Shown in pieces: positions 1-64,000 of a DNA stretch of 64,000 nt. The stretch covers positions 53-64,052 of the forward strand of contig CAUUHY010000005.1 in assembly GCA_963545265.1 (NCBI GenBank), read 5' to 3'. The number at the start of each line of letters is the position of its first letter. Positions within the stretch are counted from its first letter, which is position 1. Origin of the DNA: an uncultured Eubacteriales bacterium. Lineage in GTDB: Bacteria > Bacillota_I > Bacilli_A > RF39 > UBA660. Under the pieces are notes generated by a model. The model searched no databases, was not told the origin of the DNA, and was given only the letters and a program-made list of their open reading frames with translations. The translations under genes and the position numbers were made by a program.

Positions 1-22
1 TAAACAATTACGTTCATAACTT

Positions 23-1192
23 CTATATATTTAATTTTTTAATATATTCATATCCTAACAATATTTTTTGAGAAATATTAATATTTTTATTATATATTTC
101 TTTTAGCTTATCCATAACTTTTATCTCACTATCATATAATTCATAAAAACTATCATATGCTTTATAATTAATTTTAAAAATATCATTAAAATCTTTAGAA
201 TTAAGTATAGGATCAACTACCATTTCACTATATTTCCATATTAAATTAGGAGTTTCAAATTCTTCTTTTTTATAACTAGGAAACATTTCTTTCCACTTTT
301 CAAACCAAAAAAAATGCAATATTTCATGAGATGTCGTTTCTATTAATTTTTTTTCATCAACTATACCTATAGAAAAACTGCATGTATCTAAATATCTAGG
401 AAATATAGGTATAATACCAACGTTTGAAATAATTTTAGTTACTTTAAGATTAAAAATGTCAAAATATTCAGATAATCTTTTTAAATATATATCATTATAT
501 TTATTCCATATATTAGTATATTCTGTTATTTTTTGATTTAACATATCAAAGTTATCATTATATTTCTTATTAACGATATCTTCAATTTGTTTATTTATAT
601 CTACATCTTTTTTTATTTCTTTTAATTCTGGAAAAAGAGTAATAACATATTTAAACATATCTAAAGTTTTATCCTTTTCATTATATGCATATTTTACTAA
701 ATCTATGTTTTCTTCTAAAGTCATAACTTTAAATTCAACTATTAAAGATTTCTGATATTTCATATAATATCTACTTTCAGTTTCATCTACTATAATAAAG
801 TTTAATCTTTTATATAAAGAAACAGCTTTTTTATTTTCTTTATAAACCCATAAATAAACAATATTGTTAATATCTAATATATCTTTTATAATTCTTGTTC
901 CTATACCTAAACTTCTATAAGCTTCTTCTAAATATATTTCATCAAGTAATACTCCATCATCTTGCTTTTTTGTCAAAAGACATCCAATAGTTTTATTATT
1001 AAATAGTATTATCTTATATGCTTTTAATTCTTTAGGAATAGAACTATTAATATAATTATTTATTTTAATTTTTTCTTCTTTTGTTAAATTATTAGCATAA
1101 GTATAAATAGTATTACTTTTAGCTTGCTTTAAATAATCTATATCATCTATACTAGCATCTACTAAACTATATTTCATAACAAATCCTTTCAT
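23..1192 (-). CDS. GNAT N-acetyltransferase domain fused to a C-terminal domain of unknown function carrying an HExxH motif (HEILH); last gene of a three-gene operon
   Basis: The N-terminal half has a GNAT motif A (RSLGIGTRII) and the ...VYLWV...AVSLYKRLNF core. The C-terminal half is unrecognised but contains HEILHFFWFEKW. It sits 30 bp downstream of the preceding ORF. Confidence 0.5.
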   Translation of the reverse strand: MKGFVMKYSLVDASIDDIDYLKQAKSNTIYTYANNLTKEEKIKINNYINSSIPKELKAYKIILFNNKTIGCLLTKKQDDGVLLDEIYLEEAYRSLGIGTRIIKDILDINNIVYLWVYKENKKAVSLYKRLNFIIVDETESRYYMKYQKSLIVEFKVMTLEENIDLVKYAYNEKDKTLDMFKYVITLFPELKEIKKDVDINKQIEDIVNKKYNDNFDMLNQKITEYTNIWNKYNDIYLKRLSEYFDIFNLKVTKIISNVGIIPIFPRYLDTCSFSIGIVDEKKLIETTSHEILHFFWFEKWKEMFPSYKKEEFETPNLIWKYSEMVVDPILNSKDFNDIFKINYKAYDSFYELYDSEIKVMDKLKEIYNKNINISQKILLGYEYIKKLNI

Positions 1193-1221
1193 ATATATTT
1201 TTTAAAAGTATATTTAATTTT

Positions 1222-1959
1222 TTATTTTAACATTTTATAATATTCTGATATCCAGTCCCTTCTTTTACCATTTTTTCTTTTATAATTTAAAGAACCATAA
1301 ACATAACCATCATCTTTTGATAATATTTCTATAGTTTCTATTTGATTATAATTTATTTTCCAAACACAACCTTGTAAAATATTACTATCAGTAGTAATAC
1401 ATTTAGAAAAACTTTTCTCTATTATATTACATATTTTTAAAAAGTTTTCATCATTTCTACATTCATTAAATTTATCTTTTCTAACATATGCTTTTAATTC
1501 TTCTTTTGTTATTTTATTTTCTTTTAAAAGTTTTTCAAATTTATCTTTATCAGTTTTATTATCAGGAATATAAAGGTTACTTAACAAAAATGAATATCTT
1601 CTAAAATCTGTTATGAATATTTCTGATTTTTTTACATTGAAAGTAATTTTTACATCAAAACCTTCAACTCTTTTACCTTTATGTTTAGGTGGACAAATAG
1701 AATCATTACATTTTACCCAACACCAAATTGGATATTTAGCTCTAGTTTTATTTTCTACTTTTTTATTCATGTTATTTATAAGCCAGTTATAAGTAGGACC
1801 GACTTTTTCTATATCAACATATTTATTTTCGCATATTAAATAACCATTTTTTATCAAGTATTCTAAAGCTGATTTAGTTTGAAAAGTTATTACTTTCATG
1901 AAAATCCTCAATTCTATATTTTGTTTAAATAAGTATATCATATAGAAGTTATTAATCAT
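1222..1959 (-). CDS. hypothetical protein (Cys/Trp-containing); true start probably the internal Met of MKVITFQTK
   Basis: A long ORF tightly spaced between its neighbours (16 bp and 30 bp gaps). No family recognised. Confidence 0.4.
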   Translation of the reverse strand: MINNFYMIYLFKQNIELRIFMKVITFQTKSALEYLIKNGYLICENKYVDIEKVGPTYNWLINNMNKKVENKTRAKYPIWCWVKCNDSICPPKHKGKRVEGFDVKITFNVKKSEIFITDFRRYSFLLSNLYIPDNKTDKDKFEKLLKENKITKEELKAYVRKDKFNECRNDENFLKICNIIEKSFSKCITTDSNILQGCVWKINYNQIETIEILSKDDGYVYGSLNYKRKNGKRRDWISEYYKMLK

Positions 1960-1974
1960 AAGTATTTTTATATA

Positions 1975-3441
1975 CTAAGGTTTATTTTTAAAAGTTTGTT
2001 TTTTAGCAGATAATATTTCATAACTATAAACATTTACTATAATTTTTATATCATCTATTTCACAATACCATTTACTACCAACTCTATAAATATTACAATT
2101 TTGATCTTTTATTTTATTTCTACAGTAATCTATAACTAAATTACCAGATAAATTTAAGTTTTTTGTTATTCTCATAAATCCTTCATAACTTAAATGAAGT
2201 TTATTTAAATTAGCTAAAAATTCTTCTTTGGTAACATTAATAACTCTTTTTGGATTTTTTAAGTAATCAGTATTTTCATATTTTGCATAATTTATAATCC
2301 AATCCTTATCTTTACTTTCCCACCAATAATTTTTAGACAAAGCAATTTTATCAATAACTCTATATGAATATATATTTTGTAACCTAAAATTACACATATT
2401 TTCTCTTTTTACAACTGCTTCAACTAAATTTTTTTTGTTTCTTGCTTTTCCAATAACTACTCGATAAGCTCCTTCATCTCCCCATTGAGGAGGTGCTACA
2501 TATACTTTTGTTCCAGGTGTAAAAGTCTTTGTTCCATATTTATAAATATGATTTTCACCATATATTCTTCTATCAACAATATTTGCTACCAAACAACATC
2601 TAATAGAATTATCGTATTCTATTTCATTATTTCTATATTCATCTTCTTTTTCATATTTAGATAATAATTTATCAGAAATTAAATATTCTTTTACAGAACC
2701 ATTTCTTATAAAACGGTTAATAATATAATTATAAATTAAAGGATTATTATTGTTTAATATGTCACTGTTTTGTAATTTTATAATAGCTTTCATTCTATTA
2801 ATTCTTCCTAGTTTTTTTATAATATCTAGTGCTTTTCTTGCCAAATACTCATATTTTAAATTTTTTACTATTCCATTTGAAACATTTCTAATATCACTAT
2901 TTATTTTTACTATATTATCCCACTTTTTACTATAATTTTTAATTTCATCTAAAGATAAAACTCTTTCATCTATTTTATTTTTTAACATATCATTCATAGT
3001 TAAACTATTCTTATGAAAATTATCAATGTTAATAACTTTTATTTCTTTTTCTTTTATTAACTCATAAAATTCATTACAAAAATATAGTAAATTCAAATAA
3101 CTATTACTATCATTTTGATCAACCCATAACCTTATTTTTCTATATTTATTTACTTCTTCTTTTATATAATTTAAATTATTTACTTCATAAGCATATATTT
3201 TTCTATTAAATTCTTTATCCATATATTCAATACAAGTTAAATGTCTAAATAAAGAAGCTATATCACCAGTTGCTAGTTCTAGTTCAATTCTCAAAATAGA
3301 ATTAGCATTTATACTATTTTTTAAATCTCCTAATTCATATAAAGTAGAAACAATCTCTAAAGTAGAAGAATAATTTAAACTATCACGATATAAACTAATT
3401 GTATATATTTCATTTTGATTAATTGTTTTGTATTTTTCCAT
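1975..3441 (-). CDS. hypothetical 488-aa protein, first gene of the three-gene operon
   Basis: A long ORF with a 310-bp AT-rich upstream region. The C-terminal third has a possible PUA/ASCH-like segment (GTKTFTPGTKVYVAPPQWGDEGAYRVVIGKAR), which is a weak call. Confidence 0.4.
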   Translation of the reverse strand: MEKYKTINQNEIYTISLYRDSLNYSSTLEIVSTLYELGDLKNSINANSILRIELELATGDIASLFRHLTCIEYMDKEFNRKIYAYEVNNLNYIKEEVNKYRKIRLWVDQNDSNSYLNLLYFCNEFYELIKEKEIKVINIDNFHKNSLTMNDMLKNKIDERVLSLDEIKNYSKKWDNIVKINSDIRNVSNGIVKNLKYEYLARKALDIIKKLGRINRMKAIIKLQNSDILNNNNPLIYNYIINRFIRNGSVKEYLISDKLLSKYEKEDEYRNNEIEYDNSIRCCLVANIVDRRIYGENHIYKYGTKTFTPGTKVYVAPPQWGDEGAYRVVIGKARNKKNLVEAVVKRENMCNFRLQNIYSYRVIDKIALSKNYWWESKDKDWIINYAKYENTDYLKNPKRVINVTKEEFLANLNKLHLSYEGFMRITKNLNLSGNLVIDYCRNKIKDQNCNIYRVGSKWYCEIDDIKIIVNVYSYEILSAKKQTFKNKP

Positions 3442-3751
3442 AAAAACACCTTTAAGATAATTATAACACTCTTTAATATTTTTAAATTAAAAAACCAGCT
3501 ATTAAACCACTCCATTTGGAACAATTCAATAAACTGGTTACATTCTTATTGTCTTCGTTTAAATCAACAATATTTACTCTAACATCAACTATAAATAATT
3601 ATAAAATGTAATATATAAATTTTAAACTTTAATTTAAAAATAAATTATAATTTGTTTTAGAACAAATATACAAAATAATAACAACAAGAATGTATGGCTA
3701 AAAATATTTATTTTTATTTAATCCACAAAATAACTTAGTAGAACCAATAAA

Positions 3752-4252
3752 TTATATAGTAAATTCTATAGAATTCAACTTAGAAATTTCAAAATCTGTC
3801 TTTTGGATTTCACTATCTATTTCTTCAAGTTTTTTTCTTAATTTCTTTCTATCAAAATTTAATGTCTTAGATTCAAAATATGAATTATTTACTTCTGTAA
3901 CTCTTTTTTTACTATTTTTTAATGTTAATAAATTTTCATATGTTGTCTTAATTTTTCTTAAATTAGTATTATCAACTATTGCTTCTTGTATAGTTCTACC
4001 ATCACTTAATTTAAATTCATTGTTTTTTTTATATAAAATAGCTTTTAATTTTGATAACTCTTTAGAAGTTTTTTCTATATCTTCAAGATTTAAATCAAAT
4101 TCTTCTTTATTATCTTCAATCAAATTAGCTCTACCATCAAGTTCTTCTATAGATATATTTAAAGCATAATCTTCTATACTATACACTTTTGAATTTAAAA
4201 TTTTTTCTGTTTCTGAAATCAAATTCATTAGTGCTGATATATTTGTTTTCAT
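3752..4252 (-). CDS. hypothetical coiled-coil protein
   Basis: ORF only. It is rich in K/E/L heptads. Confidence 0.35.
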   Translation of the reverse strand: MKTNISALMNLISETEKILNSKVYSIEDYALNISIEELDGRANLIEDNKEEFDLNLEDIEKTSKELSKLKAILYKKNNEFKLSDGRTIQEAIVDNTNLRKIKTTYENLLTLKNSKKRVTEVNNSYFESKTLNFDRKKLRKKLEEIDSEIQKTDFEISKLNSIEFTI

Positions 4253-4439
4253 TTTATTGTTCTCCTTTTATCATTTATATTCTACTATATATCAAAAGAA
4301 AAGAATATTACAAATAATATTCTATTTTAATTTTTTAACTAATTTTTTCTGTTAAATCTAAATCTACTAATGTATCTATTCCTCTTTCTAGTAATTTTTC
4401 TGCTACTTTTTTAACACAATCACTACTATCACCAATTTA

Positions 4440-4698
4440 TTGACATTTTTTATTTCTTCTAAATTCGTTTATCACTTTCTCAAACCTAAAAATATGTTCT
4501 AGCAATAACTCTTTCTTCGCTCATAATTATAGTGTAATCTTTTCCTAATTTTTTTAGCTATCCTTCGTAATTATCAAAATATCTATCTAAACCACCTGAA
4601 TCATTAATATCAGATTTGTATTCATAATATTCATTAATATACTCGATTGCATTATTTTTTCTTTCAATCGATGGTACATCAAAATATAATTTTTCCAT
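4440..4698 (-). pseudogene. decayed paralog of the GNAT acetyltransferase at 6880-7482 (nonsense mutations)
   Basis: The minus-strand translation gives MEKLYFDVPSIERKNNAIEYINEYYEYKSDINDSGGLDRYFDNYEG*LKKLGKDYTIIMSEERVIARTYF*. This aligns with MEKFYLEKPTLKRKEEAIDYFNEHIKYNVDMNDTGGINQFLKESTYENWLKKL... of the intact gene. A TAG replaces the conserved Trp codon, and further stops follow. Confidence 0.5.
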
Positions 4699-4807
4699 TT
4701 ATCATTACTCCATATTATATATTCATATATAATTATGTCATATTTTTCTATTTTCTCTCTTACATTATAAAAAGCACAAAACTATTTGAGTTATTGTGCT
4801 TATGATT

Positions 4808-5236
4808 TTAATTAAATTGTCCTTTTCTTTGTTTTACTAATATAGCTCCTTTTTTCTTTGCCCATTTATATGGACTACCTACTCCATAAGGTCTTGGATA
4901 ATTATCGTAGCCATTCTTATCATTAAAGCCATATAAATAAGCCATATCATTACTATATCTAATCATTCCATTTTGTTTTAAATAGTCAAATAAATCTTCA
5001 TCTATATCATAGTTACCAATCAATTGAGAATCTTCTCCATTATTACTTGCTGGAACATTATACTTGTAATATTTCTTTTCATCCCACATAACAAATCTTG
5101 GTTTTAATTCTATTTTTTTAAAAGAACAAACACCTAGAGTTGGACAATCCATTGTATTATCATTAAACACGATAAACTCAAAAGTATTATTATCAAACGA
5201 TGTTGCATAAAATTTACCAATTTCATATTTTTCCAT
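4808..5236 (-). CDS. hypothetical protein
   Basis: ORF only. Confidence 0.35.
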   Translation of the reverse strand: MEKYEIGKFYATSFDNNTFEFIVFNDNTMDCPTLGVCSFKKIELKPRFVMWDEKKYYKYNVPASNNGEDSQLIGNYDIDEDLFDYLKQNGMIRYSNDMAYLYGFNDKNGYDNYPRPYGVGSPYKWAKKKGAILVKQRKGQFN

Positions 5237-5282
5237 ATAAATTTCACTTCCTCTCTTTTTAGTGAATCACCTATAAAAAATA

Positions 5283-5322
5283 AAAAAAGCACGGTAAATC
5301 ACTAAATAGTGACTCCGTACTT
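5283..5322 (-). terminator. Rho-independent terminator-like hairpin (ACGG-AGTCACT-ATTT-AGTGATT-ACCGT followed by a U-run on the minus strand)
   Basis: A GC-containing inverted repeat followed by TTTTTTTATTTTTT on the minus strand. It lies about 270 bp downstream of the hydrolase gene stop. Confidence 0.4.
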
Positions 5323-5593
5323 TGAAAAGTTCGTGTAGGCAAATACCCAAGATAGCTCAATATAAATATTTTATATCTCCTCACTTGGTTAATATTATAC
5401 ACCATTTTTTTAATTTTTCCAATTTCTATTGTTTAATCCATTCCAGTAATATATTCATCTTCTATTTTATCAGAACATCTTGATACAAATCTTTGTCTTC
5501 TAAACGCTTCTTAACCACATCCTTTTAAGTATATTTCTCTCTAAAGTGTTCCATAACATTTATATATTCTATCCAATATTTATCTACTAATAT

Positions 5594-6610
5594 TTATTTC
5601 ATGTGAGAAGAAATAATACTTGAATTATATGCATTATTTATGATTGGGTCAGCTAGCTCACCAACTCCTTTTCCTGATCTATTATTATGTGATCTTCCAG
5701 GAATTACATAATGTTCTATCTTTATTCCCATTGCTTTTAACGCTTCGACTGTTTTTTGTGCTCTTTCAAACATATTATATCCAAAAATTTCTCTTTGTTT
5801 TCTTCCAACTGATGAAGGAACACTTACATCAAAATAACTCATATCATGCATTGGTGCAGGATTTCCATCATCATCAAATCTAGTATTAACTTTATTTATA
5901 GTTTCTAATTCACCAACATAATATGTAAAATCAATTTCACAATAGCTATCCATGTCAAATTCTTTACCTGTTAATTCTTTATAATCAGATATACCAATTG
6001 GATAACCAATATTCTTAATTGGGACTGGTATACTCCCACTTGCTCCTCCAATACATGCGGTATGTATTAATTCAGGATGTAATAGTGAAAATCTTTGTGC
6101 GAAAACTCCAGAACTCGAATAACCATTTAAAAATATTTTATCTTCTAAATCCACTCCTATTTCTTCTTTAACAGTTATTTTAGCTTCATCAATCATTTTA
6201 ACTATTTGCTCATCTATTCTATAGCAATTGTCTTCTGGTTCTAATTCAAAGCATCCTCTTGATAATTGTTGAAAATATATTGAATTTTTACCATTTGGAA
6301 TTAAAGGAACAAGAATTACTCCAGGTTTATCTTTGGTTAAATTAACTAATTTAGCTCCAGTTTCTATACCTTGATTTATTATATTTTCAAAATTATCAGT
6401 TTCAAAATTATTCGATTCTAAAATAATTCTTTTGCTTATTTTTTCACACAATGGTATAGCTATAATACTAGGAATATTTATTCCTTTTTCAAAATCAGGT
6501 TTTTGAAATCTAATTTTATATGGTATTTGATTAATAACATAATCTAAATCAACATTTCTACCTTCTTTTATTTCTTTAGAAATATATTCTAATAATTTTT
6601 CATTTTCCAT
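5594..6610 (-). CDS. alpha/beta-hydrolase fold protein (esterase/lipase-like)
   Basis: A GxSxG nucleophile elbow (GYSSSG) is followed downstream by conserved Asp/His-containing segments. Confidence 0.6.
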   Translation of the reverse strand: MENEKLLEYISKEIKEGRNVDLDYVINQIPYKIRFQKPDFEKGINIPSIIAIPLCEKISKRIILESNNFETDNFENIINQGIETGAKLVNLTKDKPGVILVPLIPNGKNSIYFQQLSRGCFELEPEDNCYRIDEQIVKMIDEAKITVKEEIGVDLEDKIFLNGYSSSGVFAQRFSLLHPELIHTACIGGASGSIPVPIKNIGYPIGISDYKELTGKEFDMDSYCEIDFTYYVGELETINKVNTRFDDDGNPAPMHDMSYFDVSVPSSVGRKQREIFGYNMFERAQKTVEALKAMGIKIEHYVIPGRSHNNRSGKGVGELADPIINNAYNSSIISSHMK

Positions 6611-6879
6611 AAAATCGCCTTATAATAATTATACAATATATTTTCTTAATATATTTGTTTTTAATATTATTTATTATATAAAGATAATTTTTATAAAAAG
6701 TGTAAATATTCTAAATTTTAAAATTTTCATCGATATAAAATTTTTGTTTTAGAAAAAACACACTATAAACAACTATAATGTGTTATTACTAATTTTCCTT
6801 TTTTTATTTATATACTATTTTTCTAGCTACTATATCATATTAAGATATTATATCATTAAGAATATCACATACATAACAA

Positions 6880-7482
6880 CTAATAATTTGCTATAAATGG
6901 TTCATATAATTTTTTATATTTTTCAATAGATTTATCTACATCAATCCAATAATAATTTGTTAATTCGTTATCCCACTTATCTATTTTAGATTCTTTTAAT
7001 TCTCCTCCTAGTGCTTGTATCGTCTTATTTGATCCTATATTATTCACTAAACATTCTAATAATACTTTCTTTTCACCTATTTTTTGCTCTTCTAATAAAG
7101 CTAAATATAAGTTTATTTTATTATAACCTTTTCTTCTTTCTGTAGGTCTAATTCCATAACCAATATGTGAACAACCTTTAGCAATCAATTCTTTTGTTAC
7201 ATTATATCTTAAATTTACCATACCTATTATTTTATTATCATTTTGCCTAATAAGAAAATACGTTATTGATGGAGCCCATCCAATATTATTCATATAATTA
7301 AGATTAGTTTTTTTCTCTAATTTTTTTAACCAATTTTCATAAGTTGATTCTTTTAAAAATTGATTAATGCCACCAGTATCATTCATATCAACATTATATT
7401 TTATATGTTCATTAAAATAATCTATTGCTTCTTCTTTTCTTTTTAATGTAGGTTTTTCTAAATAAAACTTTTCCATTACCAC
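6880..7482 (-). CDS. GNAT family N-acetyltransferase
   Basis: Acetyl-CoA binding motif (IGYGIRPTERRKGYNKINLYLALLE) and a GNAT beta-alpha core. It is the last gene of an apparent operon with the two genes upstream. Confidence 0.65.
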   Translation of the reverse strand: MVMEKFYLEKPTLKRKEEAIDYFNEHIKYNVDMNDTGGINQFLKESTYENWLKKLEKKTNLNYMNNIGWAPSITYFLIRQNDNKIIGMVNLRYNVTKELIAKGCSHIGYGIRPTERRKGYNKINLYLALLEEQKIGEKKVLLECLVNNIGSNKTIQALGGELKESKIDKWDNELTNYYWIDVDKSIEKYKKLYEPFIANY

Positions 7483-7529
7483 CTCTTATTCATAATTATA
7501 TAACTGTTACTTCATTATAAAAATAGAAT

Positions 7530-8519
7530 TTAAAGATGTTTCCCACATTCTAAATTTTTTGTTTCCATTATGGTTATAATTGAATTGTTTGAAGTTTTAG
7601 CTTTAACCTCATAATTATCTTGCTTTTGAGTATCTAATTGATAATCAACCATTAAATCAACGCTATCTTTAATTATAGATGCATCATATCTATCTTTAGG
7701 TCTAGAATTCTTTTTAGCATTATAAATACTTTCTAAACTTTGCATTCTATATGGAATATTGTTATGTAATCTAATATCATTTGAAAATACCATTTTAGCA
7801 TAATTAGGTGCTAAATGTTTCTCATTAACTAACAATTCTTCACTTTGATTTTTACCCTTATGATAATACTCTTTGATAACTATTTCATCATTAGGCTTTC
7901 TCTCAAACAAGAACAACCCAATACTCATAGGTGTTTCTTTATATTGGATTTTAAATTCATGCCCATTTTCTTCTTTATTATCCATATTACTTATAAATTC
8001 AAATTCATCACTTTCATTTATAAGTTCATATAAAGAATATAATTGCTTTTCATTTATAAATAAATCTAAGTCACTATGATATCTTTCTAAAGAATGATTA
8101 GTTGCTAAATATCCCATTAATCCACCAGTATAATAAGCATCAAATTTAGTTCTAATTATTTGATTAAATTTATCAAACGCTTCTATTACTAATCTATGAT
8201 TATCAGATAATGACATTTGTAAATCCATCATATTCATACTCTTTAACCAATTTAGTCTTGTCATTAAATCTTCTTTTGTAGAATATTTATCAGATAGCGA
8301 TGTAATTAAATCTATATTATGAAAAACATCTTCTGGCTTGATTCTCATTGTTTCTACCAAATTATTAATATTAACTAACAAATAGTCAATGACATCTTCC
8401 TCATTCATAGTAGATAAATTTAAAATCAATTTATTACAAAGATTTTCATCATTAACATTAGCTAAATTTGAAAATTTATAAACAATTTTCTTAATTTGTT
8501 CTTTTTGTAAATCCGTCAT
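7530..8519 (-). CDS. nucleotidyltransferase-fold protein with a LinA/Lnu(A)-like active-site signature and an N-terminal ~110-aa extension
   Basis: YYTGGLMGYLATNHSLERYHSDLDLFINE matches the GGxG-x10-RxHxD[IL]D[IL] signature of lincosamide and aminoglycoside nucleotidyltransferases (Pol-beta superfamily). Confidence 0.5.
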   Translation of the reverse strand: MTDLQKEQIKKIVYKFSNLANVNDENLCNKLILNLSTMNEEDVIDYLLVNINNLVETMRIKPEDVFHNIDLITSLSDKYSTKEDLMTRLNWLKSMNMMDLQMSLSDNHRLVIEAFDKFNQIIRTKFDAYYTGGLMGYLATNHSLERYHSDLDLFINEKQLYSLYELINESDEFEFISNMDNKEENGHEFKIQYKETPMSIGLFLFERKPNDEIVIKEYYHKGKNQSEELLVNEKHLAPNYAKMVFSNDIRLHNNIPYRMQSLESIYNAKKNSRPKDRYDASIIKDSVDLMVDYQLDTQKQDNYEVKAKTSNNSIITIMETKNLECGKHL

Positions 8520-8561
8520 TTTTATTAATACCTTCTTTATGTAGATTATATCATATGTTTT

Positions 8562-9698
8562 TTATGGTAATTTGACCTCAAAATTTATATCAACAGTTTT
8601 TTTGAAATCTGGTGCAACTTCACTCAATATACTTTCATAATGCTTTTTACCTAGTAGACCACTCATAATTCTTAAATAACTTTCATAACGTTCTGGACTA
8701 ATTAATCCACTTGCTACTCCTTGTTTAACTATACAAGAATCATAAGGTTCATTAAAATGAAGACAATCATTATACTTACATTTATCTTTCCAATTTTCAA
8801 ATTCAGGAAAATAGTCTTGTATTTCAGTTGGATTAAAAGTTGAAACATCTAAGCTTCTTATACCTGGTGTATCTATAATAGAAGAATTATCTTCCCATAC
8901 ATAGTATTTTGAAGTTGTTGTTGTATGTCTTCCACGTTTACTTTTGTTACTTACATGGCTTGTTTTAATCTCTTCATCACCCATAATTGCATTAGTAAGA
9001 GAGGATTTACCAACTCCACTATTTCCAACAAATATAGATTGTTTATTTATCAAACGAGATTTTAATTCATCTATACCAATATTACCATAAGTAGATGTTT
9101 CAATTACATCTATTCCTAAATTTCTATACGTTGCTAAAATTTCTTCATCTTCATCAGTTTTTAAATCACATTTATTTAAACAAATTATTGCAGGAATATT
9201 ACTATTTTGAAGAATCATTAAATATCTATCAATAAATTTAGGATGTAATGGGGGTTCTTTTGCAGCAACAACAATTACTGCCAAATCAACATTTGAAGCA
9301 ATATTCTTTTTTGATCCAACATCATTTAATCTTGTGCTATCTTTTTTTATTCTTGATAGCATTGAAGTTCTATTTAATAAATGATTAATCACATATGAAT
9401 CATTTACTTTTTCTAAATCTACTTTATCACCAGGAAAAACAACTTGATTGCAAACTAAATTAATATCTTTTCTTAATTTAGCTAATATAACTTCTCTATT
9501 ATAAAAAATATATGCTTCATCATATCTAACTTCTATAACAACTCCATATTCATCACAAGAATCAATAATAAAGTTATCTAGCGTTTCACTTTTTTTGCCA
9601 AAAGATTTTTCTTTAGCTCTCTGTTTTTTTTCTATACTTTTTTTTGTTTTAAAACTATCATAAGCATTATAATGTGGCATTAAAATCATTCCTTTCAT
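8562..9698 (-). CDS. rsgA: ribosome small-subunit-dependent GTPase A (RsgA/YjeQ, circularly permuted GTPase) with a Lys-rich N-terminal extension
   Basis: N-terminal OB-fold region, permuted G-motifs (NKCDL ... VGNSGVGKSSL ... DTPG) and a C-terminal C-x-C-x-H...C zinc finger (CKYNDCLHFNEPYDSC). Confidence 0.7.
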   Translation of the reverse strand: MKGMILMPHYNAYDSFKTKKSIEKKQRAKEKSFGKKSETLDNFIIDSCDEYGVVIEVRYDEAYIFYNREVILAKLRKDINLVCNQVVFPGDKVDLEKVNDSYVINHLLNRTSMLSRIKKDSTRLNDVGSKKNIASNVDLAVIVVAAKEPPLHPKFIDRYLMILQNSNIPAIICLNKCDLKTDEDEEILATYRNLGIDVIETSTYGNIGIDELKSRLINKQSIFVGNSGVGKSSLTNAIMGDEEIKTSHVSNKSKRGRHTTTTSKYYVWEDNSSIIDTPGIRSLDVSTFNPTEIQDYFPEFENWKDKCKYNDCLHFNEPYDSCIVKQGVASGLISPERYESYLRIMSGLLGKKHYESILSEVAPDFKKTVDINFEVKLP

Positions 9699-10037
9699 AT
9701 AAGAATAATAACTTAATTATATTGTATCAAATTTTATTATAATAAAATTTTAATATCTAATGACAGCTATTTAATCATCTAAATCATAATAGTCAACTGT
9801 TTTTCTATCCTTGTAAATGTTTACACTTCCATCTTTTTTTATAATGTTTTCTCTTCTTATTATCTATGAAAATGATATGTTTGCAGTTCTTCATAGTTTA
9901 TTTTCCCTTAATAATTTTTAATATTATTAAGTATAATATAAAAAAACACAATATAAATAACTTTGATTTGTTTTTTAATAATAATTAAAGATTCTTCTTC
10001 AACCATATTTTCTCTCATAACTTGTTTATATTATAAA

Positions 10038-10071
10038 AATACTAAACTAGTATAAATTAGTTTAGTATTTT
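10038..10071 (-). terminator. intrinsic terminator (perfect 12-bp stem AAATACTAAACT/AGTTTAGTATTT) downstream of the 10122-10931 gene
   Basis: A perfect inverted repeat followed by a T-run on the minus strand. Confidence 0.45.
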
Positions 10072-10121
10072 TCACAATTTTACTTCTCTTAGTAGATTAA
10101 AAATATATCTGAATAAAAAAA

Positions 10122-10931
10122 TCATCTAATTTTTGGCAAACCAGAATCAGGTTGCACTGGTTCATCTGATAAATTTTCTAACTTTAAAAGATACGACTTA
10201 TTACATATAATTGTTGGTGTATAATCATTTACTGCTGCTTCATATCTATCAGGACCTTGATATGTAAACATCGGTAATGTTATTGTATATGGAAGAGAAT
10301 TAAATACTATATTTCCTTTCAAAGAATTTTCTTCATCTATTCTCACTTGTGTTTCAAGAAATTTATCTTCTGTATCATATGGATCTTTTGTAAAAGATTC
10401 ATAAATAGTTATCGCATCAGGACAATGAATTCCAAATTTTGAACAAGCTAGTTTTGCACTAGAAAACAAATTATATAAAGTACTAGAATCATTTTGACCT
10501 TTCATTTCCGCAAATTTATAATATTCGTAAGTTCTATTCATAAAATTTATTAAGTTTGAACCACTTTTAAAAGCAAGAGTAGCTAAATCTTTTTCAATAA
10601 ATTTTGCATATTTATGTTTTTCTATATAACCAACACCATAATTAGCAGGTAATGCATATTGACTTTCATCATATTCTTCAGTTGGTTCTTTCTTTTTATT
10701 CATTTCATATACCCGTACTAAATATTTCGAAATGTTTAAAACTCTTTTCTTTATATTTGTATCTTTTATTAAATCAATTTGCTTATCAAAATTTTTTAGT
10801 AATTCCAATATTATTTTAATATTTTCATTTACATATTTTTCATAATATGAAATGTCATATTCATTTGAATTATCAAGTCTACTTCTTCCTAAAACAACCA
10901 ATTCATCTATATCATCTAATGTAAAATACAT
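10122..10931 (-). CDS. hypothetical protein
   Basis: ORF only. Confidence 0.35.
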   Translation of the reverse strand: MYFTLDDIDELVVLGRSRLDNSNEYDISYYEKYVNENIKIILELLKNFDKQIDLIKDTNIKKRVLNISKYLVRVYEMNKKKEPTEEYDESQYALPANYGVGYIEKHKYAKFIEKDLATLAFKSGSNLINFMNRTYEYYKFAEMKGQNDSSTLYNLFSSAKLACSKFGIHCPDAITIYESFTKDPYDTEDKFLETQVRIDEENSLKGNIVFNSLPYTITLPMFTYQGPDRYEAAVNDYTPTIICNKSYLLKLENLSDEPVQPDSGLPKIR

Positions 10932-11031
10932 AACATTTTCTCCAATACTACATATAGTATAACTTTTTTTAAAAAAAATATCATTTATTTCATTTTATTA
11001 TATAAAACAATTTAAAAAACTTAATTTTCAT

Positions 11032-11886
11032 CTATTTTTGTATAGGTTTATTGGATTCTTGATTTTCTTTTATAAAATTTTTAGAAGCTTCAAGACCAAA
11101 TGTATAATACGGTGTATCTCCATCAAATGTATAATCATCTAATAGTCCATTCCGTCCATACAATTGTCTATATAATTTTTCAGTTTTGGTTAAATCAATC
11201 TTATGCGGCTCACCCATTTTTAAGGACTTGTATTCTTCCTCCGATAAAGGTTTACAGTATCCAAATGAAAATTTTTTATCACCATTTATAAAGTTTACAA
11301 AATGTGACGAATCATAAATTACAACAGGAAAATTCCCATAACCTTTAGGATAAACTAAGTTATATGCATGCAATTCTAAATCTCTGGCACCTACAACTAC
11401 TTCTGAATCTATCCCTAATAACTTAAACATATTATGTGATAATCCTGATTTTTCAGAACAAAAGGCAACACTATTATCTCTAATATCTTTAATAGAAACT
11501 TTATCACCTTCATGAGAGACATATGTAAAATATCTACCAAATCCTATATCATCAGAAGGCAAATAGTCGTGTACTTCAAAAAATATAGTTGTAAATAATG
11601 ATAATTCATTATACCAAGAGTTTTCTTTAATCGATTTTATAAGATTAACATAAGGTTCGATATCATCATAAACTAAGTCAGGACATTCTGCATCATCAAA
11701 CTTATCTCCCGGTTTATAATGAACTTTAGAAGAAATATAATCACTAAAGCTATCGGTATAATTTTGACCTACTGTTTTTTCTTCTGCTATATCTTCTAAT
11801 TCTGCTATTCTTAATTTTACAAATTCTCTTATTTCTTCTTCATCTTTTAATTCAAATATTCTTTTATTAATTTCCTCTTTAGTCAT
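11032..11886 (-). CDS. hypothetical protein
   Basis: ORF only. Confidence 0.35.
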   Translation of the reverse strand: MTKEEINKRIFELKDEEEIREFVKLRIAELEDIAEEKTVGQNYTDSFSDYISSKVHYKPGDKFDDAECPDLVYDDIEPYVNLIKSIKENSWYNELSLFTTIFFEVHDYLPSDDIGFGRYFTYVSHEGDKVSIKDIRDNSVAFCSEKSGLSHNMFKLLGIDSEVVVGARDLELHAYNLVYPKGYGNFPVVIYDSSHFVNFINGDKKFSFGYCKPLSEEEYKSLKMGEPHKIDLTKTEKLYRQLYGRNGLLDDYTFDGDTPYYTFGLEASKNFIKENQESNKPIQK

Positions 11887-11944
11887 ATTATCTAACTCCT
11901 TATATAAATTATATTTATCATATTCTTTATTTATAATATGTCAA

Positions 11945-12330
11945 GTAATCTTTTTATATTTGTATCATTTAAATTTGCATAATTAACTACTGTTGCTCTT
12001 ATATTTTTTACTTCATTAGTTATGTTTTTTAGTTCATCAATTTATGATATATAAACTAACATTCTTGAATACTGAGTAAAGTCCACATCTGTTGTTTCTT
12101 TATATTTCTTTTTTTTACCAATTTTTGAATATTCATAATCAATTCGTAAAGATTTAATTTCGTAATTATTTAATATTTATGGTACTATTACACCTAAACA
12201 AACTATCCATTGTTTAACTGGAAATATTTTCATATTATTAATTTGATTATCTATTAATCCTGTTCCATCCTTTTCAGGCAATTGATTAACAACTTCTTCA
12301 TCAAATTTTATTTTTTCAATTCATCAGTTG
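11945..12330 (-). pseudogene. decayed gene remnant (coherent reading frame interrupted by in-frame stops)
   Basis: The minus-strand frame reads EKIKFDEEVVNQLPEKDGTGLIDNQINNMKIFPVKQWIVCLGVIVP*ILNNYEIKSLRIDYEYSKIGKKKKYKETTDVDFTQYSRMLVYIS*IDELKNITNEVKNIRATVVNYANLNDTNIKRLL. No intact ORF of 60 aa or more covers this 450-bp gap. Confidence 0.35.
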
Positions 12331-12397
12331 AACATTATCTATATTTTTTAACAAAAAACAAGTTATATTATCTCTAATCAATTGTTCTTTCTTTATT

Positions 12398-13402
12398 CTA
12401 ATCTACATATCCAATTATTTCTTTTAATTCACTATATGGATAAGGAGCTTCATCCTCGTTATAATATGCAATATTAACAACTCTAGCTTCTACCTCTTCG
12501 TCGTTCAAGCCTCTAGGAACAAGAATAACATCTCCAATCTTATAATCATGATCTGATTTATAGCTATATAATCTATCTCCATACATATCAGAATACTCAA
12601 CATATATATACTTTAATTTTTGTTTTTTCTTCTTTTTGACATAGTACTTACCATATTTTTTATTAAATTCATCCATTGTGTTTATTGTATAAGTTTCAGG
12701 TTCTAAGTTAGGATATGCATAACTTATAGAACCTCCATTACTACCTTTTTCTTTAATCATGAAATTAACTTGTTTATGAGGATAATCATCTGTATCTCTT
12801 TGTTTTCTTATACCATTTTCTACAACATATTCATGACCATTATTTGTTTTATCTATTGTATATATAAGTAAATTATCAAATGATTCTGTATCAAAACTAT
12901 ATTTTACAAAACTTTCGTAAGTTAATTCATACTCTCTATCAATTATATTTTTATCTAAATCTATTATATATACTTTAGTCAAATCATTAGTTACATAATA
13001 TTTATATGGATTAACTGGATTTCTTTTTAGCAAATCTTTAATAGGAGTTTTTTCAAACTCATCTGTATATTCGTTTATATTCATTACTAAATATTCATTT
13101 AATTTTTTTATTTCGTCAATCGATATCTTATCTAATGATTTTGTTAGTTCAAATTTTCTATAACAATATTCTGGTTTATAACTCCATAAATGAGCTGTTT
13201 TGCAATCATCACATAACCAAAAATAATCATTATCTTCATAAAATGATGCCATTTCTTCATAAGCATCATCAAAATTCTTAGTATCATCATTTGCTATATA
13301 ATCTTTTAAATCTTTGAAACTAAAAATATCATATACTATATGACCATCACCATCCCACATATTAGCTCCACATTTACATCCCATATGACTCATTAGTAAC
13401 AC
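12398..13402 (-). CDS. hypothetical protein with an N-terminal zinc-ribbon-like Cys cluster (CKCG ... CDDC)
   Basis: ORF only. C-x-C and C-x2-C pairs are present in the first 70 aa. Confidence 0.4.
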   Translation of the reverse strand: MLLMSHMGCKCGANMWDGDGHIVYDIFSFKDLKDYIANDDTKNFDDAYEEMASFYEDNDYFWLCDDCKTAHLWSYKPEYCYRKFELTKSLDKISIDEIKKLNEYLVMNINEYTDEFEKTPIKDLLKRNPVNPYKYYVTNDLTKVYIIDLDKNIIDREYELTYESFVKYSFDTESFDNLLIYTIDKTNNGHEYVVENGIRKQRDTDDYPHKQVNFMIKEKGSNGGSISYAYPNLEPETYTINTMDEFNKKYGKYYVKKKKKQKLKYIYVEYSDMYGDRLYSYKSDHDYKIGDVILVPRGLNDEEVEARVVNIAYYNEDEAPYPYSELKEIIGYVD

Positions 13403-13545
13403 CTCTCTTCACATATAAATATATCATGCTTTTAGTATATTTTTTGCAATTAACACTTCATTATAAAAATTATATAGCCAAGCACTAAATCAAAGTGACT
13501 CCAGAATGGCTCCAGCCCTTATTTTGGACTATTTTTTGATAAAAA

Positions 13546-13611
13546 GAAAAACTCGTAAGTCCTTATTTATAGGACTTTAGGAGTCTTATTTACCACTACT
13601 ACCACATGGCC
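13546..13611 (-). repeat. degenerate copy (A) of the secA 3' end plus terminator module
   Basis: It aligns with 17956-18045. The terminator hairpin ACTCGTAAGTCC...GGACTTTAGGAGT is retained, and the SEC-C codons are shortened to PCGSSGK*. Confidence 0.5.
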
Positions 13612-13738
13612 TTTTGTATTCGAAATTTTGAAAGTTTTTTTGAAACAATTGGAAACTTATGTGAGCACTCCATAGCACTCGGTAAAACTAGCAAAACTTA
13701 TCTAAAAAAATTTAATTTTAATTTTTTACCATTTTTAA

Positions 13739-15016
13739 TTATAGTTTTATTGTTTCAAGAGCATCAATATTAATTAACATTTCATTACCATCATCCATAT
13801 TCTTAATTTTCAATTGACCACTAGAAATTTCATCAGTTCCTATAACTATGACATATTTAATTTTTTCTCTATTAGCATAATCAAGTGATTTTTTTAGTTT
13901 TCTTTTATTCATTTCTATATCAACATTATAACCATTTTTTCTAAATTGGTTTGCAAGTTTTAAAGATTCTATTTCTGTTCCCATCGGTATGATAAAGATA
14001 TCAGTATTTGACTTTTCTTTTTCTAAATCCTTTTTTAATAATTCATATATAGCAGATAGGCCAAAACTAATTCCAACAGTAGGATATTCTTTTCCGTCTC
14101 CTATAAAGTTTCCAATCATTTCGTCATATCTTCCACCTGCTGCAATGCTACCTTTTATTCTTTCTCTTTTATCATAAACTTCAAATATATTTCCTGTATA
14201 GTAATTTTGACCTCTTGCTAATGTAATATCAAAATTACAACAATTGAGTTCAAGTTGTCTTAAGTATTCACTCAAATTATTTACTTCTTCTAATCCTTTT
14301 AATATTTTTTCATTATTAGTATTTTTAAAAACTTGATTTAATGTTGATAAATTCATCTGAAAATAATTGTTTAGATTTTTTATTACTTTTTCTGTTAATC
14401 CTAACTCCGATAACATTTGATTGAACTCTATATCTTTTAGTTTATCTTTCTTATCTACAATAGTTGTTACCTCTGGTACTAAGTCTTCAGATATTCCTGA
14501 CTCAATAATTAATCCGCTCATAAGTTTTCTACTATTGTATTTAATTATAATTTCAATATTAAATTCTTTAAATGTTTTTACAAATAATGATAATAGCTCT
14601 GCTTCAATATATTGTCCTTTTATACCAACAACATCTGCATCACATTGAGTAAATTCTCTATCTCTACCAACTTTAACAGGTCCATCTCTAAACACTTTTG
14701 ATATCTCATATCTCTTAAATGGAAGTGATATTTTATTTTTATTTAATGCTATAAACTTTGCAAAAGGAACTGTTAGATCATATCTTAATCCTAAATTTCT
14801 ATTTCCTTGGTCTGTTAATCTATATATTTCTTTTAAAATATCATTATTTTCATCATACTTATCACTAAGCATATCATAATAGCATAATATAGGTGTTTCA
14901 ATATTAACAAATCCATATTTTTTAAAATTATCTATTATTATACTATTTATATAATTTCTAATTTTTTGTTCTTTAGGTAAAAAATCATAACCACCTTTAA
15001 CATTTTGTATTTTCAT
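13739..15016 (-). CDS. hisS: histidine--tRNA ligase
   Basis: Class II aaRS motifs (GxRYDLTVPFARF-like, GGRYD) and a C-terminal anticodon-binding domain. The start is set at the Met preceded by an AGGATGA Shine-Dalgarno. Confidence 0.85.
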   Translation of the reverse strand: MKIQNVKGGYDFLPKEQKIRNYINSIIIDNFKKYGFVNIETPILCYYDMLSDKYDENNDILKEIYRLTDQGNRNLGLRYDLTVPFAKFIALNKNKISLPFKRYEISKVFRDGPVKVGRDREFTQCDADVVGIKGQYIEAELLSLFVKTFKEFNIEIIIKYNSRKLMSGLIIESGISEDLVPEVTTIVDKKDKLKDIEFNQMLSELGLTEKVIKNLNNYFQMNLSTLNQVFKNTNNEKILKGLEEVNNLSEYLRQLELNCCNFDITLARGQNYYTGNIFEVYDKRERIKGSIAAGGRYDEMIGNFIGDGKEYPTVGISFGLSAIYELLKKDLEKEKSNTDIFIIPMGTEIESLKLANQFRKNGYNVDIEMNKRKLKKSLDYANREKIKYVIVIGTDEISSGQLKIKNMDDGNEMLINIDALETIKL

Positions 15017-15025
15017 AATAATCAT

Positions 15026-15262
15026 CCTATCTATTTTTTCAATTAAAAAAGCTATACAATGGTCCTTGTATAGCTAAATCATTTATATATTTAAAGCTAG
15101 ATACAAGCACCACAAATAGCACTTGTACCATGTACATTTTTTAACGTCGGTTCAAGTGCAAATTATTATGATAATGTAAATTAGTTAATTTTAAGTTTAA
15201 CATAACAATCTCTCCCTTTTAATGTAATAAATTATAGTGCTTTTTACATAACTTTGCAAATT
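15026..15262 (-). promoter_or_regulatory. hisS leader: near-consensus sigma-A promoter (TTGCAA-17-TATAAT at 15254-15231) and a ~200-nt leader. The leader ends in a perfect terminator hairpin (AGCTATACAA-ggacca-TTGTATAGCT plus U6 at 15045-15075) with an upstream competing antiterminator sequence (CTTGTATCTAGCT). This is a probable T-box riboswitch.
   Basis: The promoter hexamers and the terminator are read directly. The antiterminator alternative pairing overlaps the terminator 5' arm. hisS is commonly T-box regulated in Firmicutes. The canonical T-box 14-mer is only partly recognisable. Confidence 0.45.
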
Positions 15263-15308
15263 TCATAAAAAACTTATCTAAAATTTTTAAATTGTAATTT
15301 TTTATTCA

Positions 15309-15334
15309 ACAACTTATCTAATAACTTATCTAAA
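15309..15334. repeat. 26-bp perfect direct repeat ACAACTTATCTAATAACTTATCTAAA, copy 1 (two tandem 12-mers), abutting the methyltransferase stop codon
   Basis: Identical to 16839-16864. Confidence 0.7.
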
Positions 15335-15970
15335 TTATTTCATTTTTCTAGCCTTAATTAAACTATAATCGTCTTTATCAACATTACTTGAAGTTATTTC
15401 TTGAAAGCCAACCTTTTTTAATACTTCTATTTCATGTTCAACAGTAAGTGGTGTATCTATATGTTTGTGATTTTCTATATTGTTTTCTAGTTCATATAAT
15501 TGACCATCTTCTATTTCTTGTGATAAAGCTATCTTATCGCAATTTATAAATTGACCATTTTCTTTTAAACAATCATATATCTTTTTATATAGTTTTATTT
15601 TTTCTTCTATTTTAAAGTGATGAAGAGCTGATGTAGATATAACTGCATCATAATTATCTCCAAATTCTACTTCAAAGAAATCACCACATATAGTAGTTAC
15701 ATGATCTGCAAAACTTCTTTTCTTTAATTCTTCAAGCATATTTTCGGTAATATCTATGACTGTTACTTCAGCACCTGGAAATAGTTCAAATACATGAATT
15801 AATTCTAATCCTGTACCTGCACCCAAGTCTAATATTTTTTTAGTTTCTTTGTCTAAGCTATCTCCTAATGTTTTTTTAGTTTCCATATATGTACTATGTA
15901 CATCATCATAAGAATCTATCTTTTCATTAAAGAATGTTCTTTGTTTTTGATTTCTTTCATATAAATTCAT
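15335..15970 (-). CDS. class I SAM-dependent methyltransferase (small-molecule type)
   Basis: Motif I ILDLGAGTG and a post-I acidic residue, in a Rossmann-like fold. Confidence 0.7.
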   Translation of the reverse strand: MNLYERNQKQRTFFNEKIDSYDDVHSTYMETKKTLGDSLDKETKKILDLGAGTGLELIHVFELFPGAEVTVIDITENMLEELKKRSFADHVTTICGDFFEVEFGDNYDAVISTSALHHFKIEEKIKLYKKIYDCLKENGQFINCDKIALSQEIEDGQLYELENNIENHKHIDTPLTVEHEIEVLKKVGFQEITSSNVDKDDYSLIKARKMK

Positions 15971-15972
15971 AA

Positions 15973-16527
15973 TTATATCCCCCTTAAATTTACTTCTATA
16001 TTATTTCTAATTAAATCTTTGATTTCTTTATCTGTTAATTTAATACTATTTACACATAACTGTGTTGCTATACCATGAGTATAGAATCTTACTTCACGAT
16101 ATACCTTTTTTGCTTCTCCTAAAGATATTTTATATTGTTTTACCATTGCATTAATAGTTTCAACGTTTCTATCAGTATTTAACACTTCTTCTACTGTTCT
16201 AGAACCAGCAAAATCAGTCATAAACAATGAAAAGAATATATTTGGTTCTTTTTTTGCATAAAAAGCATATGCATAACTTATTGTGTATAAATAATCTTTT
16301 ATATCTATATACTTACGAATAAATGATGAGTAATCTTTCCTTAAATAAAATTTTAGATCTTCTTTATACATATCAAAGTTTTCATAGTTTTTAAATATTG
16401 GTTGTGTTGAACATCCTATATATTTAGCAAGTTCTCTAACTGTTAGATTAGAGTAACCTTTTTCCTTTATAAATTCAACACTCTTTTCTAATATATCTTC
16501 TTTAGAATATTTAATAGTTCTCGCCAT
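15973..16527 (-). CDS. TetR/AcrR family transcriptional regulator
   Basis: N-terminal HTH (LTVRELAKYIGCSTQPIFKNY). The start is set at the ATG with a GAGGTGA Shine-Dalgarno; the longer ORF begins at a GTG. Confidence 0.75.
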   Translation of the reverse strand: MARTIKYSKEDILEKSVEFIKEKGYSNLTVRELAKYIGCSTQPIFKNYENFDMYKEDLKFYLRKDYSSFIRKYIDIKDYLYTISYAYAFYAKKEPNIFFSLFMTDFAGSRTVEEVLNTDRNVETINAMVKQYKISLGEAKKVYREVRFYTHGIATQLCVNSIKLTDKEIKDLIRNNIEVNLRGI

Positions 16528-16550
16528 AAATATCACCTCACAAACGCATA

Positions 16551-16568
16551 AAATAACATTTGTTATTT
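16551..16568. promoter_or_regulatory. candidate TetR operator: perfect 8-bp inverted repeat AAATAACA-tt-TGTTATTT about 25 bp upstream of the tetR start
   Basis: A palindrome with the geometry typical of TetR-family operators. Confidence 0.4.
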
Positions 16569-16653
16569 TATTTTTAATGATTTAATATGTTTTTTAGAAA
16601 AAAACGTATCTAAAGTACTTTTTTGATAAAAATTACTAAAAATGTGGAACAAA

Positions 16654-16741
16654 GAAAAATCTCGCAATCCCTTTATTTATAAGGGAAAACGAGATTATTT
16701 ACCACAACATTGTTTATATTTCTTACCACTTCCACATGGTA
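16654..16741 (-). repeat. copy (B) of the secA 3' end plus terminator module
   Basis: It is 37/38 identical to the secA SEC-C codons (encodes ...LPCGSGKKYKQCCGK*). The terminator hairpin carries compensatory changes (TCCC/GGGA versus GTCC/GGAC). Confidence 0.6.
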
Positions 16742-16838
16742 ATAATTTAAAACAACCAGGTAATTTTTTCCTTTTAAATTGGTGTTTTTTATTTAAAACT
16801 TATAATTTTTTGTTCAATTATTGTAAGTTTTTTTTCGT

Positions 16839-16864
16839 ACAACTTATCTAATAACTTATCTAAA
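16839..16864. repeat. 26-bp perfect direct repeat, copy 2, about 25 bp downstream of the UDG-fusion gene stop
   Basis: Identical to 15309-15334. Confidence 0.7.
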
Positions 16865-16888
16865 AAAATTATTTTAGTGTGCTGAGAT

Positions 16889-17797
16889 CTAAAAGTTTGT
16901 AATATCTTGTAAATTCAAATTCTTAAATATTTCTTCATTACCTTTATAACTTAATGGTGATATAGGACTAGGATGATATATAGGGATTATTTTATATCCA
17001 TTTACATCAAATACCTTTCCAACAACATCAGAAAACCTTTTATATTTTACATCTAAAATCGTTCTAGTTGCAGAATATCCTAATGATAGTATTACTTTAG
17101 GTTTTATTTCTTCTAATTGCATAAAAAGAAATTTTTTACAGTTGATACTACACTTGTTTAAATATTTTTTATCAATAGGATAGCATTTTATTGCTTCAAT
17201 AAAATATGTATCTTCAATTGTTAAATTTATTAAATTTAATAATTTTTGCAAAACAACACCAGATGGTAACAATTTATGATTTATATCATACCATGCTATC
17301 CCACTTTTTCTCCAACCATTATTAGCTGGTGCTTCACCAAGTATAACAACATCTTTTTGCTTTCCAAATGAAACAGTTTTGCTATTAGGAAACTTTTCCA
17401 CCATATTTGAACACAAACTACAATTTTGGATTTTTTCATCTATAAGATTTAACTTAACTTTTAATTTTAGTAATTGATATCTTTCATTAGTATCTTCATT
17501 ATTTAAAACTTCATCTCTTGTTTTAATAACATAATTTGAATAATCAATTTTATCAACTTTAAATTGATCAGATGTAAAATCAATAATTTTATCATTGATA
17601 ATATTAAAATAATGACTAATACCGTTTATTTTTATTTTACAAATATTACCACCAAAATAATCATTTATCAATAATGCTACAATAGCACAATGTCCTAGAG
17701 TTTTATTATCTATATTCCATTGCTCTTTACAATCAGGATAACAAGTTTCTTTAGAATATATATTAATTAATATTTTTTCTAGTTTATCTAATTTCAT
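16889..17797 (-). CDS. fusion protein: N-terminal Cys-containing domain of unknown function plus a C-terminal uracil-DNA glycosylase superfamily domain (family 4/5-like)
   Basis: The C-terminal half has CxxC (NCSLCSNM), a GEAPA motif (VVILGEAPANNGW) and an HPSP motif (IYHPSPISPL), which are typical of UDG families 4 and 5. Confidence 0.55.
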   Translation of the reverse strand: MKLDKLEKILINIYSKETCYPDCKEQWNIDNKTLGHCAIVALLINDYFGGNICKIKINGISHYFNIINDKIIDFTSDQFKVDKIDYSNYVIKTRDEVLNNEDTNERYQLLKLKVKLNLIDEKIQNCSLCSNMVEKFPNSKTVSFGKQKDVVILGEAPANNGWRKSGIAWYDINHKLLPSGVVLQKLLNLINLTIEDTYFIEAIKCYPIDKKYLNKCSINCKKFLFMQLEEIKPKVILSLGYSATRTILDVKYKRFSDVVGKVFDVNGYKIIPIYHPSPISPLSYKGNEEIFKNLNLQDITNF

Positions 17798-17957
17798 ATT
17801 ATCCCTCAGCTAATAAATATTATATCATAAATCATTCATATTTCTTTATTTGTAATATTATTTATTTTTATTATCTAAAGAAGCAATTAAATCAGCAAAA
17901 AACTTATCTAAAACTTGTCCAGGACAAAAGATACGCTATAATTACCTAAATATTGCA

Positions 17958-18003
17958 ATCATAGAAAAACTCGCAAGTCCTTATTTATAGGACTTTACGA
18001 GTC
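17958..18003 (-). terminator. secA intrinsic terminator (GACTCGTAAAGTCC-loop-GGACTTGCGAGT plus a U-run)
   Basis: A hairpin immediately after the secA stop codon, followed by TTTTTCT on the minus strand. Confidence 0.65.
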
Positions 18004-20493
18004 TTATTTTCCACAACATTGTTTATATTTCTTTCCACTTCCACATGGACACATGTGGTTTCTACCTACTTTTTCTATATTTTTAGGTTTATTTTTTAAC
18101 TTAACTTTTCCATCATTAGTCATTTTTGACTTAGATATTTCTTGTCTTTCTTGATTTTGAGATATTTCAGATTTAACTAAGAATAAAGTTATTTCTTGAT
18201 CTATATTTTGTAACATCTTATTAAATAAGTCAAAACCTTCTACTGTATAAGCTCTAAGCGGATCTTGTTGACCATATCCTCTTAAATATATAGCTTCTCT
18301 AAAATGTTCCATAGCATTTATATGTTCTGTCCAGTATTTATCTACTACACTTAAAGTTATAACTTTTTCAAATTCTTCTACTACTTCAGTTGGTAATTCT
18401 TTTATTTTTTCTTGATATTCACTTAATATTTTTTCTTTTACAAAATATATTATAGCATCAGAATCCATTGAAGCTATTTCATCAAATTTAATATCTTCTC
18501 TAAGTAATGTATTAAAATATTCGACTATTTCTTGTAGATCTTCTTTTGTTAATTTTTCACTATCTATTAGTTTTGATTTAACAACATCAGTAACATGGTT
18601 TTCTACTGCGACTAAAATACTATCGTGAATAGATTCACTATCTAATATTTCATTTCTCTTAGCATACATTATTTCTCTTTGATTATTCATAACATCATCG
18701 TATTGTAATAAATTTTTACGAATATCAAAGTTGTTTCCTTCAACTCTTTTTTGTGCTGAAGAAAGCCCTTTAGTAAATCTCTTACTAGTTATTGCTTCTG
18801 TTTCTTCAAAACCTAATCTAATAAGCATATTCTTTAGACCATCAGTTCCAAATCTAACCATTAAATCATCTTCCATAGAAACATAAAATTGACTAAATCC
18901 AGGATCTCCTTGTCTTCCACTTCTTCCTCTTAACTGATTATCAATTCTTCTTGATTCATGTCTTTCAGTTCCTAAAACACATAAACCTCCAAGATCTTTA
19001 GTTTCATCAGTAAGTTTAATGTCAGTTCCACGACCTGCCATATTAGTTGCAACTGTAACTGCGCCTTTTTGTCCTGCTTTAGCTATAATTTCTGCTTCTC
19101 TAGCGTTGTTTTTAGCATTTAAGACTTCATGTTCGATATTTTTAGATGTCAACAATTGACTAATTAATTCATTAGTTTCTACAGCTATAGTACCAATAAG
19201 TATCGGTTGACCTAATTTATGTCTTTTTTCAACTTCATTAATTAAAGAAGTAAATTTACCTTTTTGTGTTGGATATAACAAATCTGGAGCATCTATTCTT
19301 GCTACTGGTTTATTAGTAGGAATACAAATAACTCTCATATTATATATATCATTAAATTCTTCTTCTTCAGTTTTAGCAGTACCTGTCATACCAGATAATT
19401 TATTATACATTCTAAATAAGTTTTGGAATGTTATAGTAGCTAAAGTCTTAGTTTCTTGATTAATCTTAACGTTTTCTTTAGCTTCTATAGCTTGATGAAG
19501 ACCATCACTATATGCTCTTCCCTTCATTAAACGTCCAGTAAATTGATCTACTATAACTATTTCACCATTATTAACTACATAATCTACATCTTTTCTCATA
19601 GAGAAATTAGCACGCAAAGCCTGATTAATATGATGAATTAAATTAGCATTTGATACTTCATAAAGATTAGCTAAATGGAATTCTTTTTCTCCTTTTTTAA
19701 CTCCTTCTTCTGTAAGTGTAACTGTCTTATTTTGTTCTTCATAGATATAATCTACATCTTTTTTTAATTTCTTAGCAAATCTATCTGCTGCTTCATACAT
19801 AGAAACATTTTTTAAATCTCCTCCAGATATAATTAAAGGAGTTCTAGCTTCATCTATTAAAACTGAGTCAACTTCATCTACTATTGCAAAATTAAGTTTT
19901 CTTTGTACTCTATCTTCTTTATGAGTAACCATATTATCTCTTAGATAATCAAATCCAAGTTCATTATTTGTAGTATATAAAATATCACATTCATATGCTT
20001 TTTTCTTTTCTTGTGGAGTTAAATCTCTTAAATTTATTCCAACGCTAAGTCCTAAAAATTCATGTATTCTTCCCATCCACTTAGCATCACGATCTGCAAG
20101 ATATTCATTAACAGTTACTATGTGTGTACCTTTACCATCTAGTGCATTTAAATAAGCTGGTAAGACAGAAGTTAAAGTTTTACCTTCTCCTGTTTTCATT
20201 TCAGCTATATTACCTTTATGTATAGCAATAGCACCAAGTAATTGAACATAGAATGGTTTTTCATTATTTACTCTAAATGCTGCTTCTCTTGCCGTAGCAT
20301 AAGCTTCAACTAAAATATCATCTAATGTTTCACCATTTTCTAATCTATTTTTAAATTCATCAGTCTTTGCTTTTAATTCATAATCTGAAAGTTTAGAATA
20401 TTCTTCTTCTAACTCTTCAATTTTATCAGCAATTACAGAAAATTTTTTAAGTTCTCTATAATCTTGATCAAATAATCTTTTTAAAAAATTCAT
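18004..20493 (-). CDS. secA: preprotein translocase ATPase SecA
   Basis: DEAD-like motor motifs, a preprotein cross-linking domain and a C-terminal SEC-C zinc finger (CPCGSGKKYKQCCGK). Confidence 0.95.
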   Translation of the reverse strand: MNFLKRLFDQDYRELKKFSVIADKIEELEEEYSKLSDYELKAKTDEFKNRLENGETLDDILVEAYATAREAAFRVNNEKPFYVQLLGAIAIHKGNIAEMKTGEGKTLTSVLPAYLNALDGKGTHIVTVNEYLADRDAKWMGRIHEFLGLSVGINLRDLTPQEKKKAYECDILYTTNNELGFDYLRDNMVTHKEDRVQRKLNFAIVDEVDSVLIDEARTPLIISGGDLKNVSMYEAADRFAKKLKKDVDYIYEEQNKTVTLTEEGVKKGEKEFHLANLYEVSNANLIHHINQALRANFSMRKDVDYVVNNGEIVIVDQFTGRLMKGRAYSDGLHQAIEAKENVKINQETKTLATITFQNLFRMYNKLSGMTGTAKTEEEEFNDIYNMRVICIPTNKPVARIDAPDLLYPTQKGKFTSLINEVEKRHKLGQPILIGTIAVETNELISQLLTSKNIEHEVLNAKNNAREAEIIAKAGQKGAVTVATNMAGRGTDIKLTDETKDLGGLCVLGTERHESRRIDNQLRGRSGRQGDPGFSQFYVSMEDDLMVRFGTDGLKNMLIRLGFEETEAITSKRFTKGLSSAQKRVEGNNFDIRKNLLQYDDVMNNQREIMYAKRNEILDSESIHDSILVAVENHVTDVVKSKLIDSEKLTKEDLQEIVEYFNTLLREDIKFDEIASMDSDAIIYFVKEKILSEYQEKIKELPTEVVEEFEKVITLSVVDKYWTEHINAMEHFREAIYLRGYGQQDPLRAYTVEGFDLFNKMLQNIDQEITLFLVKSEISQNQERQEISKSKMTNDGKVKLKNKPKNIEKVGRNHMCPCGSGKKYKQCCGK

Positions 20494-20519
20494 AATATCA
20501 CCTAAAGTAATTCTATCAA

Positions 20520-20545
20520 AAAAAGACTTGTAATTACAAGTCTTT
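20520..20545 (-). terminator. hpf terminator (12-bp palindromic stem AAAGACTTGTAA/TTACAAGTCTTT plus U7)
   Basis: A perfect palindrome followed by TTTTTTT on the minus strand. Confidence 0.5.
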
Positions 20546-20557
20546 TAACGAACTATG

Positions 20558-21079
20558 TTACTTATCTTCCTCAATAAGTCCATAATTTTCATCTTTTCTT
20601 TTATATAACACTTTTATATCCATAGATTCAGCATCTTTAAATATAAAGAAATCATGTCCTAATAATTCCATTTGTAATATTGCTTCTTCTTCATTCATAG
20701 GAATTAGTTCGATTTTCTTTCTCTTAACTATAGATTTTTCATTAGATTTTAATTCTTCTATTTCTTCATAGATAAATATTTCTTCTCTTCTTTTAGAAAG
20801 CTTAGTTTTATTTTTTCTAATTTGTCTTTCTATTTTATCTATAGATAAATCAATTCCCGCATATAAATCATCATTTTTTTCTTCAGCTCTTATATATAAA
20901 TTTCCCGTATTTAATGTAAACTCTACACTATAATTTGTATTTTTATTACCAGAAAGCAATACATTTAATTCCATATCTTCTTTGCTAATATACTTATTTA
21001 ATTTAGAAGATTTTTCTTCTATATAACTCTTAATAGAATCTGTCACTTCAAAATCTTTTGCTCTAATATTTATTCTCAT
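20558..21079 (-). CDS. hpf: ribosome hibernation promoting factor, long form
   Basis: N-terminal YfiA/RaiA fold (MRINIRAKDFEVTDSIKSYIEEK) and a C-terminal dimerisation domain. Confidence 0.85.
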   Translation of the reverse strand: MRINIRAKDFEVTDSIKSYIEEKSSKLNKYISKEDMELNVLLSGNKNTNYSVEFTLNTGNLYIRAEEKNDDLYAGIDLSIDKIERQIRKNKTKLSKRREEIFIYEEIEELKSNEKSIVKRKKIELIPMNEEEAILQMELLGHDFFIFKDAESMDIKVLYKRKDENYGLIEEDK

Positions 21080-21114
21080 ACATTACCTCCTTATATGTTA
21101 AATAAATTAATGAA

Positions 21115-24100
21115 TTATTTTCTCTTTTTACAAGTCTTTCTTGATTTTTGACAGTAAGATTCGTTTCCTGCTTTATCTTTAGCTCTATAACAAGTTCCAC
21201 CATCTCCATCACAATTTGAATTTTTCTTTTTATTTACCGTTTCTCCTGATTTAGAAGTAGCTAAGCCACTTTCATAATCTTCAAATTCACATTTTTTATA
21301 AAAAATACTACCATCTGAAGTTTCACATTCTGAATCTAAACTTTCTTTGGTTTGTACTGGTGGTTCATCATCTATTCTAAATGTTAAACTACATCCTCCT
21401 ACATTACCTGCTGCATCCATCATTAAAAGATTCATTGTTCTTGTATCAGAAGAATAATCATGATTCTTATCATCCTTTTTCTTCTTTTGTATTTTTTTCA
21501 TAAACTTTTTAGCTTTATCAGTAATTTTTGTATGGTCAGAACCCATATGACCATTATTTTCCCAAATAGTATCGTGACTATTCATAATAAATCGCTCATA
21601 TTTAGGTTTTGGTTTTTTAACACCTGTTACTTCATCTTTATCAGAATCTTCATCTCTTAATTTATAATAAGGTTCTGCAAAAGCTATTTTATTAAGATTT
21701 GATAACATTTCCATACTCTGTACTTTAAAATTTTTTACATCAGTTATCCATTTACCATCTTCTGTATAATCAAAATCCCAATTGCTAGTATCATTTAAAT
21801 AATCTCTATCTAAAGAACCTTTTATATCTCTAGATACTTTATCTCTAACAATATTAAATGTACAAACTGGATTAGTTTTATCTATTAATACTCCATACTT
21901 AGCAACTGTCTTTCTACCTTCATCAGAAAGATTTCTATAACTTCTTGTATTTAATTCACAAACACCCATATTACCAGCTAAATCATATATAACTCCATAA
22001 GGTTTAGTCCATGCACTATAATTTGGAGTTCTAACATGTTCATTTGGATTAAGTGCCGTTTCTTTAGTCATTCTAAATACATCACCATATTCATCAACTT
22101 GTTCTAATTTTATATAATCATCATCAAAATAAGATTTAAGTCCTGCTGTATTACCTGCTGTATTACGTTTTCCCCAATTTATTTGTGAATACAAAAAGTT
22201 AGGTGCTACATCTATATAACTATTTGCTAAATCATTTGGCACATTAGTCACAGGTCTTAAGCATTTATTATTTCCTTTATAAGTAAACTTATCATTATTA
22301 CTACGTTCCCTAACACCTTCTGTACCATTACAACTGTCTACTTTATCAAGATCAGAAAAATAAACATATACATCACTATTAAACCACCAATTAATATTAG
22401 GATGGTTTCCTCTTATACTTATTTGACAAACAGGTGATTGTTTTCTTATATTTTGTACTTCAACAGTCTGTTGCACTCTATTACCAGCATTATCAACAAC
22501 AATTACTTGATACGATCCGTTATTAGATGCATATCTATATTTCTCTCTAGAAGTTATTTTATTACCAGTATTATTTTCAACTGTTTCAATTTCTTTAATA
22601 CCACTTATATCGTCTCTTGCATCAAAATATAATTGAACAGCATTTCTTGTAAATATTCTTTTTCCTCTTACTGGATTTTCATTACTTCTTGTATATACAT
22701 AAACAGATTTAATATTATTTATGTTACCTTGAATTTGTAAAGAATTTAAATCTCTCACTTCTGGAAATCTAAGTAAAACTCTTCTTCCACCATTACTTAT
22801 AGTCCTAGTAAATATTTCTCCATTTACATTAAATATGTATTCTGATGCTTGCGAATTATCTTTCAATTCTATAGCTATAAGTTTAACGTCTGTAAAATCA
22901 GTTATATTCTCTGCTCCATAAATTCCCATAACTGGATCTCTTAAAGTCCATTGTTCAGTTCCTTTAAGTCCTTTTTTGATATTACATCCTTCTTCTCCAT
23001 TATCATATTTATCTGTATATTGACTAGGGAAATATCCAACTTTTCTACACGCACTTTCATCTACAACTAATTCTTGATCACGATCATATATTTGATATCC
23101 ATAATATATATCTTCTGGAGTTAATTCCGGTGGTTTTCTATCATTAGTAGTTTGAATAGGGTTACGACAAGAACTTCCATTACAATAATTATTTGGATTA
23201 TTATTATTATTATGAGGATAATAATTATTGTTTCCTCCCCTATTATGCGGAGACCATCCTTTGTCTCTACTTAATTCGTTACCAGCATTATCTTTTGCAT
23301 ATCCATATACTAGGTTAATACCATCTTTTAATTCAAGCTCTGTTAATTGATTATAATTTGGTGTATCTGCACTATCTCCAAGACCCCAAGTAGCTATTCC
23401 ACTTTCATTATCTTTTAAATAAGTTATTTGGACTTTTCCATTATTTAAACCTAAGGAAATATATGGATTTCTAACATCTTGCATTACCTTAACTTCACAA
23501 GCTGTAGATCTTCCTTTTCTATCATAAACATTTATATTTTCTTTTACTTTATAACTTCCTGGTTTTGCTTCAAACTTCTTACTATAAAGTTCTCTTTTAC
23601 ATCTTTCTCCACCTAATTCATCAATACATCTTACAGAAGTTTCTACTTCTTTATTTGTCCATTTATCATTTTCTATTTCTACTTCACATTGAACATTAGG
23701 ACATACTTTACCTTTTTCACACTTATTAGTACCAGGTTGATAATTTTCATCTGTTTCATCATCATCTGATTCTTTTAATTTTAAAAGACTCTTACAATCA
23801 TCTTTTAATCTATTTTTTCTACATTCTAAATATTTATTTAAACCATCATAAAGATTTGAACATCCAATACCAACTTCATTACCACAAATAATACAAGCTT
23901 TGTATTCGTAATTTTGATTACCAACATTTTTTATTTGAACAATACTGATATCTCTATAACAATATCTTTCTTTCTCATCAGTTCCTTCTTTATAATAAGG
24001 ATTTTTTAAATCTTGTTCATATCCTTCTTCTATAAGTTGTCCTAAAGTTACTATTTCTCTAGAATTTTCTTTTGGAACTGGACAATTTTTATTGTTAGTA

Positions 24101-24339
24101 TCTTCGCAATATTTATTTTCGCTAAGATATGTACTCGTCATATTTTTTCCTGCTGTCTTCATTCCGTTTTCGTGACTAATAAGTACATTTTTTTTAGTCT
24201 TACTTATATATCCAGTTACAGATATTATCGCAATAGAACTAAGAATCCCTATAATAACGATAACTGCTATAATTTCTACTAGAGTAAACGCTTTTTTACT
24301 GTGTTTACATTTTTTGTTACATTTTATTTTTTTCTTCAT
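21115..24339 (-). CDS. giant (1074 aa) Cys/Asn/Lys-rich surface protein with a type IV prepilin (class III) N-terminal signal and five internal D-x-AGN repeat modules
   Basis: Leader MKKKIKCNKKCKHSKKA is followed by FTLVEIIAVIVIIGIL with Glu at +5. D-x-AGN motifs recur every ~100-260 aa (AKDNAGNELS, VVDNAGNRVQ, YDLAGNMGVC, MMDAAGNVGG, AKDKAGNESY). An AGGGAG Shine-Dalgarno precedes the ATG. Confidence 0.6.
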   Translation of the reverse strand: MKKKIKCNKKCKHSKKAFTLVEIIAVIVIIGILSSIAIISVTGYISKTKKNVLISHENGMKTAGKNMTSTYLSENKYCEDTNNKNCPVPKENSREIVTLGQLIEEGYEQDLKNPYYKEGTDEKERYCYRDISIVQIKNVGNQNYEYKACIICGNEVGIGCSNLYDGLNKYLECRKNRLKDDCKSLLKLKESDDDETDENYQPGTNKCEKGKVCPNVQCEVEIENDKWTNKEVETSVRCIDELGGERCKRELYSKKFEAKPGSYKVKENINVYDRKGRSTACEVKVMQDVRNPYISLGLNNGKVQITYLKDNESGIATWGLGDSADTPNYNQLTELELKDGINLVYGYAKDNAGNELSRDKGWSPHNRGGNNNYYPHNNNNNPNNYCNGSSCRNPIQTTNDRKPPELTPEDIYYGYQIYDRDQELVVDESACRKVGYFPSQYTDKYDNGEEGCNIKKGLKGTEQWTLRDPVMGIYGAENITDFTDVKLIAIELKDNSQASEYIFNVNGEIFTRTISNGGRRVLLRFPEVRDLNSLQIQGNINNIKSVYVYTRSNENPVRGKRIFTRNAVQLYFDARDDISGIKEIETVENNTGNKITSREKYRYASNNGSYQVIVVDNAGNRVQQTVEVQNIRKQSPVCQISIRGNHPNINWWFNSDVYVYFSDLDKVDSCNGTEGVRERSNNDKFTYKGNNKCLRPVTNVPNDLANSYIDVAPNFLYSQINWGKRNTAGNTAGLKSYFDDDYIKLEQVDEYGDVFRMTKETALNPNEHVRTPNYSAWTKPYGVIYDLAGNMGVCELNTRSYRNLSDEGRKTVAKYGVLIDKTNPVCTFNIVRDKVSRDIKGSLDRDYLNDTSNWDFDYTEDGKWITDVKNFKVQSMEMLSNLNKIAFAEPYYKLRDEDSDKDEVTGVKKPKPKYERFIMNSHDTIWENNGHMGSDHTKITDKAKKFMKKIQKKKKDDKNHDYSSDTRTMNLLMMDAAGNVGGCSLTFRIDDEPPVQTKESLDSECETSDGSIFYKKCEFEDYESGLATSKSGETVNKKKNSNCDGDGGTCYRAKDKAGNESYCQKSRKTCKKRK

Positions 24340-24436
24340 AATAAAGTAACTCCCTTGTATTATAATGATAACATTTTAAAAAAATAATGTGTTATTTTAT
24401 ATACACATTATCATTTTATATGTAAAAATACAATTA

Positions 24437-25486
24437 TTATTTTTTGTTTTCTAAGTTAATTTTATCACTTAAAATATTAGTATGAAAAACAAACCATAAA
24501 GTTAAAACAAATAAAACAACATAAACTATTTTACCAAGTACCCTCTCTTTTATAACATAAAAAATTGATGCTATAGAAAACAAAGTATTAATTAAATATA
24601 TTATTAAAACTGTTTTTTTATGAGAAAATCTCATTTTTAGTATTTGATGATGAAAATGATCTTTATCCGGATCAAATATTGGTTTATGTTTTAATTTTCT
24701 TCTAAATATTGCAAATAGAGTATCAAATATTGGAATTGATAAAATTAAAAGTGGCACAACTAAAGATGTAATCATAGCTGATTTAAAGCCTACTACCGAA
24801 GTAACACCAATAATAAATCCTAAAAAGACTGATCCTGTATCACCTAAAAATGTTTTAGCTGGATTAAAATTATATTTTAGAAAACCTAAAGATGAACCAA
24901 GCATAGATATAGCTAAGAAAAGTTCTAATGTTCCAAATCTTTCTTGAAATAGAGAAATAACTATTATAGTTAAAAAATATATAGAAGATATTCCAGTTGC
25001 TAAACCATCAAGTCCATCTATTAGATTTATTATGTTCATACAAGAAACTATAAATAAAATAGTTAGTGGTATTGCATAATAGCCTAAATTGATAGTAAAA
25101 CCAAAGATACCAATATTAGAAATCAGTAAATTTCCATATAAAACTACAATAGAAGCAGATACTATGTGAAGTAAAAATTTTATTTTAGCAGGAACTGGTT
25201 TAACATCATCAAATAAACCTAAAATAATAATTATAAAAGATCCTACCACTATAGCTAGTAATTCTTTAGAAAAATTACCGAATAATAATACTGCTAATAT
25301 AAAAGAAATATATACTGCTAAACCTCCAATTCTAGGTATTGGTTTAGTATGAACTCTTCGTTCGTCTTTAGGTACATCTATTGCATTTATATGATGTGCC
25401 ATTTTTATAACTTGTGGTGTTACAAGTAAAGAAGTCAACATAGGTATTAAAAACATCAAAAATAATCTTAAGTAATAAAATTCCAT
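24437..25486 (-). CDS. tagO: UDP-GlcNAc:undecaprenyl-phosphate GlcNAc-1-phosphate transferase (TagO/WecA family)
   Basis: Polytopic membrane protein with DDxxD and NLIDGLDGLA motifs of the MraY/WecA superfamily. Confidence 0.75.
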   Translation of the reverse strand: MEFYYLRLFLMFLIPMLTSLLVTPQVIKMAHHINAIDVPKDERRVHTKPIPRIGGLAVYISFILAVLLFGNFSKELLAIVVGSFIIIILGLFDDVKPVPAKIKFLLHIVSASIVVLYGNLLISNIGIFGFTINLGYYAIPLTILFIVSCMNIINLIDGLDGLATGISSIYFLTIIVISLFQERFGTLELFLAISMLGSSLGFLKYNFNPAKTFLGDTGSVFLGFIIGVTSVVGFKSAMITSLVVPLLILSIPIFDTLFAIFRRKLKHKPIFDPDKDHFHHQILKMRFSHKKTVLIIYLINTLFSIASIFYVIKERVLGKIVYVVLFVLTLWFVFHTNILSDKINLENKK

Positions 25487-25494
25487 TTCTTCTC

Positions 25495-25941
25495 CTATTT
25501 TAATTGATTTTCATAGTTAGTTATTTTTTCTATTCTTTTTATATGTCTTTCTTCATTAGAAAATTCTGAAGTTATAAATGTTTCTATTATTTCTATTAAA
25601 TCTTCTAAATTATTAGCAGCAGATAGCGCTAACATATTCGCATCATTATGATTTCTTGCAAGTCTTGCTTCTTCTTTATTTACAACTCTTGCACATCTAA
25701 TACCTTTTACTTTGTTGCAAGCTATGCTCATACCTATTCCAGTACCACAAATAGCTATACCATAATCCAAATTTTTCTTAGCTACTTCTTCTGCTAAAGA
25801 TATACCATATAGCGAATAATCACACGCTCCTGATGTAAAACATCCATTATCTTTTATTTCAATATTCTTATCTTTTAAAGCTTTTATTATTTCGCTTTTT
25901 ATTTCAAATCCTCTATGATCTGAAGTAATTCCAATTATCAT
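25495..25941 (-). CDS. rpiB: ribose-5-phosphate isomerase B
   Basis: RpiB/LacAB motifs (IGITSDHRG, ICGTGIGMSI). Confidence 0.85.
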   Translation of the reverse strand: MIIGITSDHRGFEIKSEIIKALKDKNIEIKDNGCFTSGACDYSLYGISLAEEVAKKNLDYGIAICGTGIGMSIACNKVKGIRCARVVNKEEARLARNHNDANMLALSAANNLEDLIEIIETFITSEFSNEERHIKRIEKITNYENQLK

Positions 25942-25982
25942 TAGATACCTCCTTATCTAATTTTAACAAAAAAAAAGATGAA

Positions 25983-26195
25983 TTACTCACCTTTTGTATC
26001 AAAACCATATTTTTTGTTAAATTTATCTACTTTTCCAGCTTTTCTCTTTCTATTATCTATTCCTGTATAGAATGGATGACATTTAGAACATGTTTCAATA
26101 CGAATTTCTGATTCTGTTGATTGTACATCAAAAATAGCACCACATGAACATATTACTTTTGCATCTTTATATGCTGGATGAATTCCTTTTCTCAT
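25983..26195 (-). CDS. rpmE: 50S ribosomal protein L31
   Basis: MRKGIHPAYK...CSCGA...CSKCHPFYTG. The start is set at the Met preceded by a GGAAGGAGA Shine-Dalgarno. Confidence 0.85.
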   Translation of the reverse strand: MRKGIHPAYKDAKVICSCGAIFDVQSTESEIRIETCSKCHPFYTGIDNRKRKAGKVDKFNKKYGFDTKGE

Positions 26196-26287
26196 TTTAT
26201 CTCCTTCCGCCATGATTTATTAAAAATCATAGAAATTAAATACGATGTTATTTTAACAAGTAATCAAAAACTTTTCAAGTATTATTA

Positions 26288-27544
26288 TTACTCATCTAAT
26301 ATTTTTATATCTGCACCTATTTCAACAAGTTTGTTTTCTATACCTTCATAACCTCTTAAAATATGTTCAGCATTTAATATTCTTGTTTTACCTACTGCTG
26401 CAAGACCAGCAAGTAAAACTGCTGCTCCACCCCTCAAATCTGTAGCATAAACTTCTGTTCCTTTCAAATACGTAGGACCTGTTATATATGCTTTATCATC
26501 TACAACAGATATTTTAGCTCCCATTTTCTTTAATTCTTCTACATGCATAAATCTATTTTCCCAAATAGTTTCTTCTATAGAAGAAACGCCTTCTGCTTTC
26601 GTAAGAAGCGTTGACAATGGTTGTTGAAGATCGGTTGGAAACCCCGGATATATTAAAGTTTGAACATTAATTGGTTTTAAATTATTACTTTCATAAACTG
26701 TTATATAATCATCTCCTATATCTAATTTAACATTCATTTCTTGTAATTTAGATACAAGAGAAGATAAATGTTCAGGTATTATGTTATATACTTTAAGACT
26801 TTTAGTTGCAAGTGCACCTAACATTAAATATGTACCTGCTTCTATTCTATCAGGAATAATTTCATCAAAACATCCTTCAAGTTCATCTACTCCTTCTATT
26901 TTAATAGTTCCAGTTCCTGCTCCTGTTATTTTACCACCCATATTATTGATAAAAGTTGCAACATTTACTATTTCTGGTTCTTTTGCTGCATTATGAATAA
27001 TAGTCGTACCTTTAGCAAGAGAAGATGCAAGCATAATATTTATAGTAGCTCCAACACTAGCTATATCTAAATAAATATCTGCACCTTTTAATTCTTCTGC
27101 TTCTATATAAAATGTAGAATTATCATATTTTACAGTTGCCCCCATAGATTCAAACGCTTTTAGATGTAAATCTATTGGTCTTTTACCAATATTACATCCT
27201 CCAGGAAAAGACATTTTTACTTTTTTAAATCTAGCTAAAAGTACTCCCATAAAATAATATGATGCTCTTAATTTAGAAGAATATTCATAACCAATTTCTT
27301 TATTTTCAATATTATTAGCATCAATTGTCATTGTTTCTGTATTTCTAGTTACATTACAACCTAAATATTTTAAAATGTTAATCAAATCTTCTGTATCTGT
27401 AATATCTGGAACATTACATAGTGTACTAATATTTTTGCTTGCTAATATTGCTGCTGGAATAAGTGCAACTGTTGCATTTTTAGCTCCACTTATTTTTATA
27501 CTTCCCTCTAATTCTTTTCCACCATTTATTTCAATAATTTTCAT
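26288..27544 (-). CDS. murA: UDP-N-acetylglucosamine 1-carboxyvinyltransferase
   Basis: EPSP-synthase fold and an active-site Cys region (FPGGCNIGKRPIDLH). Confidence 0.9.
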   Translation of the reverse strand: MKIIEINGGKELEGSIKISGAKNATVALIPAAILASKNISTLCNVPDITDTEDLINILKYLGCNVTRNTETMTIDANNIENKEIGYEYSSKLRASYYFMGVLLARFKKVKMSFPGGCNIGKRPIDLHLKAFESMGATVKYDNSTFYIEAEELKGADIYLDIASVGATINIMLASSLAKGTTIIHNAAKEPEIVNVATFINNMGGKITGAGTGTIKIEGVDELEGCFDEIIPDRIEAGTYLMLGALATKSLKVYNIIPEHLSSLVSKLQEMNVKLDIGDDYITVYESNNLKPINVQTLIYPGFPTDLQQPLSTLLTKAEGVSSIEETIWENRFMHVEELKKMGAKISVVDDKAYITGPTYLKGTEVYATDLRGGAAVLLAGLAAVGKTRILNAEHILRGYEGIENKLVEIGADIKILDE

Positions 27545-28398
27545 TATGACTCCATTAATTTCAATTTATATTCTACTACATTTTTTAAATTTTCTTCACC
27601 GCTACTTATTACTTTTCTTGGATCATAAACATCTTTTTTATTTTCTACAAATTTTACTACTCCTTCATGCCAAGCTTGTTGAAGTTCTGTATTAATGTTT
27701 ATTTTTGATATTCCTAGTTTTATAGCAAGTTTAATTTTTTCATCTGGTATTCCACTTCCACCATGTAAAACTAAAGGAATAGTTATATTATTTTTTAATT
27801 TTGTTAAAAGCTCAAAATCTAGATTTGGTTCACCTTGATATACACCATGAACACTTCCGATAGCTGGAGCTAACATATCAACTCTTGTTTCTTTAACAAA
27901 TTTTATACAGTCATCTAAAGATGCTACTAAAACACCTCCTACTACACCATCTTCTATTCCACCTATATGCCCAACTTCTGCTTCTACTGTTACGTTTTTA
28001 TCGTGAGCATACTTCACAACTTCTTTTGTGATATTAATATTTTCTTCCAAACTATACTTTGATGCATCAATCATAACAGAAGAAAATCCAGCATCTATAG
28101 CTTTTTTACAATTTTCTATACTTGAACCATGATCTAAATGTAAACAAACATCTATAGCTATATTTAAATCTTTTACTAAAGAATAAACTAAGTGAGCTAC
28201 TACATTATATCCCCCCATATATTTTATAGCGCCCTCACTTACACCAATAATCACATTTTTATTTAACTCATTACATTTTTCTAATATAAATTTAGTCCAC
28301 TCTAAATTATTGATATTAAAGTGAGCTATACATTTACCATTATCCCTTGCTTCTTTAAGCATTTTTTTTGCATTAACTATCATATCATATTCTCCCAT
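27544..28398 (-). CDS. fba: class II fructose-bisphosphate aldolase
   Basis: Class II FBA motifs (HLDHG, GGIEDG). The stop overlaps the murA start by 1 nt. Confidence 0.85.
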   Translation of the reverse strand: MGEYDMIVNAKKMLKEARDNGKCIAHFNINNLEWTKFILEKCNELNKNVIIGVSEGAIKYMGGYNVVAHLVYSLVKDLNIAIDVCLHLDHGSSIENCKKAIDAGFSSVMIDASKYSLEENINITKEVVKYAHDKNVTVEAEVGHIGGIEDGVVGGVLVASLDDCIKFVKETRVDMLAPAIGSVHGVYQGEPNLDFELLTKLKNNITIPLVLHGGSGIPDEKIKLAIKLGISKININTELQQAWHEGVVKFVENKKDVYDPRKVISSGEENLKNVVEYKLKLMES

Positions 28399-28472
28399 TT
28401 TATTTTAACATATTAATACCGTTATTATAATAAAATTAATATATTATTTTTTTAGAAAAAGAAAAATAGTTA

Positions 28473-29819
28473 TTAACTATCTTTCTTATAAATATTAACT
28501 TTAATTTTCTTAATTTTCGATGCATAAGTAAGTTTTGGATCATCTCCAGTAACAAATACATCAAGTTCATGAACTCCAACTGTCTTTCCAGATAAATCAA
28601 CATAAGCTTGTATTGTAGCTTTATCTATTTTTTCAATATTTTCTTTTGTTCCTCTTACTTCAACAGATACTGTTCTAGATTCATTGTTTGCACCTTGAAC
28701 AACTAAATCATCCGATAAATTTTTATAATTAATTGTTATATCATCAATCGTCTTAGTAGCAAGTTCATCTACTGTTATATCAACAGTTATAGTCTTAATA
28801 CTAATATCTGTTATACCTTTTGGTTTTTGTAAATTAACAGTATATTTTTTATTAGAATCCAGTCCTGTAACATCTATTTCAACTGGTAAATAATTTAATT
28901 GAGATAAAGCTTCTGAACTACCATAAACTTTAACCTCAGAATCGCTTTGAACAATAGATTTAATAGCTTTTGTACTTAAGTTACCTGTAGTTAAAATTCT
29001 AATTGGCACTGTCTTAGATAATGCTTCTAATTTAACTGTTGCAGTTATCTTAGATGAAACTATTTCTACATTTATTGCTTTACCATCTGAATCATATGCT
29101 ACTAATTTGACGTCGTTATAATTAATAACTCCTTCCTTAGATGAAGATAATTTTCTAGCATCTATTAAAGCTTTTACTATAGATACTTTTTCAAGTGTAG
29201 CATTACTTCCTTTAATTATTACAGAATCTTTACTTAACTTAACTTCAGAAATAAACAATTGAGAATTAAATTTATCTTTATTAATAATTTCTGATGTTAC
29301 AGCTCTTTTATCTGAAACTTTATTTAGTATTGTAACAGTTACTTCTGAAGGATCAATTCTGTAATTTACTCCTTTTAAAACTTGTTCATATTTCAATTTT
29401 ACTTTATGTGTTCCAGGTTTTAAATATTTTAAGTCAACTGTCACTTCCTTAGATGGATATTGTTTAGCTAGATATATATCCCATCTTTTACCAATAAGAG
29501 TAATATCTACTTTTTCAGGTAAACCTTCTACAATATATTCTTCTTCATTATATAAAGCCTTTACTTTTTGTCCATATAACACTTCTGCATTAGATTCAGA
29601 TAATACCACTATTTTTTTATCTACGACAAAAAATAATAACAATGCACATATTAAAGAAAGAATTATTACGGAAGACTTTTTACTCCATAATACATCTAAT
29701 GACTCTAAAATACTTTTAATTTTTTCTCCAATAATAATCAAAAATTTACTTAAAGGATTAATTACATACTTATCAAAAAAATTAAATATAGAACTAAAAC
29801 TATTATTTGTTTTCTTCAT
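28473..29819 (-). CDS. cdaR: CdaA regulatory protein CdaR (YbbR-repeat protein)
   Basis: N-terminal TM plus repeated YbbR-like modules. It overlaps cdaA by 17 nt. Confidence 0.8.
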   Translation of the reverse strand: MKKTNNSFSSIFNFFDKYVINPLSKFLIIIGEKIKSILESLDVLWSKKSSVIILSLICALLLFFVVDKKIVVLSESNAEVLYGQKVKALYNEEEYIVEGLPEKVDITLIGKRWDIYLAKQYPSKEVTVDLKYLKPGTHKVKLKYEQVLKGVNYRIDPSEVTVTILNKVSDKRAVTSEIINKDKFNSQLFISEVKLSKDSVIIKGSNATLEKVSIVKALIDARKLSSSKEGVINYNDVKLVAYDSDGKAINVEIVSSKITATVKLEALSKTVPIRILTTGNLSTKAIKSIVQSDSEVKVYGSSEALSQLNYLPVEIDVTGLDSNKKYTVNLQKPKGITDISIKTITVDITVDELATKTIDDITINYKNLSDDLVVQGANNESRTVSVEVRGTKENIEKIDKATIQAYVDLSGKTVGVHELDVFVTGDDPKLTYASKIKKIKVNIYKKDS

Positions 29820-30639
29820 AAATTTCTTCCTCTTCCCAGTTCTTAACTTCTACTGCTTCTTCTTTTTGTGGTCTTAATTCATCTATTAAAGTAACTCTAA
29901 TATCATCAATCGATACATTATAATAAAGTTCTCCCTTTATAGCCATAGATAATCTTCCTGTTTCTTCAGAAGCTACTAGAACTAAAGCATCTGTTTCTTC
30001 CGCAATACCAAGTGCTGCTCTATGTCTAGTTCCAAGTCGTTTTTGACTGTTTTTTATATTTGAGCTAGTTGGAAACACAGCTCCTGCACAAGCTATCTTA
30101 TCTCCTTGAATAATTACTCCTCCATCATGTAGTGGATTGTTTTTAAAGAAGATACATTGTAACAAATTAGATGTAACATCTCCATATACAGGTTTTGCTT
30201 TTTCAATATAATCAGATAAACTCACATTTCTTTCGATTACTATCAATGCTCCATATCTTTCTTTTCTTAAAGCTTCAAGAGAAGAAACTATTTCATACAC
30301 TACTTTTTCTCTTTCATCTACTGTAAGTATTTTATGTCTTCCAATAAGTTTTTTTCTTCCAAGTTCTTCAAGTAACATTCTAATTTCTGGTTGAAATATT
30401 ACAATAATTGCAATTGGTCCAAACATAATTAAATATTCTAAAATTACTCCAATTGTTACAAAACCAAATACACTTGCAATAAGCTTTAGAATTACAACAA
30501 AAACAACTCCCTTTATAAGTAGAGATAATTTTACATTTTCTTGAAAATTTTTAATGGCATAATATATTAGCACCCATACTAGTACTATATCTATTGTTTT
30601 ATTAAGTATCATTAAGACACTTGAAAGTGTTATATTCAT
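29803..30639 (-). CDS. cdaA: diadenylate cyclase CdaA (c-di-AMP synthase)
   Basis: Three N-terminal TM helices and a DAC domain with DGG..., GTRHRAALG and a TGRLS-like segment. Confidence 0.9.
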   Translation of the reverse strand: MNITLSSVLMILNKTIDIVLVWVLIYYAIKNFQENVKLSLLIKGVVFVVILKLIASVFGFVTIGVILEYLIMFGPIAIIVIFQPEIRMLLEELGRKKLIGRHKILTVDEREKVVYEIVSSLEALRKERYGALIVIERNVSLSDYIEKAKPVYGDVTSNLLQCIFFKNNPLHDGGVIIQGDKIACAGAVFPTSSNIKNSQKRLGTRHRAALGIAEETDALVLVASEETGRLSMAIKGELYYNVSIDDIRVTLIDELRPQKEEAVEVKNWEEEEIYEENK

Positions 30640-31025
30640 TATTTAATCTCCTTTTCATCAAATACTATATATCCATCACTAGTCTTATTAACTATATTTG
30701 ATGGATCATTTTCATCTAGTTGATTTATAATAGGTGTTTCATCAACTTGAAACATATTTTGTTTCATATCCTTTTTTACTTCTTCTTTTTCCATAGAAGC
30801 AAAAATATTATTCGCCTCTAAATTTTCAGTTTTATATTCAACTTTTGTCTCTATATTACTATTTTGATTAGCTAGTAATTCTTTTCTTTTTTTAAATATT
30901 AATAATTCTCTTTTTTCTTCTATTTCATTTATATATCCTAAACATGCTAATGCACAAATTATGCAAAATAAACAGTATAGTAAATATATCCAACCTGATA
31001 ATACATATTCTATAAAATACAGCAT
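30639..31025 (-). CDS. small membrane protein upstream of and overlapping cdaA
   Basis: ORF with an N-terminal hydrophobic segment. The stop abuts the cdaA start. Confidence 0.4.
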   Translation of the reverse strand: MLYFIEYVLSGWIYLLYCLFCIICALACLGYINEIEEKRELLIFKKRKELLANQNSNIETKVEYKTENLEANNIFASMEKEEVKKDMKQNMFQVDETPIINQLDENDPSNIVNKTSDGYIVFDEKEIK

Positions 31026-31113
31026 TAATTTATTCCTCTATTCTTTAAAAGAATATCATTTTTAAGAAAAAAAATCAAAGTTTTATAAGTAAAAAAGAAA
31101 TAAACAAAAATGT

Positions 31114-31782
31114 TTATTTCAAATCTAATTTAGATATTATTTCTTTGTGAATTTCTTCAATTGATTTCATCTTATTATCTTTAACACAACTAATTGGTGT
31201 CCAAGATAAGTAATTACTAACATATTTACTACTATCATAAACTTTTTTCATGAATTCTAAATTTTTTTCATGTATATCTTCTTGTTCGGCTCTATCTTTG
31301 TTACGTTTGTTTCTAAGTTCAGTTATAACATCAAAGGGTGCTTCTAAAAATATAACTTGATCTGGTTCTTTAATACCTATTAACTTATATTCTGTGTTAA
31401 CTACATAATCTATAAATTTATTTTTTTCCTCTTTATCTTCAATAAGCGCTGATTGATAAAATAAACTAGATGTTGTATATCTATCTAACAAAATTATATT
31501 ATTATTATCATATTCTTTTTTTAATTTTGTATACCAAGTAATACTTCTATCATAAGCATATAAGCTGTGAATAAAATATGGAGATAACTCAGAAGGATTA
31601 CCATATTTACCAGCTAAATATTCTTCTACTCCTTTACCTTGAAAAGTATTATATGTAGGAAAATGATGTTTAACAACTTTATGTCCTAAACTTTCTAATT
31701 TTTCTATAAGTTTATTATATTGAGTTGTTTTTCCTATTCCATCACAACAACCTTCTATAACTATTAATTTACCTTTTTTCAT
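31114..31782 (-). CDS. tmk: thymidylate kinase family protein with an atypical P-loop
   Basis: IVIEGCCDGIGKTT P-loop (one residue longer than the canonical GxxxxGKT) and the Tmk DRY motif (LDRYTTSSLFYQ). Confidence 0.55.
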   Translation of the reverse strand: MKKGKLIVIEGCCDGIGKTTQYNKLIEKLESLGHKVVKHHFPTYNTFQGKGVEEYLAGKYGNPSELSPYFIHSLYAYDRSITWYTKLKKEYDNNNIILLDRYTTSSLFYQSALIEDKEEKNKFIDYVVNTEYKLIGIKEPDQVIFLEAPFDVITELRNKRNKDRAEQEDIHEKNLEFMKKVYDSSKYVSNYLSWTPISCVKDNKMKSIEEIHKEIISKLDLK

Positions 31783-32305
31783 ATCTTTCTCCTTCTGTAT
31801 TAATTAAATTATATTACATAAAAAATTATATTCAAAAGAAAACTATTTTATATATAATTTTTTTAAAAAATGATATAAAAACATTAAGTAAATTTTACAT
31901 TAAAAATACAAATGATAAATTTTTAAAATTAATAACATAATAATTACATTATGATTTTAAAAATTGATAAAAGTATTAAATTTGAAATAATAAAATTAAA
32001 ATTTGACAAAAATACTTTTGTCACTAAATTAAATAAAACCGATTTTCCAAATAAAAAAATATATCAAAATAAAAATCGTGGACCGTTAGGAAATTACGAA
32101 GTAATTTTTTTAGTGGCAATAGCTTTTAAAAATTTATTGCAATTCAAAAAAACATAATTTTGCTTGAATGATTAGTTCTTACTTAATTATGTTTTAATGT
32201 TTCAAAAGAGATTTTTATTTGCAGACACACTCTATTGGATATGCCAATAAAAAAGTATGTTTATCTATTGGAAATAGATATCGTTGATGAGCATTACTTA
32301 TCTTT

Positions 32306-33082
32306 TTATTTTTTATGTATTGTAATATGCGATTCTTTTGATGAGTCAATATTTTTGGGCTTGATTATATATCTTATTTTTGGAATATCAGTTCTATTTT
32401 TAATCTCAATTTTCAATCTTGTATTATCATTTAGTTTTCTATATTGTTCTATCATTTCTTGTTTCAAAGTTTCAAGATCAAATTCAAAATTCATACTTCT
32501 ATTATCAATTAAAAAATATGGTTTTTTATCTAAATGTTGGTTAGATTTACGATTTTGAAGATATAATCCAATATCAATATGTTTAAATTCATTATCTATA
32601 TAAACAATATTCCATTCATGTCCAACTCTACCATTTTGACCATTATAACCAATACTTCTGCACGGAATTCCTAGTCTATTTGCAATATCTTCAAAAGCTA
32701 GTGAAAAAGTTATACAAACACCAGAATTATTTAATATCGCTGGGTATTTAGTATTATGATTTATTTTCCAATTTTTATAAGGTTCTATCGAATATAAAAC
32801 AGCATTAGCATTTTCTCCTCTAATATCATAACCTGCTGAATCATTAAATATCATATTAACTCTAGTAAAATAATCAAATAATATCCATAATTTTTCTTTA
32901 TTTGATAATCCTAATTCATTTATTTTATTAACTATTTTACTTACTAATTCTTCATACTTATTATCAACATATTTCTCAAAAACTAAATATTTATTTTCAA
33001 ATTCTTCTTTGCTTATTTTATCTCCATTATCATCATAATAATTTCCATTGTTTATTATTTTTATATTTTCCAATTTAAACAC
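32306..33082 (-). CDS. transglutaminase-like cysteine protease domain protein
   Basis: Cys (GVCITFSLAF), His (GHEWNIVY) and Asp (KHIDIG) in the order and spacing of the transglutaminase-like core. Confidence 0.5.
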   Translation of the reverse strand: MFKLENIKIINNGNYYDDNGDKISKEEFENKYLVFEKYVDNKYEELVSKIVNKINELGLSNKEKLWILFDYFTRVNMIFNDSAGYDIRGENANAVLYSIEPYKNWKINHNTKYPAILNNSGVCITFSLAFEDIANRLGIPCRSIGYNGQNGRVGHEWNIVYIDNEFKHIDIGLYLQNRKSNQHLDKKPYFLIDNRSMNFEFDLETLKQEMIEQYRKLNDNTRLKIEIKNRTDIPKIRYIIKPKNIDSSKESHITIHKK

Positions 33083-33099
33083 TTCCTATAATCGATTAT

Positions 33100-33420
33100 A
33101 ACACAAATTTTAAATATCTATATCATGATAATCTTTATCATATTCTTTATATTTTTGATTAATAATAAACTTTTGAATACATTTCAATAAACAGAACAAT
33201 TTCTATAGTATTTTTAGACCTAGCCATATCTATAGCAGAATTAGATTTATAGAACTTTTATATCTTTTATTATGTGCAACAAGTTCTCCTAAATCTTTAA
33301 GTGCACTTATTGATTTACTTCTAAATATCGCATAACTAACAATTTTCTAAAACCTTTCTTATTTTTTCAAAAAAGACTTTATACACTTGTTTTCCATTAT
33401 CTGAAATTCATTAGTTAAGT
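33100..33420 (-). pseudogene. decayed gene fragments immediately downstream of the tmRNA 3' end
   Basis: The minus-strand translation gives protein-like segments (…YAIFRSKSISALKDLGELVAHNKRYKSSINLILL*IWLGLKIL…) broken by stops and frame changes. No ORF of 60 aa or more is present. Confidence 0.25.
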
Positions 33421-33530
33421 CTTTTTTAAACATATAATTACTCTCACTTTCTTAAATAACAAAAAAACTAACATTTCTGTTAGTAATTTATTACTATCGA
33501 AACTTTAAGATTTCGAATTTACTACATATA

Positions 33531-33885
33531 TGGTGGAGCTGAGGGGAATCGAACCCCTGTCCAAAATTAGTTACTATATATATCTACAAGTTTAGTTAAT
33601 TTTGTACTTCCTATAAAACTAGTAATTAACGACTTATTTTATAGTAAGTCTATATTTATTCATCACTACTTATAGACATCATAGCGATATATTCTGCGTT
33701 ATGAACGAAACACAATTTCAGCAGACAAAAAATTGCTTCGTAAGCTATTTCCTATTTCGGATTATGCAAATGCATAAGCTTGTTTTTTGAATAAGTTTCC
33801 AGTTATTTTAACTGTGTTGCATTTAATGATTGCCATCAACTTGCAATATATAATAATTTAATCCTGTCGAAACCTTTGCAGCCCC
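33531..33885 (-). ncRNA. ssrA: tmRNA (ssrA), about 355 nt; predicted tag (A)GNLFKKQAYAFA
   Basis: 5' end GGGGCUGCAAAGGUUUCGACAGG and 3' tRNA-like end GGACAGGGGUUCGAUUCCCCUCAGCUCCACCA. The tag ORF ...AAAAUAACU GGA AAC UUA UUC AAA AAA CAA GCU UAU GCA UUU GCA UAA sits in the same context as the B. subtilis resume codon (..UAUAACU GGC..). Confidence 0.85.
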
Positions 33886-33910
33886 GTTTAAAGAAGTATA
33901 TCACTACTTC

Positions 33911-34867
33911 TTAATCTTGTAAATTACAAGACTTTAATCTATCTTTAATAATTTTTGCTGATGTTTTAAATTTTTTCTTTTCTATTTCATCTAGTTCCAT
34001 ATCTATTACTTTTACTACACCATATTTATTTACTACAGCAGGTACTCCTATATAAATATTGTTTTCTTCATATTCTCCTTCTAGAAGAGTTGAAACTGTC
34101 ATAATAGAATTATCATCATCAAGTATAGCTTTTGTAATTTTAGCAAGACTTCTAGCTATACCATAATATGTAGAACCTTTTAAATTAATAATATCGTATG
34201 CAGTATTTCTAACTTTTATTTCAGTTTTATTCAAATAGAAATCTACATCAAAATTTGGATTCATATCTGTTAACCATTCTCTTAATTTTATAGGTCCTAT
34301 TAAAGCTTGTGAAAATACAGCAAATTCACTATCTCCATGTTCTCCCATAATATAAGCATGAATATTTCTAGCATCTACTCCTAAATCTTGAGATAATTCT
34401 TTTCTAAGTCTGGCAGTATCTAAAACTGTACCTGATCCTATAACTTGATTTTTTGGAAGACCAGAATATTTATATACAGCTTTTGTCAATATATCAACTG
34501 GATTAGTAGCTACTAAAAATATACCATTAAAACCTGTTGACATAACATTTTCTACTATTTCTTTTATTAAGTTCAAATTAGAATTTAATAATTCTAATCT
34601 AGTTTGACCTTCTTTTTGAGGTAAACCTGCTGATATTACTACTATTTGTGCATCGCTACAATCTTGATAATCTGCAGAATATATCTTTTTTTGTGATGAA
34701 TATGATACAGCATCAGATAAATCTATAGCATCTCCTATTGTCTTTTTCTTATTTGTATCAATAATCCCAAGTTCTTTACCTATACCAAGTAAAGTAATTG
34801 CAAATGCATAACTAGAACCAACACAACCATTACCAATAAGTATGATTTTTCTACTTTCAGTATTCAT
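33911..34867 (-). CDS. ldh: L-lactate dehydrogenase
   Basis: NAD-binding GxGxxG (IGNGCVGSS), a substrate loop and catalytic-His region (GEHGDS). Confidence 0.85.
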   Translation of the reverse strand: MNTESRKIILIGNGCVGSSYAFAITLLGIGKELGIIDTNKKKTIGDAIDLSDAVSYSSQKKIYSADYQDCSDAQIVVISAGLPQKEGQTRLELLNSNLNLIKEIVENVMSTGFNGIFLVATNPVDILTKAVYKYSGLPKNQVIGSGTVLDTARLRKELSQDLGVDARNIHAYIMGEHGDSEFAVFSQALIGPIKLREWLTDMNPNFDVDFYLNKTEIKVRNTAYDIINLKGSTYYGIARSLAKITKAILDDDNSIMTVSTLLEGEYEENNIYIGVPAVVNKYGVVKVIDMELDEIEKKKFKTSAKIIKDRLKSCNLQD

Positions 34868-35297
34868 ATTTTCCCCTCTTTTCTAAATTCCTTTTTAAAT
34901 CTTTTTCTTTTAATGATTCTCTTTTATCATAATTTTTCTTACCACGACATACTCCAATTAATATTTTTACTTTATTTTTAACAAAATATAATTTTAAAGG
35001 TATTAAAGTCATTCTTTCTTTTTCAATACTTTCTTTTAATTTTTTTATTTCTTTTTTATGAAGAAGTAATTTTCTTGATCTAAATTCATCATGATTGAAA
35101 ATATTTCCTTCATCATATTTCTTTATAAAAGTATTTAATAAATAAACTTCATTATTTTTAATAATAGCATAACTATTATCTAAAGATACATGAGCATTTC
35201 TAATCGACTTTATTTCTGTTCCTTTTAAAACTATACCCGTTTCTAAAGTATCTAACACTTCATAATTAAAATATGCTTTTCTATTTTTTATTTCCAT
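34857..35297 (-). CDS. smpB: SsrA-binding protein
   Basis: SmpB family sequence (NRKAYFNYEVLDTLETGIVLKGTEIKS). It overlaps the ldh and rnr reading frames. Confidence 0.9.
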   Translation of the reverse strand: MEIKNRKAYFNYEVLDTLETGIVLKGTEIKSIRNAHVSLDNSYAIIKNNEVYLLNTFIKKYDEGNIFNHDEFRSRKLLLHKKEIKKLKESIEKERMTLIPLKLYFVKNKVKILIGVCRGKKNYDKRESLKEKDLKRNLEKRGKYEY

Positions 35298-37395
35298 ATT
35301 TTTCCTTATTATTTACTATTTCAAAATCTATTCTTCTAGCATCTTTTGAAGCAGCTTTTACTCTTATTCTAACAGAATCTCCTAATTTATATATCTTGTT
35401 TCCACCTCTTAAAGTATGACCTTTTTCATCATATGTAAAATAATTTCCTAAATCCCTAATAGATACAGCTCCTTCTACTAAGTTAGTTAATTTTACAAAC
35501 ATTCCAAAGTTTTTAACTCCTACTATTGTACCATCAAATTCTTCACCAATATGAGATTCCATATATTCAGCCATCTTCATATCATTTACTTCTCTTTCAC
35601 ATTCAACAGCTTTTCTTTCCATAATTGATGAATGTTCTGCTTGCATAGCTATTTTACTTTCTAAATTATCCATACTTTCATTTGAATAATCATGTTTAAA
35701 CAAATATTTTCTAAGTAAACGATGTACTATTTCATCAGGATATCTTCTTATAGGAGAAGTAAAGTGTGTATAACAAGGACTAGCAAGACCAAAATGACCT
35801 ATATTTTCATTAGAATAAATTGCTTTTTGCATACATCTTAATAACATATCTGAAAGAATAGCAAATTCTTTCTTATCCTTTAATTGTTCTAACATATTTT
35901 GAATATCTTTTGGTTCTAATTTAGAAAAATCTCCTGTTAATTTATAACCTAAAGATGTAACATAACCTAAAAACTCTTTTATTTTTTCTATTTTAGGTTT
36001 TTCATGTATACGATATATATTAGGAAGTCCCATATCTTTTATTCTAGTGGCAACTGATTCATTAGCAACTATCATAAAGTCTTCAATAAGTTTTTCACCT
36101 GTTTTTTGTTCTTTTTGATGTATATCAATAGGTATACCATATTCATCTACTATTATTTTTATTTCATCTGAAAGAAATTCAATATAACCTCTTTTAATTT
36201 TATTTTTTCTAATTTTTGAAGATAATTCATTCATTAATTTTAGTGATGAAACATAATCTTCATAACCTTCATCTACAATATTTTCTTCTAAAAGTCTATT
36301 AACTGATTCATAAGTCATTTTCTTTTTAGAATTTATAACTGATTCGTATATATCATAATCTATTATATTAGCATTATTATCAAATTTAACTTCACAAGTT
36401 ATAGTAAGTCTATCTACACCTTCATTTAAAGAACATATTCCATTTGATAATTGATGTGGTAACATAGGTAAAACATAATTAGTTAAATAAACACTTGTTG
36501 CTTTATCATATGCACTATTATCAAGTGGTGAATTTTCTTTAAAATAATAAGTTACATCAGCAATATGAACACCAAGTATATAATTACCATTTGCTTCTTT
36601 TTTAATTGAAATAGCATCATCTATATCTTTAGTATCACTACCATCTATTGTAAATATCTCTTCTTCTCTTAAATCTTTTCTATTTACTATTTCTTCTTCT
36701 GTTACTATAGATGGAATTTGTTCTAATTGTTTTTTTACTTCTATAGAATCTTCTAAATAAAATCCATTATCATATGCTACTGCTAAAACATCTATTAAAG
36801 GATCATCTTTATGTCCTATTACTTTTTCAATACTTCCGTGATAAATATTAGAATTTTTATTATCTATCACCTTTACTAAAACCTTCATACCTTCTACTAA
36901 AGAATTAGTTTCTTCTTTTGGTATTAAGACTTTAAACTTATATATATCATTATCAGGTAAAACATAATAATTATCATTTTCTATAACTATTTCACCTACT
37001 AAATAATCTTTATTTCTTTTAATAACTTTAAAAATTCTTCCATAAGGTTTTTCACCTTTATTAACTTTTGCTACTTCAATTACTACTATATCACCATCTA
37101 TTGCATTTAAAACAGATTCTTTTGGAATATATATATCCTCTTCTTCTTTATCAAATTCTACAAATCCATAACCTTTTTTATTAGCAATAAACTTTCCTTT
37201 TTTAAGCCCACTTTTAAGAAAATCTAAAACTTTACCATTTGCAGTTATTACTATATCTCCATTTTGTTCTAAATTATCAAGTACATTTCTTACTAAATCT
37301 TTAGAACCAAACTCTTTATATAAAGATTTAACATTATAAACAGTATTTGTAGATTTAATAAATTCTAATATTTTTTCTTCCATTCTATACCTCAA
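35281..37395 (-). CDS. rnr: ribonuclease R
   Basis: Cold-shock/OB region, an RNB catalytic domain (DIDDAISIKK..., HFGLASPCYTHFTSPIRRYPD) and a C-terminal S1 domain. Confidence 0.9.
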   Translation of the reverse strand: MRYRMEEKILEFIKSTNTVYNVKSLYKEFGSKDLVRNVLDNLEQNGDIVITANGKVLDFLKSGLKKGKFIANKKGYGFVEFDKEEEDIYIPKESVLNAIDGDIVVIEVAKVNKGEKPYGRIFKVIKRNKDYLVGEIVIENDNYYVLPDNDIYKFKVLIPKEETNSLVEGMKVLVKVIDNKNSNIYHGSIEKVIGHKDDPLIDVLAVAYDNGFYLEDSIEVKKQLEQIPSIVTEEEIVNRKDLREEEIFTIDGSDTKDIDDAISIKKEANGNYILGVHIADVTYYFKENSPLDNSAYDKATSVYLTNYVLPMLPHQLSNGICSLNEGVDRLTITCEVKFDNNANIIDYDIYESVINSKKKMTYESVNRLLEENIVDEGYEDYVSSLKLMNELSSKIRKNKIKRGYIEFLSDEIKIIVDEYGIPIDIHQKEQKTGEKLIEDFMIVANESVATRIKDMGLPNIYRIHEKPKIEKIKEFLGYVTSLGYKLTGDFSKLEPKDIQNMLEQLKDKKEFAILSDMLLRCMQKAIYSNENIGHFGLASPCYTHFTSPIRRYPDEIVHRLLRKYLFKHDYSNESMDNLESKIAMQAEHSSIMERKAVECEREVNDMKMAEYMESHIGEEFDGTIVGVKNFGMFVKLTNLVEGAVSIRDLGNYFTYDEKGHTLRGGNKIYKLGDSVRIRVKAASKDARRIDFEIVNNKEKYGNKK

Positions 37396-37435
37396 TAATA
37401 ATTATATACTAATTAAGAAGATATTTTGATATTTA

Positions 37436-37460
37436 AACAAAATAAAAAAAGACTTTTACA
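37436..37460 (-). terminator. secG terminator (AAAAAGACT-gtaa-AGTCTTTTT plus U-run)
   Basis: A perfect 9-bp stem followed by TTTTTTTATTTTG on the minus strand. Confidence 0.5.
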
Positions 37461-37467
37461 GTCTTTT

Positions 37468-37680
37468 TTATATAAAACTATATACAATAGCTATAGCAAA
37501 AAATAAAAATCCTAGTATAAGAGTTATATTAGTAATTGTTTTTTCTGCTCCTCTTTCTTTACGTTCTTTAAATAACTCTCCTTGAGATGTAATAATTTGA
37601 GAACTACTTTCAGCTTTGTTACTTTGTAATAAAACCATAGCTATTAATAATATAGATACAAGCATCATTAATTTTTCCAT
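37468..37680 (-). CDS. secG: preprotein translocase subunit SecG
   Basis: Two TM helices with LLQS...G-rich loop architecture, and the conserved secG-rnr-smpB context. Confidence 0.7.
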   Translation of the reverse strand: MEKLMMLVSILLIAMVLLQSNKAESSSQIITSQGELFKERKERGAEKTITNITLILGFLFFAIAIVYSFI

Positions 37681-37736
37681 ATATTCTCTCTTTCATAAAA
37701 TATAAAATAACATAGTTATGCACTTTTTTCAAATTT

Positions 37737-39071
37737 TTACAAACTATTTACTATATTTTTAAATTCTTCTCCACGTTCTTCAAACTTCTTATATTGATCC
37801 CAACTAGCTGCTGCTGGTGAAAGTAGAACTATTTCTACATCATAATCTTTTATATTTAACATAGCTTCTTTTAAAGTTTCAAAAACTATAACATTATAAT
37901 CAGATAATTCTTTTTTAACCCTATCTTTGTTTTCTCCAATTGCAAGTATAACTTTAACGTTTGTTAAATAAGGTATTAATTCTTTAAAATTTTGTCCTCT
38001 TTCATATCCACCTAATATTACTAAAGTATCTTGATCAAATGATTTAAGTGCTATTTGTGTTGATACTAAGTTAGTAGCTTTTGAATCATTATAATATTTT
38101 TTACCATCAAGTTCTCTTACAAACTCTAATCTATGTTCAACTCCTTTAAATTCTTTTACTACTTTATTTATTATTTCATCTTCAACACCATAATGTTTTG
38201 CAACAATTATTGCAGCCATTATATTTTGGTAATTATGCATTCCTTTTAAAATTATTTCTTTAGTATCAATAAGTTTATTTCCTTTATAATAAATAAATTC
38301 GTTTTCTATATAGCATAAATCATCTTTTGAATTAGAAAAATATACTTTATTTGATTTAATATCTTCAGTTAATTTTAAACTTTCTAAATCCATTTTATTT
38401 ATAACTGCTAAATTATCATTAGTATGATTTTTAAAAATTCTTTTCTTTAGTTCTTTATAATGTTCATAAGTTTTAAAAAATTCTAAATGTGCTTCTGATA
38501 TATTTGTTAAAACTGCTACTTCTGGATTAAATTTATCTAAATTTTCTAATTGTTGAGAAGATGTTTCCATAACAATAAAATCATCTTTTTTAAACTTATC
38601 TAAGAAACTAATTAAAGGATATCCCATATTTCCAGTTAAATGTACTCTGTCTTTATATTTTTCTTTTAATATTTCATAAATTATTGTCGTCGTTGTAGTT
38701 TTGCCATTAGTTCCAGTAATACCAATTAAATGAATATCTTTTCTCATAAGTCTTGCAGATACTTCTACTTCATTTAACACTTCTATATTTAATTTTTTAG
38801 CTTCTATTACATATTTATGATCTATAGGAACTCCAGGATTTTTAATTAAGTAATCAACATCTTTATTTATTAAATCATCTGGGTGATTTCCTAAAACTAT
38901 TTTAACTCCTAATTCTTCTAATTCTTTTATATGTTTTGCATCTTGATTTACATTTAAATCATTAATAGTTATCTTATTTTTTCTTTTAGCTAGATATTTT
39001 GCAACTTCATATCCACTTCTTGCCATACCAAGTATAACTATATTATTATTTTTAAACATTTTGTCTTTCAC
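37737..39071 (-). CDS. murD: UDP-N-acetylmuramoylalanine--D-glutamate ligase
   Basis: Mur ligase P-loop (GITGTNGKTTTT) and the Mur ligase middle and C-terminal domains. Confidence 0.85.
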   Translation of the reverse strand: MKDKMFKNNNIVILGMARSGYEVAKYLAKRKNKITINDLNVNQDAKHIKELEELGVKIVLGNHPDDLINKDVDYLIKNPGVPIDHKYVIEAKKLNIEVLNEVEVSARLMRKDIHLIGITGTNGKTTTTTIIYEILKEKYKDRVHLTGNMGYPLISFLDKFKKDDFIVMETSSQQLENLDKFNPEVAVLTNISEAHLEFFKTYEHYKELKKRIFKNHTNDNLAVINKMDLESLKLTEDIKSNKVYFSNSKDDLCYIENEFIYYKGNKLIDTKEIILKGMHNYQNIMAAIIVAKHYGVEDEIINKVVKEFKGVEHRLEFVRELDGKKYYNDSKATNLVSTQIALKSFDQDTLVILGGYERGQNFKELIPYLTNVKVILAIGENKDRVKKELSDYNVIVFETLKEAMLNIKDYDVEIVLLSPAAASWDQYKKFEERGEEFKNIVNSL

Positions 39072-39135
39072 CTCTATCCATATAAAACATTATACCATTA
39101 TTAATATTTTTTGTGTATAATATAAAATATGGAGA

Positions 39136-40380
39136 ATGTATATGAGAATAGGTGTAATAAGTCCAGAAAATTTCAATAATTATATTACAAATATTAATTA
39201 TGGAGATTATTTTCAAACAAATGAATATAAAATTTTTGCTGAAAAAAACAAATTAAAGACAAAATTAATTGGTTTTTTTGAAGGTGATGCATTAAAAGGT
39301 GTATGTTTAATACTTTATAAAAGAATTTTTTTTGGATATGCAAATGGCTTTGCTCCAAGAGGTTTAATTACCGATTATTCTGATATAGATACTTTAAACA
39401 AAATTCTTTCTATGTTTAACAAATATCTAGATTATGATAAATACATGACTTTTAAACTAGATCCTCCACTTATTGTTTTTAAAAGAAATAAAAAAGGAAA
39501 AGTAACAGATAAATTTGAACATTCAAAATCAGTACTAAACATTTTTAAAAAGCATGGATTTACTCATAGTGGATTCAATAAATATTTTGAAAATACTAAT
39601 CCTAGATTTGAAACATTATTAGAAATAAATACTAGTAAAGATATTTTATTTAATAAACTTAGAAAACAACTTAGAAATAAATTAAGAAAATCTATAAAAT
39701 ATGGACTTACAATATATAAAGATAATAAATATAATTTTGATAATTTTAAAAATATTTTAAATAATACTGATAAACCGATAGCATGGTATAAAAATTTTTA
39801 TTATGCTTTTAAAGAAAATTTGGAAATTTATTATGCTAAATTAAATACTGTAGATTATGTTGAAAACAGTAGAAAACTATATGAAAACGAACTTGAAAAA
39901 AATGATTATTTAACTAGCATTATTCAAACAAATGGATATAAAGGGAAAAATATGACTCTTATACTAAACCAAAAGATGCAATCTGATAAAATTTTAGCTG
40001 CATATAAATCATATATGGTAGAAGCTACAGAACTATTAAAAAACAATCCTGATGGTTTAATAGTTGGAGTTAGTATAATTCTTAAATTTAAAGATACAAT
40101 ATACTTAATTAAAGAAAGTTATGATAAAAAATATAAAAATTTATGCTCTAACTATTTAATAAAATGGAAAATTATCGAAAAATATTCTGACAATCCAAAA
40201 ATTAATTATTTCAATCTAGGCGCAATAAGTGGTGAATTTGATGTTGATAAAAATCAATATAGAGGATTAAATGAAATGAAACTATCTTATAACTCTAAAG
40301 TAATAGAATATATGGGAGAATTTTCTAAGATTGTCGCACCAAATATATATAAAATGTATATGACTTTTGGAAAAAAATAA
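39136..40380 (+). CDS. FemAB-family peptidoglycan interpeptide aminoacyltransferase (FemX/MurM-like)
   Basis: FemABX family architecture (~410 aa) with N-terminal conserved segments. It is the only substantial plus-strand gene in this stretch. Confidence 0.7.
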   Translation: MYMRIGVISPENFNNYITNINYGDYFQTNEYKIFAEKNKLKTKLIGFFEGDALKGVCLILYKRIFFGYANGFAPRGLITDYSDIDTLNKILSMFNKYLDYDKYMTFKLDPPLIVFKRNKKGKVTDKFEHSKSVLNIFKKHGFTHSGFNKYFENTNPRFETLLEINTSKDILFNKLRKQLRNKLRKSIKYGLTIYKDNKYNFDNFKNILNNTDKPIAWYKNFYYAFKENLEIYYAKLNTVDYVENSRKLYENELEKNDYLTSIIQTNGYKGKNMTLILNQKMQSDKILAAYKSYMVEATELLKNNPDGLIVGVSIILKFKDTIYLIKESYDKKYKNLCSNYLIKWKIIEKYSDNPKINYFNLGAISGEFDVDKNQYRGLNEMKLSYNSKVIEYMGEFSKIVAPNIYKMYMTFGKK

Positions 40381-40445
40381 CACTGTAAACTATACAAAAA
40401 AAGAGATTTATTTTAACCTCTTTTTTATTTTTATGTAACTTAAAA

Positions 40446-41240
40446 TCATTTTTTGCAGTTTAAAGTAACTAAAACTATATCTCGTGGATTATTTATTCTT
40501 ATTGACATTCTACTATCGCCAAGCGCTCTATTAACAACCATTTTAGTAAATGCTTTTTCATATACTCCAGAAGTATATTTAGGAAATATTCCTTGTCCTG
40601 GAGAATATAATCCTCCTATAAATGGTATCCTAAATTGTCCTCCATGAGCATGACCGGTAAAAACCAAATCAACTTTAGATTCTACATATTTTTCGAAAAG
40701 TTCTGGTCTATGAGATAATAAAATATTATATTTATTTTCTTTTCTCAAATCATTAATTACTCTAACTATATTTTTTTTATTATAAGAAATATCATTAATA
40801 CCAATCAAATTTATATATTTTTTATTTTGCTTTAAAAGAATGTTTTTATTTTCTAAAATTATTACTCCCAACTTATTAAGTAACTTTTTTAACTTAGAAA
40901 ATCTTTTATAATATATCTCGTGATTTCCAGTTACATAATATATTGGAGAAAGATTTTTAATCATATTTATCAATCTTGTTACATTCTCAAAGTTCTCATA
41001 GCTATCTATTAAATCACCAGTAATAACTATAATATTTGGTTTTAAATTTTTGATTTTTGTTACAGTTTTATTAATTAATCTATAATTACTATGAAAATCT
41101 GATATTTGAACTATTTTAAATTCATCAAAATCTTTTGGAATTTTATTGGAAACTATATTATATTTGCTAACTACCACTATATCATTAGTGATTAAAACGT
41201 ATATAAGAAATATAATTATAAGTATTAAAAAATATAACAT
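40446..41240 (-). CDS. membrane-anchored calcineurin-like metallophosphoesterase (YkuE-like)
   Basis: N-terminal TM plus GDLID, GNHE and GHAHGGQ metallophosphatase motifs. Confidence 0.7.
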   Translation of the reverse strand: MLYFLILIIIFLIYVLITNDIVVVSKYNIVSNKIPKDFDEFKIVQISDFHSNYRLINKTVTKIKNLKPNIIVITGDLIDSYENFENVTRLINMIKNLSPIYYVTGNHEIYYKRFSKLKKLLNKLGVIILENKNILLKQNKKYINLIGINDISYNKKNIVRVINDLRKENKYNILLSHRPELFEKYVESKVDLVFTGHAHGGQFRIPFIGGLYSPGQGIFPKYTSGVYEKAFTKMVVNRALGDSRMSIRINNPRDIVLVTLNCKK

Positions 41241-41279
41241 TTAAAATATAAAAAGAAGTATTTACTTCTTTTTTCCTTT

Positions 41280-41375
41280 ATATATTTTAGTTAGTATTAT
41301 AAATGATACTGAACATACTAAAATTATTCCAACTAATAAAACTGCATTATTTATAAAAAAATTAACTATTTTCAT
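41280..41375 (-). CDS. 31-aa hydrophobic small ORF ([31 protein letters not shown]) translationally coupled to prmC (ATGA overlap)
   Basis: Its ATG overlaps the prmC TGA. A hairpin with a U-run terminator follows at about 41251-41280. Confidence 0.3.
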
Positions 41376-42184
41376 AATTTTTCAAGCGGCTCTACAACCA
41401 CAATCCTTTCTCTATCATTATAATCATAGTATAAGTCAATTTTTATATTTTTTAAATATTTATTAATTGCTTTTTCTATTTTTGTATAATGACCATCTCC
41501 AATTTCTAAAAATATTATAAAATTATCATTTAAATAATATCTTATATTTTCAAAAATTTTCTCATATATTTCTACTCCATCTTTTGTATAAAGAGCTAAA
41601 TGTGGCTCATATTTATCAGTCTGATAACTTGCTTCTTGAATATCTAGATATGGAGGATTAGAAATAATTATGTCATATTTTTTTTCTAAGTTGTTAAACA
41701 AGTCACTATTTATTAAATTTACATCTAAAGCTAAATTATTCTTATTAATATTTGCTACTTCTAATGCTTCTTTTGATATATCAGATAAGTCTATATTTAA
41801 ATCATTAAACTTACTTTTTAAAGTTAAACCTATATTACCACTTCCACAACATAAATCTAATATATTTATCTTTTTATCTTCTAATTTTTCTATTCTTTCA
41901 ATTGCTTTTTCTACTAACAGTTCTGTTTCAAATCTAGGTATTAAAACTCTATTATCTACAAAAAAATTGAGACCATAAAATTCTTTTGAATTTAAAATAT
42001 AGTTAATTGGTTCACCTTTAATATATTTTTTAAAAAGTTTTTCTATTTTAGAATAATCAACATCTAAATCTAAATATTTCAAAACATCTAATTTGTTACA
42101 ATTTAAAAAAGAAGATATTAATAAATAAATATCATCTTTTGGTATTTTTTTTATATATTTTTTTATAATTTCATTAATCTTCAT
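41372..42184 (-). CDS. prmC: release factor glutamine N5-methyltransferase
   Basis: NPPY motif (IISNPPYL) and a SAM-binding [10 protein letters not shown] segment. It overlaps prfA. Confidence 0.85.
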
Positions 42185-43235
42185 TAGATTCTAACTTTCT
42201 TTTTTCATCTTCATCTATTAGAGCTTGAATAATAGGAGCAAGTTCACCTTCCATAACTCTATCTAAATTCATATAAGAAAATCCTATTCTATGATCTGTT
42301 ACTCTGTTTTGTGGATAATTATATGTTCTTATCTTTTCACTTCTAGAACCAGTTCCTATTTTACTTCTTCTTTCATTACCAAGTTCTAGATCTCTTTTTT
42401 CTTGTTCTGCTTCATATATTCTAGCTTTTAATACTTTTAAAGCAGTTTCTTTATTTTGAATTTGGCTTCTTTCACTTTGACAAGTAACCACAATATTTGT
42501 TGGTATATGTGTAAGTCTTACTGCAGAATCTGTTGTATTTACTCCTTGTCCACCTTTTCCACTTGATCTATACACATCAACTCTTATATCTTCCATATTG
42601 ATATCTACTTCAATTTCTTCATTTTCTGGCATAACAAGTACTGTTGCAGTTGATGTATGCACTCTTCCTTGAGTTTCTGTCACTGGAATTCTTTGTACTC
42701 TATGTGCTCCACTTTCATATTTTAATTTGGAATATACATTTTTACCTTTTACTGCAAAAGATACATAAGTAAATCCACCTGTATCAGAACTATCTTCAGA
42801 TAAAATATTTACTTTAAAATTTTCTTTTTCACAATATTTAATATACATTCTAAAAAGATCACCTGCAAATATATTGGCTTCATCTCCTCCAGCTGCACCT
42901 CTTATTTCAATAATTACATTTTTAGAATCATTCTTATCTTTTGGTTTTAATTCTTCTTCAAAAATAGATATAAGTCTTTGTTTTTCTTCTTCTATATTTT
43001 TTAACTCTTCTTCAACTAAAGAAACCATATCTTTATCTTCTAGTAATAGTTTATTATTTTCTTCTTCTTTTAATAAATTTTTATATTCTTTATATGATTT
43101 AACAACTTCTTCTATATCACTAACTTCTTTTGACAATTCTGTCATTTTTTTAATATTAGAAACTATTTCAGGATTTGCTAAATCTTCTAATAATTTATTA
43201 TATTTTTCTTCTATTAAATCTAATCTTTCAAACAT
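42174..43235 (-). CDS. prfA: peptide chain release factor 1
   Basis: PxT-equivalent region and GGQ motif ([16 protein letters not shown]). Confidence 0.95.
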
Positions 43236-43237
43236 TA

Positions 43238-43693
43238 TTATTCTAATTCCATTTCATCTTCATCTACTACTACTAAACCATCTAACTCATCTAATGTATC
43301 ATCTTCATAATCTTCATCTTGATAAGAATCATCGTAATTATGTTTATGATCCATTTCATCTTCTGTTTCTTCCACTTCTTCGTCTTCTTTTATTTCTTCA
43401 TCATCAAATTCTTCATCTTCATCTATATTTTTCTTTTTTAGATCAGAAGTATATTTTTCACTTAAATCCCAATTTCCATCATCTAAAAGTACAAATTTTT
43501 TATCGTTATTAAGCATAGTATAATAATCTGCTATTTTTTCATCTAAATGAGAAGATGATAAACCTAATTTTTCTACTATTAAAGTTAATAATTCTAGAGT
43601 ATTTTTTTTTCCTTTATTTTCTAATATAAGACTTGTTAAATCTTTATATGATAATAATTCTGCATCTTCCTTTGTTAACTTATCAAATTTCAT
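43238..43693 (-). CDS. rpoE: DNA-directed RNA polymerase delta subunit
   Basis: HARE-HTH N-terminal domain ([29 protein letters not shown] resembles the RpoE ...RFISLGDNRWGLRSWY) followed by a long D/E-rich acidic tail. Confidence 0.75.
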
Positions 43694-43812
43694 AATATTC
43701 TTCCTTTTTTCTTTCTATACTTTTATAACATTAATATAATTATATTTCAAGTAAATTTTTATCTTTATAAAAATTTAAAATAATGATAAAATTGTAACAT
43801 AGAGGTGAATAA

Positions 43813-44346
43813 ATGTTAATACTTACAATATTCATATTAATAATTGTATTATTATTAATAAAGAAAAAAAACAGTTTAAATATTTTAATTAATAAAAATG
43901 ATAATTTAAATAAAATAAATAATGATATTTCAAATTTAATAATAAAAAAAAGAGATTTATTATATGATATATGTAAAGAAATTAATAAATTAAATAACAA
44001 AGAAATGTTTACTAAATTAAATAAAATTAAAAATGAAGACGATAACTTTAATTTAGATAGATTATTAAATGGAATATATAAAGACTTAAAAGAATATTTA
44101 ATGATTAATAAAACTATAATTTTCGATGATAAAGTAAAAGAAAAAATTAAAAATTTATTTAATTTAGAAATTGAAATTGAAGCTGAAAAAACATATTATA
44201 ATAAAGAAGCAGAAGAATATAATAAATTATTTGAACCGATTGCAAATAAGAATAAAGCTAAAAAGAATAAACTAGATTATCATTTTATAAGAATACTAGA
44301 AAAAGAAGAATTATTTGAAATATTAAAAAAAAATACTAAAGACTAA
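43813..44346 (+). CDS. LemA-family-like membrane protein
   Basis: N-terminal TM helix, then a coiled-coil region with an RDLL-type segment as in LemA proteins. This is a weak call. Confidence 0.45.
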   Translation: MLILTIFILIIVLLLIKKKNSLNILINKNDNLNKINNDISNLIIKKRDLLYDICKEINKLNNKEMFTKLNKIKNEDDNFNLDRLLNGIYKDLKEYLMINKTIIFDDKVKEKIKNLFNLEIEIEAEKTYYNKEAEEYNKLFEPIANKNKAKKNKLDYHFIRILEKEELFEILKKNTKD

Positions 44347-44986
44347 AATCTATAGTATTTTTATTTTTTTCTTTTAAATAATTATTTGTTTTAGAAAATA
44401 TTTTTGATCCAAAAAATCCTCTATATACAGAAAAAGGAGATGGATGAGTTGTTTCAATAATTAAATGTTTCTTTTCATCTATTAAATTTTTTTTACTTTT
44501 TGCATAATTTCCAAGTAAAATAAAAACTATATTTTCTTTTTTTTCTGAAATTACTTTAATAACATAATCAGTAAATCTTTCCCAATTTAACATCTTATGT
44601 GATCCAGGTTTATCTTTTTCAACAGTAAGAACTGAATTTATTAAAAATACCCCTTGTCTAGCCCAATTATCTAATGAATTATTAGTTTTTTCTATATTTA
44701 AATCATTTTTTAATTCTAAAAATATATTTTTTAAAGATGGTGGTGTTTTTATATTATCTTCTACTGAAAAAGCAAGTCCAGTAGCTTCATTTTCACCATG
44801 ATATGGATCTTGTCCTATTATTACAACTTTAATTTTATTTATATCACATAATCTAAATGCTTTAAATATATCTTCATATTTAGGATATATAGTTTTTTCT
44901 TTATACTCTAATTTAACTTTTTTTATAAGATTTTTAAAATAATCACTTTCTAATTCTTCTTTTAAAAATTCATACCATGTATTCAT
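44336..44986 (-). CDS. ung: uracil-DNA glycosylase, family 1
   Basis: GQDPYHG water-activating motif and an HPSPFS-type loop. Confidence 0.9.
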   Translation of the reverse strand: MNTWYEFLKEELESDYFKNLIKKVKLEYKEKTIYPKYEDIFKAFRLCDINKIKVVIIGQDPYHGENEATGLAFSVEDNIKTPPSLKNIFLELKNDLNIEKTNNSLDNWARQGVFLINSVLTVEKDKPGSHKMLNWERFTDYVIKVISEKKENIVFILLGNYAKSKKNLIDEKKHLIIETTHPSPFSVYRGFFGSKIFSKTNNYLKEKNKNTIDFSL

Positions 44987-45432
44987 TTGTGATACCTTTC
45001 ATTGTTTAATATTTTAAAACTTCTATAAACTTGTTCTAATAACATTAATCTAAATAATTGATGTGGAAAAGTTAAACTTGAAAAACTAAGAACCATATTA
45101 CACTTATCTAATATAGATTTATCAAGACCTAAAGATCCTCCTATAAATAAATTTATATTTGGATAAGCAATAAATGTTTTATCTATTAATTTAGAAAATT
45201 CTATGCTACTTATATTTTTTCCTAATCTATCAAGTGCAATATTATAACTTTTATTATCTAAATAATTTAATATTTCTTTAGATTCTTTTTTCATTTCATC
45301 ATAATTTTCATTTTCATCTTTTAATTCAATTATTTGAATAGACATATATTTAGATATTCTTTTATAATAATCTTCTATAAGATTTTGTAAATTTTTATCT
45401 TTTACTTTACCAATACATATTATCTTAATCAT
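44983..45432 (-). CDS. rlmH: 23S rRNA (pseudouridine1915-N3)-methyltransferase RlmH
   Basis: SPOUT-family RlmH sequence (~150 aa) in the conserved position after the walJ-like gene. Confidence 0.85.
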   Translation of the reverse strand: MIKIICIGKVKDKNLQNLIEDYYKRISKYMSIQIIELKDENENYDEMKKESKEILNYLDNKSYNIALDRLGKNISSIEFSKLIDKTFIAYPNINLFIGGSLGLDKSILDKCNMVLSFSSLTFPHQLFRLMLLEQVYRSFKILNNERYHK

Positions 45433-46138
45433 AAATTATTACCTCTTCTTCACTTATTATAGAAACGTTAAAATTAAGATTTTCGTTCATAATTTTCATA
45501 CATAGTTCATTTGTGTTATTATGTTCACTTAAGTGTATTAGTAATACTTTTTTTGTATTTTTACCAACTACATTTGACAAAAATTTACTAGTCTGATAAT
45601 TAGATAAATGACCTGTATCAGATATAATTCTTTGAATTAAGTAATATGGATATTTACTATTCATAAGCATTTTATCATCATAATTAGATTCAACTAAATA
45701 AACAGTTTTGTTTCCTAATAATTGATAATATTTACTAGGAATATACCCAGTATCAGTGATATAAACAAGTTCGTTCATACCATTTTTAATAATTATTCCA
45801 TAATTTTCAACATCATGAGATAATTCAAAAAAAGTAAAAGAGATATCTTCAAAAGTGTTTATACTTTCATCTACAAAATTCAAATTATAATTGTTTTGAA
45901 GATACTCATTTGTTTTACCTTTAGCAATTATTGGTACATCATATTTCATAGATTTTAATCCAAAAATATGATCGTTATGAATATGTGTTATAAATATTGC
46001 TTTAATATCTTTTATATCTACATATTTTTTTATTTTTGACATACTTACTCCAAAATCTAGTAAGTAATTATTATTTTCTTCTGTTGTAATTAAATAACTA
46101 TTTCCTTTCGAACCACTTGATATCATTTGAATTTTCAT
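45425..46138 (-). CDS. MBL-fold metallo-hydrolase (YycJ/WalJ-like)
   Basis: HxHxDH motif (THIHNDHIFG). Confidence 0.7.
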   Translation of the reverse strand: MKIQMISSGSKGNSYLITTEENNNYLLDFGVSMSKIKKYVDIKDIKAIFITHIHNDHIFGLKSMKYDVPIIAKGKTNEYLQNNYNLNFVDESINTFEDISFTFFELSHDVENYGIIIKNGMNELVYITDTGYIPSKYYQLLGNKTVYLVESNYDDKMLMNSKYPYYLIQRIISDTGHLSNYQTSKFLSNVVGKNTKKVLLIHLSEHNNTNELCMKIMNENLNFNVSIISEEEVIIYD

Positions 46139-47679
46139 CTTCTAAATAATACTAAAGGATTAGTATTTCCTCCCGATGCATAACCTTGTGTATAAGGTTT
46201 AACTGTAGTTAATCCAAAGTGTAAATGTTCTCCAAATGAACATCCACTATTACCCATATAACCAATTAATTGTCCTCTAACAACAGTTTGTCCTTCTTTA
46301 ACTAAAATACCTGGTCTCATATGTAAATATGTAGTGTAATATCCATTATTATGATTTATATATACGTGATTACCTGTCATACCTTTACTATAACAATTAT
46401 GATAGTTTACTGGATATCCATCTGCAGTAGATACAACTACACCATTATTTGCGGCATAAATTGGTGTTCCACTTGATCCTGGAACAGTTATATCAATACC
46501 TTCATGATAATTAGATTGTCCAAATAGTGTTCTCCAACCATGATATGAACTTATATGATATGGTTGAACAGTAGGCCAAGACCATATTCCAATATCTCCA
46601 GTTTTAGATACATATTTGCTACCTAAAATAGTTATCTTAGATTTACTTGGTTTTATTGTTTCAATAGAAATTTTAGTTACTGATCCAACTTTATCATTAA
46701 AATATTTATATCTATAAGTTGTTTTAGCTAAACCGTTTTCACCTTCTTGCTTTATTTCTTTATAATTTTGACCTTTTGACTGATCATACTGAACTATATC
46801 TTCATATTTGTTTTCAAATAAACTAGTCTTAGTTATTTCTTTTTCAACAATTAAAGATGGATTAATTAGCGAGACATTAACTTTTTGACCAGGATATAAT
46901 AATTCATTTTCGCTTTTTATTTCTGGATTAACCATTAAAAATTCTTTTACAGAAATTTTGGATTTTTCTGCTATTTTAGCAATACTTTCACCTTCTTGTA
47001 CTATATATTCTTTCTTTTCAGAATTGTTACCAAATAACAAATATCTACTTAATTCTTTCGAATCAATAAATATATTCTTATCAGTAGATACATTTATTGG
47101 TTTTATTGTTATAGTATTTAAAAGTTTTATTTTATTTATACTTGTATCTTTATCTAATTTTATAAATTTATTATTCTCAAAATAAAATTCATATTCTTCA
47201 TTAGAAACAAAAATTTTAATAAAATTATTTATAGCAGCATTTAAAACGTTTTTGTCTAAAATATAAAATTTACTTTCTTTTATAGTTTCTTTTACTTCTG
47301 AAGTTTGATATTCAACAGATCCTATTGTTACTTCATAACCTTTTATTGTTAATTTAGAATTACTATCTTCTATTTGTTTATATATTTCTTCTGCCGTTTG
47401 ATATTCAACATCTTTTACATATATTTCTTCTAAATTAACATTTGATGGTAAATAAACTTTATCAACTTTATATTTTTCTTTTATATTATCTGAAATGTTT
47501 AAATTAGTAACATAATTTTCTAATTCCTTTTTATCTTTAATATATCCAATATCTTTACCATCTATATATACTTTATATGCTAAATTATAAGTATCTCTTT
47601 TTTTATTATTTATAAATGAAAAAGATAAACTTAAAAGAAATGCTAAAATTATAATAAAAAATAACCTAATTTGTTTCAT
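46135..47679 (-). CDS. M23 family metallopeptidase with a LysM domain
   Basis: Signal/TM N-terminus, LysM (YIVQEGESIAKIAEK...), and M23 motifs (HEGIDI ... GNSGCSFGEHLHF). Confidence 0.7.
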   Translation of the reverse strand: MKQIRLFFIIILAFLLSLSFSFINNKKRDTYNLAYKVYIDGKDIGYIKDKKELENYVTNLNISDNIKEKYKVDKVYLPSNVNLEEIYVKDVEYQTAEEIYKQIEDSNSKLTIKGYEVTIGSVEYQTSEVKETIKESKFYILDKNVLNAAINNFIKIFVSNEEYEFYFENNKFIKLDKDTSINKIKLLNTITIKPINVSTDKNIFIDSKELSRYLLFGNNSEKKEYIVQEGESIAKIAEKSKISVKEFLMVNPEIKSENELLYPGQKVNVSLINPSLIVEKEITKTSLFENKYEDIVQYDQSKGQNYKEIKQEGENGLAKTTYRYKYFNDKVGSVTKISIETIKPSKSKITILGSKYVSKTGDIGIWSWPTVQPYHISSYHGWRTLFGQSNYHEGIDITVPGSSGTPIYAANNGVVVSTADGYPVNYHNCYSKGMTGNHVYINHNNGYYTTYLHMRPGILVKEGQTVVRGQLIGYMGNSGCSFGEHLHFGLTTVKPYTQGYASGGNTNPLVLFRR

Positions 47680-49018
47680 TTATTTCTTTTCCTTTATTAA
47701 GCAGTCTTGATAGATTTTTATTATATAAAAGTTCTATTTTTCTACCAGCTACTCCATTTCTATTTTTTTCAAGATTAAATTCCATAATAGTTGTATTATT
47801 ATCTATTGCTTTTGTCTTATCTACATAATCTTCTCTATATAATAATACTATTATATCAGCATCTTGCTCTATTTGCCCAGATTCTCTTAATTCATTCATT
47901 GTGGGTCTTTGATCACCTTTTTTTTGCTCTATTGGTCTTCTAAGTTGAGCTAAAGCTATAATTGGAACTTTAAGTTCTAATGCAAGTTGTTTTAAAGATC
48001 TAGATATATCAGCTACTTCTTGTTGTCTATTTCCTTGATAATTTTTATTTGAAGTTAAAATCTGTAAGTAGTCAATTATTATTACGTCTAAACCATCTTC
48101 GCTACTAGCTAATTTTCTACACTTAGACTTAAGCTCTCCTATAGATAAACTAGGAGTATCATCAAAATATATTTTAGAATTACTAAGTTCTGCTGTTGCT
48201 TTGGTAAATTTATTCCAATCTGACTCATTAAAATATCCAGTTTGAAGTTTATGTTGATCTATTCCTCCAACACTTGCAATCATTCTATTTATTAATTGTT
48301 CTGCTCCCATTTCTAGGTTAAATAAAGCTACTGTTTTTTTAGAATTTATAGATATATTTGTTGCTAAATTAGTTGCAACGACTGTTTTTCCAATACCGGG
48401 TCTACCTGCTACTATAATAAGTTGACCTTCTTTTAAACCAGTTGTATATTTATCAAAATCTAAAAATCCAGTTGATATTCCAGTTACTTCATTTTTATTT
48501 TTTGTTAAAAAATTTATATTTTCTTCTGCTTTTTTTAATACTTCTGTTACATTTTTAAAATCTTTTGATCTTCTATTTCTAGCAATATTTAAAATTTTAC
48601 TTTCAGATTCATCTAATATATCTTCTATTTTTTTATCTGGAGTAAAAGCTAAATCTTTTATTTGTCCAGTAACATCTATTAATTTTCTTAAAATTCTAGC
48701 TTCTTCTATATCTTTTATATAATAATCTATATTACTAGCACTAGGAACTATAGATAAAATATTAGATATGTAAGATACTCCGCCAATTTTATCTAGAATT
48801 TTTTTATCTTTTAATCTAGAAGTTAAAGTTATTATATCTATAGGAATTTTTTCTGAATACATAGATTTTATAGCTTCAAAAATTATTTTATTTTTTTCAT
48901 CATAAAAAGAATCATGTGTTAATAAATCACATGACTTTGCTAATGCTTCTTGATCTAAAAACATTGCACCTAAGACTGATTTTTCCGAATCTATTTTATT
49001 AGGAATATTTATATTCAT
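47666..49018 (-). CDS. dnaB: replicative DNA helicase
   Basis: DnaB N-terminal domain and RecA-like domain with Walker A GRPGIGKT and arginine finger. Confidence 0.9.
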   Translation of the reverse strand: MNINIPNKIDSEKSVLGAMFLDQEALAKSCDLLTHDSFYDEKNKIIFEAIKSMYSEKIPIDIITLTSRLKDKKILDKIGGVSYISNILSIVPSASNIDYYIKDIEEARILRKLIDVTGQIKDLAFTPDKKIEDILDESESKILNIARNRRSKDFKNVTEVLKKAEENINFLTKNKNEVTGISTGFLDFDKYTTGLKEGQLIIVAGRPGIGKTVVATNLATNISINSKKTVALFNLEMGAEQLINRMIASVGGIDQHKLQTGYFNESDWNKFTKATAELSNSKIYFDDTPSLSIGELKSKCRKLASSEDGLDVIIIDYLQILTSNKNYQGNRQQEVADISRSLKQLALELKVPIIALAQLRRPIEQKKGDQRPTMNELRESGQIEQDADIIVLLYREDYVDKTKAIDNNTTIMEFNLEKNRNGVAGRKIELLYNKNLSRLLNKGKEINETN

Positions 49019-49019
49019 A

Positions 49020-49463
49020 TTATTCTCTTTCTAATCTTACTATAATTTTTAATATTACATCTTTTGTTAAAGTAATATTAACAAAATGATTACCTAATGT
49101 ACTTATTGGATGATCTATTAATATTTGTGTTTTATCTACATCTAATCCAATATTTTTTAATCCTTCTTTTATTTGTTTTACCGAAATACTTCCAAATACT
49201 CTAGAGTCTTCACTAACTTTAACTTTAAAACTTAAAACTTTTTCTTGATATTTTTCTTTTAAGATTAATGCTTCTTTATTTTCTAAAGCCTGTTTTTCTT
49301 TTAAGTCTTTTAAATTTTTTAGATATATTTTATAATTTTCTTCAGTCTTTTTTAATGCATATCCTTTTTTTATTAAAAAATTTTCTGCATATCCTGGAAC
49401 TACATTTTTTATTTCTCCTTCTTTACCTTGACCTTTTAAAGTTTTTATAAATATTACTTCCAT
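49020..49463 (-). CDS. rplI: 50S ribosomal protein L9
   Basis: [21 protein letters not shown]... is a typical L9 N-terminus. Confidence 0.9.
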
Positions 49464-49471
49464 ATTACCTC

Positions 49472-50437
49472 CTACAAATTTTTTGCTATGTCTTTTATTT
49501 TATCATAAATATCATTGGTTGTTGTATTTTTAAGATTTGCACCAGCTCTGTTTTTATTACCTCCACCTCCAAATGAAAGCATAATTTCTTGCATATTAAC
49601 TTTTTCATCATTTGTTCTACAACTTATTCCAATAGATCCATCTTGAAGTTTAGCTATAACAAATGAATTAGAAATATTTTCAAATTGTAATAATAAGTCT
49701 GCTACTCTTCCTATATCTTCTCTTCTATATTTTATACCTTTTTTTCCTACTGTAATTAGACTATTATTTATATTTTTAGCACTCATAATAATCTTTTGAT
49801 TTTTTATATATTGTTTGATATTTTTTTTAAATAATTTTTGAACTTTTGAATTATCTGCACCTTCTCTAATAAGATAACTAGCTATATCGAAAGTTGTATT
49901 ATTAACTTTTAATGAAAATGAATTAGTATCTAAAACTATACCAGATAACAAATAAGTAGCTATATTATTGGGAATATTATATTTTTTTTCTTTCAAATAA
50001 GTAGCTATCATTTCACAAGCACTACTAGATTCAATATCTATAATTTTTAGATCTGCATCTATTATATCTAGAGATTCTTCATGATGATCTATAATAATTT
50101 TATATTTAAATAAATTAAGAATATCTGGAAATTTTATTAAATTTTTTCTATTAAAATCTAAAAATATAATTAAAGATTCTTCATCTACTATATTTTTTAT
50201 ATTTTTTGAATTTATATATTTAAAATTATCTTTTGTCTCATTATAAATTTTAGAAACTCCACTTTCTAATAAAGAATCATCAAATATAATATATATTTCT
50301 TCATCTTTTAAATATTCAGCTAAACCTAAACATGATCCTATTGCATCTAAATCACTATTAATATGACCAATTACAAAAACTTTTGATGCTTTTCTTAAAA
50401 TTAAATCTATTTTGTTTATATTATCTCTTATTTTCAT
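49472..50437 (-). CDS. DHH/DHHA1 family phosphoesterase (NrnA-like nanoRNase/pAp phosphatase)
   Basis: DHH motif region ([20 protein letters not shown]) and DHHA1 GGGH-like segment ([10 protein letters not shown]). Confidence 0.7.
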
Positions 50438-50490
50438 ATTTCCTCAATAATATTATAACCTTTTTTCTTAAAAAGAAAAAGCATAGTAAA

Positions 50491-50757
50491 TTATGCTTCA
50501 TCTTTTATTTCATTATATTTTTCTTTTATTTTTTCTTCTAAAATTACTCTAAATTCTTGATTTATAGGATGCGCTACATCTTTATATGAACCATTTCCTA
50601 ACTTTCTAGATGGCATAGCTATAAATAAACCACTTTTTCCTTCTAACAATCTAATATCATGAACAGCAAACACATCATCAAATAATACTGATGCTACTGC
50701 TACCACTTTAGATCCTTCTTTTTCTATTTTACGTACATTAACTGATGTTATTTTCAT
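50491..50757 (-). CDS. spoVG: septation protein SpoVG
   Basis: MKITSVNVRKIEKEGSKVVAVASVLFDDVFAVHDIRLLEGKSGLFIAMPSRK has near-canonical SpoVG identity. Confidence 0.85.
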   Translation of the reverse strand: MKITSVNVRKIEKEGSKVVAVASVLFDDVFAVHDIRLLEGKSGLFIAMPSRKLGNGSYKDVAHPINQEFRVILEEKIKEKYNEIKDEA

Positions 50758-50809
50758 GATTCCTCCTTGTGTACATATAAATTTTATTTTATATATTATA
50801 AAAATGCTA

Positions 50810-51580
50810 TTATTTAAATAAATTAAAATATAAAAATGTAAAATCTTCTACTGATAAATCTTCTGCTCTATTATTTAAATTTTTATCTAATTGTTTTAAT
50901 AAATTTTCAATTAATTTTAAATCATAATCTTTTAAATTGTTTTTTAATGTTTTTCTTCTAAACTTAAAACAGTCATAAATAAAATTTTTAAAAGTTACTT
51001 TGTTTAATTTTTTATAATCTTTTCTATAAAATTTTAAAATAACACTATCTACTTTAGGTACCGGATAAAATAATTCTTTTTTTATTATAAACTCTTTTGT
51101 TATATCAAAAAAATACTCATATATTATTTTAGTAGCAGTATTTTTAGTATCTACTAATTTTTCTCCTACTTCTTTTTGCATTAATAAAACCATACTATCA
51201 ATATTAATATCCTCATCAACAAATTTCATTATAATAGATGTAGTTATATAATAAGGAATATTTGCAACTACATATATTTTATTATATACAAAATTGTTTA
51301 TATCTTCTTTTAAATTAGTCTTTAAAAAATCTTTAAAATTTAAAATTACATTTGTATTTTGAAATTTATTTTTTAGTGTTTCTTCTAAATCACAATCAAT
51401 TTCATAAGTTAGAACATATTTTGCTTTTTCACTTATTATACTAGTTAAATCTCCTTCACCAGTTCCTATTTCAATAACTAAATCTTCTTTAGTTATTCCT
51501 GATAAAGATACTATCTTTTTTAATATATTTTTATCTTTTAAAAAATTTTGACCAAATTTTTTTTTAAAATTATGACTCAT
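50810..51580 (-). CDS. rsmA: 16S rRNA (adenine1518/1519-N6)-dimethyltransferase RsmA/KsgA
   Basis: KKKFGQNFL N-terminus and SAM motif IEIGTGEGDLT. Confidence 0.85.
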   Translation of the reverse strand: MSHNFKKKFGQNFLKDKNILKKIVSLSGITKEDLVIEIGTGEGDLTSIISEKAKYVLTYEIDCDLEETLKNKFQNTNVILNFKDFLKTNLKEDINNFVYNKIYVVANIPYYITTSIIMKFVDEDINIDSMVLLMQKEVGEKLVDTKNTATKIIYEYFFDITKEFIIKKELFYPVPKVDSVILKFYRKDYKKLNKVTFKNFIYDCFKFRRKTLKNNLKDYDLKLIENLLKQLDKNLNNRAEDLSVEDFTFLYFNLFK

Positions 51581-52121
51581 TATTCCATCCCCATCTTAAT
51601 ATTTCATATTTTACAACTTGTCTACCAATGGAATTTGCAGATTTTTCTTTATCTAGCAATAAATCAAATAACGTTCCTTTTATTGCTCCACCTCTATCTA
51701 AAACAATAGCATATATATCTTTATAATTTTTAATGCCTTTAATTTTTACTATTGAACCACAAGGAATATTTTTGTCAGCAGCAATTACTCTTAAATTTTT
51801 ATATTTTTTATCAGAATAATATATTGTGTTTTTGGCATTTATATGTGGAGGACAAGATAAATAACCACTACATCCTTCACAATCTGCTCCATATGAGGTT
51901 ATAGTTCCATCAAATTTTAGTATATTATCTCTTCCATACTTTTTTATTTCTTCAATATTTTTAACTTCTTTTGTTACTCTATCATTATTTTTAAAATATT
52001 CACTTGTTTTAAAATTAATTGAAAATGAATTATTACTATTTTTCAAAAATAAAGATGATATAACTAATATTGTCCCAAAAAACATTAAAAAAATTGAAAT
52101 ATAATTTATTTTATTTTTCAT
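51570..52121 (-). CDS. 3D (MltA-like/RlpA-like) domain-containing protein
   Basis: N-terminal TM and a C-terminal 3D domain with conserved Asp residues (AADKNIPCGS...VLDRGGAIKG). Confidence 0.55.
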   Translation of the reverse strand: MKNKINYISIFLMFFGTILVISSLFLKNSNNSFSINFKTSEYFKNNDRVTKEVKNIEEIKKYGRDNILKFDGTITSYGADCEGCSGYLSCPPHINAKNTIYYSDKKYKNLRVIAADKNIPCGSIVKIKGIKNYKDIYAIVLDRGGAIKGTLFDLLLDKEKSANSIGRQVVKYEILRWGWNNES

Positions 52122-52129
52122 ATTCTACC

Positions 52130-52906
52130 TTAAAAATTAACATTATTATATACTTTTCTTACATTTTCACTTGTTATTAAAGCAACTTCTTCTTTTGTTA
52201 AATTCAATAAATTTGCTAAATATTCTGCTATTACACTTATATTTTTAGGATAATTTTTCTCTCCTCTATATGGAGATAAATAAGGGGAGTCTGTTTCCAA
52301 TACTATATGATCTAACCCTATTTCTTTTATAACTTCTTTTAATTTAGAATTTTTAAAAGTCACTACCCCACCTATTCCAAGATAAAATCCCAGTTTTATA
52401 TATTCTTTTGCAGTTTCTAAAGATCCTGAAAAACAATGAATAATTCCTTTTATATCAAATTTTTTAAGTATATCTATTGTATCTTTTGTTGCATCTCTAG
52501 TATGAATAACTATTGGCAAATTAATATCTTGTGCTATTTTTATTTGCTTAATAAATAAATCTTTTTGTTTTTCCTTATTAATATCTTCATAATGATAATC
52601 TAATCCTATTTCCCCAATTGCAATAATTTTTTTATTATTTTTTATAATATGTTTCATTTTTTCTAAATAAATATCATAGTTAAAATTATTTTTTGCTAAC
52701 TCAGGATGTAACGATATATTTAAATATACATTTTTATATTTATTAATTAAATTTATATTTTCTTCCCAATTAACAGGGTCACAACTAGAAACAATTAAAT
52801 GGTTTACATTATTTTGCTTAGATTCATCTATTATTTTTTCCATATCATCATAATATTCTAAATTCAAATGACAATGTGTATCAATTAACATTCTATTTAA
52901 CTCCAT
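52130..52906 (-). CDS. tatD: TatD family metal-dependent DNase/hydrolase
   Basis: IDTHCHL, GEIGLDYHY and HTRDA motifs. Confidence 0.85.
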   Translation of the reverse strand: MELNRMLIDTHCHLNLEYYDDMEKIIDESKQNNVNHLIVSSCDPVNWEENINLINKYKNVYLNISLHPELAKNNFNYDIYLEKMKHIIKNNKKIIAIGEIGLDYHYEDINKEKQKDLFIKQIKIAQDINLPIVIHTRDATKDTIDILKKFDIKGIIHCFSGSLETAKEYIKLGFYLGIGGVVTFKNSKLKEVIKEIGLDHIVLETDSPYLSPYRGEKNYPKNISVIAEYLANLLNLTKEEVALITSENVRKVYNNVNF

Positions 52907-53399
52907 TTTTTTGTTCTTTTTTAGAATAAACTTTGGGATTTTCTTGTTGTACAGATAGACTTAAATTAACAATATTATCTATATACTTCTTAGTTTCTGA
53001 ATAAGAATTTTTCAAACTTTGACTTTTTATTTTTTCTTCTGACTCTACCTTTTTATTTATATCTTTGAATATTTTATCTTCAAAAGAAAGATTTTTAATA
53101 TTTTCAGTAAATTTTTTTGATATTTCATCTACTAACTCTTCTAACTTTTTATGATTTATATTAGAACTTGAAATAGCTTCTAGAAGTCCTACACTTCTCT
53201 TAGTTAAAATTTTTTTTATTTCCTCTTTATATTCTTTCAAATTTTCTTTTAAGATATTTTTTTTCTTAAAAGCGGTAATATCAATCAAATTTGCTACTGT
53301 AATATTAAAATTTTCTATATTTTTATTTGTATCTATAGCTATTTTATTTTGATATATTTCTTGATTTTTAGCTTGTATTTGTTCATTAACATTATTCAT
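52893..53399 (-). CDS. hypothetical coiled-coil protein
   Basis: ORF only. It overlaps the tatD start by 14 nt. Confidence 0.35.
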   Translation of the reverse strand: MNNVNEQIQAKNQEIYQNKIAIDTNKNIENFNITVANLIDITAFKKKNILKENLKEYKEEIKKILTKRSVGLLEAISSSNINHKKLEELVDEISKKFTENIKNLSFEDKIFKDINKKVESEEKIKSQSLKNSYSETKKYIDNIVNLSLSVQQENPKVYSKKEQKNGVK

Positions 53400-53450
53400 A
53401 ATGACCTCTTATTGTTTATATACTACATTAATTTTAGATTTTTTTCAATA

Positions 53451-56400
53451 TTAGTTAAGATCTAAGCTTTCTAACAAATCATTTAAATAAGTATATATAT
53501 TATCTTGATTTAAATAAATTTTTTGAATATATAAAACTATCTTTTTTCCTTCACTTTTAAATTTAAAGTTTTTATTTATAGATAAAGATTTAACTAATAA
53601 TTCACCTACATCTATAATATTAGCTATTTCTTCGTTAAATATTATATCTATAGTTAACTTGTTTTCTACTACTTTTTCTATTTTATATTTATTAGACAAA
53701 CTATCAAATAATTGTTCTTCCATATACTCTAATATATCTTTGTTAATTTTTCCAAATCTATCTTCTAATTCTTCCTTTACAATATTAAATTCTTTTCTAT
53801 TTCGAATAGAGTTAATTTTACTGTGTATTAATATTTTCAAACTATCATCTTTTACATAATCATCTGGAACATAGTTAGATAAATTAATATTGCTTTTTAT
53901 TGTTTCTTTAACTTCTTCTTCCTCTTCTTTAAGTACTTCTCCAGTTTCTATTCTAGCTATTTCTTCATTTAATATTTTGGTATATAAAGTAATTCCAATA
54001 CTATCTATAAATCCAGCTTGTTCACTTCCTAAAATATCTCCAGCACCTCTAATTTCTAAATCTCTAGCCGAAATTTTATAACCGCTTCCAAGAGCAGTAT
54101 ATTCTTTTATACTATTTAATCTTTTTTGTGCTTCATCAGTAAGTAATTTACTAGGTTTATACATTAAATATGCATATGCAATTTTATTACTTCTTCCTAC
54201 TCTTCCTCTTATTTGATATAACTGACTAAGTCCAAATTTATCAGCATCATAAATTATTAAAGTATTTACATTTGGAATATCTATACCTGTTTCAATTATT
54301 GTTGTACAAAGTAATACATCATATTCTTTATTAATAAAACTTTGCATTTTATCTTCAATATCTTCTTTATTCATTCTTCCATGAATTTTCATTATTCTAG
54401 CTTGTGGAACTAAAGTTTTTAATTTTTCGCACTTTTCTTCCATATCAGATATATTATTATACAATACATAAACTTGACCATTTCTAGATAATTCTTTATA
54501 AATTGCTTCTCTTACTATATATTCATCTTCTTTAAATACATAAGTTTCTATAGGATAACGATCTACTGGAGGCGTCTCTATTGTAGATATTGATTTTATA
54601 CCCATTAATGACATTTGTAATGTTCTTGGTATTGGTGTTGCACTCATAGTTAAAATATCTACATTATTTTTATATTTTTTTAATTTTTCTTTATCTTTTA
54701 CCCCAAATCTTTGTTCTTCATCAATAATTAATAAACCTAAATTTTCAGGTTTTATATTATCACTTAATAATGAATGTGTTCCAAATAATATATCTAATTT
54801 TGAATTTTTAAGTTCTTGATAAATTTCGTTTTTTTCTTTTAATGATGTGTACCTATTTATTAATTTAATATTAATAGGAAATTTTGAAAATCTCTTTTTT
54901 GCTACTTCATATTGTTGTTTTGATAATAATGTTGTAGGACATAAATACAATACTTGTTTTGAATCATTTACAGCTTTAAACATAGCTCTAAATGCTACTT
55001 CTGTCTTACCATAACCTACGTCCCCACAAAGAAGCCTATCCATTGGAATATCAGAAGACATATCTTTTTTTATCTCTTTTATAGCTTTTAATTGATCTTC
55101 TGTTTCAACAAATTCAAAATCATTTTCAAATATTTGCTGCAATTCATCATCTTCAGAAAAAGTGTAACCTTTGCTATTTTTTCTTAAAGCATATAAAGTA
55201 ATTAATTCTTTTGCTATATTCTTTATTTTATTTTTAACTTTTAGTTTAGTTTTTTTCCATTCTGTTCCACCTAAAGAATTTACTTTAGGTATCATTCCAT
55301 CTTTGGTAGAATATTTACTAATCAATTCTATTTTCGAAACTGGTATATATAATTTATCATTATTTTTATATATAACTTCTAAATAATCTTTATATTTACC
55401 TTTGCTCTCTAAAGTAATTACTCCATTATACATACCTATACCATATGATTCATGAACTACATAATCACCTTTAGTTAAGTTAGATATATCAGAAATTTTA
55501 ACTGAATATTTAAACTTTGTTTTATATTTTTTCTTTTTTATTACATTATTATAAATTTCATTTTCAGTTAAAAATATATATTCATCGTATTCAAAACCTT
55601 CTGTTAAATAATAATCTGATATTATATTTATTTTATTTTTTTCAATATTATCAAAAGTAGTTTCTATCATTGATAAGTTTATATATTTTCTAAAATAAGA
55701 AATTTTTTGTTTTGATAAAGAAATTATTATTGTTTTATTTTTTCTGATATTTGAGATTAAAAAATTATTTATAATTTCTACGTTATCATAAAATTTTGGA
55801 ATAGTTTTAGATTTTAAATTCACTATATTATTAGTTAATTTTTTATTTTCTAATGTTTCATAATATACCTTTTCTTCTTCATTTATATTATAAAAATTTA
55901 AAAATTCGCCTGTTTCTACCTCTTTTATTAATCTATCATACAAATTTTTAATTATTTCATAATCTTTATATATTGTTACTCTATTGTTTAAATAAGAAGA
56001 AATATTTTCATTTGAAACATTTATATCTTTAAAAGGTTTTATTTTTATTTCATTAAGATTTTCAAAAGATCTTTGATTTTTCGAATCAAACATTCTAATA
56101 GAAGTTATTTCATCTCCAAAAAACTCTATTCTATAAGGAAATTCCTCTTCTAATCCATATATATCAATAATATATCCTCTATATGCAAAATCTCCAGTTT
56201 TAGAAACAACAATATCTTCTTGATATCCTAAATCAAATAATTTAGTTATAAGCTTATCTCTATTAATATTTTGATTAAGAGATAATTTTAAAATATTAAA
56301 TTCATAATCTTTTTTTGAAATAATTTTTTTTATATAACCATCTAGATGCGTAACTATTATTTTATTATTATCATCTTTTAAAATTGAATTTAATGTTTCT

Positions 56401-56669
56401 AATCTTGTTATTTTAAATTCTGGACTAGTAGCTAAAGATTTTATAGTAAAAAAATCATCATTAGGAAACAAATAAACTTCATTTGTATAATTTAATAATG
56501 ATTCATAAACTTTACTTGCTTCAAATAAAGATGGAGTAACTACCAAAAAATTTTTGTTAGTAGTAACATAATTTTTATATATCAACAAAGAAAATAGTTC
56601 AGATGTACTCTCAACTATTGTTAAATCATTAGTAAATTTTATATCTATTATATCTAATATTTTAGTCAT
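53451..56669 (-). CDS. mfd: transcription-repair coupling factor
   Basis: UvrB-homology module, a RecG-like SF2 helicase core (GDVGYGKTEVA, DEEQRFGV) and a TRCF C-terminal domain. Confidence 0.9.
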   Translation of the reverse strand: MTKILDIIDIKFTNDLTIVESTSELFSLLIYKNYVTTNKNFLVVTPSLFEASKVYESLLNYTNEVYLFPNDDFFTIKSLATSPEFKITRLETLNSILKDDNNKIIVTHLDGYIKKIISKKDYEFNILKLSLNQNINRDKLITKLFDLGYQEDIVVSKTGDFAYRGYIIDIYGLEEEFPYRIEFFGDEITSIRMFDSKNQRSFENLNEIKIKPFKDINVSNENISSYLNNRVTIYKDYEIIKNLYDRLIKEVETGEFLNFYNINEEEKVYYETLENKKLTNNIVNLKSKTIPKFYDNVEIINNFLISNIRKNKTIIISLSKQKISYFRKYINLSMIETTFDNIEKNKINIISDYYLTEGFEYDEYIFLTENEIYNNVIKKKKYKTKFKYSVKISDISNLTKGDYVVHESYGIGMYNGVITLESKGKYKDYLEVIYKNNDKLYIPVSKIELISKYSTKDGMIPKVNSLGGTEWKKTKLKVKNKIKNIAKELITLYALRKNSKGYTFSEDDELQQIFENDFEFVETEDQLKAIKEIKKDMSSDIPMDRLLCGDVGYGKTEVAFRAMFKAVNDSKQVLYLCPTTLLSKQQYEVAKKRFSKFPINIKLINRYTSLKEKNEIYQELKNSKLDILFGTHSLLSDNIKPENLGLLIIDEEQRFGVKDKEKLKKYKNNVDILTMSATPIPRTLQMSLMGIKSISTIETPPVDRYPIETYVFKEDEYIVREAIYKELSRNGQVYVLYNNISDMEEKCEKLKTLVPQARIMKIHGRMNKEDIEDKMQSFINKEYDVLLCTTIIETGIDIPNVNTLIIYDADKFGLSQLYQIRGRVGRSNKIAYAYLMYKPSKLLTDEAQKRLNSIKEYTALGSGYKISARDLEIRGAGDILGSEQAGFIDSIGITLYTKILNEEIARIETGEVLKEEEEEVKETIKSNINLSNYVPDDYVKDDSLKILIHSKINSIRNRKEFNIVKEELEDRFGKINKDILEYMEEQLFDSLSNKYKIEKVVENKLTIDIIFNEEIANIIDVGELLVKSLSINKNFKFKSEGKKIVLYIQKIYLNQDNIYTYLNDLLESLDLN

Positions 56670-57225
56670 TTTTATTATATCTATTCATAAGCTTATCAAA
56701 ATTACAGATTGGAAAATTTTCTATGATTTCTATTATTTTTTCTTTTTTATCATTAAGTATTTTCATATCATCTTGAGTGAATTTTGATAAAACATAATCC
56801 TTCATATTATATTTTTTATCATTAGATACTCCTATTCTTAATCTTTTTATATTTTCGGTACCTAAATGAAGAAAAATATTTTTTAAACCATTATGTCCTC
56901 CGCTTGATCCTTTTTCTCTTAATCTTAATCTTCCTATTTCTAAATTTATATCATCTACAATTATCAATATATTTTCAATTGGTATTTTATAAAAATCAAC
57001 ATATTTTCTAAGAACTTCTCCTGTTAAATTAATATAAGATTTAGGTTTTAAATAAATAACTTTTTTATCGTTTATTTTTTCTTCTATATAATCTCCATTA
57101 AATTTTTCTTTAGAAAAAGTTAGATTTTTTGATTTTACATAATAATCTAACATCATAAAACCAATATTATGTCTAGTATTATAATATTCTTTTCCAACAT
57201 TTCCAATTCCAACTATTAAATACAT
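56662..57225 (-). CDS. pth: peptidyl-tRNA hydrolase
   Basis: MYLIVGIGNVGKEY...TRHNIGF. The start is set at the Met matching the canonical Pth N-terminus. Confidence 0.85.
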   Translation of the reverse strand: MYLIVGIGNVGKEYYNTRHNIGFMMLDYYVKSKNLTFSKEKFNGDYIEEKINDKKVIYLKPKSYINLTGEVLRKYVDFYKIPIENILIIVDDINLEIGRLRLREKGSSGGHNGLKNIFLHLGTENIKRLRIGVSNDKKYNMKDYVLSKFTQDDMKILNDKKEKIIEIIENFPICNFDKLMNRYNKND

Positions 57226-57226
57226 A

Positions 57227-58060
57227 TTAATTTCCTTCATGATATTTTTTATACACTTCTGATTTAGATAAATTTAAATCTTTTGAAGTCTTTTTAATTG
57301 CTTCCATTTTTTCAAAACCATCTGATATATATAAATTAACATGGTCTATTAAATTTAAATCAGAATAATCTACATCATTATTATTTCCTTCAACCACTAT
57401 TACAAATTCACCCTTAAGCGTAATAACATTAAAATTATTAATTATGTTTTCTAATTCATCTCTTACACATTCTTCATACATTTTAGTTAATTCTCTACAA
57501 ATAGCAACTCTACGATTACCAAAAACAGAATATATAAGGTTTAAAGTTTCCTGAATATGATGAACCGATTCATAAAAAATAATACTATATTTTATTTTTT
57601 GCAAATTTTTTAAATTTTCTATTTTTTTCTTATTATTACCTTTTAAAAAACCATAAAATAAATATGGATATGGATTTAATCCTGATATTATAAGAGCTGT
57701 CGTTGCTGCATTAGCACCAGGTAATCCAATAACTTCATATCCTTCTTCTATCGCTTTTTTAACTAATATATATCCAGGGTCACTAATAATAGGTGTTCCC
57801 CTATCTGTTATAATAGCAACATTTTTATTTGAACTTAAATAATTTATCATTAATTCAGTTCTTTTTAATTCGTTTTGTTCATTTGAACTTATAAGTTTTT
57901 TTGTTATTTTATAAAATTTCAATAATTCTTTACTAATTCTAGTATCTTCACAAAAAATAATCTCAACTTCTTTTAAAACCTTTAAAGCCCTATAAGTAAT
58001 ATCTTCCATATTTCCTATAGGAGTTGGCACTAAATATAATATTCCTTTTTTATTTTCCAT
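57227..58060 (-). CDS. rsmI: 16S rRNA (cytidine1402-2'-O)-methyltransferase RsmI
   Basis: Tetrapyrrole-methylase fold and N-terminus LYLVPTPIGNMEDIT. Confidence 0.85.
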   Translation of the reverse strand: MENKKGILYLVPTPIGNMEDITYRALKVLKEVEIIFCEDTRISKELLKFYKITKKLISSNEQNELKRTELMINYLSSNKNVAIITDRGTPIISDPGYILVKKAIEEGYEVIGLPGANAATTALIISGLNPYPYLFYGFLKGNNKKKIENLKNLQKIKYSIIFYESVHHIQETLNLIYSVFGNRRVAICRELTKMYEECVRDELENIINNFNVITLKGEFVIVVEGNNNDVDYSDLNLIDHVNLYISDGFEKMEAIKKTSKDLNLSKSEVYKKYHEGN

Positions 58061-58769
58061 AATTAAAATATTCCTTTTTTATTTTTTCGTAATATTCTCC
58101 ATTTTCTTTATGTATAAATAATGGAGAAAGTACTTTTAATCCTGTGTTTCCACCATTAATAGCTTTTAACATAAATAAATCACTATTAGATTTTTTTTTA
58201 GAATATATAAATTTAACTTCTTTAGCTTTGAGATTATATTTTTCTAATACAACTAACAATTCAACAAATCTATCAGTTGGATATACTATATAAAATTCTC
58301 CTTTATTTTCTAATAATCGTTTTGAATTTTTTATAAGATCTTCTAAATTTAATTTTATTTCATGTCTTGCTATACTTTTTACCTCATTAAAATTAATTTT
58401 GCTATTAGGTAAAACTTTATAGTAAGGTGGATTTGTTATTATAATATCATATTTTTCATCTTTAAAATTTTTTATATCTTCATGAATTAAATTTATTTGA
58501 TTAATTTTATCATTTATTTCAACAGTTTCTTTTGCTAATTCATATATTTCTTTTTGAATTTCTAATGCTGTTATATAATTCTTATATTTATAAGATAAAA
58601 TAAGAGGAATAGGACAAGTCCCTGTTCCTATATCCAATATTCTTTGTCGTTCATTTTTAACGTTACAAAAATTTGCTAACAAAACAGAATCTAAAGAAAA
58701 TTTAAAATATTCTTTATTTTGATATATTTTTATATTTTTATATCCTAATAAATAATTTAATTCTTTCAT
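58050..58769 (-). CDS. tRNA (adenine37-N6)-methyltransferase-like (TrmN6/YfiC family)
   Basis: NPPY catalytic motif (IIITNPPYYK) and a SAM-binding DIGTGTCPIP segment. Confidence 0.6.
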   Translation of the reverse strand: MKELNYLLGYKNIKIYQNKEYFKFSLDSVLLANFCNVKNERQRILDIGTGTCPIPLILSYKYKNYITALEIQKEIYELAKETVEINDKINQINLIHEDIKNFKDEKYDIIITNPPYYKVLPNSKINFNEVKSIARHEIKLNLEDLIKNSKRLLENKGEFYIVYPTDRFVELLVVLEKYNLKAKEVKFIYSKKKSNSDLFMLKAINGGNTGLKVLSPLFIHKENGEYYEKIKKEYFNYGK

Positions 58770-58778
58770 ATTTTTTCC

Positions 58779-59534
58779 TTATATTAAATCATAATTTATC
58801 TTTTTTAAAAACAACAAATAATTTAGCTTATCAATTACTGTTTTATAGTTAACATTTGTTTTTAACAACAAATATATATCAAACAAAATTTCTATAACTT
58901 TAATTTGTTCTATATTTAAATTATCTATCAAATTATATACTTGAAATGTTTTTTCTATATTTGAAAGAAACATTTCTTTAGAATTATATTTTTTTTCCAT
59001 ATTATTATAAAAATTATTTTTATTTTCTTTTAAATAATCTATAAAAGTATTTAAATTTTCAACTTTTGTTTCTTTCGAAAAATTAACATTTATTGTTACA
59101 CACCTTGATATTATAGTATCTAATAGTACATTTTTATTTTTAACAACCAAAAAAGAAATTATATTTTCTTCTGGTTCTTCTAAAAATTTTAATAAAGTAT
59201 TAGATGAAGATCTATTTAATTTGTATGCTTCATTAATAATATATATTCTTTTATTATTTGATAAACTTTTAGTAGAATATTTTTTTTCTATATTAACAAT
59301 GTTTTCTTTGCTAATATTATTTTTTTCAGTATTAATTATAGTAATATCAAAATTATTATCATTTTTAATTTTTTCTATATTACTTTCAGTTATTTCTTCA
59401 TTATTTATTTTTAAAGATAATTTTATTAAAAAATCTATTGCTAAATCATAATCATCTACAACAAACAAATATGCATGTAATATTTTATTTTCTTTAAAAT
59501 AAAAATCATAAATTTTTAAAAGTAAATCATCCAT
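58779..59534 (-). CDS. holB: DNA polymerase III delta' subunit
   Basis: AAA+-like clamp-loader fold with a degenerate P-loop, in the conserved position upstream of recR/dnaX. Confidence 0.75.
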   Translation of the reverse strand: MDDLLLKIYDFYFKENKILHAYLFVVDDYDLAIDFLIKLSLKINNEEITESNIEKIKNDNNFDITIINTEKNNISKENIVNIEKKYSTKSLSNNKRIYIINEAYKLNRSSSNTLLKFLEEPEENIISFLVVKNKNVLLDTIISRCVTINVNFSKETKVENLNTFIDYLKENKNNFYNNMEKKYNSKEMFLSNIEKTFQVYNLIDNLNIEQIKVIEILFDIYLLLKTNVNYKTVIDKLNYLLFLKKINYDLI

Positions 59535-60130
59535 TATATTTCTTTTCTTTCTTCTATTGCTTTTTCAAAAGTTAAATTATCAATATATTCAAAATCTGCT
59601 CCCATAGGAATTCCACTAGCTATCTTACTTATTTTTATATTAGGGCTTTTGAATAATTCTTTTATATATAAAGCTGTTGTTTCACCTTCTATACTAGATT
59701 TAATAGCTATTATTATTTCAGATATATTATTCGCTTCTAACATATTTTTTAATTTATCTAAACCTATATCTTCAGGACCTATTCCTTCAATTGGAGATAT
59801 TAAATTATTCAAAACAAAATATTTCCCGGGAAATATTTTATTCTTTTCCATAAAGTAAACAATTTTAGGATCTTCTACTATACAAAGTACTTTATTTTCC
59901 CTATCTTCATCTATACATATATCACAAAGACCATTTTCATTATCTGTGTAATTATTACAAATACTACATTTTTTCACACTTTTATATGTATTAATTATAG
60001 TATTTGAAATATATTCAATTTGTTCAGAATCCATTTCTAAAGTATAAAAAGCTAATCTTTCAGCATTTTTTTGACCTATTCCTGGTAATAATTTATATGC
60101 ATTTACTAAATTTAATATTTTATTATTCAT
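59534..60130 (-). CDS. recR: recombination protein RecR
   Basis: HhH N-terminus, C4 zinc finger (CSICNNYTDNENGLCDIC), and Toprim and Walker-B-like regions. Confidence 0.9.
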   Translation of the reverse strand: MNNKILNLVNAYKLLPGIGQKNAERLAFYTLEMDSEQIEYISNTIINTYKSVKKCSICNNYTDNENGLCDICIDEDRENKVLCIVEDPKIVYFMEKNKIFPGKYFVLNNLISPIEGIGPEDIGLDKLKNMLEANNISEIIIAIKSSIEGETTALYIKELFKSPNIKISKIASGIPMGADFEYIDNLTFEKAIEERKEI

Positions 60131-60423
60131 TAAAATAAACCTGGAACCATATTAGAATATTGACTCATTTCTTTTTCTGATTCTTCATCTATTTGTTTAA
60201 AAACATTATTTATTGCTGTTAAAATCATATCTTCTAATGTTTCTAAATCATCTTTTTCTACATATTCTTTTATTTTAATACTTTTTATACTTTTATTTCC
60301 AAAAGCCGTTACTTCCACTAAAGAATTAGAATAATTATATTCTTTTTCTTCTATTTTTTCTTTTTTACTCATTATATCTTTTTGTACTTTTTGCATTTGT
60401 TTCATAAGCATTTGCATGTTCAT
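60130..60423 (-). CDS. ybaB: nucleoid-associated protein YbaB/EbfC
   Basis: A ~97-aa YbaB family protein between dnaX and recR. Confidence 0.85.
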   Translation of the reverse strand: MNMQMLMKQMQKVQKDIMSKKEKIEEKEYNYSNSLVEVTAFGNKSIKSIKIKEYVEKDDLETLEDMILTAINNVFKQIDEESEKEMSQYSNMVPGLF

Positions 60424-60434
60424 ATTTGTTTCTC

Positions 60435-61940
60435 CTATTCTATTTCTAATATTTTATCAAATATATTTATTTTATTTTCATTTTTTACATTTGTTTCTTC
60501 TATGTATTTAGGAAGTATACCTATTTTTTTATTTTCTATATATTTTTTAGTTTCTTCTTCCCATTCTTTTGTTTCTAAAAATATTAAATTTATTTTTTTA
60601 TTTAATATTTTACTAAATGTTTTTTCTAAAACATTTTTTTCTGAATCAAACAACTCTTTTTCTTTTTCATTACATGAATATATTATTGTATTTAAAGAAG
60701 CCATTTTTATTTCTTTTTTTAATAATGCAATAATTTTTTTATCATTATTTTTTATTATTTCTTCTTTTAACTTTTTTTCATATTCTAGTTTATTTATTTT
60801 TTTAGCTTCAACAAAACAATTATTTATTTTTATTTTTATTTCTTCTTCTGTGAGTTTTTTATCATCTTTTTTTGAATCAAATAAAGCTTCTTCTTTTTGA
60901 TTTTCATCTTTTTCTTTATTTTCTATTATCTTTATTTCTGTATTTTCTTTAAAATATTTCAATATATATATTTTAAATAAAAATTCTTGTATTTCAACAC
61001 TTGATATTTTATTTATTAATTCGTTTAAAAGAGTTATTAATTGATAATCAATATTATCAACCATATTGCTTTCGTAATATTTAAGTAAATTTTTAATCAA
61101 TGTAATAATATCAAGGTTGTTTTCAACTATTTTTTTATATTCTTTAATAAAATTGTCTTCATTTTTTTCTATTAAACTATTTGCTAACGGTTTTAATTTT
61201 TCAAATGAAATAGTATTTGATATTTTGTATATTAAATCTATATTTATTTTTTTTCTATCAGAATATGCTATGGCTTTATCCAATATTGTCAAACTATCTC
61301 TTAAACCACCAGCTGATAACTCAGCTATTTTTAACAATGCATCTTCTTCATATTCTATATTTTCTTTTAAACAAATATATTCTAGTTTTTCTTTTATTAT
61401 CTCTTCAGATATTTTTTTAAATTCTAATACTTGGCACCTTGAAACAATAGTATCAGGAACTTTTTTAATTTCTGTAGTAGCCATAATAAATACAACATGT
61501 TTTGGTGGTTCCTCAAGTGTTTTTAACAACGCATCAAAAGCTTCTTTAGTTAACATTTGGATTTCATCTATTATATACACTTTATATTTTAATTCAGTTG
61601 GAACTAAGTCTATTTTATTTCTAATGTTTCTGATTTCTTCAACACCATTATTAGACGCTGCATCCATTTCTATTATATCAACACTGTTATCGTTTATTTT
61701 TTTACAATTTTCGCATTCATCACACGCTTTCAAACCGTTAATATTCAAACAATTTATTAATTTAGCATATATTTTAGCTGTACTTGTTTTTCCAGTACCT
61801 CTAGGACCAAAAAACAAAAAAGCATGATTAATTTTATTATTTTTAATTGAATTTTGTAAAATAGTTTTTATTACATCTTGTCCATATAAATCATCAAAAT
61901 TATTTGGTCTATATTTTCTATAAAGTGCCTTGTAATTCAT
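60435..61940 (-). CDS. dnaX: DNA polymerase III tau/gamma subunit
   Basis: Walker A GPRGTGKTS, a zinc module (CDECENC) and SRC. The start is set at MNYKALYRKYRP with a GGGTGA Shine-Dalgarno; the longer ORF is an upstream read-through. Confidence 0.9.
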   Translation of the reverse strand: MNYKALYRKYRPNNFDDLYGQDVIKTILQNSIKNNKINHAFLFFGPRGTGKTSTAKIYAKLINCLNINGLKACDECENCKKINDNSVDIIEMDAASNNGVEEIRNIRNKIDLVPTELKYKVYIIDEIQMLTKEAFDALLKTLEEPPKHVVFIMATTEIKKVPDTIVSRCQVLEFKKISEEIIKEKLEYICLKENIEYEEDALLKIAELSAGGLRDSLTILDKAIAYSDRKKINIDLIYKISNTISFEKLKPLANSLIEKNEDNFIKEYKKIVENNLDIITLIKNLLKYYESNMVDNIDYQLITLLNELINKISSVEIQEFLFKIYILKYFKENTEIKIIENKEKDENQKEEALFDSKKDDKKLTEEEIKIKINNCFVEAKKINKLEYEKKLKEEIIKNNDKKIIALLKKEIKMASLNTIIYSCNEKEKELFDSEKNVLEKTFSKILNKKINLIFLETKEWEEETKKYIENKKIGILPKYIEETNVKNENKINIFDKILEIE

Positions 61941-61988
61941 ATAATCACCCATATAAATTATAACATTTATATATTTTTTTATAAAGTT

Positions 61989-62004
61989 TGTTTCACGTGA
62001 AACC
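61989..62004. promoter_or_regulatory. parS site (TGTTTCACGTGAAACC, 15/16 to consensus TGTTNCACGTGAAACA)
   Basis: Perfect 14-bp palindrome GTTTCACGTGAAAC. Confidence 0.6.
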
Positions 62005-62013
62005 ATAAAAAAA

Positions 62014-62086
62014 GTGCACATACTATTTTTGTATAATGCTGCTTAGTTCCCTATCTGACATGATTTTACAAAAATAATATTGCACA
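62014..62086 (-). ncRNA. ffs: small SRP RNA (ffs/scRNA, about 73 nt)
   Basis: Domain IV-like GUCAGAUAGGGAACUAAGCAGCA (compare the consensus GUCAGGUCCGGAAGGAAGCAGC). The 5' and 3' ends pair (UGUGCA...UGUGCAC), and a U7 tract follows. A TATAAT box lies 7 nt upstream of the 5' end. Position upstream of dnaX matches B. subtilis. Confidence 0.5.
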
Positions 62087-62106
62087 AATTAATTATACTC
62101 TATATA

Positions 62107-62155
62107 AAAGCAAAAAACAAACGTTTCACGTGAAACAATTTGTTTTTTGCTTTTA
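62107..62155 (-). terminator. gyrA terminator: ~23-bp inverted repeat centred on a second parS site (CGTTTCACGTGAAACA at 62122-62137)
   Basis: AAAGCAAAAAACAAACGTTTCAC/GTGAAACAATTTGTTTTTTGCTTT overlaps the gyrA stop codon and is followed by a U-run on the minus strand. Confidence 0.55.
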
Positions 62156-64000
62156 TTCTTCAATATTTTCTTCTATCTCATCTTTTGGCGTTAAAGCTAC
62201 TGATGAAAGTTTACTTTCATTTTTTAAATTTATTAATTTTATACCTTGTGTATTTCTTCCAATTGTAGAAATTTGTTCTTGAGATATTTTAATAACTGTC
62301 CCCTGGTCTGTAATAAGTAAAATATTTTCTGTTTCTAGTGGGTATTTAACAGATATTAAACTCCCTGTTTTTTCGGTTGTGTTTAAAGCTTTTACTCCTT
62401 TTGCCCCTCTTTTGGTAATTCTAAAATCTTCTACTTTAGTTTTCTTTCCATATCCATTTTCTGTAACAATTAATAATTCATTATTATCTTCAATCACTTC
62501 TGAACCAACAACTACAGAACCATCTAAATTCATTCCTCTACATCCTGAAGCTGTTCTTCCTGTAGGTCTTACTTCATCTTCTTTAAATTTAACTATTTTA
62601 CCGTTTTTAGATGCGATAACTATATAATCTTCACCTAAAGATTTTTTAACAGCTATTAATTTATCATTTTCTTTTAATGAAATAGCTATTTTACCATTAG
62701 ATCTAATGTTTTCAAATTCAGATATAAGAGTTCTCTTAACACAAGCTTGTTCTGTTATAAAAACTATATATTTAGATTTTTCATCTTTTCCATCAACACT
62801 TAATAAAGAAGTGATTTTTTCATCTTTAGCAAGTGGTAAGATGTTAATTATTGGTAATCCTTTAGATTGTCTACTGTATTCTGGTATTTCATAACCTTTT
62901 AATCTATAAACTATACCTAGATTACTAAACATTAATAAATAATCATGAGATTTCATACTAATTAATTTTTCAGTATAATCTTCGTCATTTACACTAATTC
63001 CCTTAATACCAACTCCACCTCTATTTTGAACTTTATATGTATCATTATTGACACGTTTGATATATCCATTATGAGTAAGCGTAATTATTATATCTTCTTC
63101 TGGAATAAGAGATTCATCTTCTATATAATCAACTGCAGTCATATCAATATTTGTTTTACGTTCGTCGTTATATTTATTTTTAATTTCTAATAGTTCTTCT
63201 TTAATTATATTTAAAATTCTTTCTTCTTTTTCTAAAATATCTTTTAAATCAGCTATTAATTCAATTAATTCTTTTAATTCTTCATCTAATTTTTCTCTTT
63301 CTAATCCTGTTAATCTTTTCATCTTCATTTCTAGAATAGATTTTGCTTGAATTTCTGATAATTTAAAATTGTTTTGAAGTTTTTCAATAGATTCTTCATC
63401 AGTTTTAGAGCTTCTAATTATATTTACTACAGCATCTATGTTATCAAGCGCAATTTTTAATCCTTCCAATATATGTTCTCTAGCTGAAGCTTTTTCTAAA
63501 TCAAATTGAGTTCTTTTAGTTATAACTAAAATTTGATGTTCTATATATTTTTCTAATATTTCTTTTAAATTAAGAAGTTTTGGTTCATTATCAACAAGCG
63601 CTAACATATTAACACCATAATTTTGTTGTAATTCAGTATGTTTATATAAATTATTCAATATTACATTAGCATTAACATCTCTTCTTAATTCTATAACAAT
63701 CTTAATAGTTCCTCTATTTGATTCATCTCTTAAGTCAGTAACACCATCTATTGTTTTATTTTTAACTAAGTTAGCAATACTATTTACTAAATTAGCTTTA
63801 TTTACCATATAAGGTATTTCACTAACTATAATTTGTGATTTTCCATTTGCTTTTTCAACTATTTCAGCTCTTGATCTGATAGTAATACTTCCTTTACCAG
63901 TTTCATAAGCTTTTTTAATACCTTGATTACCTAATATAGTTGCTCCTGTTGGAAAATCTGGTCCTTTTATATATTGCATTAAATCTAATATAGTTATGTC
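62153..64000 (-). CDS. gyrA: DNA gyrase subunit A, partial (C-terminal ~610 aa; N-terminus beyond the window end)
   Basis: QYIKGPDFPTG motif, coiled-coil tower and GyrA C-terminal beta-pinwheel repeats. The ORF is open to the window edge. Confidence 0.9.
   Translation of the reverse strand, partial: DITILDLMQYIKGPDFPTGATILGNQGIKKAYETGKGSITIRSRAEIVEKANGKSQIIVSEIPYMVNKANLVNSIANLVKNKTIDGVTDLRDESNRGTIKIVIELRRDVNANVILNNLYKHTELQQNYGVNMLALVDNEPKLLNLKEILEKYIEHQILVITKRTQFDLEKASAREHILEGLKIALDNIDAVVNIIRSSKTDEESIEKLQNNFKLSEIQAKSILEMKMKRLTGLEREKLDEELKELIELIADLKDILEKEERILNIIKEELLEIKNKYNDERKTNIDMTAVDYIEDESLIPEEDIIITLTHNGYIKRVNNDTYKVQNRGGVGIKGISVNDEDYTEKLISMKSHDYLLMFSNLGIVYRLKGYEIPEYSRQSKGLPIINILPLAKDEKITSLLSVDGKDEKSKYIVFITEQACVKRTLISEFENIRSNGKIAISLKENDKLIAVKKSLGEDYIVIASKNGKIVKFKEDEVRPTGRTASGCRGMNLDGSVVVGSEVIEDNNELLIVTENGYGKKTKVEDFRITKRGAKGVKALNTTEKTGSLISVKYPLETENILLITDQGTVIKISQEQISTIGRNTQGIKLINLKNESKLSSVALTPKDEIEENIEE

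Follow-up and report, generated by a model that had tools for sequence, protein, structure and literature searches.

Results

The secA gene end and its copies

The window, that is, the whole 64-kb stretch of DNA analysed here, carries a secA gene on the minus strand (18004–20493) that was taken from the list of open reading frames; its 829-aa product matches the Pfam families SecA_DEAD, SecA_PP_bind, P-loop_SecA, SecA_SW and SEC-C. All genes across the array region described below lie on the minus strand. The present C-terminus of SecA is encoded by what we call tail C (18004–18048, minus strand), which comprises the SEC-C codons PCGSGKKYKQCCGK and the stop codon and, read from 18048 to 18004, runs from CCATGTGG to GGAAAATAA. 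It is followed by hairpin C with its U run (17965–18003, minus strand; fold −19.1 kcal/mol, z −6.8), which was matched in a terminator scan and is an intrinsic terminator brought by the first of the cassettes described below.

This gene end recurs twice downstream. Tail B (16695–16739, minus strand) is a non-coding set of displaced SEC-C codons with a stop codon, identical to tail C at 37 of its first 38 nt, and is followed by hairpin B and a U run (16654–16694, minus strand; −18.6 kcal/mol, z −6.6). The stem GUCC/GGAC of hairpin C is CCC/GGG in hairpin B. These compensatory changes, which an earlier reading of the sequence alone had proposed, preserve the stem in B; the fold is stable for all three hairpins. 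Tail A, hairpin A and a U run occupy 13545–13611 (minus strand). The tail portion, from 13611 to 13588, reads CCATGTGGTAGTAGTGGTAAATAA and is indeed shortened to PCGSSGK*, as that reading had it, while hairpin A (−13.7 kcal/mol, z −3.3) is identical to hairpin C at 42 of 44 positions, with 0 matches expected by chance. A degenerate version of the SEC-C 38-mer matched the window at exactly two places, C and B, against 0.00 expected in shuffled sequence. The repeats of the secA end are therefore real and far beyond chance, in agreement with the original claim of three copies. The abrupt shared edge of homology was likewise borne out, since all three copies begin at CCATGTGG.

Three integrase-less cassettes in the window

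The boundaries of the inserted segments are marked by a further repeat that the sequence-only reading had overlooked. The 11-mer TTAGATAAGTT has eight exact matches in the window against 0.31 expected, seven of them within 13695–17911, all on the minus strand, and those in the array region are located at cassette boundaries. These direct repeats keep fixed distances from the core of the site, about 45 nt past the terminator on one side and 105–130 nt ahead of the core on the other, and we regard them as putative arm-type integrase binding sites.

With these boxes as landmarks, the window contains three cassettes of a single family, here called type I, all integrase-less, carrying a YunG-UDG gene, a TetR and methyltransferase gene pair, and hisS, all on the minus strand. 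The left arm of cassette 1 (17901–17964, starting TATGATTGCAATATTTAGGTAATT) directly follows hairpin C; it holds a degenerate box (17922–17912) and an intact TTAGATAAGTT box (17911–17901) and can be aligned with phage attL arms. Its cargo (16889–17797) encodes a 302-aa protein with YunG and uracil-DNA-glycosylase-superfamily matches in Pfam; in other strains it is annotated as a pair of genes, one for 120 and one for 171 aa. The right arm, of subtype Ib (16740–16863), carries a pair of TTAGATAAGTT boxes with a 12-nt spacing (16863–16853 and 16851–16841) followed by about 100 nt to the core, and has homologues in three related loci (L074, L102, L125).

Cassette 2 follows hairpin B. Its left arm (16603–16653), also aligned with phage attL arms, holds one box with one mismatch (TTAGATACGTT, 16613–16603), and its cargo (15335–16536) consists of a TetR-family regulator (15973–16536) and a SAM-dependent methyltransferase (15335–15970), both assigned by Pfam. 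The right arm is truncated (15285–15333): two TTAGATAAGTT boxes (15333–15323 and 15321–15311) are followed by about 25 nt, after which nothing more of the arm is present and both tail and hairpin are absent. The match to intact TetR-methyltransferase cassettes breaks off at 15291/15282, and the junction with the hisS cassette is the same in two other strains (L192, L193). Judged by this alignment, the tail between the methyltransferase gene and hisS has been lost. The sequence-only reading had counted two inserted segments; the tails do bound inserts, as it held, but the number of cassettes is three.

Cassette 3 has a left-arm box (15281–15271) and a leader (together 15026–15281) containing a promoter-like site (15260–15231) and a terminator-like hairpin (15075–15050); no Rfam match to a T-box was found in this leader. 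The cargo is hisS, encoding histidyl-tRNA synthetase (13739–15025; Pfam). The right arm, of subtype Ia (13612–13705), has a box at 13705–13695 and then TTGCTAGTTTTACCGAGTGCTATGGAGTGCTC leading to the core, and has homologues among the arms of L006, L061 and L063 as well as in a prophage attR arm. Beyond tail A lies the flank of the array (13470–13544, minus strand). Three of the window arms carry a single box in place of two. With a tail lost, tail A shortened and boxes degenerate, the array in this genome is partly eroded, and its degenerate copies may have lost their mobility.

An empty site and related arrays

In one related genome (L001), the secA tail is joined straight to a homologue of this flank; positions 10876–11002 of that locus match window positions 13599–13470 with 78.6% identity (blastn). 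L001 thus represents the site without insertions. Across 122 related loci we found 199 tails, up to five per array and all co-oriented with secA, and 77 tail-to-tail segments spanning 0.4–8.7 kb in genome and metagenome loci. This hotspot at the secA end extends over more than 100 related assemblies of uncultured gut bacteria. Where 3 kb or more of sequence past secA was available, which was the case for 42 related genomes, 22 genomes had extra co-oriented tails; 17 of 76 contigs end no more than 300 nt past the tail. Type I arms border 28 segments on both sides (712–3246 bp, median 1652), with coding nearly all on the secA strand. In metagenomes, a 24-mer from the type Ia left arm, the arm that cassette 1 has, showed a SEC-C tail and hairpin upstream in 46 of 54 matches, and the double box follows.

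A search seeded with XerD and resolvase sequences, followed by Pfam on a sample, found a recombinase in none of the 28 two-armed type I segments, and no integrase remnant in these or in six segments with a variant left arm. A novel recombinase may be present among the unannotated cargo. Of 106 displaced tails, 73% read as the canonical SEC-C peptide followed by a stop codon, and their entropy is 1.28 at third codon positions as opposed to 0.45 at first and 0.41 at second positions. Intact reading together with variation at third positions points to displaced tails having lately been in service as the secA end.

Cassettes differ between strains and change position

The TetR-methyltransferase cassette occurs in nine other arrays at 85–94% nucleotide identity, and it occupies different slots: straight after secA in L089, L093, L107 and L120, as the third segment in L102, and past at least four earlier tails in L125 (for L110, L117 and L135 the slot was not resolved). 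It is bounded by tails on both sides wherever the contig extends far enough (L089, L102, L107, L117), one flank being missing in L125, L110 and L135.

A 100%-identical HisS protein is encoded on at least 35 contigs, always downstream of secA. Strains that share it vary in the cassettes between secA and hisS and also past hisS: in L192–L198 a full-length tail stands at the place of copy A and is followed by an APH cassette that is absent from the window and from L199. Presence and absence of inserted segments thus differ among strains of the same species, the comparison by which the original reading had proposed to check its model. The hisS gene itself is at the same position in eight of eight strain contexts and appears fixed in the species of the window. 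A HisS ortholog of 73% identity is housed in a clean cassette of tail, box, hisS, box and tail, and an identical HisS cassette is found in two contexts, a chromosomal secA array and an ICE-like region, in which it lies behind a NERD+SEC-C gene other than secA. The suspicion of a fixed event involving hisS appears right for this species, but among relatives the gene is cassette-borne and mobile.

Prophages with the same arms

Neither a tyrosine nor a serine recombinase turned up anywhere in the 64-kb window, in agreement with the earlier remark on the lack of an integrase. Prophages in IMG/VR show the order secA tail, hairpin, double box and a 373–376 aa tyrosine integrase (a Phage_integrase domain with a weak Arm-DNA-bind_4 match), followed by a cI-like repressor, cro, SSB and replication genes. 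One prophage of 35 kb has tails at either end, and its attR arm, with a double box of 12-nt period followed by CTGCTA, resembles the cassette right arms. The same boxed arms thus recur at either end of related prophages, whose int gene abuts the left arm. No integrase in the phage collection exceeds about 31% identity to theirs, the best match being that of C. difficile phiMMP02. Other element families at the secA site encode their own integrases with arm-binding domains, and one of these families also includes decayed integrase fragments (L091, L111, L124, L197).

The match of the cassette arms to prophage attL and attR arms, with a tyrosine integrase beside the same boxed arm, explains why the cassettes can lack one. 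No integrase was found in the window or in any type I cassette, and the cassettes are probably moved in trans by the integrases of related prophages.

Discussion

We consider it very probable that the array arose by tandem accretion of non-autonomous, att-flanked cassettes at a phage-type site in the secA end. The three window cassettes encode no recombinase and are non-autonomous, equivalent to cis-mobilizable elements (CIMEs). In this model attB would be the last 15 codons of secA, encoding the SEC-C zinc-finger motif, and would serve several element families in a clade of uncultured gut Bacilli. Read in order, the attP site of each element would comprise a first arm on the upstream side, a short core that matches secA exactly and starts at CCWTGTGG, a replacement for the remaining SEC-C codons that ends in a stop, in most cases a terminator hairpin, and a second arm on the downstream side. 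A tyrosine integrase acting in Campbell fashion would leave secA intact and capped by the tail and terminator of the element, each event would shift the earlier tail downstream, and repetition would build a co-oriented array. Temperate phages sharing the site and the boxed arms most likely supply the integrase that integrates, excises and reshuffles the cassettes in trans. Serial accretion with replacement tails, as originally suggested, is supported by the empty site, the strain differences and the 122 loci.

The crossover was mapped to the first ~14 nt of the tail, both from strains L192 and L193 and from prophage attL versus attR. If so, each tail would enter with the cassette downstream of it, and copy B, contrary to the earlier reading, need not be the old secA end. 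The mapping is not fully consistent, and the exact position is provisional. In tails upstream of TetR-methyltransferase cassettes the 5' half varies between lineages, which points to further homologous exchange or to cut sites that vary.

The array could instead be a fixed fossil, the remains of serial prophages or islands deleted down to their cargo between attL and attR. The textbook route to CIMEs is decay and then accretion (PMC5704250), the other family does include fragments of decayed integrases, and the degenerate arms, the lost tail, the shortened tail A and the constant place of hisS in eight of eight strain contexts all fit such inert relics. We nevertheless think this rather unlikely, because no integrase remnant was left in any of the 28 two-armed and six variant segments although the phage int gene abuts the left arm, and because one small cassette occupies various slots in various species, segments come and go between strains of a single species, two unrelated contexts share an identical hisS cassette, and the majority of displaced tails are intact. 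RecA-mediated recombination over the SEC-C codons and terminator after DNA uptake, which would build or shuffle the array, could account for the junction upstream of hisS that L192 and L193 share despite different upstream cargo, for mosaic tails, and for longer displaced pieces of secA (~1.2 kb in L013, at least 30 nt ahead of the tail in L089). Homologous exchange can swap cassettes, however, but it does not duplicate a 45-nt target in tandem from exactly one and the same base at more than 100 junctions; moreover, the arms have conserved direct-repeat boxes at fixed distances, and these also flank the att sites of phages with an arm-binding integrase. This origin is improbable, and terminator-mediated recombination, raised earlier as another mechanism, is not needed as the primary one.

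A dedicated host integrase at a fixed chromosomal place, capturing cassettes at secA in the manner of an integron, is more doubtful still. Arrays of small, co-oriented, integrase-less cassettes that end in a conserved hairpin site and carry modifying enzymes, defence genes and unknowns do recall integrons. Yet there is no integrase beside secA or elsewhere in the window and no fixed-position integrase in the 122 loci, where integrases occur only within elements, and the arms are of lambda type with direct repeats that match phage att sites rather than imperfect palindromes of attC type. It is scarcely credible, finally, that the displaced tails are small genes for SEC-C zinc-finger micro-peptides, as had been mooted for copy B. 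Copy B does retain the PCGSGKKYKQCCGK-stop frame, as do 73% of the 106 displaced tails, but no in-frame ATG, GTG or TTG was found upstream of it, and in relatives the sequences upstream of the tails are interrupted by stop codons, their conservation being that of DNA arms rather than of peptides. Recent service as the secA C-terminus accounts for the intact frames.

Cassette accretion at secA has parallels in known systems. One example of CIMEs and tandem accretion is that of ICESt1 and ICESt3 in Streptococcus thermophilus, where the fda 3' end is the site (reviewed in PMC5704250). Like those CIMEs, the secA cassettes are flanked by attL and attR, lack integration genes and stand in tandem with related elements at a gene 3' end, but the units are far smaller (0.7–3.3 kb, 1–3 genes), reach five tails per array, show no sign of recombinase remnants, and have arms that match the att sites of temperate phages rather than of ICEs. 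The literature we searched contained no report of secA SEC-C codons as an integration target. Integration at a 3' end through an attP that carries a replacement gene end and arm-type integrase sites is shared with lambda-type phages, and the prophage relatives have int at attL, a cI/cro switch, boxes in both arms and an arm-binding N-terminal domain; the window, in contrast, holds no phage, just miniature elements that keep both arms. In Dehalococcoides, too, many islands target one essential, single-copy gene at its 3' end and are a major source of strain diversity; these ssrA-specific islands measure ~12 kb, and 16 of 31 have the integration module (PMC3146451). Their target is the tmRNA gene and their integration genes are different, whereas the cassettes here span 1–3 kb.

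Integron cassettes also form small, co-oriented, recombinase-less arrays of accessory cargo in which each unit ends in a recombination site. The secA arrays differ in having no adjacent intI and no attC-type site, in their long arms with direct repeats, and in a target that lies within a coding sequence and is restored by each cassette. In staphylococci, SCC elements inserted at the rlmH (orfX) 3' end build composite arrays in tandem, in which some elements have no recombinase of their own and the target end is repeated; they employ Ccr serine recombinases and short (~15 bp) repeats. At secA, by comparison, the integrases are tyrosine recombinases, and an entire 45-nt coding tail is replaced together with its terminator.

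The secA 3' end and its displaced copies

Every gene in the array region of the window lies on the minus strand. The gene secA itself (18004-20493) encodes 829 aa with the full set of SecA domains and a C-terminal SEC-C motif (Pfam), and its upstream neighbours are hpf and the gene for a 1074-aa protein with an N-terminal methylation motif. Its working end, tail C (CCATGTGGAAGTGGAAAGAAATATAAACAATGTTGTGGAAAATAA, 18048->18004), is followed directly 3' by hairpin C and a T run (18003->17965). The sequence-only reading of this locus held that the secA 3' end is present three times, and we located it at all three places. Copy B (tail plus hairpin, 16739->16654) is identical to C at 37/38 positions over the SEC-C codons, while copy A (13611->13545) has a tail cut to CCATGTGGTAGTAGTGGTAAATAA, shortened as had been claimed, and a hairpin identical to that of C at 42/44 positions. 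The chance expectation for the matches of both copies was 0.00 in shuffles. Hairpins C, B and A fold at -19.1, -18.6 and -13.7 kcal/mol (z -6.8, -6.6 and -3.3), each with a U run after it, and the stem of hairpin B is preserved through compensatory changes, again in line with the first description. The abrupt boundary of homology that had been noted for B and C falls at one identical base in all three copies, CCATGTGG, and the alignment agreed with the earlier account wherever it was checked.

An 11-mer that the earlier account did not mention, TTAGATAAGTT, occurs in eight exact copies in the 64-kb window, seven of them within 13695-17911, all on the minus strand, where 0.31 would be expected; a copy with one mismatch lies at 16613-16603. 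The positions of these boxes are constant, about 45 nt past each terminator and 105-130 nt ahead of each displaced tail, and because they occupy fixed places we read the locus as a row of box-bounded cassettes. Going outward from secA, tail C and its hairpin are followed by a box, the YunG-UDG gene and a double box; by tail B and its hairpin; by a box, the TetR and methyltransferase genes and a double box, after which a tail is absent; by a box, a leader with hisS and a further box; and by tail A with its hairpin.

An empty site and a census of tails in relatives

A secA-based scan with one genome per species yielded 80 loci from metagenome-assembled genomes (MAGs) of uncultured gut Bacilli, which we take to be, probably, the GTDB order RF39; record titles include 'Bacilli bacterium', 'Tenericutes', Clostridium sp. 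CAG:710, CAG:762 and Candidatus Scybalousia. In the nearest locus (L001, ~85-90% nucleotide identity) the secA tail abuts the homolog of window 13599-13470, that is, the flank past copy A. Since tail and flank are directly joined there, the whole 13.6-18.0 kb block is absent from L001. An unoccupied site is thus seen among the relatives, and cassette sets vary between strains. Homologs of the window's cassette proteins are absent from the 80 genome loci.

Of the 42 loci in which the sequence continues for 3 kb or more past secA, 22 contain additional tails by a tail profile, all on the secA strand. The contig ends no more than 300 nt past the tail in 17 of 76 cases (e.g. L005, L007, L031, L045, L064 and L071), as would be expected if the tail were repeated or marked a variable point, and the break in MAG assemblies after the secA stop is probably caused by repeated tails together with strain variation at the hotspot. 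Over the wider set, 199 tails were counted across 122 loci; junction types were mixed, and an array had up to five tails. The CCATGTGG start is common to the tails in these 122 loci, and the inserted DNA has the target (core) direct repeat at both ends. We counted 77 tail-to-tail segments, 28 of which have on both sides the type I arms that also flank the window's three cassettes; these segments measure 712-3246 bp (median 1652), have nearly all their coding sequence on the secA strand and contain no recombinase. The canonical SEC-C peptide and stop are kept in 77 of 106 non-redundant displaced tails, and variation among the 106 is concentrated at third codon positions. Intact peptides and third-position variation therefore indicate that most displaced tails were recently in service.

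Arm families and the recombinases that accompany them

The sequences flanking the tails group into families conserved between species. The type I right arm, the DNA before the next tail, contains two TTAGATAnnTT boxes 12 nt apart and comes in two subtypes, Ia, in which the boxes are followed by CTGCTAGGTTTGCCGAGTGCT..., and Ib, the form at window copy B. In the type I left arm the hairpin is followed by TATGATTACAATATTTAGGTAATT... and then by two boxes 11 nt apart. A 24-mer from the TATGATTACAATATTTAGGTAATT region was found at 54 loci in metagenomes, 46 of which have a SEC-C tail and hairpin before it and the double box after it. A second family has right arms rich in ATAAATAC-like repeats and left arms with TGTCCACA or TGTGCACA boxes. 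We considered the TGTCCACA motifs as DnaA boxes and rejected this, as they are arm repeats of the second family and stand beside integrases of 430-443 aa.

Recombinases were searched for with a profile seeded with XerD and resolvase sequences, which served as a lead only, and matches were confirmed by Pfam. None was found in the 64-kb window, which upholds the earlier statement that an integrase is absent; integrase genes occur only in related prophages and in other element families at the secA site. Type I cassettes hold no integrase or phage-gene remnants, though their arms match prophage att arms. The ATAAATAC/TGTCCACA family encodes tyrosine integrases with Arm-DNA-bind_4, SAM-like and catalytic domains, present in elements of 3.7-4.5 kb as two overlapping ORFs and elsewhere as a gene of 430-443 aa directly after secA. 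The split form is alike in seven loci (L012, L027, L051, L063, L075, L085 and L128), with an ORF of ~170 aa (arm-binding and SAM-like) overlapping one of ~210-245 aa (catalytic) in a different frame, for example L051 14071-14583 and 14565-15314; it could reflect a programmed frameshift or a two-part enzyme. A minus-strand integrase within a type I cassette of L091 was set aside as not the cassette's own, because it is part of an IS91-type insertion (Y2_Tnp plus integrase). This unit (4719-6681, opposite strand) pairs a Y2 transposase carrying a zinc-binding domain with an adjoining tyrosine recombinase.

Temperate phages with the same arms and the probable position of the crossover

The period-11 double box was found in IMG/VR at five viral loci on four distinct contigs, where a secA tail, a hairpin, 30-40 nt and the double box are followed by a tyrosine integrase of 373-376 aa on the opposite strand; one of 373 aa is encoded at L142 6960-8081. 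Past the integrase lie genes for a cI-like repressor (HTH_3 plus Peptidase_S24), a cro-like protein, SSB and replication proteins; these loci are temperate phages. Their integrase has a weak Arm-DNA-bind_4 match, and the nearest relative in the phage collection is only ~31% identical. A prophage contig of 35,139 bp has a SEC-C tail at each end, and its attR arm, TTAGATACGTTT-TTAGATACTTT-CTGCTA..., ~125 nt ahead of CCTTGTGG, has the architecture of the cassette right arms, including the arm before window copy A. TTAGATAnnTT double boxes are conserved at constant distances in cassette arms and in phage attL/attR, and in left- and right-arm alignments of cassettes and phages they form the most consistently conserved block. 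In L139 a cassette and an integrase-bearing prophage stand in tandem. Judged by sequence, the window's cassettes have the arms of temperate phages that share their integration site. In viral contigs, scans with the motif GAGTGCTNNGGAGTGCTC of the right arm and with a 30-mer from the type Ia left arm gave only chance matches or nothing, and the period-12 double box matched only coding LDKLLDK-type sequences. A search with the phage integrase returned three known contigs and one distant (28%) match, with no free attP form among them. On reading the junctions we saw no dif-like site (28 bp, XerC/XerD), and the phage-type arms make Xer-dependent (dif/pdif) modules unnecessary as an explanation.

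In the 35,139-bp prophage, identity between attL and attR is confined to CCTTGTGGAAGTGG; the remainder of attL (tail and hairpin) is phage-type, and the remainder of attR reads ...CCGKNA*, a secA ending known from other genomes. L192 and L193, strains of the window's species, are 98.9% identical over the last 1500 nt of secA and differ in their first cassettes. The two are identical through CCATGTGGAAGTGG, differ at 4 of the following 31 nt and are unrelated past the stop codon. By these two comparisons the crossover falls within the tail's first ~14 nt. With such a crossover, the tail and hairpin would arrive with the cassette downstream of them, so that the YunG-UDG cassette would have brought tail C, and the TetR-methyltransferase cassette tail B. 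The evidence is not entirely consistent, in that tails before TetR-methyltransferase cassettes vary in their 5' half between lineages, and homologous exchange among the many repeats probably also occurs. L013 contains a ~1.2 kb displaced piece of a divergent secA 3' end (18394-19643), and the downstream tail near 6004 in L089 has at least 30 nt of coding sequence ahead of it; these longer displaced pieces suggest homologous recombination within secA as a further route for the import of islands.

Evidence for movement of the cassettes, and their cargo

The cassette with TetR and methyltransferase genes (window 16747-15291) recurs in nine other arrays at 85-94% nucleotide identity and in different slots. 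It lies right behind secA in L089, L093, L107 and L120, is the third segment in L102 and follows four or more earlier tails in L125; its slot in L110, L117 and L135 is not assignable. Where the contig extends far enough (L089, L102, L107 and L117) a tail follows it, which indicates that the window has lost a tail between the methyltransferase gene and hisS. Homology to these cassettes ends at 15291/15282, within the right arm.

Window HisS is 428 aa long (databases use a 425-aa start). Most contigs with a 100%-identical HisS carry YunG/UDG, TetR and methyltransferase genes before hisS; L192 carries another gene set there, and L197 an element that encodes a ProRS-like protein and an SMC/AAA_21 protein and includes integrase fragments. 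An APH-type phosphotransferase cassette lies between hisS and the next gene in most strains and is absent from the window and L199, the only two loci with the shortened tail A. The YunG and UDG domains form a single 302-aa ORF in the window (16889-17797) and are annotated as separate genes of 120 and 171 aa in L193-L199, the difference being either a fusion in the window or a disruption in L193-L199. HisS orthologs of other species, at 86% and 73% identity, also lie within secA arrays, and L203 and L205 show a clean unit of tail, box-box, hisS, box-box and tail. In L204 an identical 73%-type HisS is encoded behind a gene (4311-6632) for a 773-aa NERD plus SEC-C protein, not SecA, among genes for ArdA, ParB, MobC, a relaxase and a coupling protein. 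This gene is a second kind of target for these cassettes, and a cassette at its tail indicates that the SEC-C codons themselves are the target; its surroundings indicate that cassettes can reside on a conjugative-type (ICE-like) element. The hisS leader (window 15026-15270) contains a promoter-like site and, just ahead of the start codon, a terminator-like hairpin. Rfam gave no T-box or other family, at the gathering threshold over 9-24 kb or at E<=1 over the leader, which may be a divergent T-box or another attenuator.

By Pfam, the cargo of the window comprises the YunG-UDG protein, TetR with a SAM methyltransferase, and HisRS. Relatives carry GH10 hydrolase, DNA methylases, DUF4365, DUF3644 with a restriction-endonuclease-like domain, radical SAM, RhuM, APH, nucleotidyltransferase, GNAT, Fic and HD proteins, and, across different species, the aminoacyl-tRNA synthetases MetRS, ArgRS and class II Pro/Thr/Gly-type enzymes (synthetase cargo at L063 17378-19009; L200 4925-6592 and 8956-10491; L091 1645-2769; L030 13560-14897).

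Proposed site-specific accretion and its alternatives

The data best support tandem accretion at an attB made up of the final codons of secA, where small att-flanked elements would be added through site-specific recombination by a tyrosine integrase. Serial accretion at a secA-3' attachment site had been proposed at the outset, and the empty site in L001, the differences between strains and the same CCATGTGG start in 122 loci support it. In the simplest mechanism a phage integrase would act on the cassettes in trans, with the TTAGATAAGTT boxes as predicted arm-type integrase sites. Terminator-mediated recombination had been offered as the alternative. Homologous recombination can indeed shuffle cassettes, but as sole builder of the array it would leave the precise repeated junctions and the arms unexplained, and we regard it as unlikely in that role. 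An integron served by a host integrase is less probable still, as no such integrase was found and the sites are of the wrong type. The suggestion that copy B could encode a SEC-C micro-ORF was correct in noting the missing ATG; the coding reading itself is not supported, and with the start codon absent we give coding micro-ORFs almost no weight as an account of the displaced tails.

It is possible that in this genome the copies are only fossils of decayed prophages. The array is partly eroded and hisS looks fixed, so these copies may be poorly mobile or immobile, but a purely fossil origin misfits the clade-wide pattern. Tandem accretion of att-flanked elements can be carried further, to a picture we put forward tentatively and think clearly less likely than not. 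The secA tail would be the docking point of an active, integron-like exchange driven by phage integrases, in which mini attP cassettes, each supplying a functional secA C-terminus and a terminator, move among strains and species, some on conjugative elements with a SEC-C-tailed decoy gene, and housekeeping synthetases (hisS; argS, metG and pro/thr/gly-type class II genes in relatives) would be cassette-borne, possibly as the sole copy in reduced genomes.

Among known systems, the three cassettes of the window are non-autonomous and equivalent to CIMEs (PMC5704250), being flanked by attL/attR and devoid of integration and transfer genes. They differ from integron cassettes in that no intI lies beside the primary site and no recombinase in the 64-kb window, and in that their sites consist of a coding tail and terminator hairpin with direct-repeat arms of 60-130 nt, whereas attC sites are imperfectly palindromic, have conserved core motifs and lack long arms. 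Phage satellites such as PICIs carry their own integrase, replication and packaging-interference genes, none of which is in the window cargo. A close parallel is offered by the ssrA islands of Dehalococcoides (PMC3146451). There is precedent for integration at the 3' ends of genes, for replacement ends, for CIMEs and for tandem accretion. The searched literature contained nothing on secA as an attachment site, and as far as it goes the secA SEC-C site, its use by several integrase families across an uncultured clade, the small size and abundance of integrase-less cassettes with phage-type arms, and tRNA synthetase genes as recurring cargo appear to be new.

If elements do accrete at the secA end in this way, its SEC-C codons are an integration hotspot used by at least two or three integrase families in a large uncultured gut clade, and the hotspot accounts for a recurrent assembly break in the MAGs of this clade. 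Much strain-level gene content (defence, drug-modifying-type enzymes, regulators) would arrive as recombinase-less cassettes of 1-3 kb with phage att arms, a lambda-type counterpart of integron cassettes, which raises the question of whether, in reduced genomes, essential tRNA synthetase genes pass horizontally as cassettes. Conserved motifs in the tail and arms offer easy handles for metagenome searches, both for cassettes and for the phages that may move them.

Sequence outside the array

The region downstream of the array is highly variable (window 1-13470 versus L001 11002-16700), with ~9 kb of mostly unannotated genes in the window (ORFs of 334, 284 and 269 aa without a Pfam match, RsgA and GNAT) against ~3.2 kb of other genes in L001. 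The usual secA neighbour in relatives, prfB, does not lie within 18 kb in the window. The sole exact TTAGATAAGTT copy outside the array (38593-38603, minus strand) lies inside an ORF (37737-39071) that also contains a one-mismatch copy 63 nt away (38530-38540, minus strand), and the pair may be chance. A tmRNA gene with the tag peptide GNLFKKQAYAFA is present at 33531-33885 on the minus strand.

Follow-up and report, generated by a model that had tools for sequence, protein, structure and literature searches.

Composite SCC islands occur at rlmH in staphylococci. The ssrA-targeted tandem genomic islands of Dehalococcoides (PMC3146451) are a described case in which insertions recur at one conserved gene's 3′ end. 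CIMEs are bounded by att sites, retaining attL and attR without integration and transfer genes, and their accretion at a gene 3′ end follows the ICESt1/ICESt3 model (PMC5704250). Here, we analyzed a 64-kb stretch of DNA (the window), in which the 12-mer AACTTATCTAAA, read as TTAGATAAGTT on the gene strand, recurs downstream of secA. The 12-mer is probably the arm-type accessory repeat of lambda-style att sites at the secA 3′ end, where a phage-type integrase would dock. The mechanism is a known one, arm-dependent integration with tandem accretion, in an undescribed, integron-like setting. In uncultured gut Bacilli, small mobile gene cassettes most likely stack in a row at the tail of secA, an essential gene.

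Exact matching recovered all seven copies of the 12-mer reported in an earlier note, on the + strand and in a single orientation. AACTTATCTAAA is exact at 13695, 15271, 15323, 16853, and 17901, and the …AAT variant, its final T form, lies at 15311 and 16841. The 26-bp direct repeat (15309–15334 and 16839–16864) proved perfect, and the reported absence of the motif elsewhere was borne out by zero further exact copies within 64 kb. An eighth copy inside the cluster, AACGTATCTAAA at 16603, has one mismatch. When up to one mismatch was allowed, the 64 kb contained 15 matches, compared with 3.38 ± 1.67 expected, and 0/100 shuffles reached this count. The note had placed the 12-mer 3′ of every unit downstream of secA, which holds for secA, YunG-UDG, tetR-methyltransferase, and hisS, and fails for 12398–13402 and beyond. 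A local accident can be ruled out, since MAGs with SecA only 65–70% identical also carry exact copies past secA, oriented relative to it as they are here. The double box is present in at least 118 metagenome contigs.

A complete att site spans ~275 bp. It begins with a box pair in a 12-nt phase (P arm), followed by an A/T-rich spacer of ~100 nt, the core CCATGTGG, the last 12 secA codons with the stop, a terminator hairpin, ~40 nt, and a box pair in an 11-nt phase (P′ arm). The arm repeats are unrelated in sequence to the core and stand at fixed distances on both sides of it. We identified three such sites (18048–17901, 16864–16603, and 13706–13493) and one core-deleted remnant (15334–15271) in the window, which bound three integrase-less cassettes: YunG-UDG, tetR-methyltransferase, and hisS (Table 1). 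The arm boxes occupy 17901–17923, 16841–16864, 16603–16614, 15311–15334, and 13695–13706, and all three cores are in direct orientation. In line with the earlier note, the 12-mer is not a terminator. The ..ATAAATAAGG.. hairpin is kept 3′ of secA in relatives.

Table 1. Att-site modules and cassettes of the window, in the order read on the gene strand.
Feature	Position	Strand	Basis or remark
Core/overlap CCATGTGG inside functional secA	18041..18048	-	Codons P-C-G of the C-terminal zinc motif; putative attL crossover
Last 12 secA codons + stop	18004..18040	-	Every cassette carries its own copy
secA terminator hairpin AAGTCCTATAAATAAGGACTT, in P′ arm module	17975..17995	-	Terminator scan
Degenerate first P′ box CTGGACAAGTT	17913..17923	-	In L061, L082, and L100, aligned to the pair's first TTAGATAAGTT
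P′ arm box, TTTAGATAAGTT on gene strand	17901..17912	-	Exact motif match
Cassette 1 cargo: YunG-UDG fusion protein	16889..17797	-	Pfam YunG and UDG
P arm box pair, 12-nt phase, ends cassette 1	16841..16864	-	Motif match and repeat
P arm spacer, A/T-rich, 101 nt	16740..16840	-	Homologous spacers in dozens of contigs
Core B (CCATGTGG, 16732–16739) + secA-end copy B with stop	16695..16739	-	att HMM E=4e-27
Hairpin B TCTCGTTTTCCCTTATAAATAAAGGGATTGCGAGA	16660..16694	-	Read from sequence; module same as after secA
att B P′ box, variant TTTAGATACGTT	16603..16614	-	L074/L006/L214 box type; partner degenerate
Cassette 2 cargo: TetR operator palindrome (16551–16568), tetR (15973–16536), SAM methyltransferase (15335–15970)	15335..16568	-	Pfam for genes
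P arm box pair ending cassette 2	15311..15334	-	Motif match and repeat
att remnant: 28 nt of P spacer (15283–15310) fused to orphan P′ box (15271–15282)	15271..15310	-	Repeats D19, D4
Cassette 3 cargo	13739..15260	-	Promoter TTGCAA-17-TATAAT (15259–15231), hisS (13739–15025)
P arm box, single, ends cassette 3	13695..13706	-	Exact motif match
Core C (CCATGTGG, 13602–13609) + internally deleted secA-end copy (…TAGTAGTGGTAAATAA)	13586..13609	-	Repeat, sequence, att HMM
Hairpin C	13557..13577	-	Terminator scan
P′ box pair of different specificity (TGGAGCCATTC TGGAGTCACTT), starts next, older cassette	13493..13514	-	Motif comparison

The site architecture is conserved in related sequence, with statistics that are biased because the metagenome loci were chosen by the presence of the double box (secA-chosen loci are free of such bias): the co-orientation of TTAGATAAG is 425:27 in 1.9 Mb, 41 of the 64 pairs with 11-nt spacing stand 75–93 nt after a SecA-type stop and none before one, and 36 of the 100 pairs with 12–13-nt spacing stand 99–171 nt (median 109) before a secA-end copy and one after. 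The degenerate P′ box of the window begins 80 nt past the secA stop, inside the former range. Using an HMM of the core-to-P′ module, we detected 268 sites in 164 loci, with arrays of 2–5 sites per locus in 67 loci and a median spacing of 1.5 kb. Box types are swapped inside conserved flanks, as represented by TGGAGCCA, TTAGAACCA, and TTAGATCAG, which share one spacer context.

Relatives also clarify the altered sites of the window. The remnant lacks the core, the secA-end copy, and the hairpin; the hisS cassette of L082 is preceded by a complete att site, and the cassette-2 box pair of L125 is followed by the full spacer and a secA-end copy. L082 shares the single box and flank at the end of the hisS cassette, and the box is doubled in L109 and L177. 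Within cassette 3, hisS has a leader of ~200 nt with a hairpin at 15050–15075. The flank and box type at 13493–13514 match those directly after secA in L001 and L078.

The earlier note likened the 12-mer itself to a recombination site, and junction mapping with 231 att sites moves the exchange to CCATGTGG. Pairs with the same left flank (11 cases) first diverge at position 9–10 of CCATGTGG-N, and where the right flank is shared, identity starts at position 2–4. These break points, in or next to CCATGTGG as in the core/overlap of an arm-dependent attachment site, place strand exchange inside it. The 12-mers sit ~100–135 bp on either side, as arm-type accessory sites do. The secA-end copies, one of which the note had counted among the DNA flanked by the 26-bp repeat, are real: three were found, at 18004–18048, 16695–16739 (96% identical), and 13545–13599 (93%, internally deleted). 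They are not cargo; each has the crossover core at its start. The secA tail at 18004–18040 would have been supplied by the proximal, newest cassette, cassette 1.

Comparison with related genomes shows that cassettes have moved between species and strains. The idea of orientation-fixed cassette-junction sites served by an unlinked recombinase fits these data, and the predicted cassette gain and loss was seen exactly at the sites (L220; L125 and L082 comparisons). The tetR-methyltransferase and hisS cassettes show 86–89% nucleotide identity behind secA of species with SecA only 60–63% identical. The former lies immediately past secA in L125 (SecA 63% identical), with 88.7% identity over 1464 nt, and is also present in L160, L161, and L091; the latter is 86% identical over 1655 nt in L082 (SecA 60% identical). 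At the very place of copy C, strain L220, 98–99% identical to the window, has two intact cores with an additional APH cassette of 1.3 kb between them; in L001 (SecA 99% identical), 3.3 kb takes the place of 13.5 kb in the window. Gene order was unchanged among the six contigs listed, which came from different samples, and none of the contigs proved to be an excised cassette in circular form. Related sites mostly flank cargo cassettes of 0.7–5 kb without any integrase, and the cargo is highly diverse (49 proteins in 37 clusters).

Two integrase families are associated with the sites. In L213 and L205/L206, TTAGATAAGTT occurs twice between the terminator of secA (or of a secA-end copy) and the stop of a convergent integrase gene, which belongs to a CI/Cro/Erf/SSB lysogeny module (prophage). 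Other members of this phage-type family next to secA have other box pairs at the same spot: TTAGATACGTT in L214, TACATACGTTT in L211, TATCTACA in L209, and TAGAACCATTT in L104. The Pfam domain Arm-DNA-bind_4 was matched in 27/53 family members. The L205 and L213 integrases, which stand beside TTAGATAAG boxes, gave zero matches to it at E ≤ 0.01; they have a common box at 54% overall identity, and their family membership suggests an arm domain. Among solved structures, the phage-type integrase comes closest to the Int protein of 6EMY, 6EMZ, and 6EN0, which we take to be Tn1549 Int. No contig could be read as a full prophage bordered by TTAGATAAG boxes on both sides. The second family is of the IME type, with Xis and a MobV relaxase, and lies ~225 nt past secA. 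Its integrases comprise Arm-DNA-bind_4, SAM_3, and catalytic domains, with HTH_17 excisionase genes alongside, and the box varies with the integrase N-terminal sequence (TGTGCACA, TTGTCCACA, TGTTTGTAA, TGTGTGCA), a covariation that is qualitative and drawn from few independent lineages. Judging from these contigs, identical box pairs are physically linked to integrases of the arm-domain family, and the integrase N-terminal domain probably binds the boxes, with indirect support from the covariation.

Arm-dependent integration would proceed through a heterobivalent tyrosine integrase, with its N-terminal arm-binding domain on the boxes and its catalytic domains on the core. The integrase would fold the site into an intasome, which would recombine with CCATGTGG either in secA itself or in any copy already in place. 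SecA would stay intact because the incoming DNA brings a replacement secA tail. New arrivals would shift older cassettes distally, and older ones, with boxes of other specificities, lie behind the three window cassettes. A tblastn search of the 64-kb window found no integrase of either family; mobilization would consequently need an integrase in trans, or co-excision with a neighboring prophage or IME. The window cassettes may still be mobile, and the absence of both families from the 64 kb counts against it.

The boxes could also be parts of att sites to which Xis (a recombination directionality factor) or a host architectural protein binds, and not the integrase. Direct repeats arrayed in tandem at a nearly helical phase are likewise typical of Xis sites, as in lambda attP; the IME-type integrases come with HTH_17 excisionase genes, and the L205 and L213 integrases lack the domain match described above. 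Lambda Xis sites, however, are confined to one arm, whereas the boxes stand in both; the box sequence of the IME family changes together with the integrase N-terminus, the arm-binding domain carried by about half of the phage-type members needs a cognate site, and a xis gene was not identified beside the phage-type integrases of L205, L209, and L213. We consider such binding unlikely. Another reading, in which a transcription factor controlling the cassette genes uses the boxes as operators or upstream promoter elements and the link to recombination is only incidental, is more improbable still. The box at 15271–15282 does end 11 nt before the hisS promoter −35, 17901–17912 lies upstream of the UDG promoter region, and P′ pairs generally precede cassette promoters, but promoter distance is variable and core distance is fixed. 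P-arm pairs lie directly 3′ of the cargo and are followed by the ~100-nt spacer and a pseudo-secA tail, with no promoter, and the prophage pair sits between the ends of convergent secA and int. The TetR operator is a separate palindrome (16551–16568), as the earlier note had held.

That the box copies are inert, functionless relics, carried along when segments past secA were duplicated in an A/T-rich genome, seems very improbable. In its favor, G+C in the window is about 23%, longer duplicated segments (D1–D5, D9, D19) enclose the copies, one att site is visibly decayed (15271–15334), and several boxes are degenerate. Relics would hardly explain why exact boxes are kept at 57–68% SecA identity while the surrounding spacers fall to 70–80%, why phase and distances are fixed in >100 contigs, or why box types are swapped discretely within conserved flanks, and no shuffle reached the observed count. 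The likeness of the boxes, as tandem 11–12-nt direct repeats, to replication-origin iterons or DnaA-box-like sites extends to some box types (TTGTCCACA) that differ by a single mismatch from the consensus DnaA box, TTATCCACA. An origin function is nevertheless extremely improbable: the flanking genes run the same way without a strand switch, rep or dnaA is not adjacent, the boxes vary greatly from genome to genome, unlike the conserved specificity of DnaA, and the boxes are tied to the secA tail and to integrases.

The secA tail of these gut Bacilli is possibly, though we hold this only tentatively, a dedicated integron-like gene-capture platform made up of lambda-type att sites. Its cassettes, small and promoter-bearing with one gene apiece, would bring along a complete attP and a substitute secA tail, leave as circles, and be traded across species by phage or IME integrases acting in trans. 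Box sequences would serve as interchangeable "address labels" that set which integrase moves which cassette. The hisS and MetRS-like cargo might represent resistant or spare copies of essential enzymes.

The att sites resemble those of lambda, Tn916, and Tn1549 in their short exchange core, with core-unrelated repeats ~100–150 bp off on both sides, and the integrases share the N-terminal arm-binding domain plus catalytic domain. As in lambda/Tn916-type sites, the target gene is restored by the 3′ end that the element brings with it. Unlike in those systems, the target is the codons of the SecA C-terminal zinc motif, a use for which we found no description in the literature, and most cassettes lack an integrase. 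Integron arrays are similar in their ordered, small, and diverse cargo at one chromosomal platform with proximal entry of new cassettes. The earlier note's analogy to integron attC does not extend to the sites: a folded inverted-repeat site, IntI, attI, and Pc are absent, and the integrases are of the phage and IME types with arm-binding N-terminal domains. Instead of attC hairpins, the locus has double-stranded att sites of ~275 bp with direct-repeat arms, its cassettes bear their own promoters, and its platform is the end of an essential gene; it is not an integron. Nor did the shufflon or phase-variation reading survive, since all copies are direct, with zero inverted arrangements seen and the 425:27 orientation in relatives.

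The array also resembles CIMEs and the tandem accretion of ICEs and IMEs. The window shows direct att sites and cargo genes only, without an integrase, stacked at the secA 3′ end; attL and attR are kept, integration and transfer genes are missing, and hybrid att sites join unrelated elements, as in one whose P arm, from an IME, has TGTCCACA boxes and whose resident P′ arm has TTAGATAAG boxes. In contrast to CIMEs, most of the units consist of one gene or one operon under its own promoter, and they appear to be discrete cassettes rather than random decay products because the same units recur across species and array positions. Two unrelated integrase families (phage-type and IME-type) also share one core here. 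The ssrA islands and SCC similarly have gene-end direct repeats between tandem islands, some without a recombinase. SCC elements differ in using serine recombinases, and, compared with both, the secA islands are much smaller and their direct repeats extend into long arm-bearing sites.

A scan of the window located the 12-mer AACTTATCTAAA (read as TTTAGATAAGTT on the gene strand) as exact copies at 13695, 15271, 15323, 16853, and 17901, and its variant ending in AAT at 15311 and 16841, all on the plus strand. These are the seven positions, in a single orientation, that the earlier note had described. Its statement that the motif is absent elsewhere in the 64 kb holds for exact copies, none of which was found across the window outside these sites. 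When ≤1 mismatch was allowed, 15 matches were observed versus 3.4 expected, a number reached in 0/100 shuffles; the one-mismatch copy at 16603 is also part of the cluster. Two further one-mismatch copies (38530-38541 and 38593-38604, plus strand, 63 nt apart) lie in or near an ORF at 37737-39071 and may have arisen by chance. The perfect 26-bp direct repeat was likewise recovered, with 15309-15334 identical to 16839-16864. Every gene of the secA-hisS region is encoded on the minus strand. The final 45 nt of secA, together with the terminator, occur three times, and no additional secA-end copies were found further downstream in the window.

The same arrangement was found in the related secA loci L059 and L061, and then in many metagenome contigs. 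The repeating unit consists of a pair of boxes (P, 12-nt phase) directly 3' of a cargo gene, a spacer of ~100–110 nt, the core CCATGTGG with the last secA codons and stop, a hairpin, ~40 nt, a second box pair (P', 11-nt phase), a promoter, and the next cargo gene. In 1.9 Mb of collected sequence, the relative orientation of TTAGATAAG boxes was 425:27 in favor of co-oriented copies. Pairs spaced by 11 nt lie 75–93 nt past a SecA-type stop in 41/64 cases and before one in 0/64, while 36 of the 100 pairs spaced by 12–13 nt lie 99–171 nt ahead of a secA-end copy and 1/100 after one. An HMM of the core-to-P' module identified 268 sites in 164 loci; 67 loci contain 2–5 att sites, spaced by 0.7–8.7 kb (median 1.5 kb). 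The genes directly ahead of the P-arm pairs are very diverse, with 49 proteins falling into 37 clusters. Matches in the viral-collection contigs L199, L200, L201, and L204 were set aside as chance occurrences within coding regions of unrelated phages, and the metagenome matches L114 and L150 also appeared to be due to chance.

Truncated integrase genes (N-terminal 146 aa or C-terminal ~60 aa) abut TTAGATAAG pairs at recurrent junctions (L111 4777-5246; L140, L142, L149; L109 818-1067; L177 4561-4800; L090 5564-5794). Such junctions resemble scars of deletions that ran from arm boxes to integrase genes, suggesting that the boxes themselves are deletion-prone. Additionally, in L061 (about 12590-12700), L082 (about 4860-4960), L006, and L014/L025/L038, a second small hairpin (CCTTATAAAATAAGG) comes after the P' pair and inverted box copies come next, giving a palindromic super-site that goes beyond the simple P/core/P' model.

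The position of the crossover was determined by an all-pairs comparison of 231 att sites, numbered from the first C of CCATGTGG. Pairs with a common left flank and different right flanks first diverge at position 9–10 (11 cases), as exemplified by one right end of an integrative mobilizable element (IME) joined to residents of either the TTAGATAAG or the TTAGATACG type (L155/L175 versus L181). Conversely, pairs with a common right flank and different left flanks are identical from position 2–4 on (L144/L116 and L157/L111). These break points indicate that the exchange occurs within CCATGTGG, which corresponds to the P-C-G codons of the SecA C-terminal zinc motif. The earlier note had likened the 12-mer to cassette-junction or recombination sites; across the 231 att sites, the crossover maps to CCATGTGG and not to the 12-mer.

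With this architecture, the window reads as tandem cassettes downstream of secA, followed beyond att C by older, unrelated cargo. Cassettes 2 and 3 are now fused, because the core of the att site between them has been deleted.

Genes, att sites, and cassettes of the secA-hisS region (window coordinates)
Feature	Coordinates	Strand	Remark
hpf	20558-21079	-	
secA	18004-20493	-	
YunG-UDG fusion	16889-17797	-	
tetR	15973-16536	-	
SAM methyltransferase	15335-15970	-	
hisS	13739-15025	-	
secA 3'-end copies	18004-18048; 16695-16739; 13545-13599		second copy 96% identical; third copy 93% identical, internally deleted
Cores CCATGTGG	18041-18048; 16732-16739; 13602-13609	-	
attL	core 18041-18048; replacement secA tail 18004-18040; hairpin 17975-17995	-	
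attL P' boxes	degenerate box 17913-17923; box 17901-17912	-	
Cassette 1	ends in P pair 16841-16864 and spacer 16740-16840	-	YunG-UDG
att B	core and tail 16695-16739; hairpin 16660-16694	-	
att B P' box	16603-16614	-	TTTAGATACGTT type
Cassette 2	ends in P pair 15311-15334	-	TetR operator, tetR, methyltransferase
Collapsed att	orphan P' box 15271-15282	-	28 nt of P spacer joined to the orphan P' box
Cassette 3	ends in P box 13695-13706	-	promoter, leader, hisS
att C	deleted core and tail 13586-13609; hairpin 13557-13577	-	
att C P' boxes	13493-13514	-	TGGAGCCA type

The TetR palindrome AAATAACA-tt-TGTTATTT (16551-16568) is kept with the cassette in L125 (about 4570-4600) and occurs twice upstream of tetR in L160, consistent with an operator role. 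The hisS leader of ~200 nt (15026-15260, minus strand) has a strong terminator-like hairpin (15050-15075) and is conserved along with the cassette in L082 (4990-5215). A T-box was dropped as a candidate for this leader because the comparison with Rfam, T-box included, gave no family match even at E ≤ 10; the leader could be a divergent T-box or another attenuator. An exact-protein look-up of the hisS product returned no match, and the window contains no second hisS. Aminoacyl-tRNA synthetase genes occur as att-flanked cassettes, as represented by hisS in the window and in L082 (5218-6492) and by a 544-aa MetRS-like gene in L104 (11012-12646) and L196. An Rfam scan at gathering threshold detected a tmRNA (33531-33885) and an L31 ribosomal-protein leader (26201-26232), both ordinary and unrelated to the att sites.

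Two tyrosine-integrase families are physically linked to secA att sites. The IME-type integrases contain the Pfam domains Phage_integrase, Phage_int_SAM_3, and Arm-DNA-bind_4, are accompanied by an HTH_17 excisionase and a Mob_Pre relaxase, and in 11 loci are located ~225 nt downstream of secA. The box sequence in the interval from secA to the IME int gene varies with the integrase N-terminus (..RGGVRRY.. with TGTGCACA, ..VDGTRKW.. with TTGTCCACA, ..INGKRKY.. with TGTTTGTAA, and ..QRGVRKF.. with TGTGTGCA), and the boxes of the L029 IME, used as a search query, were found only between secA and int. The right ends of related IMEs, recognized from L155, L157, and L100, comprise int, boxes, ~150 nt, the core, and then a resident P' arm of another box type, and are hybrid att sites.

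In L104, a phage-type integrase gene runs toward a degenerate secA-end copy in convergent orientation, and TAGAACCATTT occurs twice behind the integrase stop. Two IMG/VR contigs (L202/L205 and L203/L206) each carry two copies of TTAGATAAGTT, the motif of the window, ~45 nt past a secA-end copy and hairpin; ~75 nt separate this pair from the stop of an integrase of 369 aa, which heads a CI/Cro/Erf/exonuclease/SSB module. Homologues of the phage-type integrase numbered 989 at E ≤ 1e-40. The three that were looked up are convergent to full-length secA, and the 124–130-nt gap contains a hairpin and a box pair (TTAGATAAGTT twice in L213, TTAGATACGTT twice in L214, and TATCTACA twice in L209); in L211, where the phage abuts an IME end, the pair is TACATACGTTT twice. 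Arm-DNA-bind_4 was matched in 27/53 members of this family. Among solved structures, the Int protein of 6EMY/6EMZ/6EN0 is the closest, and integrases of cultured phages show only ~29% identity. No integrase of either family was detected in the 64-kb window by tblastn with both families.

SecA places the source of the window among uncultured gut Bacilli of low G+C content. Upstream synteny (…hpf-secA) is conserved in 80/80 MAG loci around secA, in which SecA is 99% identical to that of the window in the closest MAG and ≤74% in all others. Downstream of secA, none of the 80 loci, the 99% relative included, has content in common with the window. Several relatives have prfB as the next gene after secA, or separated from it by 0.9 to >8 kb of unrelated genes, and this variable distance indicates that the secA-prfB junction is an insertion hotspot. 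Over the 200 nt that follow secA, the layout is conserved but the repeats are genome-specific: a hairpin with ..ATAAATAAGG.. is followed by ~40 nt and two direct repeats ~11 nt apart, which are TTAGATAAG, TTAGATACG, TTAGATACC, TTAGATCAG, TTAGAACCA, TGGAGCCA, TGTTTGCAA, TGTGCACA, TTGTCCACA, or others. Some genomes have different boxes within nearly identical flanks. Among the 80 contigs (L001-L080), 21 stop within 250 nt of the secA stop, six of which extend no further than the final bases of secA; such ends are expected because the site is repeated or strain-variable.

Cassettes differ at the cores both between and within species, which is the kind of gain and loss among related genomes that the earlier note had suggested looking for. 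The tetR-methyltransferase unit (16747→15291) is 88.7% identical over 1464 nt to a unit located directly behind the real secA in L125, whose SecA is 63% identical to that of the window, and was also found in L160, L161, and L091. The hisS unit (15304→13660) is 86% identical over 1655 nt to that of L082 (SecA 60% identical), where a complete att site lies ahead of it. Within the species, 94 index blocks of the assembly collection record the secA-UDG-tetR-MTase-hisS array, with an identical order through hisS in 6/6 listed contigs from different samples. Strain L220 (98–99% identical in the shared parts) differs by an additional APH cassette of 1.3 kb, which has TTAGATACC boxes and an intact core on either side and occupies precisely the position of the single, deleted copy C of the window. 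The cassettes of the window may still be mobile. In a search for excised circles, no contig had terminal repeats, and L147 is a mere cassette-sized fragment.

The window and L001 remain homologous up to 40 nt beyond the secA stop, and the homology resumes after 13.5 kb in the window and after 3.3 kb in L001. What directly follows secA in L001 corresponds to copy C with its TGGAGCCA boxes; the three cassettes of the TTAGATAAG type were therefore inserted on the proximal side of an older site. The accretion model predicts such proximal addition (PMC5704250). An 83-nt intergenic fragment (5507-5589), located after the gene at 5594-6610 and far from secA, is 84.5% identical to internal secA (L001 10546-10629, about 260–340 nt before the secA stop) and may have been left behind by an earlier rearrangement of the array. 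A 1074-aa protein with an N-terminal methylation (pilin-like) motif (21115-24339) is 64% identical to its L001 counterpart, while its neighbors are 88–99% identical; this gene is a second locally hypervariable gene, adjoining hpf-secA. Genes for a DUF3841 protein (1222-1959) and a DUF1835/DUF3781 protein (1975-3441) are present in the window (1202-3491) and replaced by ~66 nt in L001 (15433-15499), another indel of the same variable tract, at which no recognizable secA-type att site was seen.

The best-supported account of the array is an arm-dependent integrase acting at the boxes and the core. Such an integrase would bridge the boxes and the core and recombine at CCATGTGG, where the incoming tail would restore SecA; successive integrations, decay, and box-to-box deletions could then produce the array. 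The boxes are probably contacted by the N-domain of the integrase and not by Xis or a host protein, and cassettes lacking an integrase would be mobilized in trans or together with a neighboring prophage or IME. A promoter or UP-element function was first prompted by the box just upstream of the hisS -35. This reading was rejected on two grounds: P-arm pairs have a gene before them and a non-coding spacer after them, and the prophage box pair sits where two convergent genes end. Readings as an origin, iterons, or DnaA boxes were rejected given the absence of a strand switch and the genome-specific box sequences. A dif/Xer site or a Tn7-like end would have palindromic arms or inverted ends; neither is present, and all copies are direct.

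The integrase mechanism accounts for the conspicuous motif in concrete, testable terms and describes an apparently unreported recombination hotspot at the secA-prfB junction of an uncultured small-genome gut Bacilli lineage, which holds 0 to >10 kb of exchangeable cassettes. Strain-level accessory genes sit in these arrays, including drug-modifying enzymes, regulators, DNA-repair fusions, and aminoacyl-tRNA synthetases. Metagenome assemblies, moreover, break systematically at these arrays. Given the fraction of contigs that end near the secA stop, MAG gene inventories may under-report array content, and its accessory genes are probably under-represented in MAGs. Two unrelated integrase families on one 8-bp core in an essential gene offer a natural system for the evolution of arm specificity, and the site may serve as a safe-harbor integration site with matched integrases in organisms currently without genetic tools.

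Our literature search found no report of secA as attB. The targeting of the secA zinc-motif codons appears to be new, as do the small, promoter-bearing, highly diverse cassettes recurring as discrete units across species, and the single core common to two integrase families with swappable arm boxes. The integron attC-like logic suggested for the motif was not borne out, since the array differs from an integron in having neither IntI nor attC; the proposed shufflon or phase variation also fails, as there are no inverted sites. The proposed mechanism is the same as that of lambda/Tn916-type att sites. SCC composites at rlmH are parallel to the secA arrays. Likewise, the arrays are of the same kind as those formed by CIME-style accretion (PMC5704250) and parallel the ssrA islands of Dehalococcoides (PMC3146451).

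Follow-up and report, generated by a model that had tools for sequence, protein, structure and literature searches.

The gene on the minus strand at positions 21115..24339 of the window (the whole 64-kb stretch of DNA analysed here) appears to encode a modular type IV pilin of giant size that is most likely a minor, low-abundance subunit, and we put the probability of this reading at roughly 55%. The sequence supports an architecture in which a canonical class III signal and a pilin module are followed by about 900 residues of beta-sandwich and low-confidence modules, and in which neither a second membrane anchor nor a sortase signal is present. The predicted product is thus built as modular pilins are, with a pilin module followed by at least one structural module that is not specific to type IV pilins. 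Modular pilins are an established class with a carrier-plus-effector logic (PMC8179133), and what is new here is a very large example of that class.

The reading frame starts with an ATG and is open for just 4 codons 5' of it, with no alternative start upstream.

21115..24339, minus strand: giant prepilin-type coding sequence, 1074 aa plus stop, complete, supported by synteny and dN/dS
24350..24356, minus strand: AAGGGAG, a Shine-Dalgarno sequence seen in the DNA itself, 10 nt ahead of the ATG

An earlier note on this DNA had credited the gene with its own Shine-Dalgarno sequence, which is present, and with a promoter-like sequence, which does not stand out: promoter-like matches numbered 38 versus 38.5 expected from shuffled DNA, and the scan for promoters and terminators carried little information in this DNA of 23% GC. 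Upstream of the gene there is a hairpin rich in AT with a T-run after it, which is suggestive only. The product is rich in Cys, Asn and Gly, as had been noted (3.0% or 32 residues, 10.1% and 7.0%, respectively, of the 1074-aa protein), and the predicted mature form after removal of the leader has 1057 aa and a mass of 120.5 kDa. Full-length homologues with 63-99% identity share the synteny of the gene, and dN/dS is below 1 over the entire length of the frame. These comparisons show a real ORF of 1074 aa whose synteny is conserved and on which purifying selection acts.

We then analyzed the N-terminal part of the protein, in which the predicted cleavage point falls between the first two segments listed here.

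24289..24339, minus strand: leader peptide, aa 1-17 (MKKKIKCNKKCKHSKKA), basic, with Ala at -1
24214..24288, minus strand: hydrophobic alpha1N, aa 18-42 (FTLVEIIAVIVIIGILSSIAIISVT), N_methyl motif with Phe at +1 and Glu at +5 (FTLVE...)
23860..24288, minus strand: pilin module, aa 18 to ~160

The leader of 17 aa contains nine Lys or Arg residues and no Asp or Glu, ends in Ala17, and is 88% identical across four homologues of 63-67% identity. It is followed by about 25 hydrophobic residues that begin with Phe at +1 and carry Glu at +5. This alpha1N segment is the sole transmembrane-like window in the protein, with a Kyte-Doolittle value of 3.0 versus 0.98 for the best window elsewhere. Both curated models of the signal scored above their cut-offs (Pfam N_methyl, PF07963, 24.3 bits with a cut-off of 21.2; TIGR02532, 25 bits with a cut-off of 16.3), and the PpdD, GspG, PilA and ComGC models gave weaker matches that reached aa 63-79. 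In the PDB search, type IV pilins or pseudopilins accounted for all 16 matches of the single sequence and all 21 matches of the profile. F18 paired with mature residue 1 of the pilins in these matches. The match to S. sanguinis PilE1 had an E-value of 7e-14 and covered 95 of 139 residues, and profile E-values against solved pilins went down to 4e-16.

The pilin module consists of an alpha1 helix (aa 20-73, 54 residues), an alpha-beta loop with C78 and C86, and a small antiparallel sheet, and it closes with a Y-x-Y-x-x-C-x-x-C-G motif. AlphaFold2 placed the 54-residue helix on a small beta-sheet, giving the lollipop fold in which an extended alpha1 of about 53 residues packs on an antiparallel beta-sheet. 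In alignments, aa 1 to ~160 match stand-alone pilins of 140-180 aa from end to end. Judged by sequence and predicted fold, this region is a genuine class III signal (IPR012902) with a complete pilin module. The class III prepilin signal proposed in the earlier note is therefore upheld by PF07963 and TIGR02532 and by the exclusive match to pilins in the PDB. The note had also envisaged that the true start might lie downstream of FTLVE; the next Met is residue 60 and the leader is conserved, which speaks against it.

The remainder of the protein was divided into the following modules.

23695..23859, minus strand: Cys-rich acidic linker, aa 161-215, AlphaFold2 pLDDT below 50 at aa 192-209
23470..23694, minus strand: Ig-like beta-sandwich 1, aa 216-290, AlphaFold2 pLDDT ~75-94
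23266..23469, minus strand: Ig-like beta-sandwich 2, aa 291-358, with D-x-x-SG at aa 310 and the first D-x-AGN
23134..23265, minus strand: Asn/Gly-rich low-complexity linker, aa 359-402, AlphaFold2 pLDDT below 50, 47% conserved
22660..23133, minus strand: jelly-roll-like beta-sandwich, aa 403-560, AlphaFold2 confident at aa ~404-419 and 479-560
22435..22659, minus strand: Ig-like module 3, aa 561-635, with D-x-x-SG at aa 576 and D-x-AGN at aa 616-620, pLDDT 75-88
21370..22434, minus strand: fast-evolving distal region, aa 636-990, AlphaFold2 pLDDT mostly below 50
21118..21369, minus strand: C-terminal Cys-rich beta module, aa 991-1074, with D-x-x-SG at aa 1021, pLDDT 77-89

The acidic linker is 83% conserved in the four homologues of 63-67% identity. 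In Ig-like sandwich 1, which ends in a degenerate DRKGR, residues W227, C238, C247 and C281 are invariant in the family columns, and the fold matches were tandem Ig/FnIII domains. The jelly-roll-like module is kept in distant relatives (YGYQIY ... NVNG ... motif), occurs also in P0006-P0013 and P0020, and gave weak fold matches to glycosidase accessory domains. The C-terminal module ends in a basic tail.

Pfam and NCBIfam scans of sub-segments returned only the N_methyl motif above threshold. Matches below threshold came from the OmpL47-type model NF047446 in Ig-like module 3 (26.9 bits; cut-off 40), from DUF7743 (16.7-20.5, with 20.5 for aa 561-635; cut-off 27) and from Big_7 (16.6; cut-off 24.1). 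Membership of the OmpL47-type, DUF7743 or Big families, whose HMM scores stay below the cut-offs, would agree with the fold and with the D-x-x-SG and D-x-AGN motifs. AlphaFold2 gave confident beta-sandwich structure at aa 217-355, in parts of 404-634 and at ~994-1074. For aa 395-1074, the model came from a shallow alignment of 6 close homologues and reached a mean pLDDT of only 56; its matches to known folds (SiiE, PKD and accessory domains of glycosidases) are generic and speak to beta-sandwich architecture only, the PKD-like matches belonging to this model as a whole and to no one module. The multi-module beta-sandwich passenger proposed earlier thus holds in part: several modules were modelled, and aa 636-990, roughly a third of the total length, lack a confident model. 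Regular-expression and hydropathy searches of the whole protein found no LPXTG sortase motif and no C-terminal hydrophobic segment.

An (AAT)5.7 run at 23197-23213 lies inside the Asn/Gly-rich linker. Phase variation through this Asn tract was ruled out, since the AAT repeat preserves the frame. Protein lengths in the 90%-identity cluster vary between 1071 and 1077 aa.

The earlier note had described five periodically spaced D-x-AGN repeat modules. The five motifs are real and are located as follows.

23278-23292, minus strand: D-x-AGN 1, aa 350-354, in Ig-like sandwich 2
22480-22494, minus strand: D-x-AGN 2, aa 616-620, in Ig-like module 3
21970-21984, minus strand: D-x-AGN 3, aa 786-790, in the distal region
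21403-21417, minus strand: D-x-AGN 4, aa 975-979, in the distal region
21163-21177, minus strand: D-x-AGN 5, aa 1055-1059, in the C-terminal module

Composition predicts 0.018 such motifs versus the five seen (Poisson P ~2e-11), and no more than 2 occurred in any of 20,000 shuffles. Across five homologues, one 99% identical and four 63-67% identical, the Asp and the G-N are invariant at all five sites and the Ala is conserved at four of the five. A sixth, degenerate motif, the DRKGR at aa 273, reads D-x-[AS]GN in most of the aligned distant relatives. The motifs are not periodic, being 266, 170, 189 and 80 aa apart, and the modules are not sequence repeats. The best BLAST match between modules had an E-value of 0.001 over 47 aa, BLAST and Tandem Repeats Finder found no real repeats, and the only DNA tandem arrays that the latter reported in the gene were a 12-bp duplication and the AAT run. 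By sequence, the modules have diverged strongly from one another, stand at uneven distances and have only short strand-end motifs in common.

The rate of evolution changes along the protein. The dN/dS of the pilin module is 0.05-0.08, equal to that of secA, murA and tagO (0.06-0.10), and that of aa 636-1074 is 0.55-0.57. Identity to the four homologues of 63-67% is 45-48% in aa 636-990. Because of this steep gradient from a head conserved at housekeeping level to a fast-evolving tip, the distal modules are likely determinants of host or substrate specificity.

The protein is one member of a large, uncharacterised family, as delimited by homology, that comprises at least 820 clusters at 50% identity, with a median length of ~990 aa and a maximum of 3792 aa. 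Almost all members come from uncultured organisms, and the relatives whose loci were fetched all come from AT-rich DNA (22-31% GC). Of 19 first-round homologues, 17 carry the signal [GA]-F-[TS]-L-x-E, as do 132 of the 147 representatives of the family (Gly at -1 in 114, Ala in 18), and the remaining sequences of both sets mostly look like truncated start calls. An alignment of 55 relatives shows no variation at F18, T19, L20 and E22. Other members join the same head to different cargo (Flg_new, Ephrin_rec_like, HYR, ALK_LTK_GRD, Big_3 and choline-binding repeats), a pattern that matches the carrier-plus-effector logic proposed for modular pilins (PMC8179133). The giant size that the earlier note had singled out is therefore confirmed at 1074 aa but is less exceptional than the note implied, given that modular pilins are established and that the family reaches well beyond this length. 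One relative, P0040, had been considered a pseudogene fragment; this was dropped, the source assembly being error-ridden with every gene fragmented.

On the modular-pilin reading, SRP/Sec would insert alpha1N into the membrane while the basic leader stays in the cytoplasm. A prepilin peptidase of the PilD/ComC type, encoded elsewhere in the genome, would cut after Ala17, possibly with N-methylation of Phe18, and type IV filament machinery (a type IV pilus or a Com-like system) would dock the protein into a filament through its pilin module. We infer both the cleavage and the incorporation from the signal and the head. A position at or near the filament tip would be most likely because of the bulk of the passenger. 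Tip-capping subunits in known filaments lack Glu5 (PMC10191384), whereas Glu5 is retained here, which counts against the reading. The chain of Ig-like and jelly-roll modules would project through and past the cell wall, where the rapidly diverging distal modules might bind an external ligand, for example mucus, a second cell, or a glycan of host or dietary origin. The conserved pilin plus two-Ig head would act as the carrier, and the C-terminal part as exchangeable cargo. We infer the adhesin role from just two features, the domain type and the evolutionary rate.

The closest known systems are compared here with the giant pilin. The S. sanguinis pilins PilB (vWA) and PilC (lectin) also come from a monoderm host, also carry a class III signal and a small pilin module followed by C-terminal non-pilin modules, and likewise have a predicted role in adhesion with the pilin as carrier (Raynaud et al. 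2021, PMC8179133; PMC9934059). However, they are bimodular, much smaller and encoded in a pil locus, and their piliation and binding were shown experimentally, whereas this protein has at least six extra modules, comes from an orphan gene and shows no signature by which a vWA or lectin domain could be recognised. The type IVb subunits CofB (ETEC) and TcpB (V. cholerae) resemble it in joining a pilin domain through a flexible linker to beta-repeat and beta-sandwich domains; both occupy the filament tip, where CofB forms a trimer, and CofB in addition acts as the adaptor of a secreted protein (PMC8179133). They differ in belonging to diderm Proteobacteria, in being much smaller and in having no sequence similarity to the giant pilin beyond alpha1. 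The genes for CofB and TcpB lie in pilus operons.

PilC/PilY1 of type IVa pili are large, modular and tip-displayed and also combine a conserved carrier with variable effector modules, but they are not pilins, have no class III signal and dock on the minor-pilin complex through a C-terminal beta-propeller. The Sulfolobus bindosome proteins are likewise large, do not form filaments and use a pilin-type signal and its processing for a surface function; in contrast to the giant pilin, they are archaeal, follow another signal consensus, depend on the dedicated Bas assembly system and have no globular pilin head. SiiE, MpIBP and related RTX adhesins and the LPXTG MSCRAMMs share chains of Ig-like or PKD-like beta-sandwiches with variable distal binding regions, and SiiE and MpIBP were among the fold matches of our models. 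Those proteins rely on type I secretion or sortase, whereas the giant pilin has no LPXTG and the pilin head is its sole anchor.

The gene stands alone between a tagO-like GT4 gene and hpf-secA. All window ORFs of at least 90 aa were read for pilus machinery, and neither the T2SSE Walker A box nor the GGGDxK box of PilD turned up in motif scans of the 64-kb window. No PilB, PilC or PilD gene was found in the window or in the 10 kb that adjoin it on the left, which bears out the earlier statements that pilB, pilC and pilD are missing from the window and that the tagO-hpf-secA neighbourhood is free of pilus genes. A Peptidase_A24-like gene or GGGDxK motif was likewise missing from the window, from the 10 kb to its left and from 328 kb of related loci, and in nine of nine independent family contexts there was no prepilin peptidase, assembly ATPase or platform gene within 10 kb. 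In favour of the modular-pilin reading, pilin genes away from biosynthetic operons are common, and some have been verified experimentally (PMC3244431). Only about 25% of predicted Gram-positive pilins are orphans (PMC3244431), which makes the consistent isolation of the family genes notable. This isolation counts against the modular-pilin reading, as does a size far above that of characterised pilins. The largest of those have ~420-550 aa, and we know of no solved or characterised pilin near 1074 aa.

The same isolation would fit a scheme in which the class III N-terminus served only as a Sec-inserted, possibly peptidase-trimmed anchor, and the protein never polymerised and formed a wall-spanning, pilus-independent stalk adhesin with its variable tip exposed. 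We regard this as the foremost alternative, though an unlikely one. It would agree with the one N-terminal transmembrane segment and no other anchor, with a passenger (120 kDa here, up to 3792 aa in relatives) that is hard to fit into filament packing, and with related genomes in which several large N_methyl proteins are scattered in housekeeping operons, three of them within 22 kb in loci L016 and L017. A plain anchor, however, would need neither near-invariant Glu at +5, Phe at +1 and Gly or Ala at -1 at 25-35% identity, nor a globular pilin head that is held at a dN/dS of 0.05 and shares full-length homology with stand-alone pilins. According to published reviews, the peptidase site has Gly or Ala at -1, and Glu5 forms a salt bridge inside filaments (PMC10191384). 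The conserved [GA]-F-[TS]-L-x-E exceeds the needs of a simple anchor and supports the pilin reading.

More broadly, in these reduced and very AT-rich gut Firmicutes, the conserved pilin plus two-Ig head might be a general display tag for interchangeable giant cargo (up to 3792 aa) that operates without a conventional pilus, either as a peptidase-processed membrane stalk or in a short pseudopilus-like or bindosome-like assembly. We consider this rather improbable; if true, bacteria would be using class III signal peptides in a new way. Slightly more doubtful still is the specific proposal of a non-pilus, class III-dependent assembly, either bindosome-like or a short pseudopilus serving to push large proteins or to hold them in the wall. 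In reduced gut Firmicutes of low GC content, the head would then be a general tag for export and display. One conserved head with interchangeable cargo in at least 820 clusters and orphan genes in all contexts examined would suit it, and there is an archaeal precedent in sugar-binding proteins with class III signals and a dedicated assembly system (PMC3047682). But no candidate assembly genes lie beside any family member, and the data fit ordinary minor-pilin behaviour equally well. No such system is known to us in bacteria. Finally, a chance resemblance, in which an ordinary Sec signal-anchor or a downstream start precedes an unrelated secreted or surface protein, is effectively refuted: AT-rich genomes often show a Lys-rich leader before an Ile/Val-rich segment and the Pfam score is just a few bits above its cut-off, but two independent curated models exceed their thresholds, nothing except pilins was matched in the PDB, the similarity extends through alpha1C and the globular head, and the conserved leader has no alternative start on either side before aa 60.

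If the giant modular pilin is the correct reading, it and its family would extend the modular-pilin concept, proposed as a route by which simple type IV filaments gain diverse functions, to subunits of 120-400 kDa. To our knowledge, studies of modular pilins have until now been confined to small examples with two modules. The finding raises the questions of how large a cargo type IV machinery can handle and move across the Gram-positive wall and of whether a pilin head always serves polymerisation, and the distal modules that are candidates for specificity belong to an uncultivated gut lineage. Should complete genomes prove to lack pilus machinery, the finding would be considerably more interesting.

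One metagenome scan with an AT-biased Walker-A pattern returned, among the matches listed, no contig from samples in which this organism is known to occur. Two further observations speak for the modular-pilin reading. The matches listed did include contig L077 (record OIFU01000010.1, 25% GC), not tied to this organism, which carries PilB-like and PilC-like genes, with DUF881, T2SSE and T2SSF genes in a row. In a related 25%-GC genome, a gene for a 112-aa pilin lies immediately 5' of comEA-comEC.

We identified the giant gene, in a listing of the open reading frames of the window, as a 1074-codon frame on the minus strand (21115-24339). The frame stays open for just four codons upstream of its ATG, and the second Met of the protein comes only at residue 60. 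The gene has its own Shine-Dalgarno sequence, as the earlier note had claimed: AAGGGAG precedes the ATG at a spacing of 10 nt. The separate promoter-like sequence also claimed for it was not supported: such matches were no commoner than in shuffled DNA. In the gap that separates the giant gene from the tagO-like gene, an AT-rich hairpin of 9 bp (ATAATGTGT ... ACACATTAT) stands before seven consecutive T (24384-24411, minus strand). This is a possible weak terminator of the upstream gene, which the terminator scan missed because the hairpin has too few G-C pairs.

The N-terminus of the protein reads MKKKIKCNKKCKHSKKA up to the predicted cleavage site and FTLVEIIAVIVIIGILSSIAIISVT after it. The leader of 17 residues has nine basic and no acidic residues and ends in Ala at -1, where prepilin peptidase sites have Gly or Ala as a rule (PMC10191384), and the predicted mature protein starts with Phe at +1 and has Glu at +5. 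With Pfam N_methyl at 24.3 bits (gathering score 21.2) and TIGR02532 at 25 bits (cut-off 16.3), the class III (type IV pilin) signal proposed from the sequence was confirmed. The protein has a single hydrophobic stretch, with a best 19-residue Kyte-Doolittle window of 3.0 versus 0.98 elsewhere. Neither an LPXTG motif nor a second hydrophobic segment was found in the whole protein, so the pilin head is its only anchoring device.

The likeness to pilins extends beyond the signal. When residues 1-195 were compared by phmmer with all PDB sequences, all 16 matches were type IV pilins or pseudopilins, including the Geobacter PilA-N domain, PAK pilin, gonococcal and meningococcal PilE, S. sanguinis PilE1, GspG and PpdD, and F18 of the giant protein paired with mature residue 1 in every one. 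A profile of the module and its stand-alone relatives improved the PDB matches to E = 4e-16, and the match to PilE1 then spanned 95 of its 139 residues. The family profile further brought in stand-alone pilins of 140-180 aa, which can be aligned along the entire module and share its Y-x-Y-x-x-C-x-x-C-G ending. AlphaFold2 modeled residues 1-400 from a 55-sequence alignment (mean pLDDT 77) with a 54-residue helix at residues 20-73 followed by a small beta-sheet (pLDDT around 90). We conclude that residues 1 to about 160 are a complete pilin module and not merely a pilin-like signal.

Homologues of the giant protein at 99% and at 63-67% identity were found in metagenomes and in two MAGs (uncultured Clostridiales and Eubacteriales). 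The assemblies with this gene include the MAGs CAJPPJ01 and CAUTAF01, and contigs of 808-868 kb are on record for members of one homologue cluster. In the loci that were fetched, those of the 99% form and of the two homologues from MAGs, the gene is flanked by a GT4 (tagO/mraY-family) gene and by hpf-secA, which bears out the conserved tagO-hpf-secA neighborhood described earlier. The neighboring housekeeping proteins are 84-99% identical between the homologue-bearing genomes. The giant protein itself diverges progressively along its length.

Identity to homologues and dN/dS along the giant protein
Residues 1-160, pilin module: identity 88-99%, dN/dS 0.05-0.08
Two Ig-like modules: identity about 83%, dN/dS 0.15-0.22 (computed for residues 161-358)
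Residues 403-560: identity 74%, dN/dS 0.34-0.39 (computed jointly for residues 403-635)
Residues 561-635: identity 62%, dN/dS 0.34-0.39 (the joint value for residues 403-635)
Last 440 residues: identity 45-50%, dN/dS 0.55-0.57

The dN/dS values for comparison were 0.06-0.09 for secA, 0.10 for murA and 0.06-0.08 for the tagO-like gene. The head is thus under the constraint of a core gene, and nothing else in the neighborhood evolves as fast as the distal part. The giant gene is a real gene under selection, and its position is conserved. A near-identical copy of the region in a metagenome assembly (GCA_015473145.1, contig BNJS01002252.1) has every gene broken into fragments of 30-140 aa; pseudogenization was rejected for this copy, as fragmentation that hits every gene looks like assembly or sequencing error.

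Five D-x-AGN motifs occur in the protein (residues 350, 616, 786, 975 and 1055), compared with 0.018 expected from composition and a maximum of two in any of 20,000 shuffles. The motifs reported earlier are thus real, but the periodicity ascribed to them is not (spacings of 266, 170, 189 and 80 residues), and the modules that they end are not recognizable as sequence repeats. Ig-like domain 1 ends in a degenerate DRKGR, with D-x-[AS]GN there in most distant relatives aligned. The recurring D-x-x-SG and D-x-AGN are markers of domain features, not of repeats. The proposal of a modular beta-sandwich passenger was upheld in part: beta modules were modeled, but residues 636-990 were not confidently modeled.

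Confident parts of the AlphaFold2 model of residues 395-1074
About residues 404-419 and 479-560: beta-sandwich
Residues 564-634: Ig-like domain (OmpL47-type, DUF7743 and Big_7 matches, all sub-threshold)
Residues 994-1074: Cys-rich C-terminal beta module

The fold matches of these three parts were generic (glycosidase accessory domains, SiiE, PKD domains and an ice-binding adhesin). Within the gene, an (AAT)5.7 microsatellite at 23197-23213 encodes a poly-Asn tract. The 90%-identity cluster has 153 members, with lengths from 1071 to 1077 aa, which indicates in-frame length polymorphism of the Asn linker; phase variation by this tract was rejected because the length changes are in-frame. A perfect 12-bp tandem duplication at 22142-22166 (CCTGCTGTATTA x2.1 on the plus strand, encoding NTAGNTAG) yields an extra, sixth "AGN" that is absent in the 63-67% homologues.

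Searching 1.84 billion cluster representatives with a profile built from residues 1-375 recovered 820 proteins at E <= 1e-30. The best 147 of these reach 3792 aa, with a median of 988 aa and with 72 proteins above 1000 aa. The motif [GA]-F-[TS]-L-x-E lies near the N-terminus in 132 of the 147. Most of the others have as their first residue a Met from within this motif, and this points to mis-called starts. When 42 members were scanned with Pfam, they proved to have a common N_methyl head and diverse C-terminal cargo: Flg_new, Ephrin-receptor-like and TNFR-like Cys-rich repeats, HYR, an ALK/LTK glycine-rich domain, Big_3 and choline-binding repeats. This shared head with varied cargo follows the same carrier-plus-effector logic as the modular pilins of Raynaud et al., who counted more than 1200 in 264 architectures, the most extreme multi-domain case being a protein of 860 residues in which one motif occurs 12 times (PMC8179133). 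Our literature search found no published description of this particular family.

Genes for PilB, PilC, PilD, PilT or Com proteins were not found in the window by reading all open reading frames of at least 90 aa, by a Pfam scan of the last nine or by motif scans, in agreement with the earlier note. The 10 kb beyond its left end holds only cls, gltX, cysS and other housekeeping genes, and in eight more contexts, of family members or of related small pilins, no biosynthetic gene was seen within 10 kb. It is not unusual for a pilin gene to be an orphan, and there are experimentally verified cases (PMC3244431); the isolation seen here, in nine of nine cases, is more consistent than that survey would predict. 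In related genomes, large N_methyl proteins are likewise wedged between core operons, in the order rpoC ... tuf, 606-aa protein, femAB ... topA, 333-aa protein in one arrangement and ftsA-ftsZ, 511-aa protein, spoIIGA-sigE in another.

Genes in three loci of related low-GC genomes for large N_methyl proteins (331, 606/613, 333 and 511 aa, each single between core operons such as rpoC, tuf, femAB, topA and ftsZ/spoIIGA) and for a 112-aa pilin directly 5' of comEA-comEC
L016 (L017 has the same layout): 3147-4142, 10001-11821 and 20264-21265
L018: 10001-11536 and 17725-18063

A relative of 25% GC carries a 112-aa pilin directly 5' of comEA-comEC, which is not assignable to the window's genome. 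An AT-biased Walker-A pattern also recovered a metagenome contig (OIFU01000010.1, 302,679 nt, 25% GC) with a DUF881 gene, a PilB-type T2SSE ATPase gene (418 bits) and a T2SSF platform gene in a row at 887-4077. This set might represent the machinery type of the lineage, but nothing ties it to the genome of the window. Both finds point, indirectly, to machinery in bacteria of similar composition.

Judged from its sequence, the giant protein combines a canonical class III signal, a strongly constrained complete pilin head and a long passenger, rich in beta structure, whose distal part evolves fast; it has no other anchor. By analogy with type IV filament biology (PMC10191384), SRP/Sec would insert alpha1N, leaving the basic leader in the cytoplasm, and prepilin peptidase would cut after Ala17. 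Alpha1N would then dock the head into a type IV filament, Glu5 pairing with the N-terminus of the neighboring subunit, and the bulky passenger would force a place at or near the tip. We give this reading, in which the protein is processed and docked by its pilin head at or near the tip, a probability of about 0.55. Filament-capping subunits lack Glu5 (PMC10191384), so its retention argues against the giant protein being the very cap. The main rival, in which the protein is processed yet retained in the membrane as a wall-spanning stalk, is a distinctly less probable alternative, and a pilus-independent or pseudopilus-type display system appears unlikely. A chance resemblance to pilins is effectively excluded. 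The earlier interpretation was largely right in kind, and the giant protein, which does not represent a new type of system, is best classed as a new modular type IV pilin of unusual size within an extensive uncharacterized family of AT-rich uncultured bacteria. If complete genomes proved to lack prepilin peptidase and assembly ATPase, its interest would rise sharply.

Envelope-glycan genes (GT4 tagO-like, GT2, LtaS-type sulfatase, PAP2, Wzz/CpsB and Alg14/GT28) often adjoin family members or related small pilins. The adjacency may be chance, or it may reflect a connection with glycosylation or wall assembly.

Sites of envelope-glycan gene adjacency, in the window and in loci of family members or related small pilins
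Window: 24437-25486
L003: 1689-9402
L005: 14243-19657
L012: 7838-9938
L015: 2793-4922

Other features of the window
33531-33885, minus strand: tmRNA gene (Rfam 133.5 bits, tag peptide GNLFKKQAYAFA), just 3' of smpB (34857-35297) and the RNase R gene (35281-37395)
26201-26232, minus strand: L31-Firmicutes ribosomal-protein leader (RF03156, 35.5 bits, gathering score 33.3), directly 5' of rpmE (25983-26213)
1-13400, with 1-10000 of locus L019: hypothetical or accessory genes between hisS and a cardiolipin synthase gene

The last stretch, which contains DUF3781, DUF3841, a GNAT fusion, DUF6847 and an RsgA-like GTPase, has the look of a variable island, set in a region that otherwise carries housekeeping genes. 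The GC skew of the plus strand is strongly and uniformly negative at 15000-30000, and the minus strand holds almost all credible genes of the window, with dnaX-ybaB-recR and gyrA at the right end. Together these features suggest that the window is near the origin of replication, on the leading strand.
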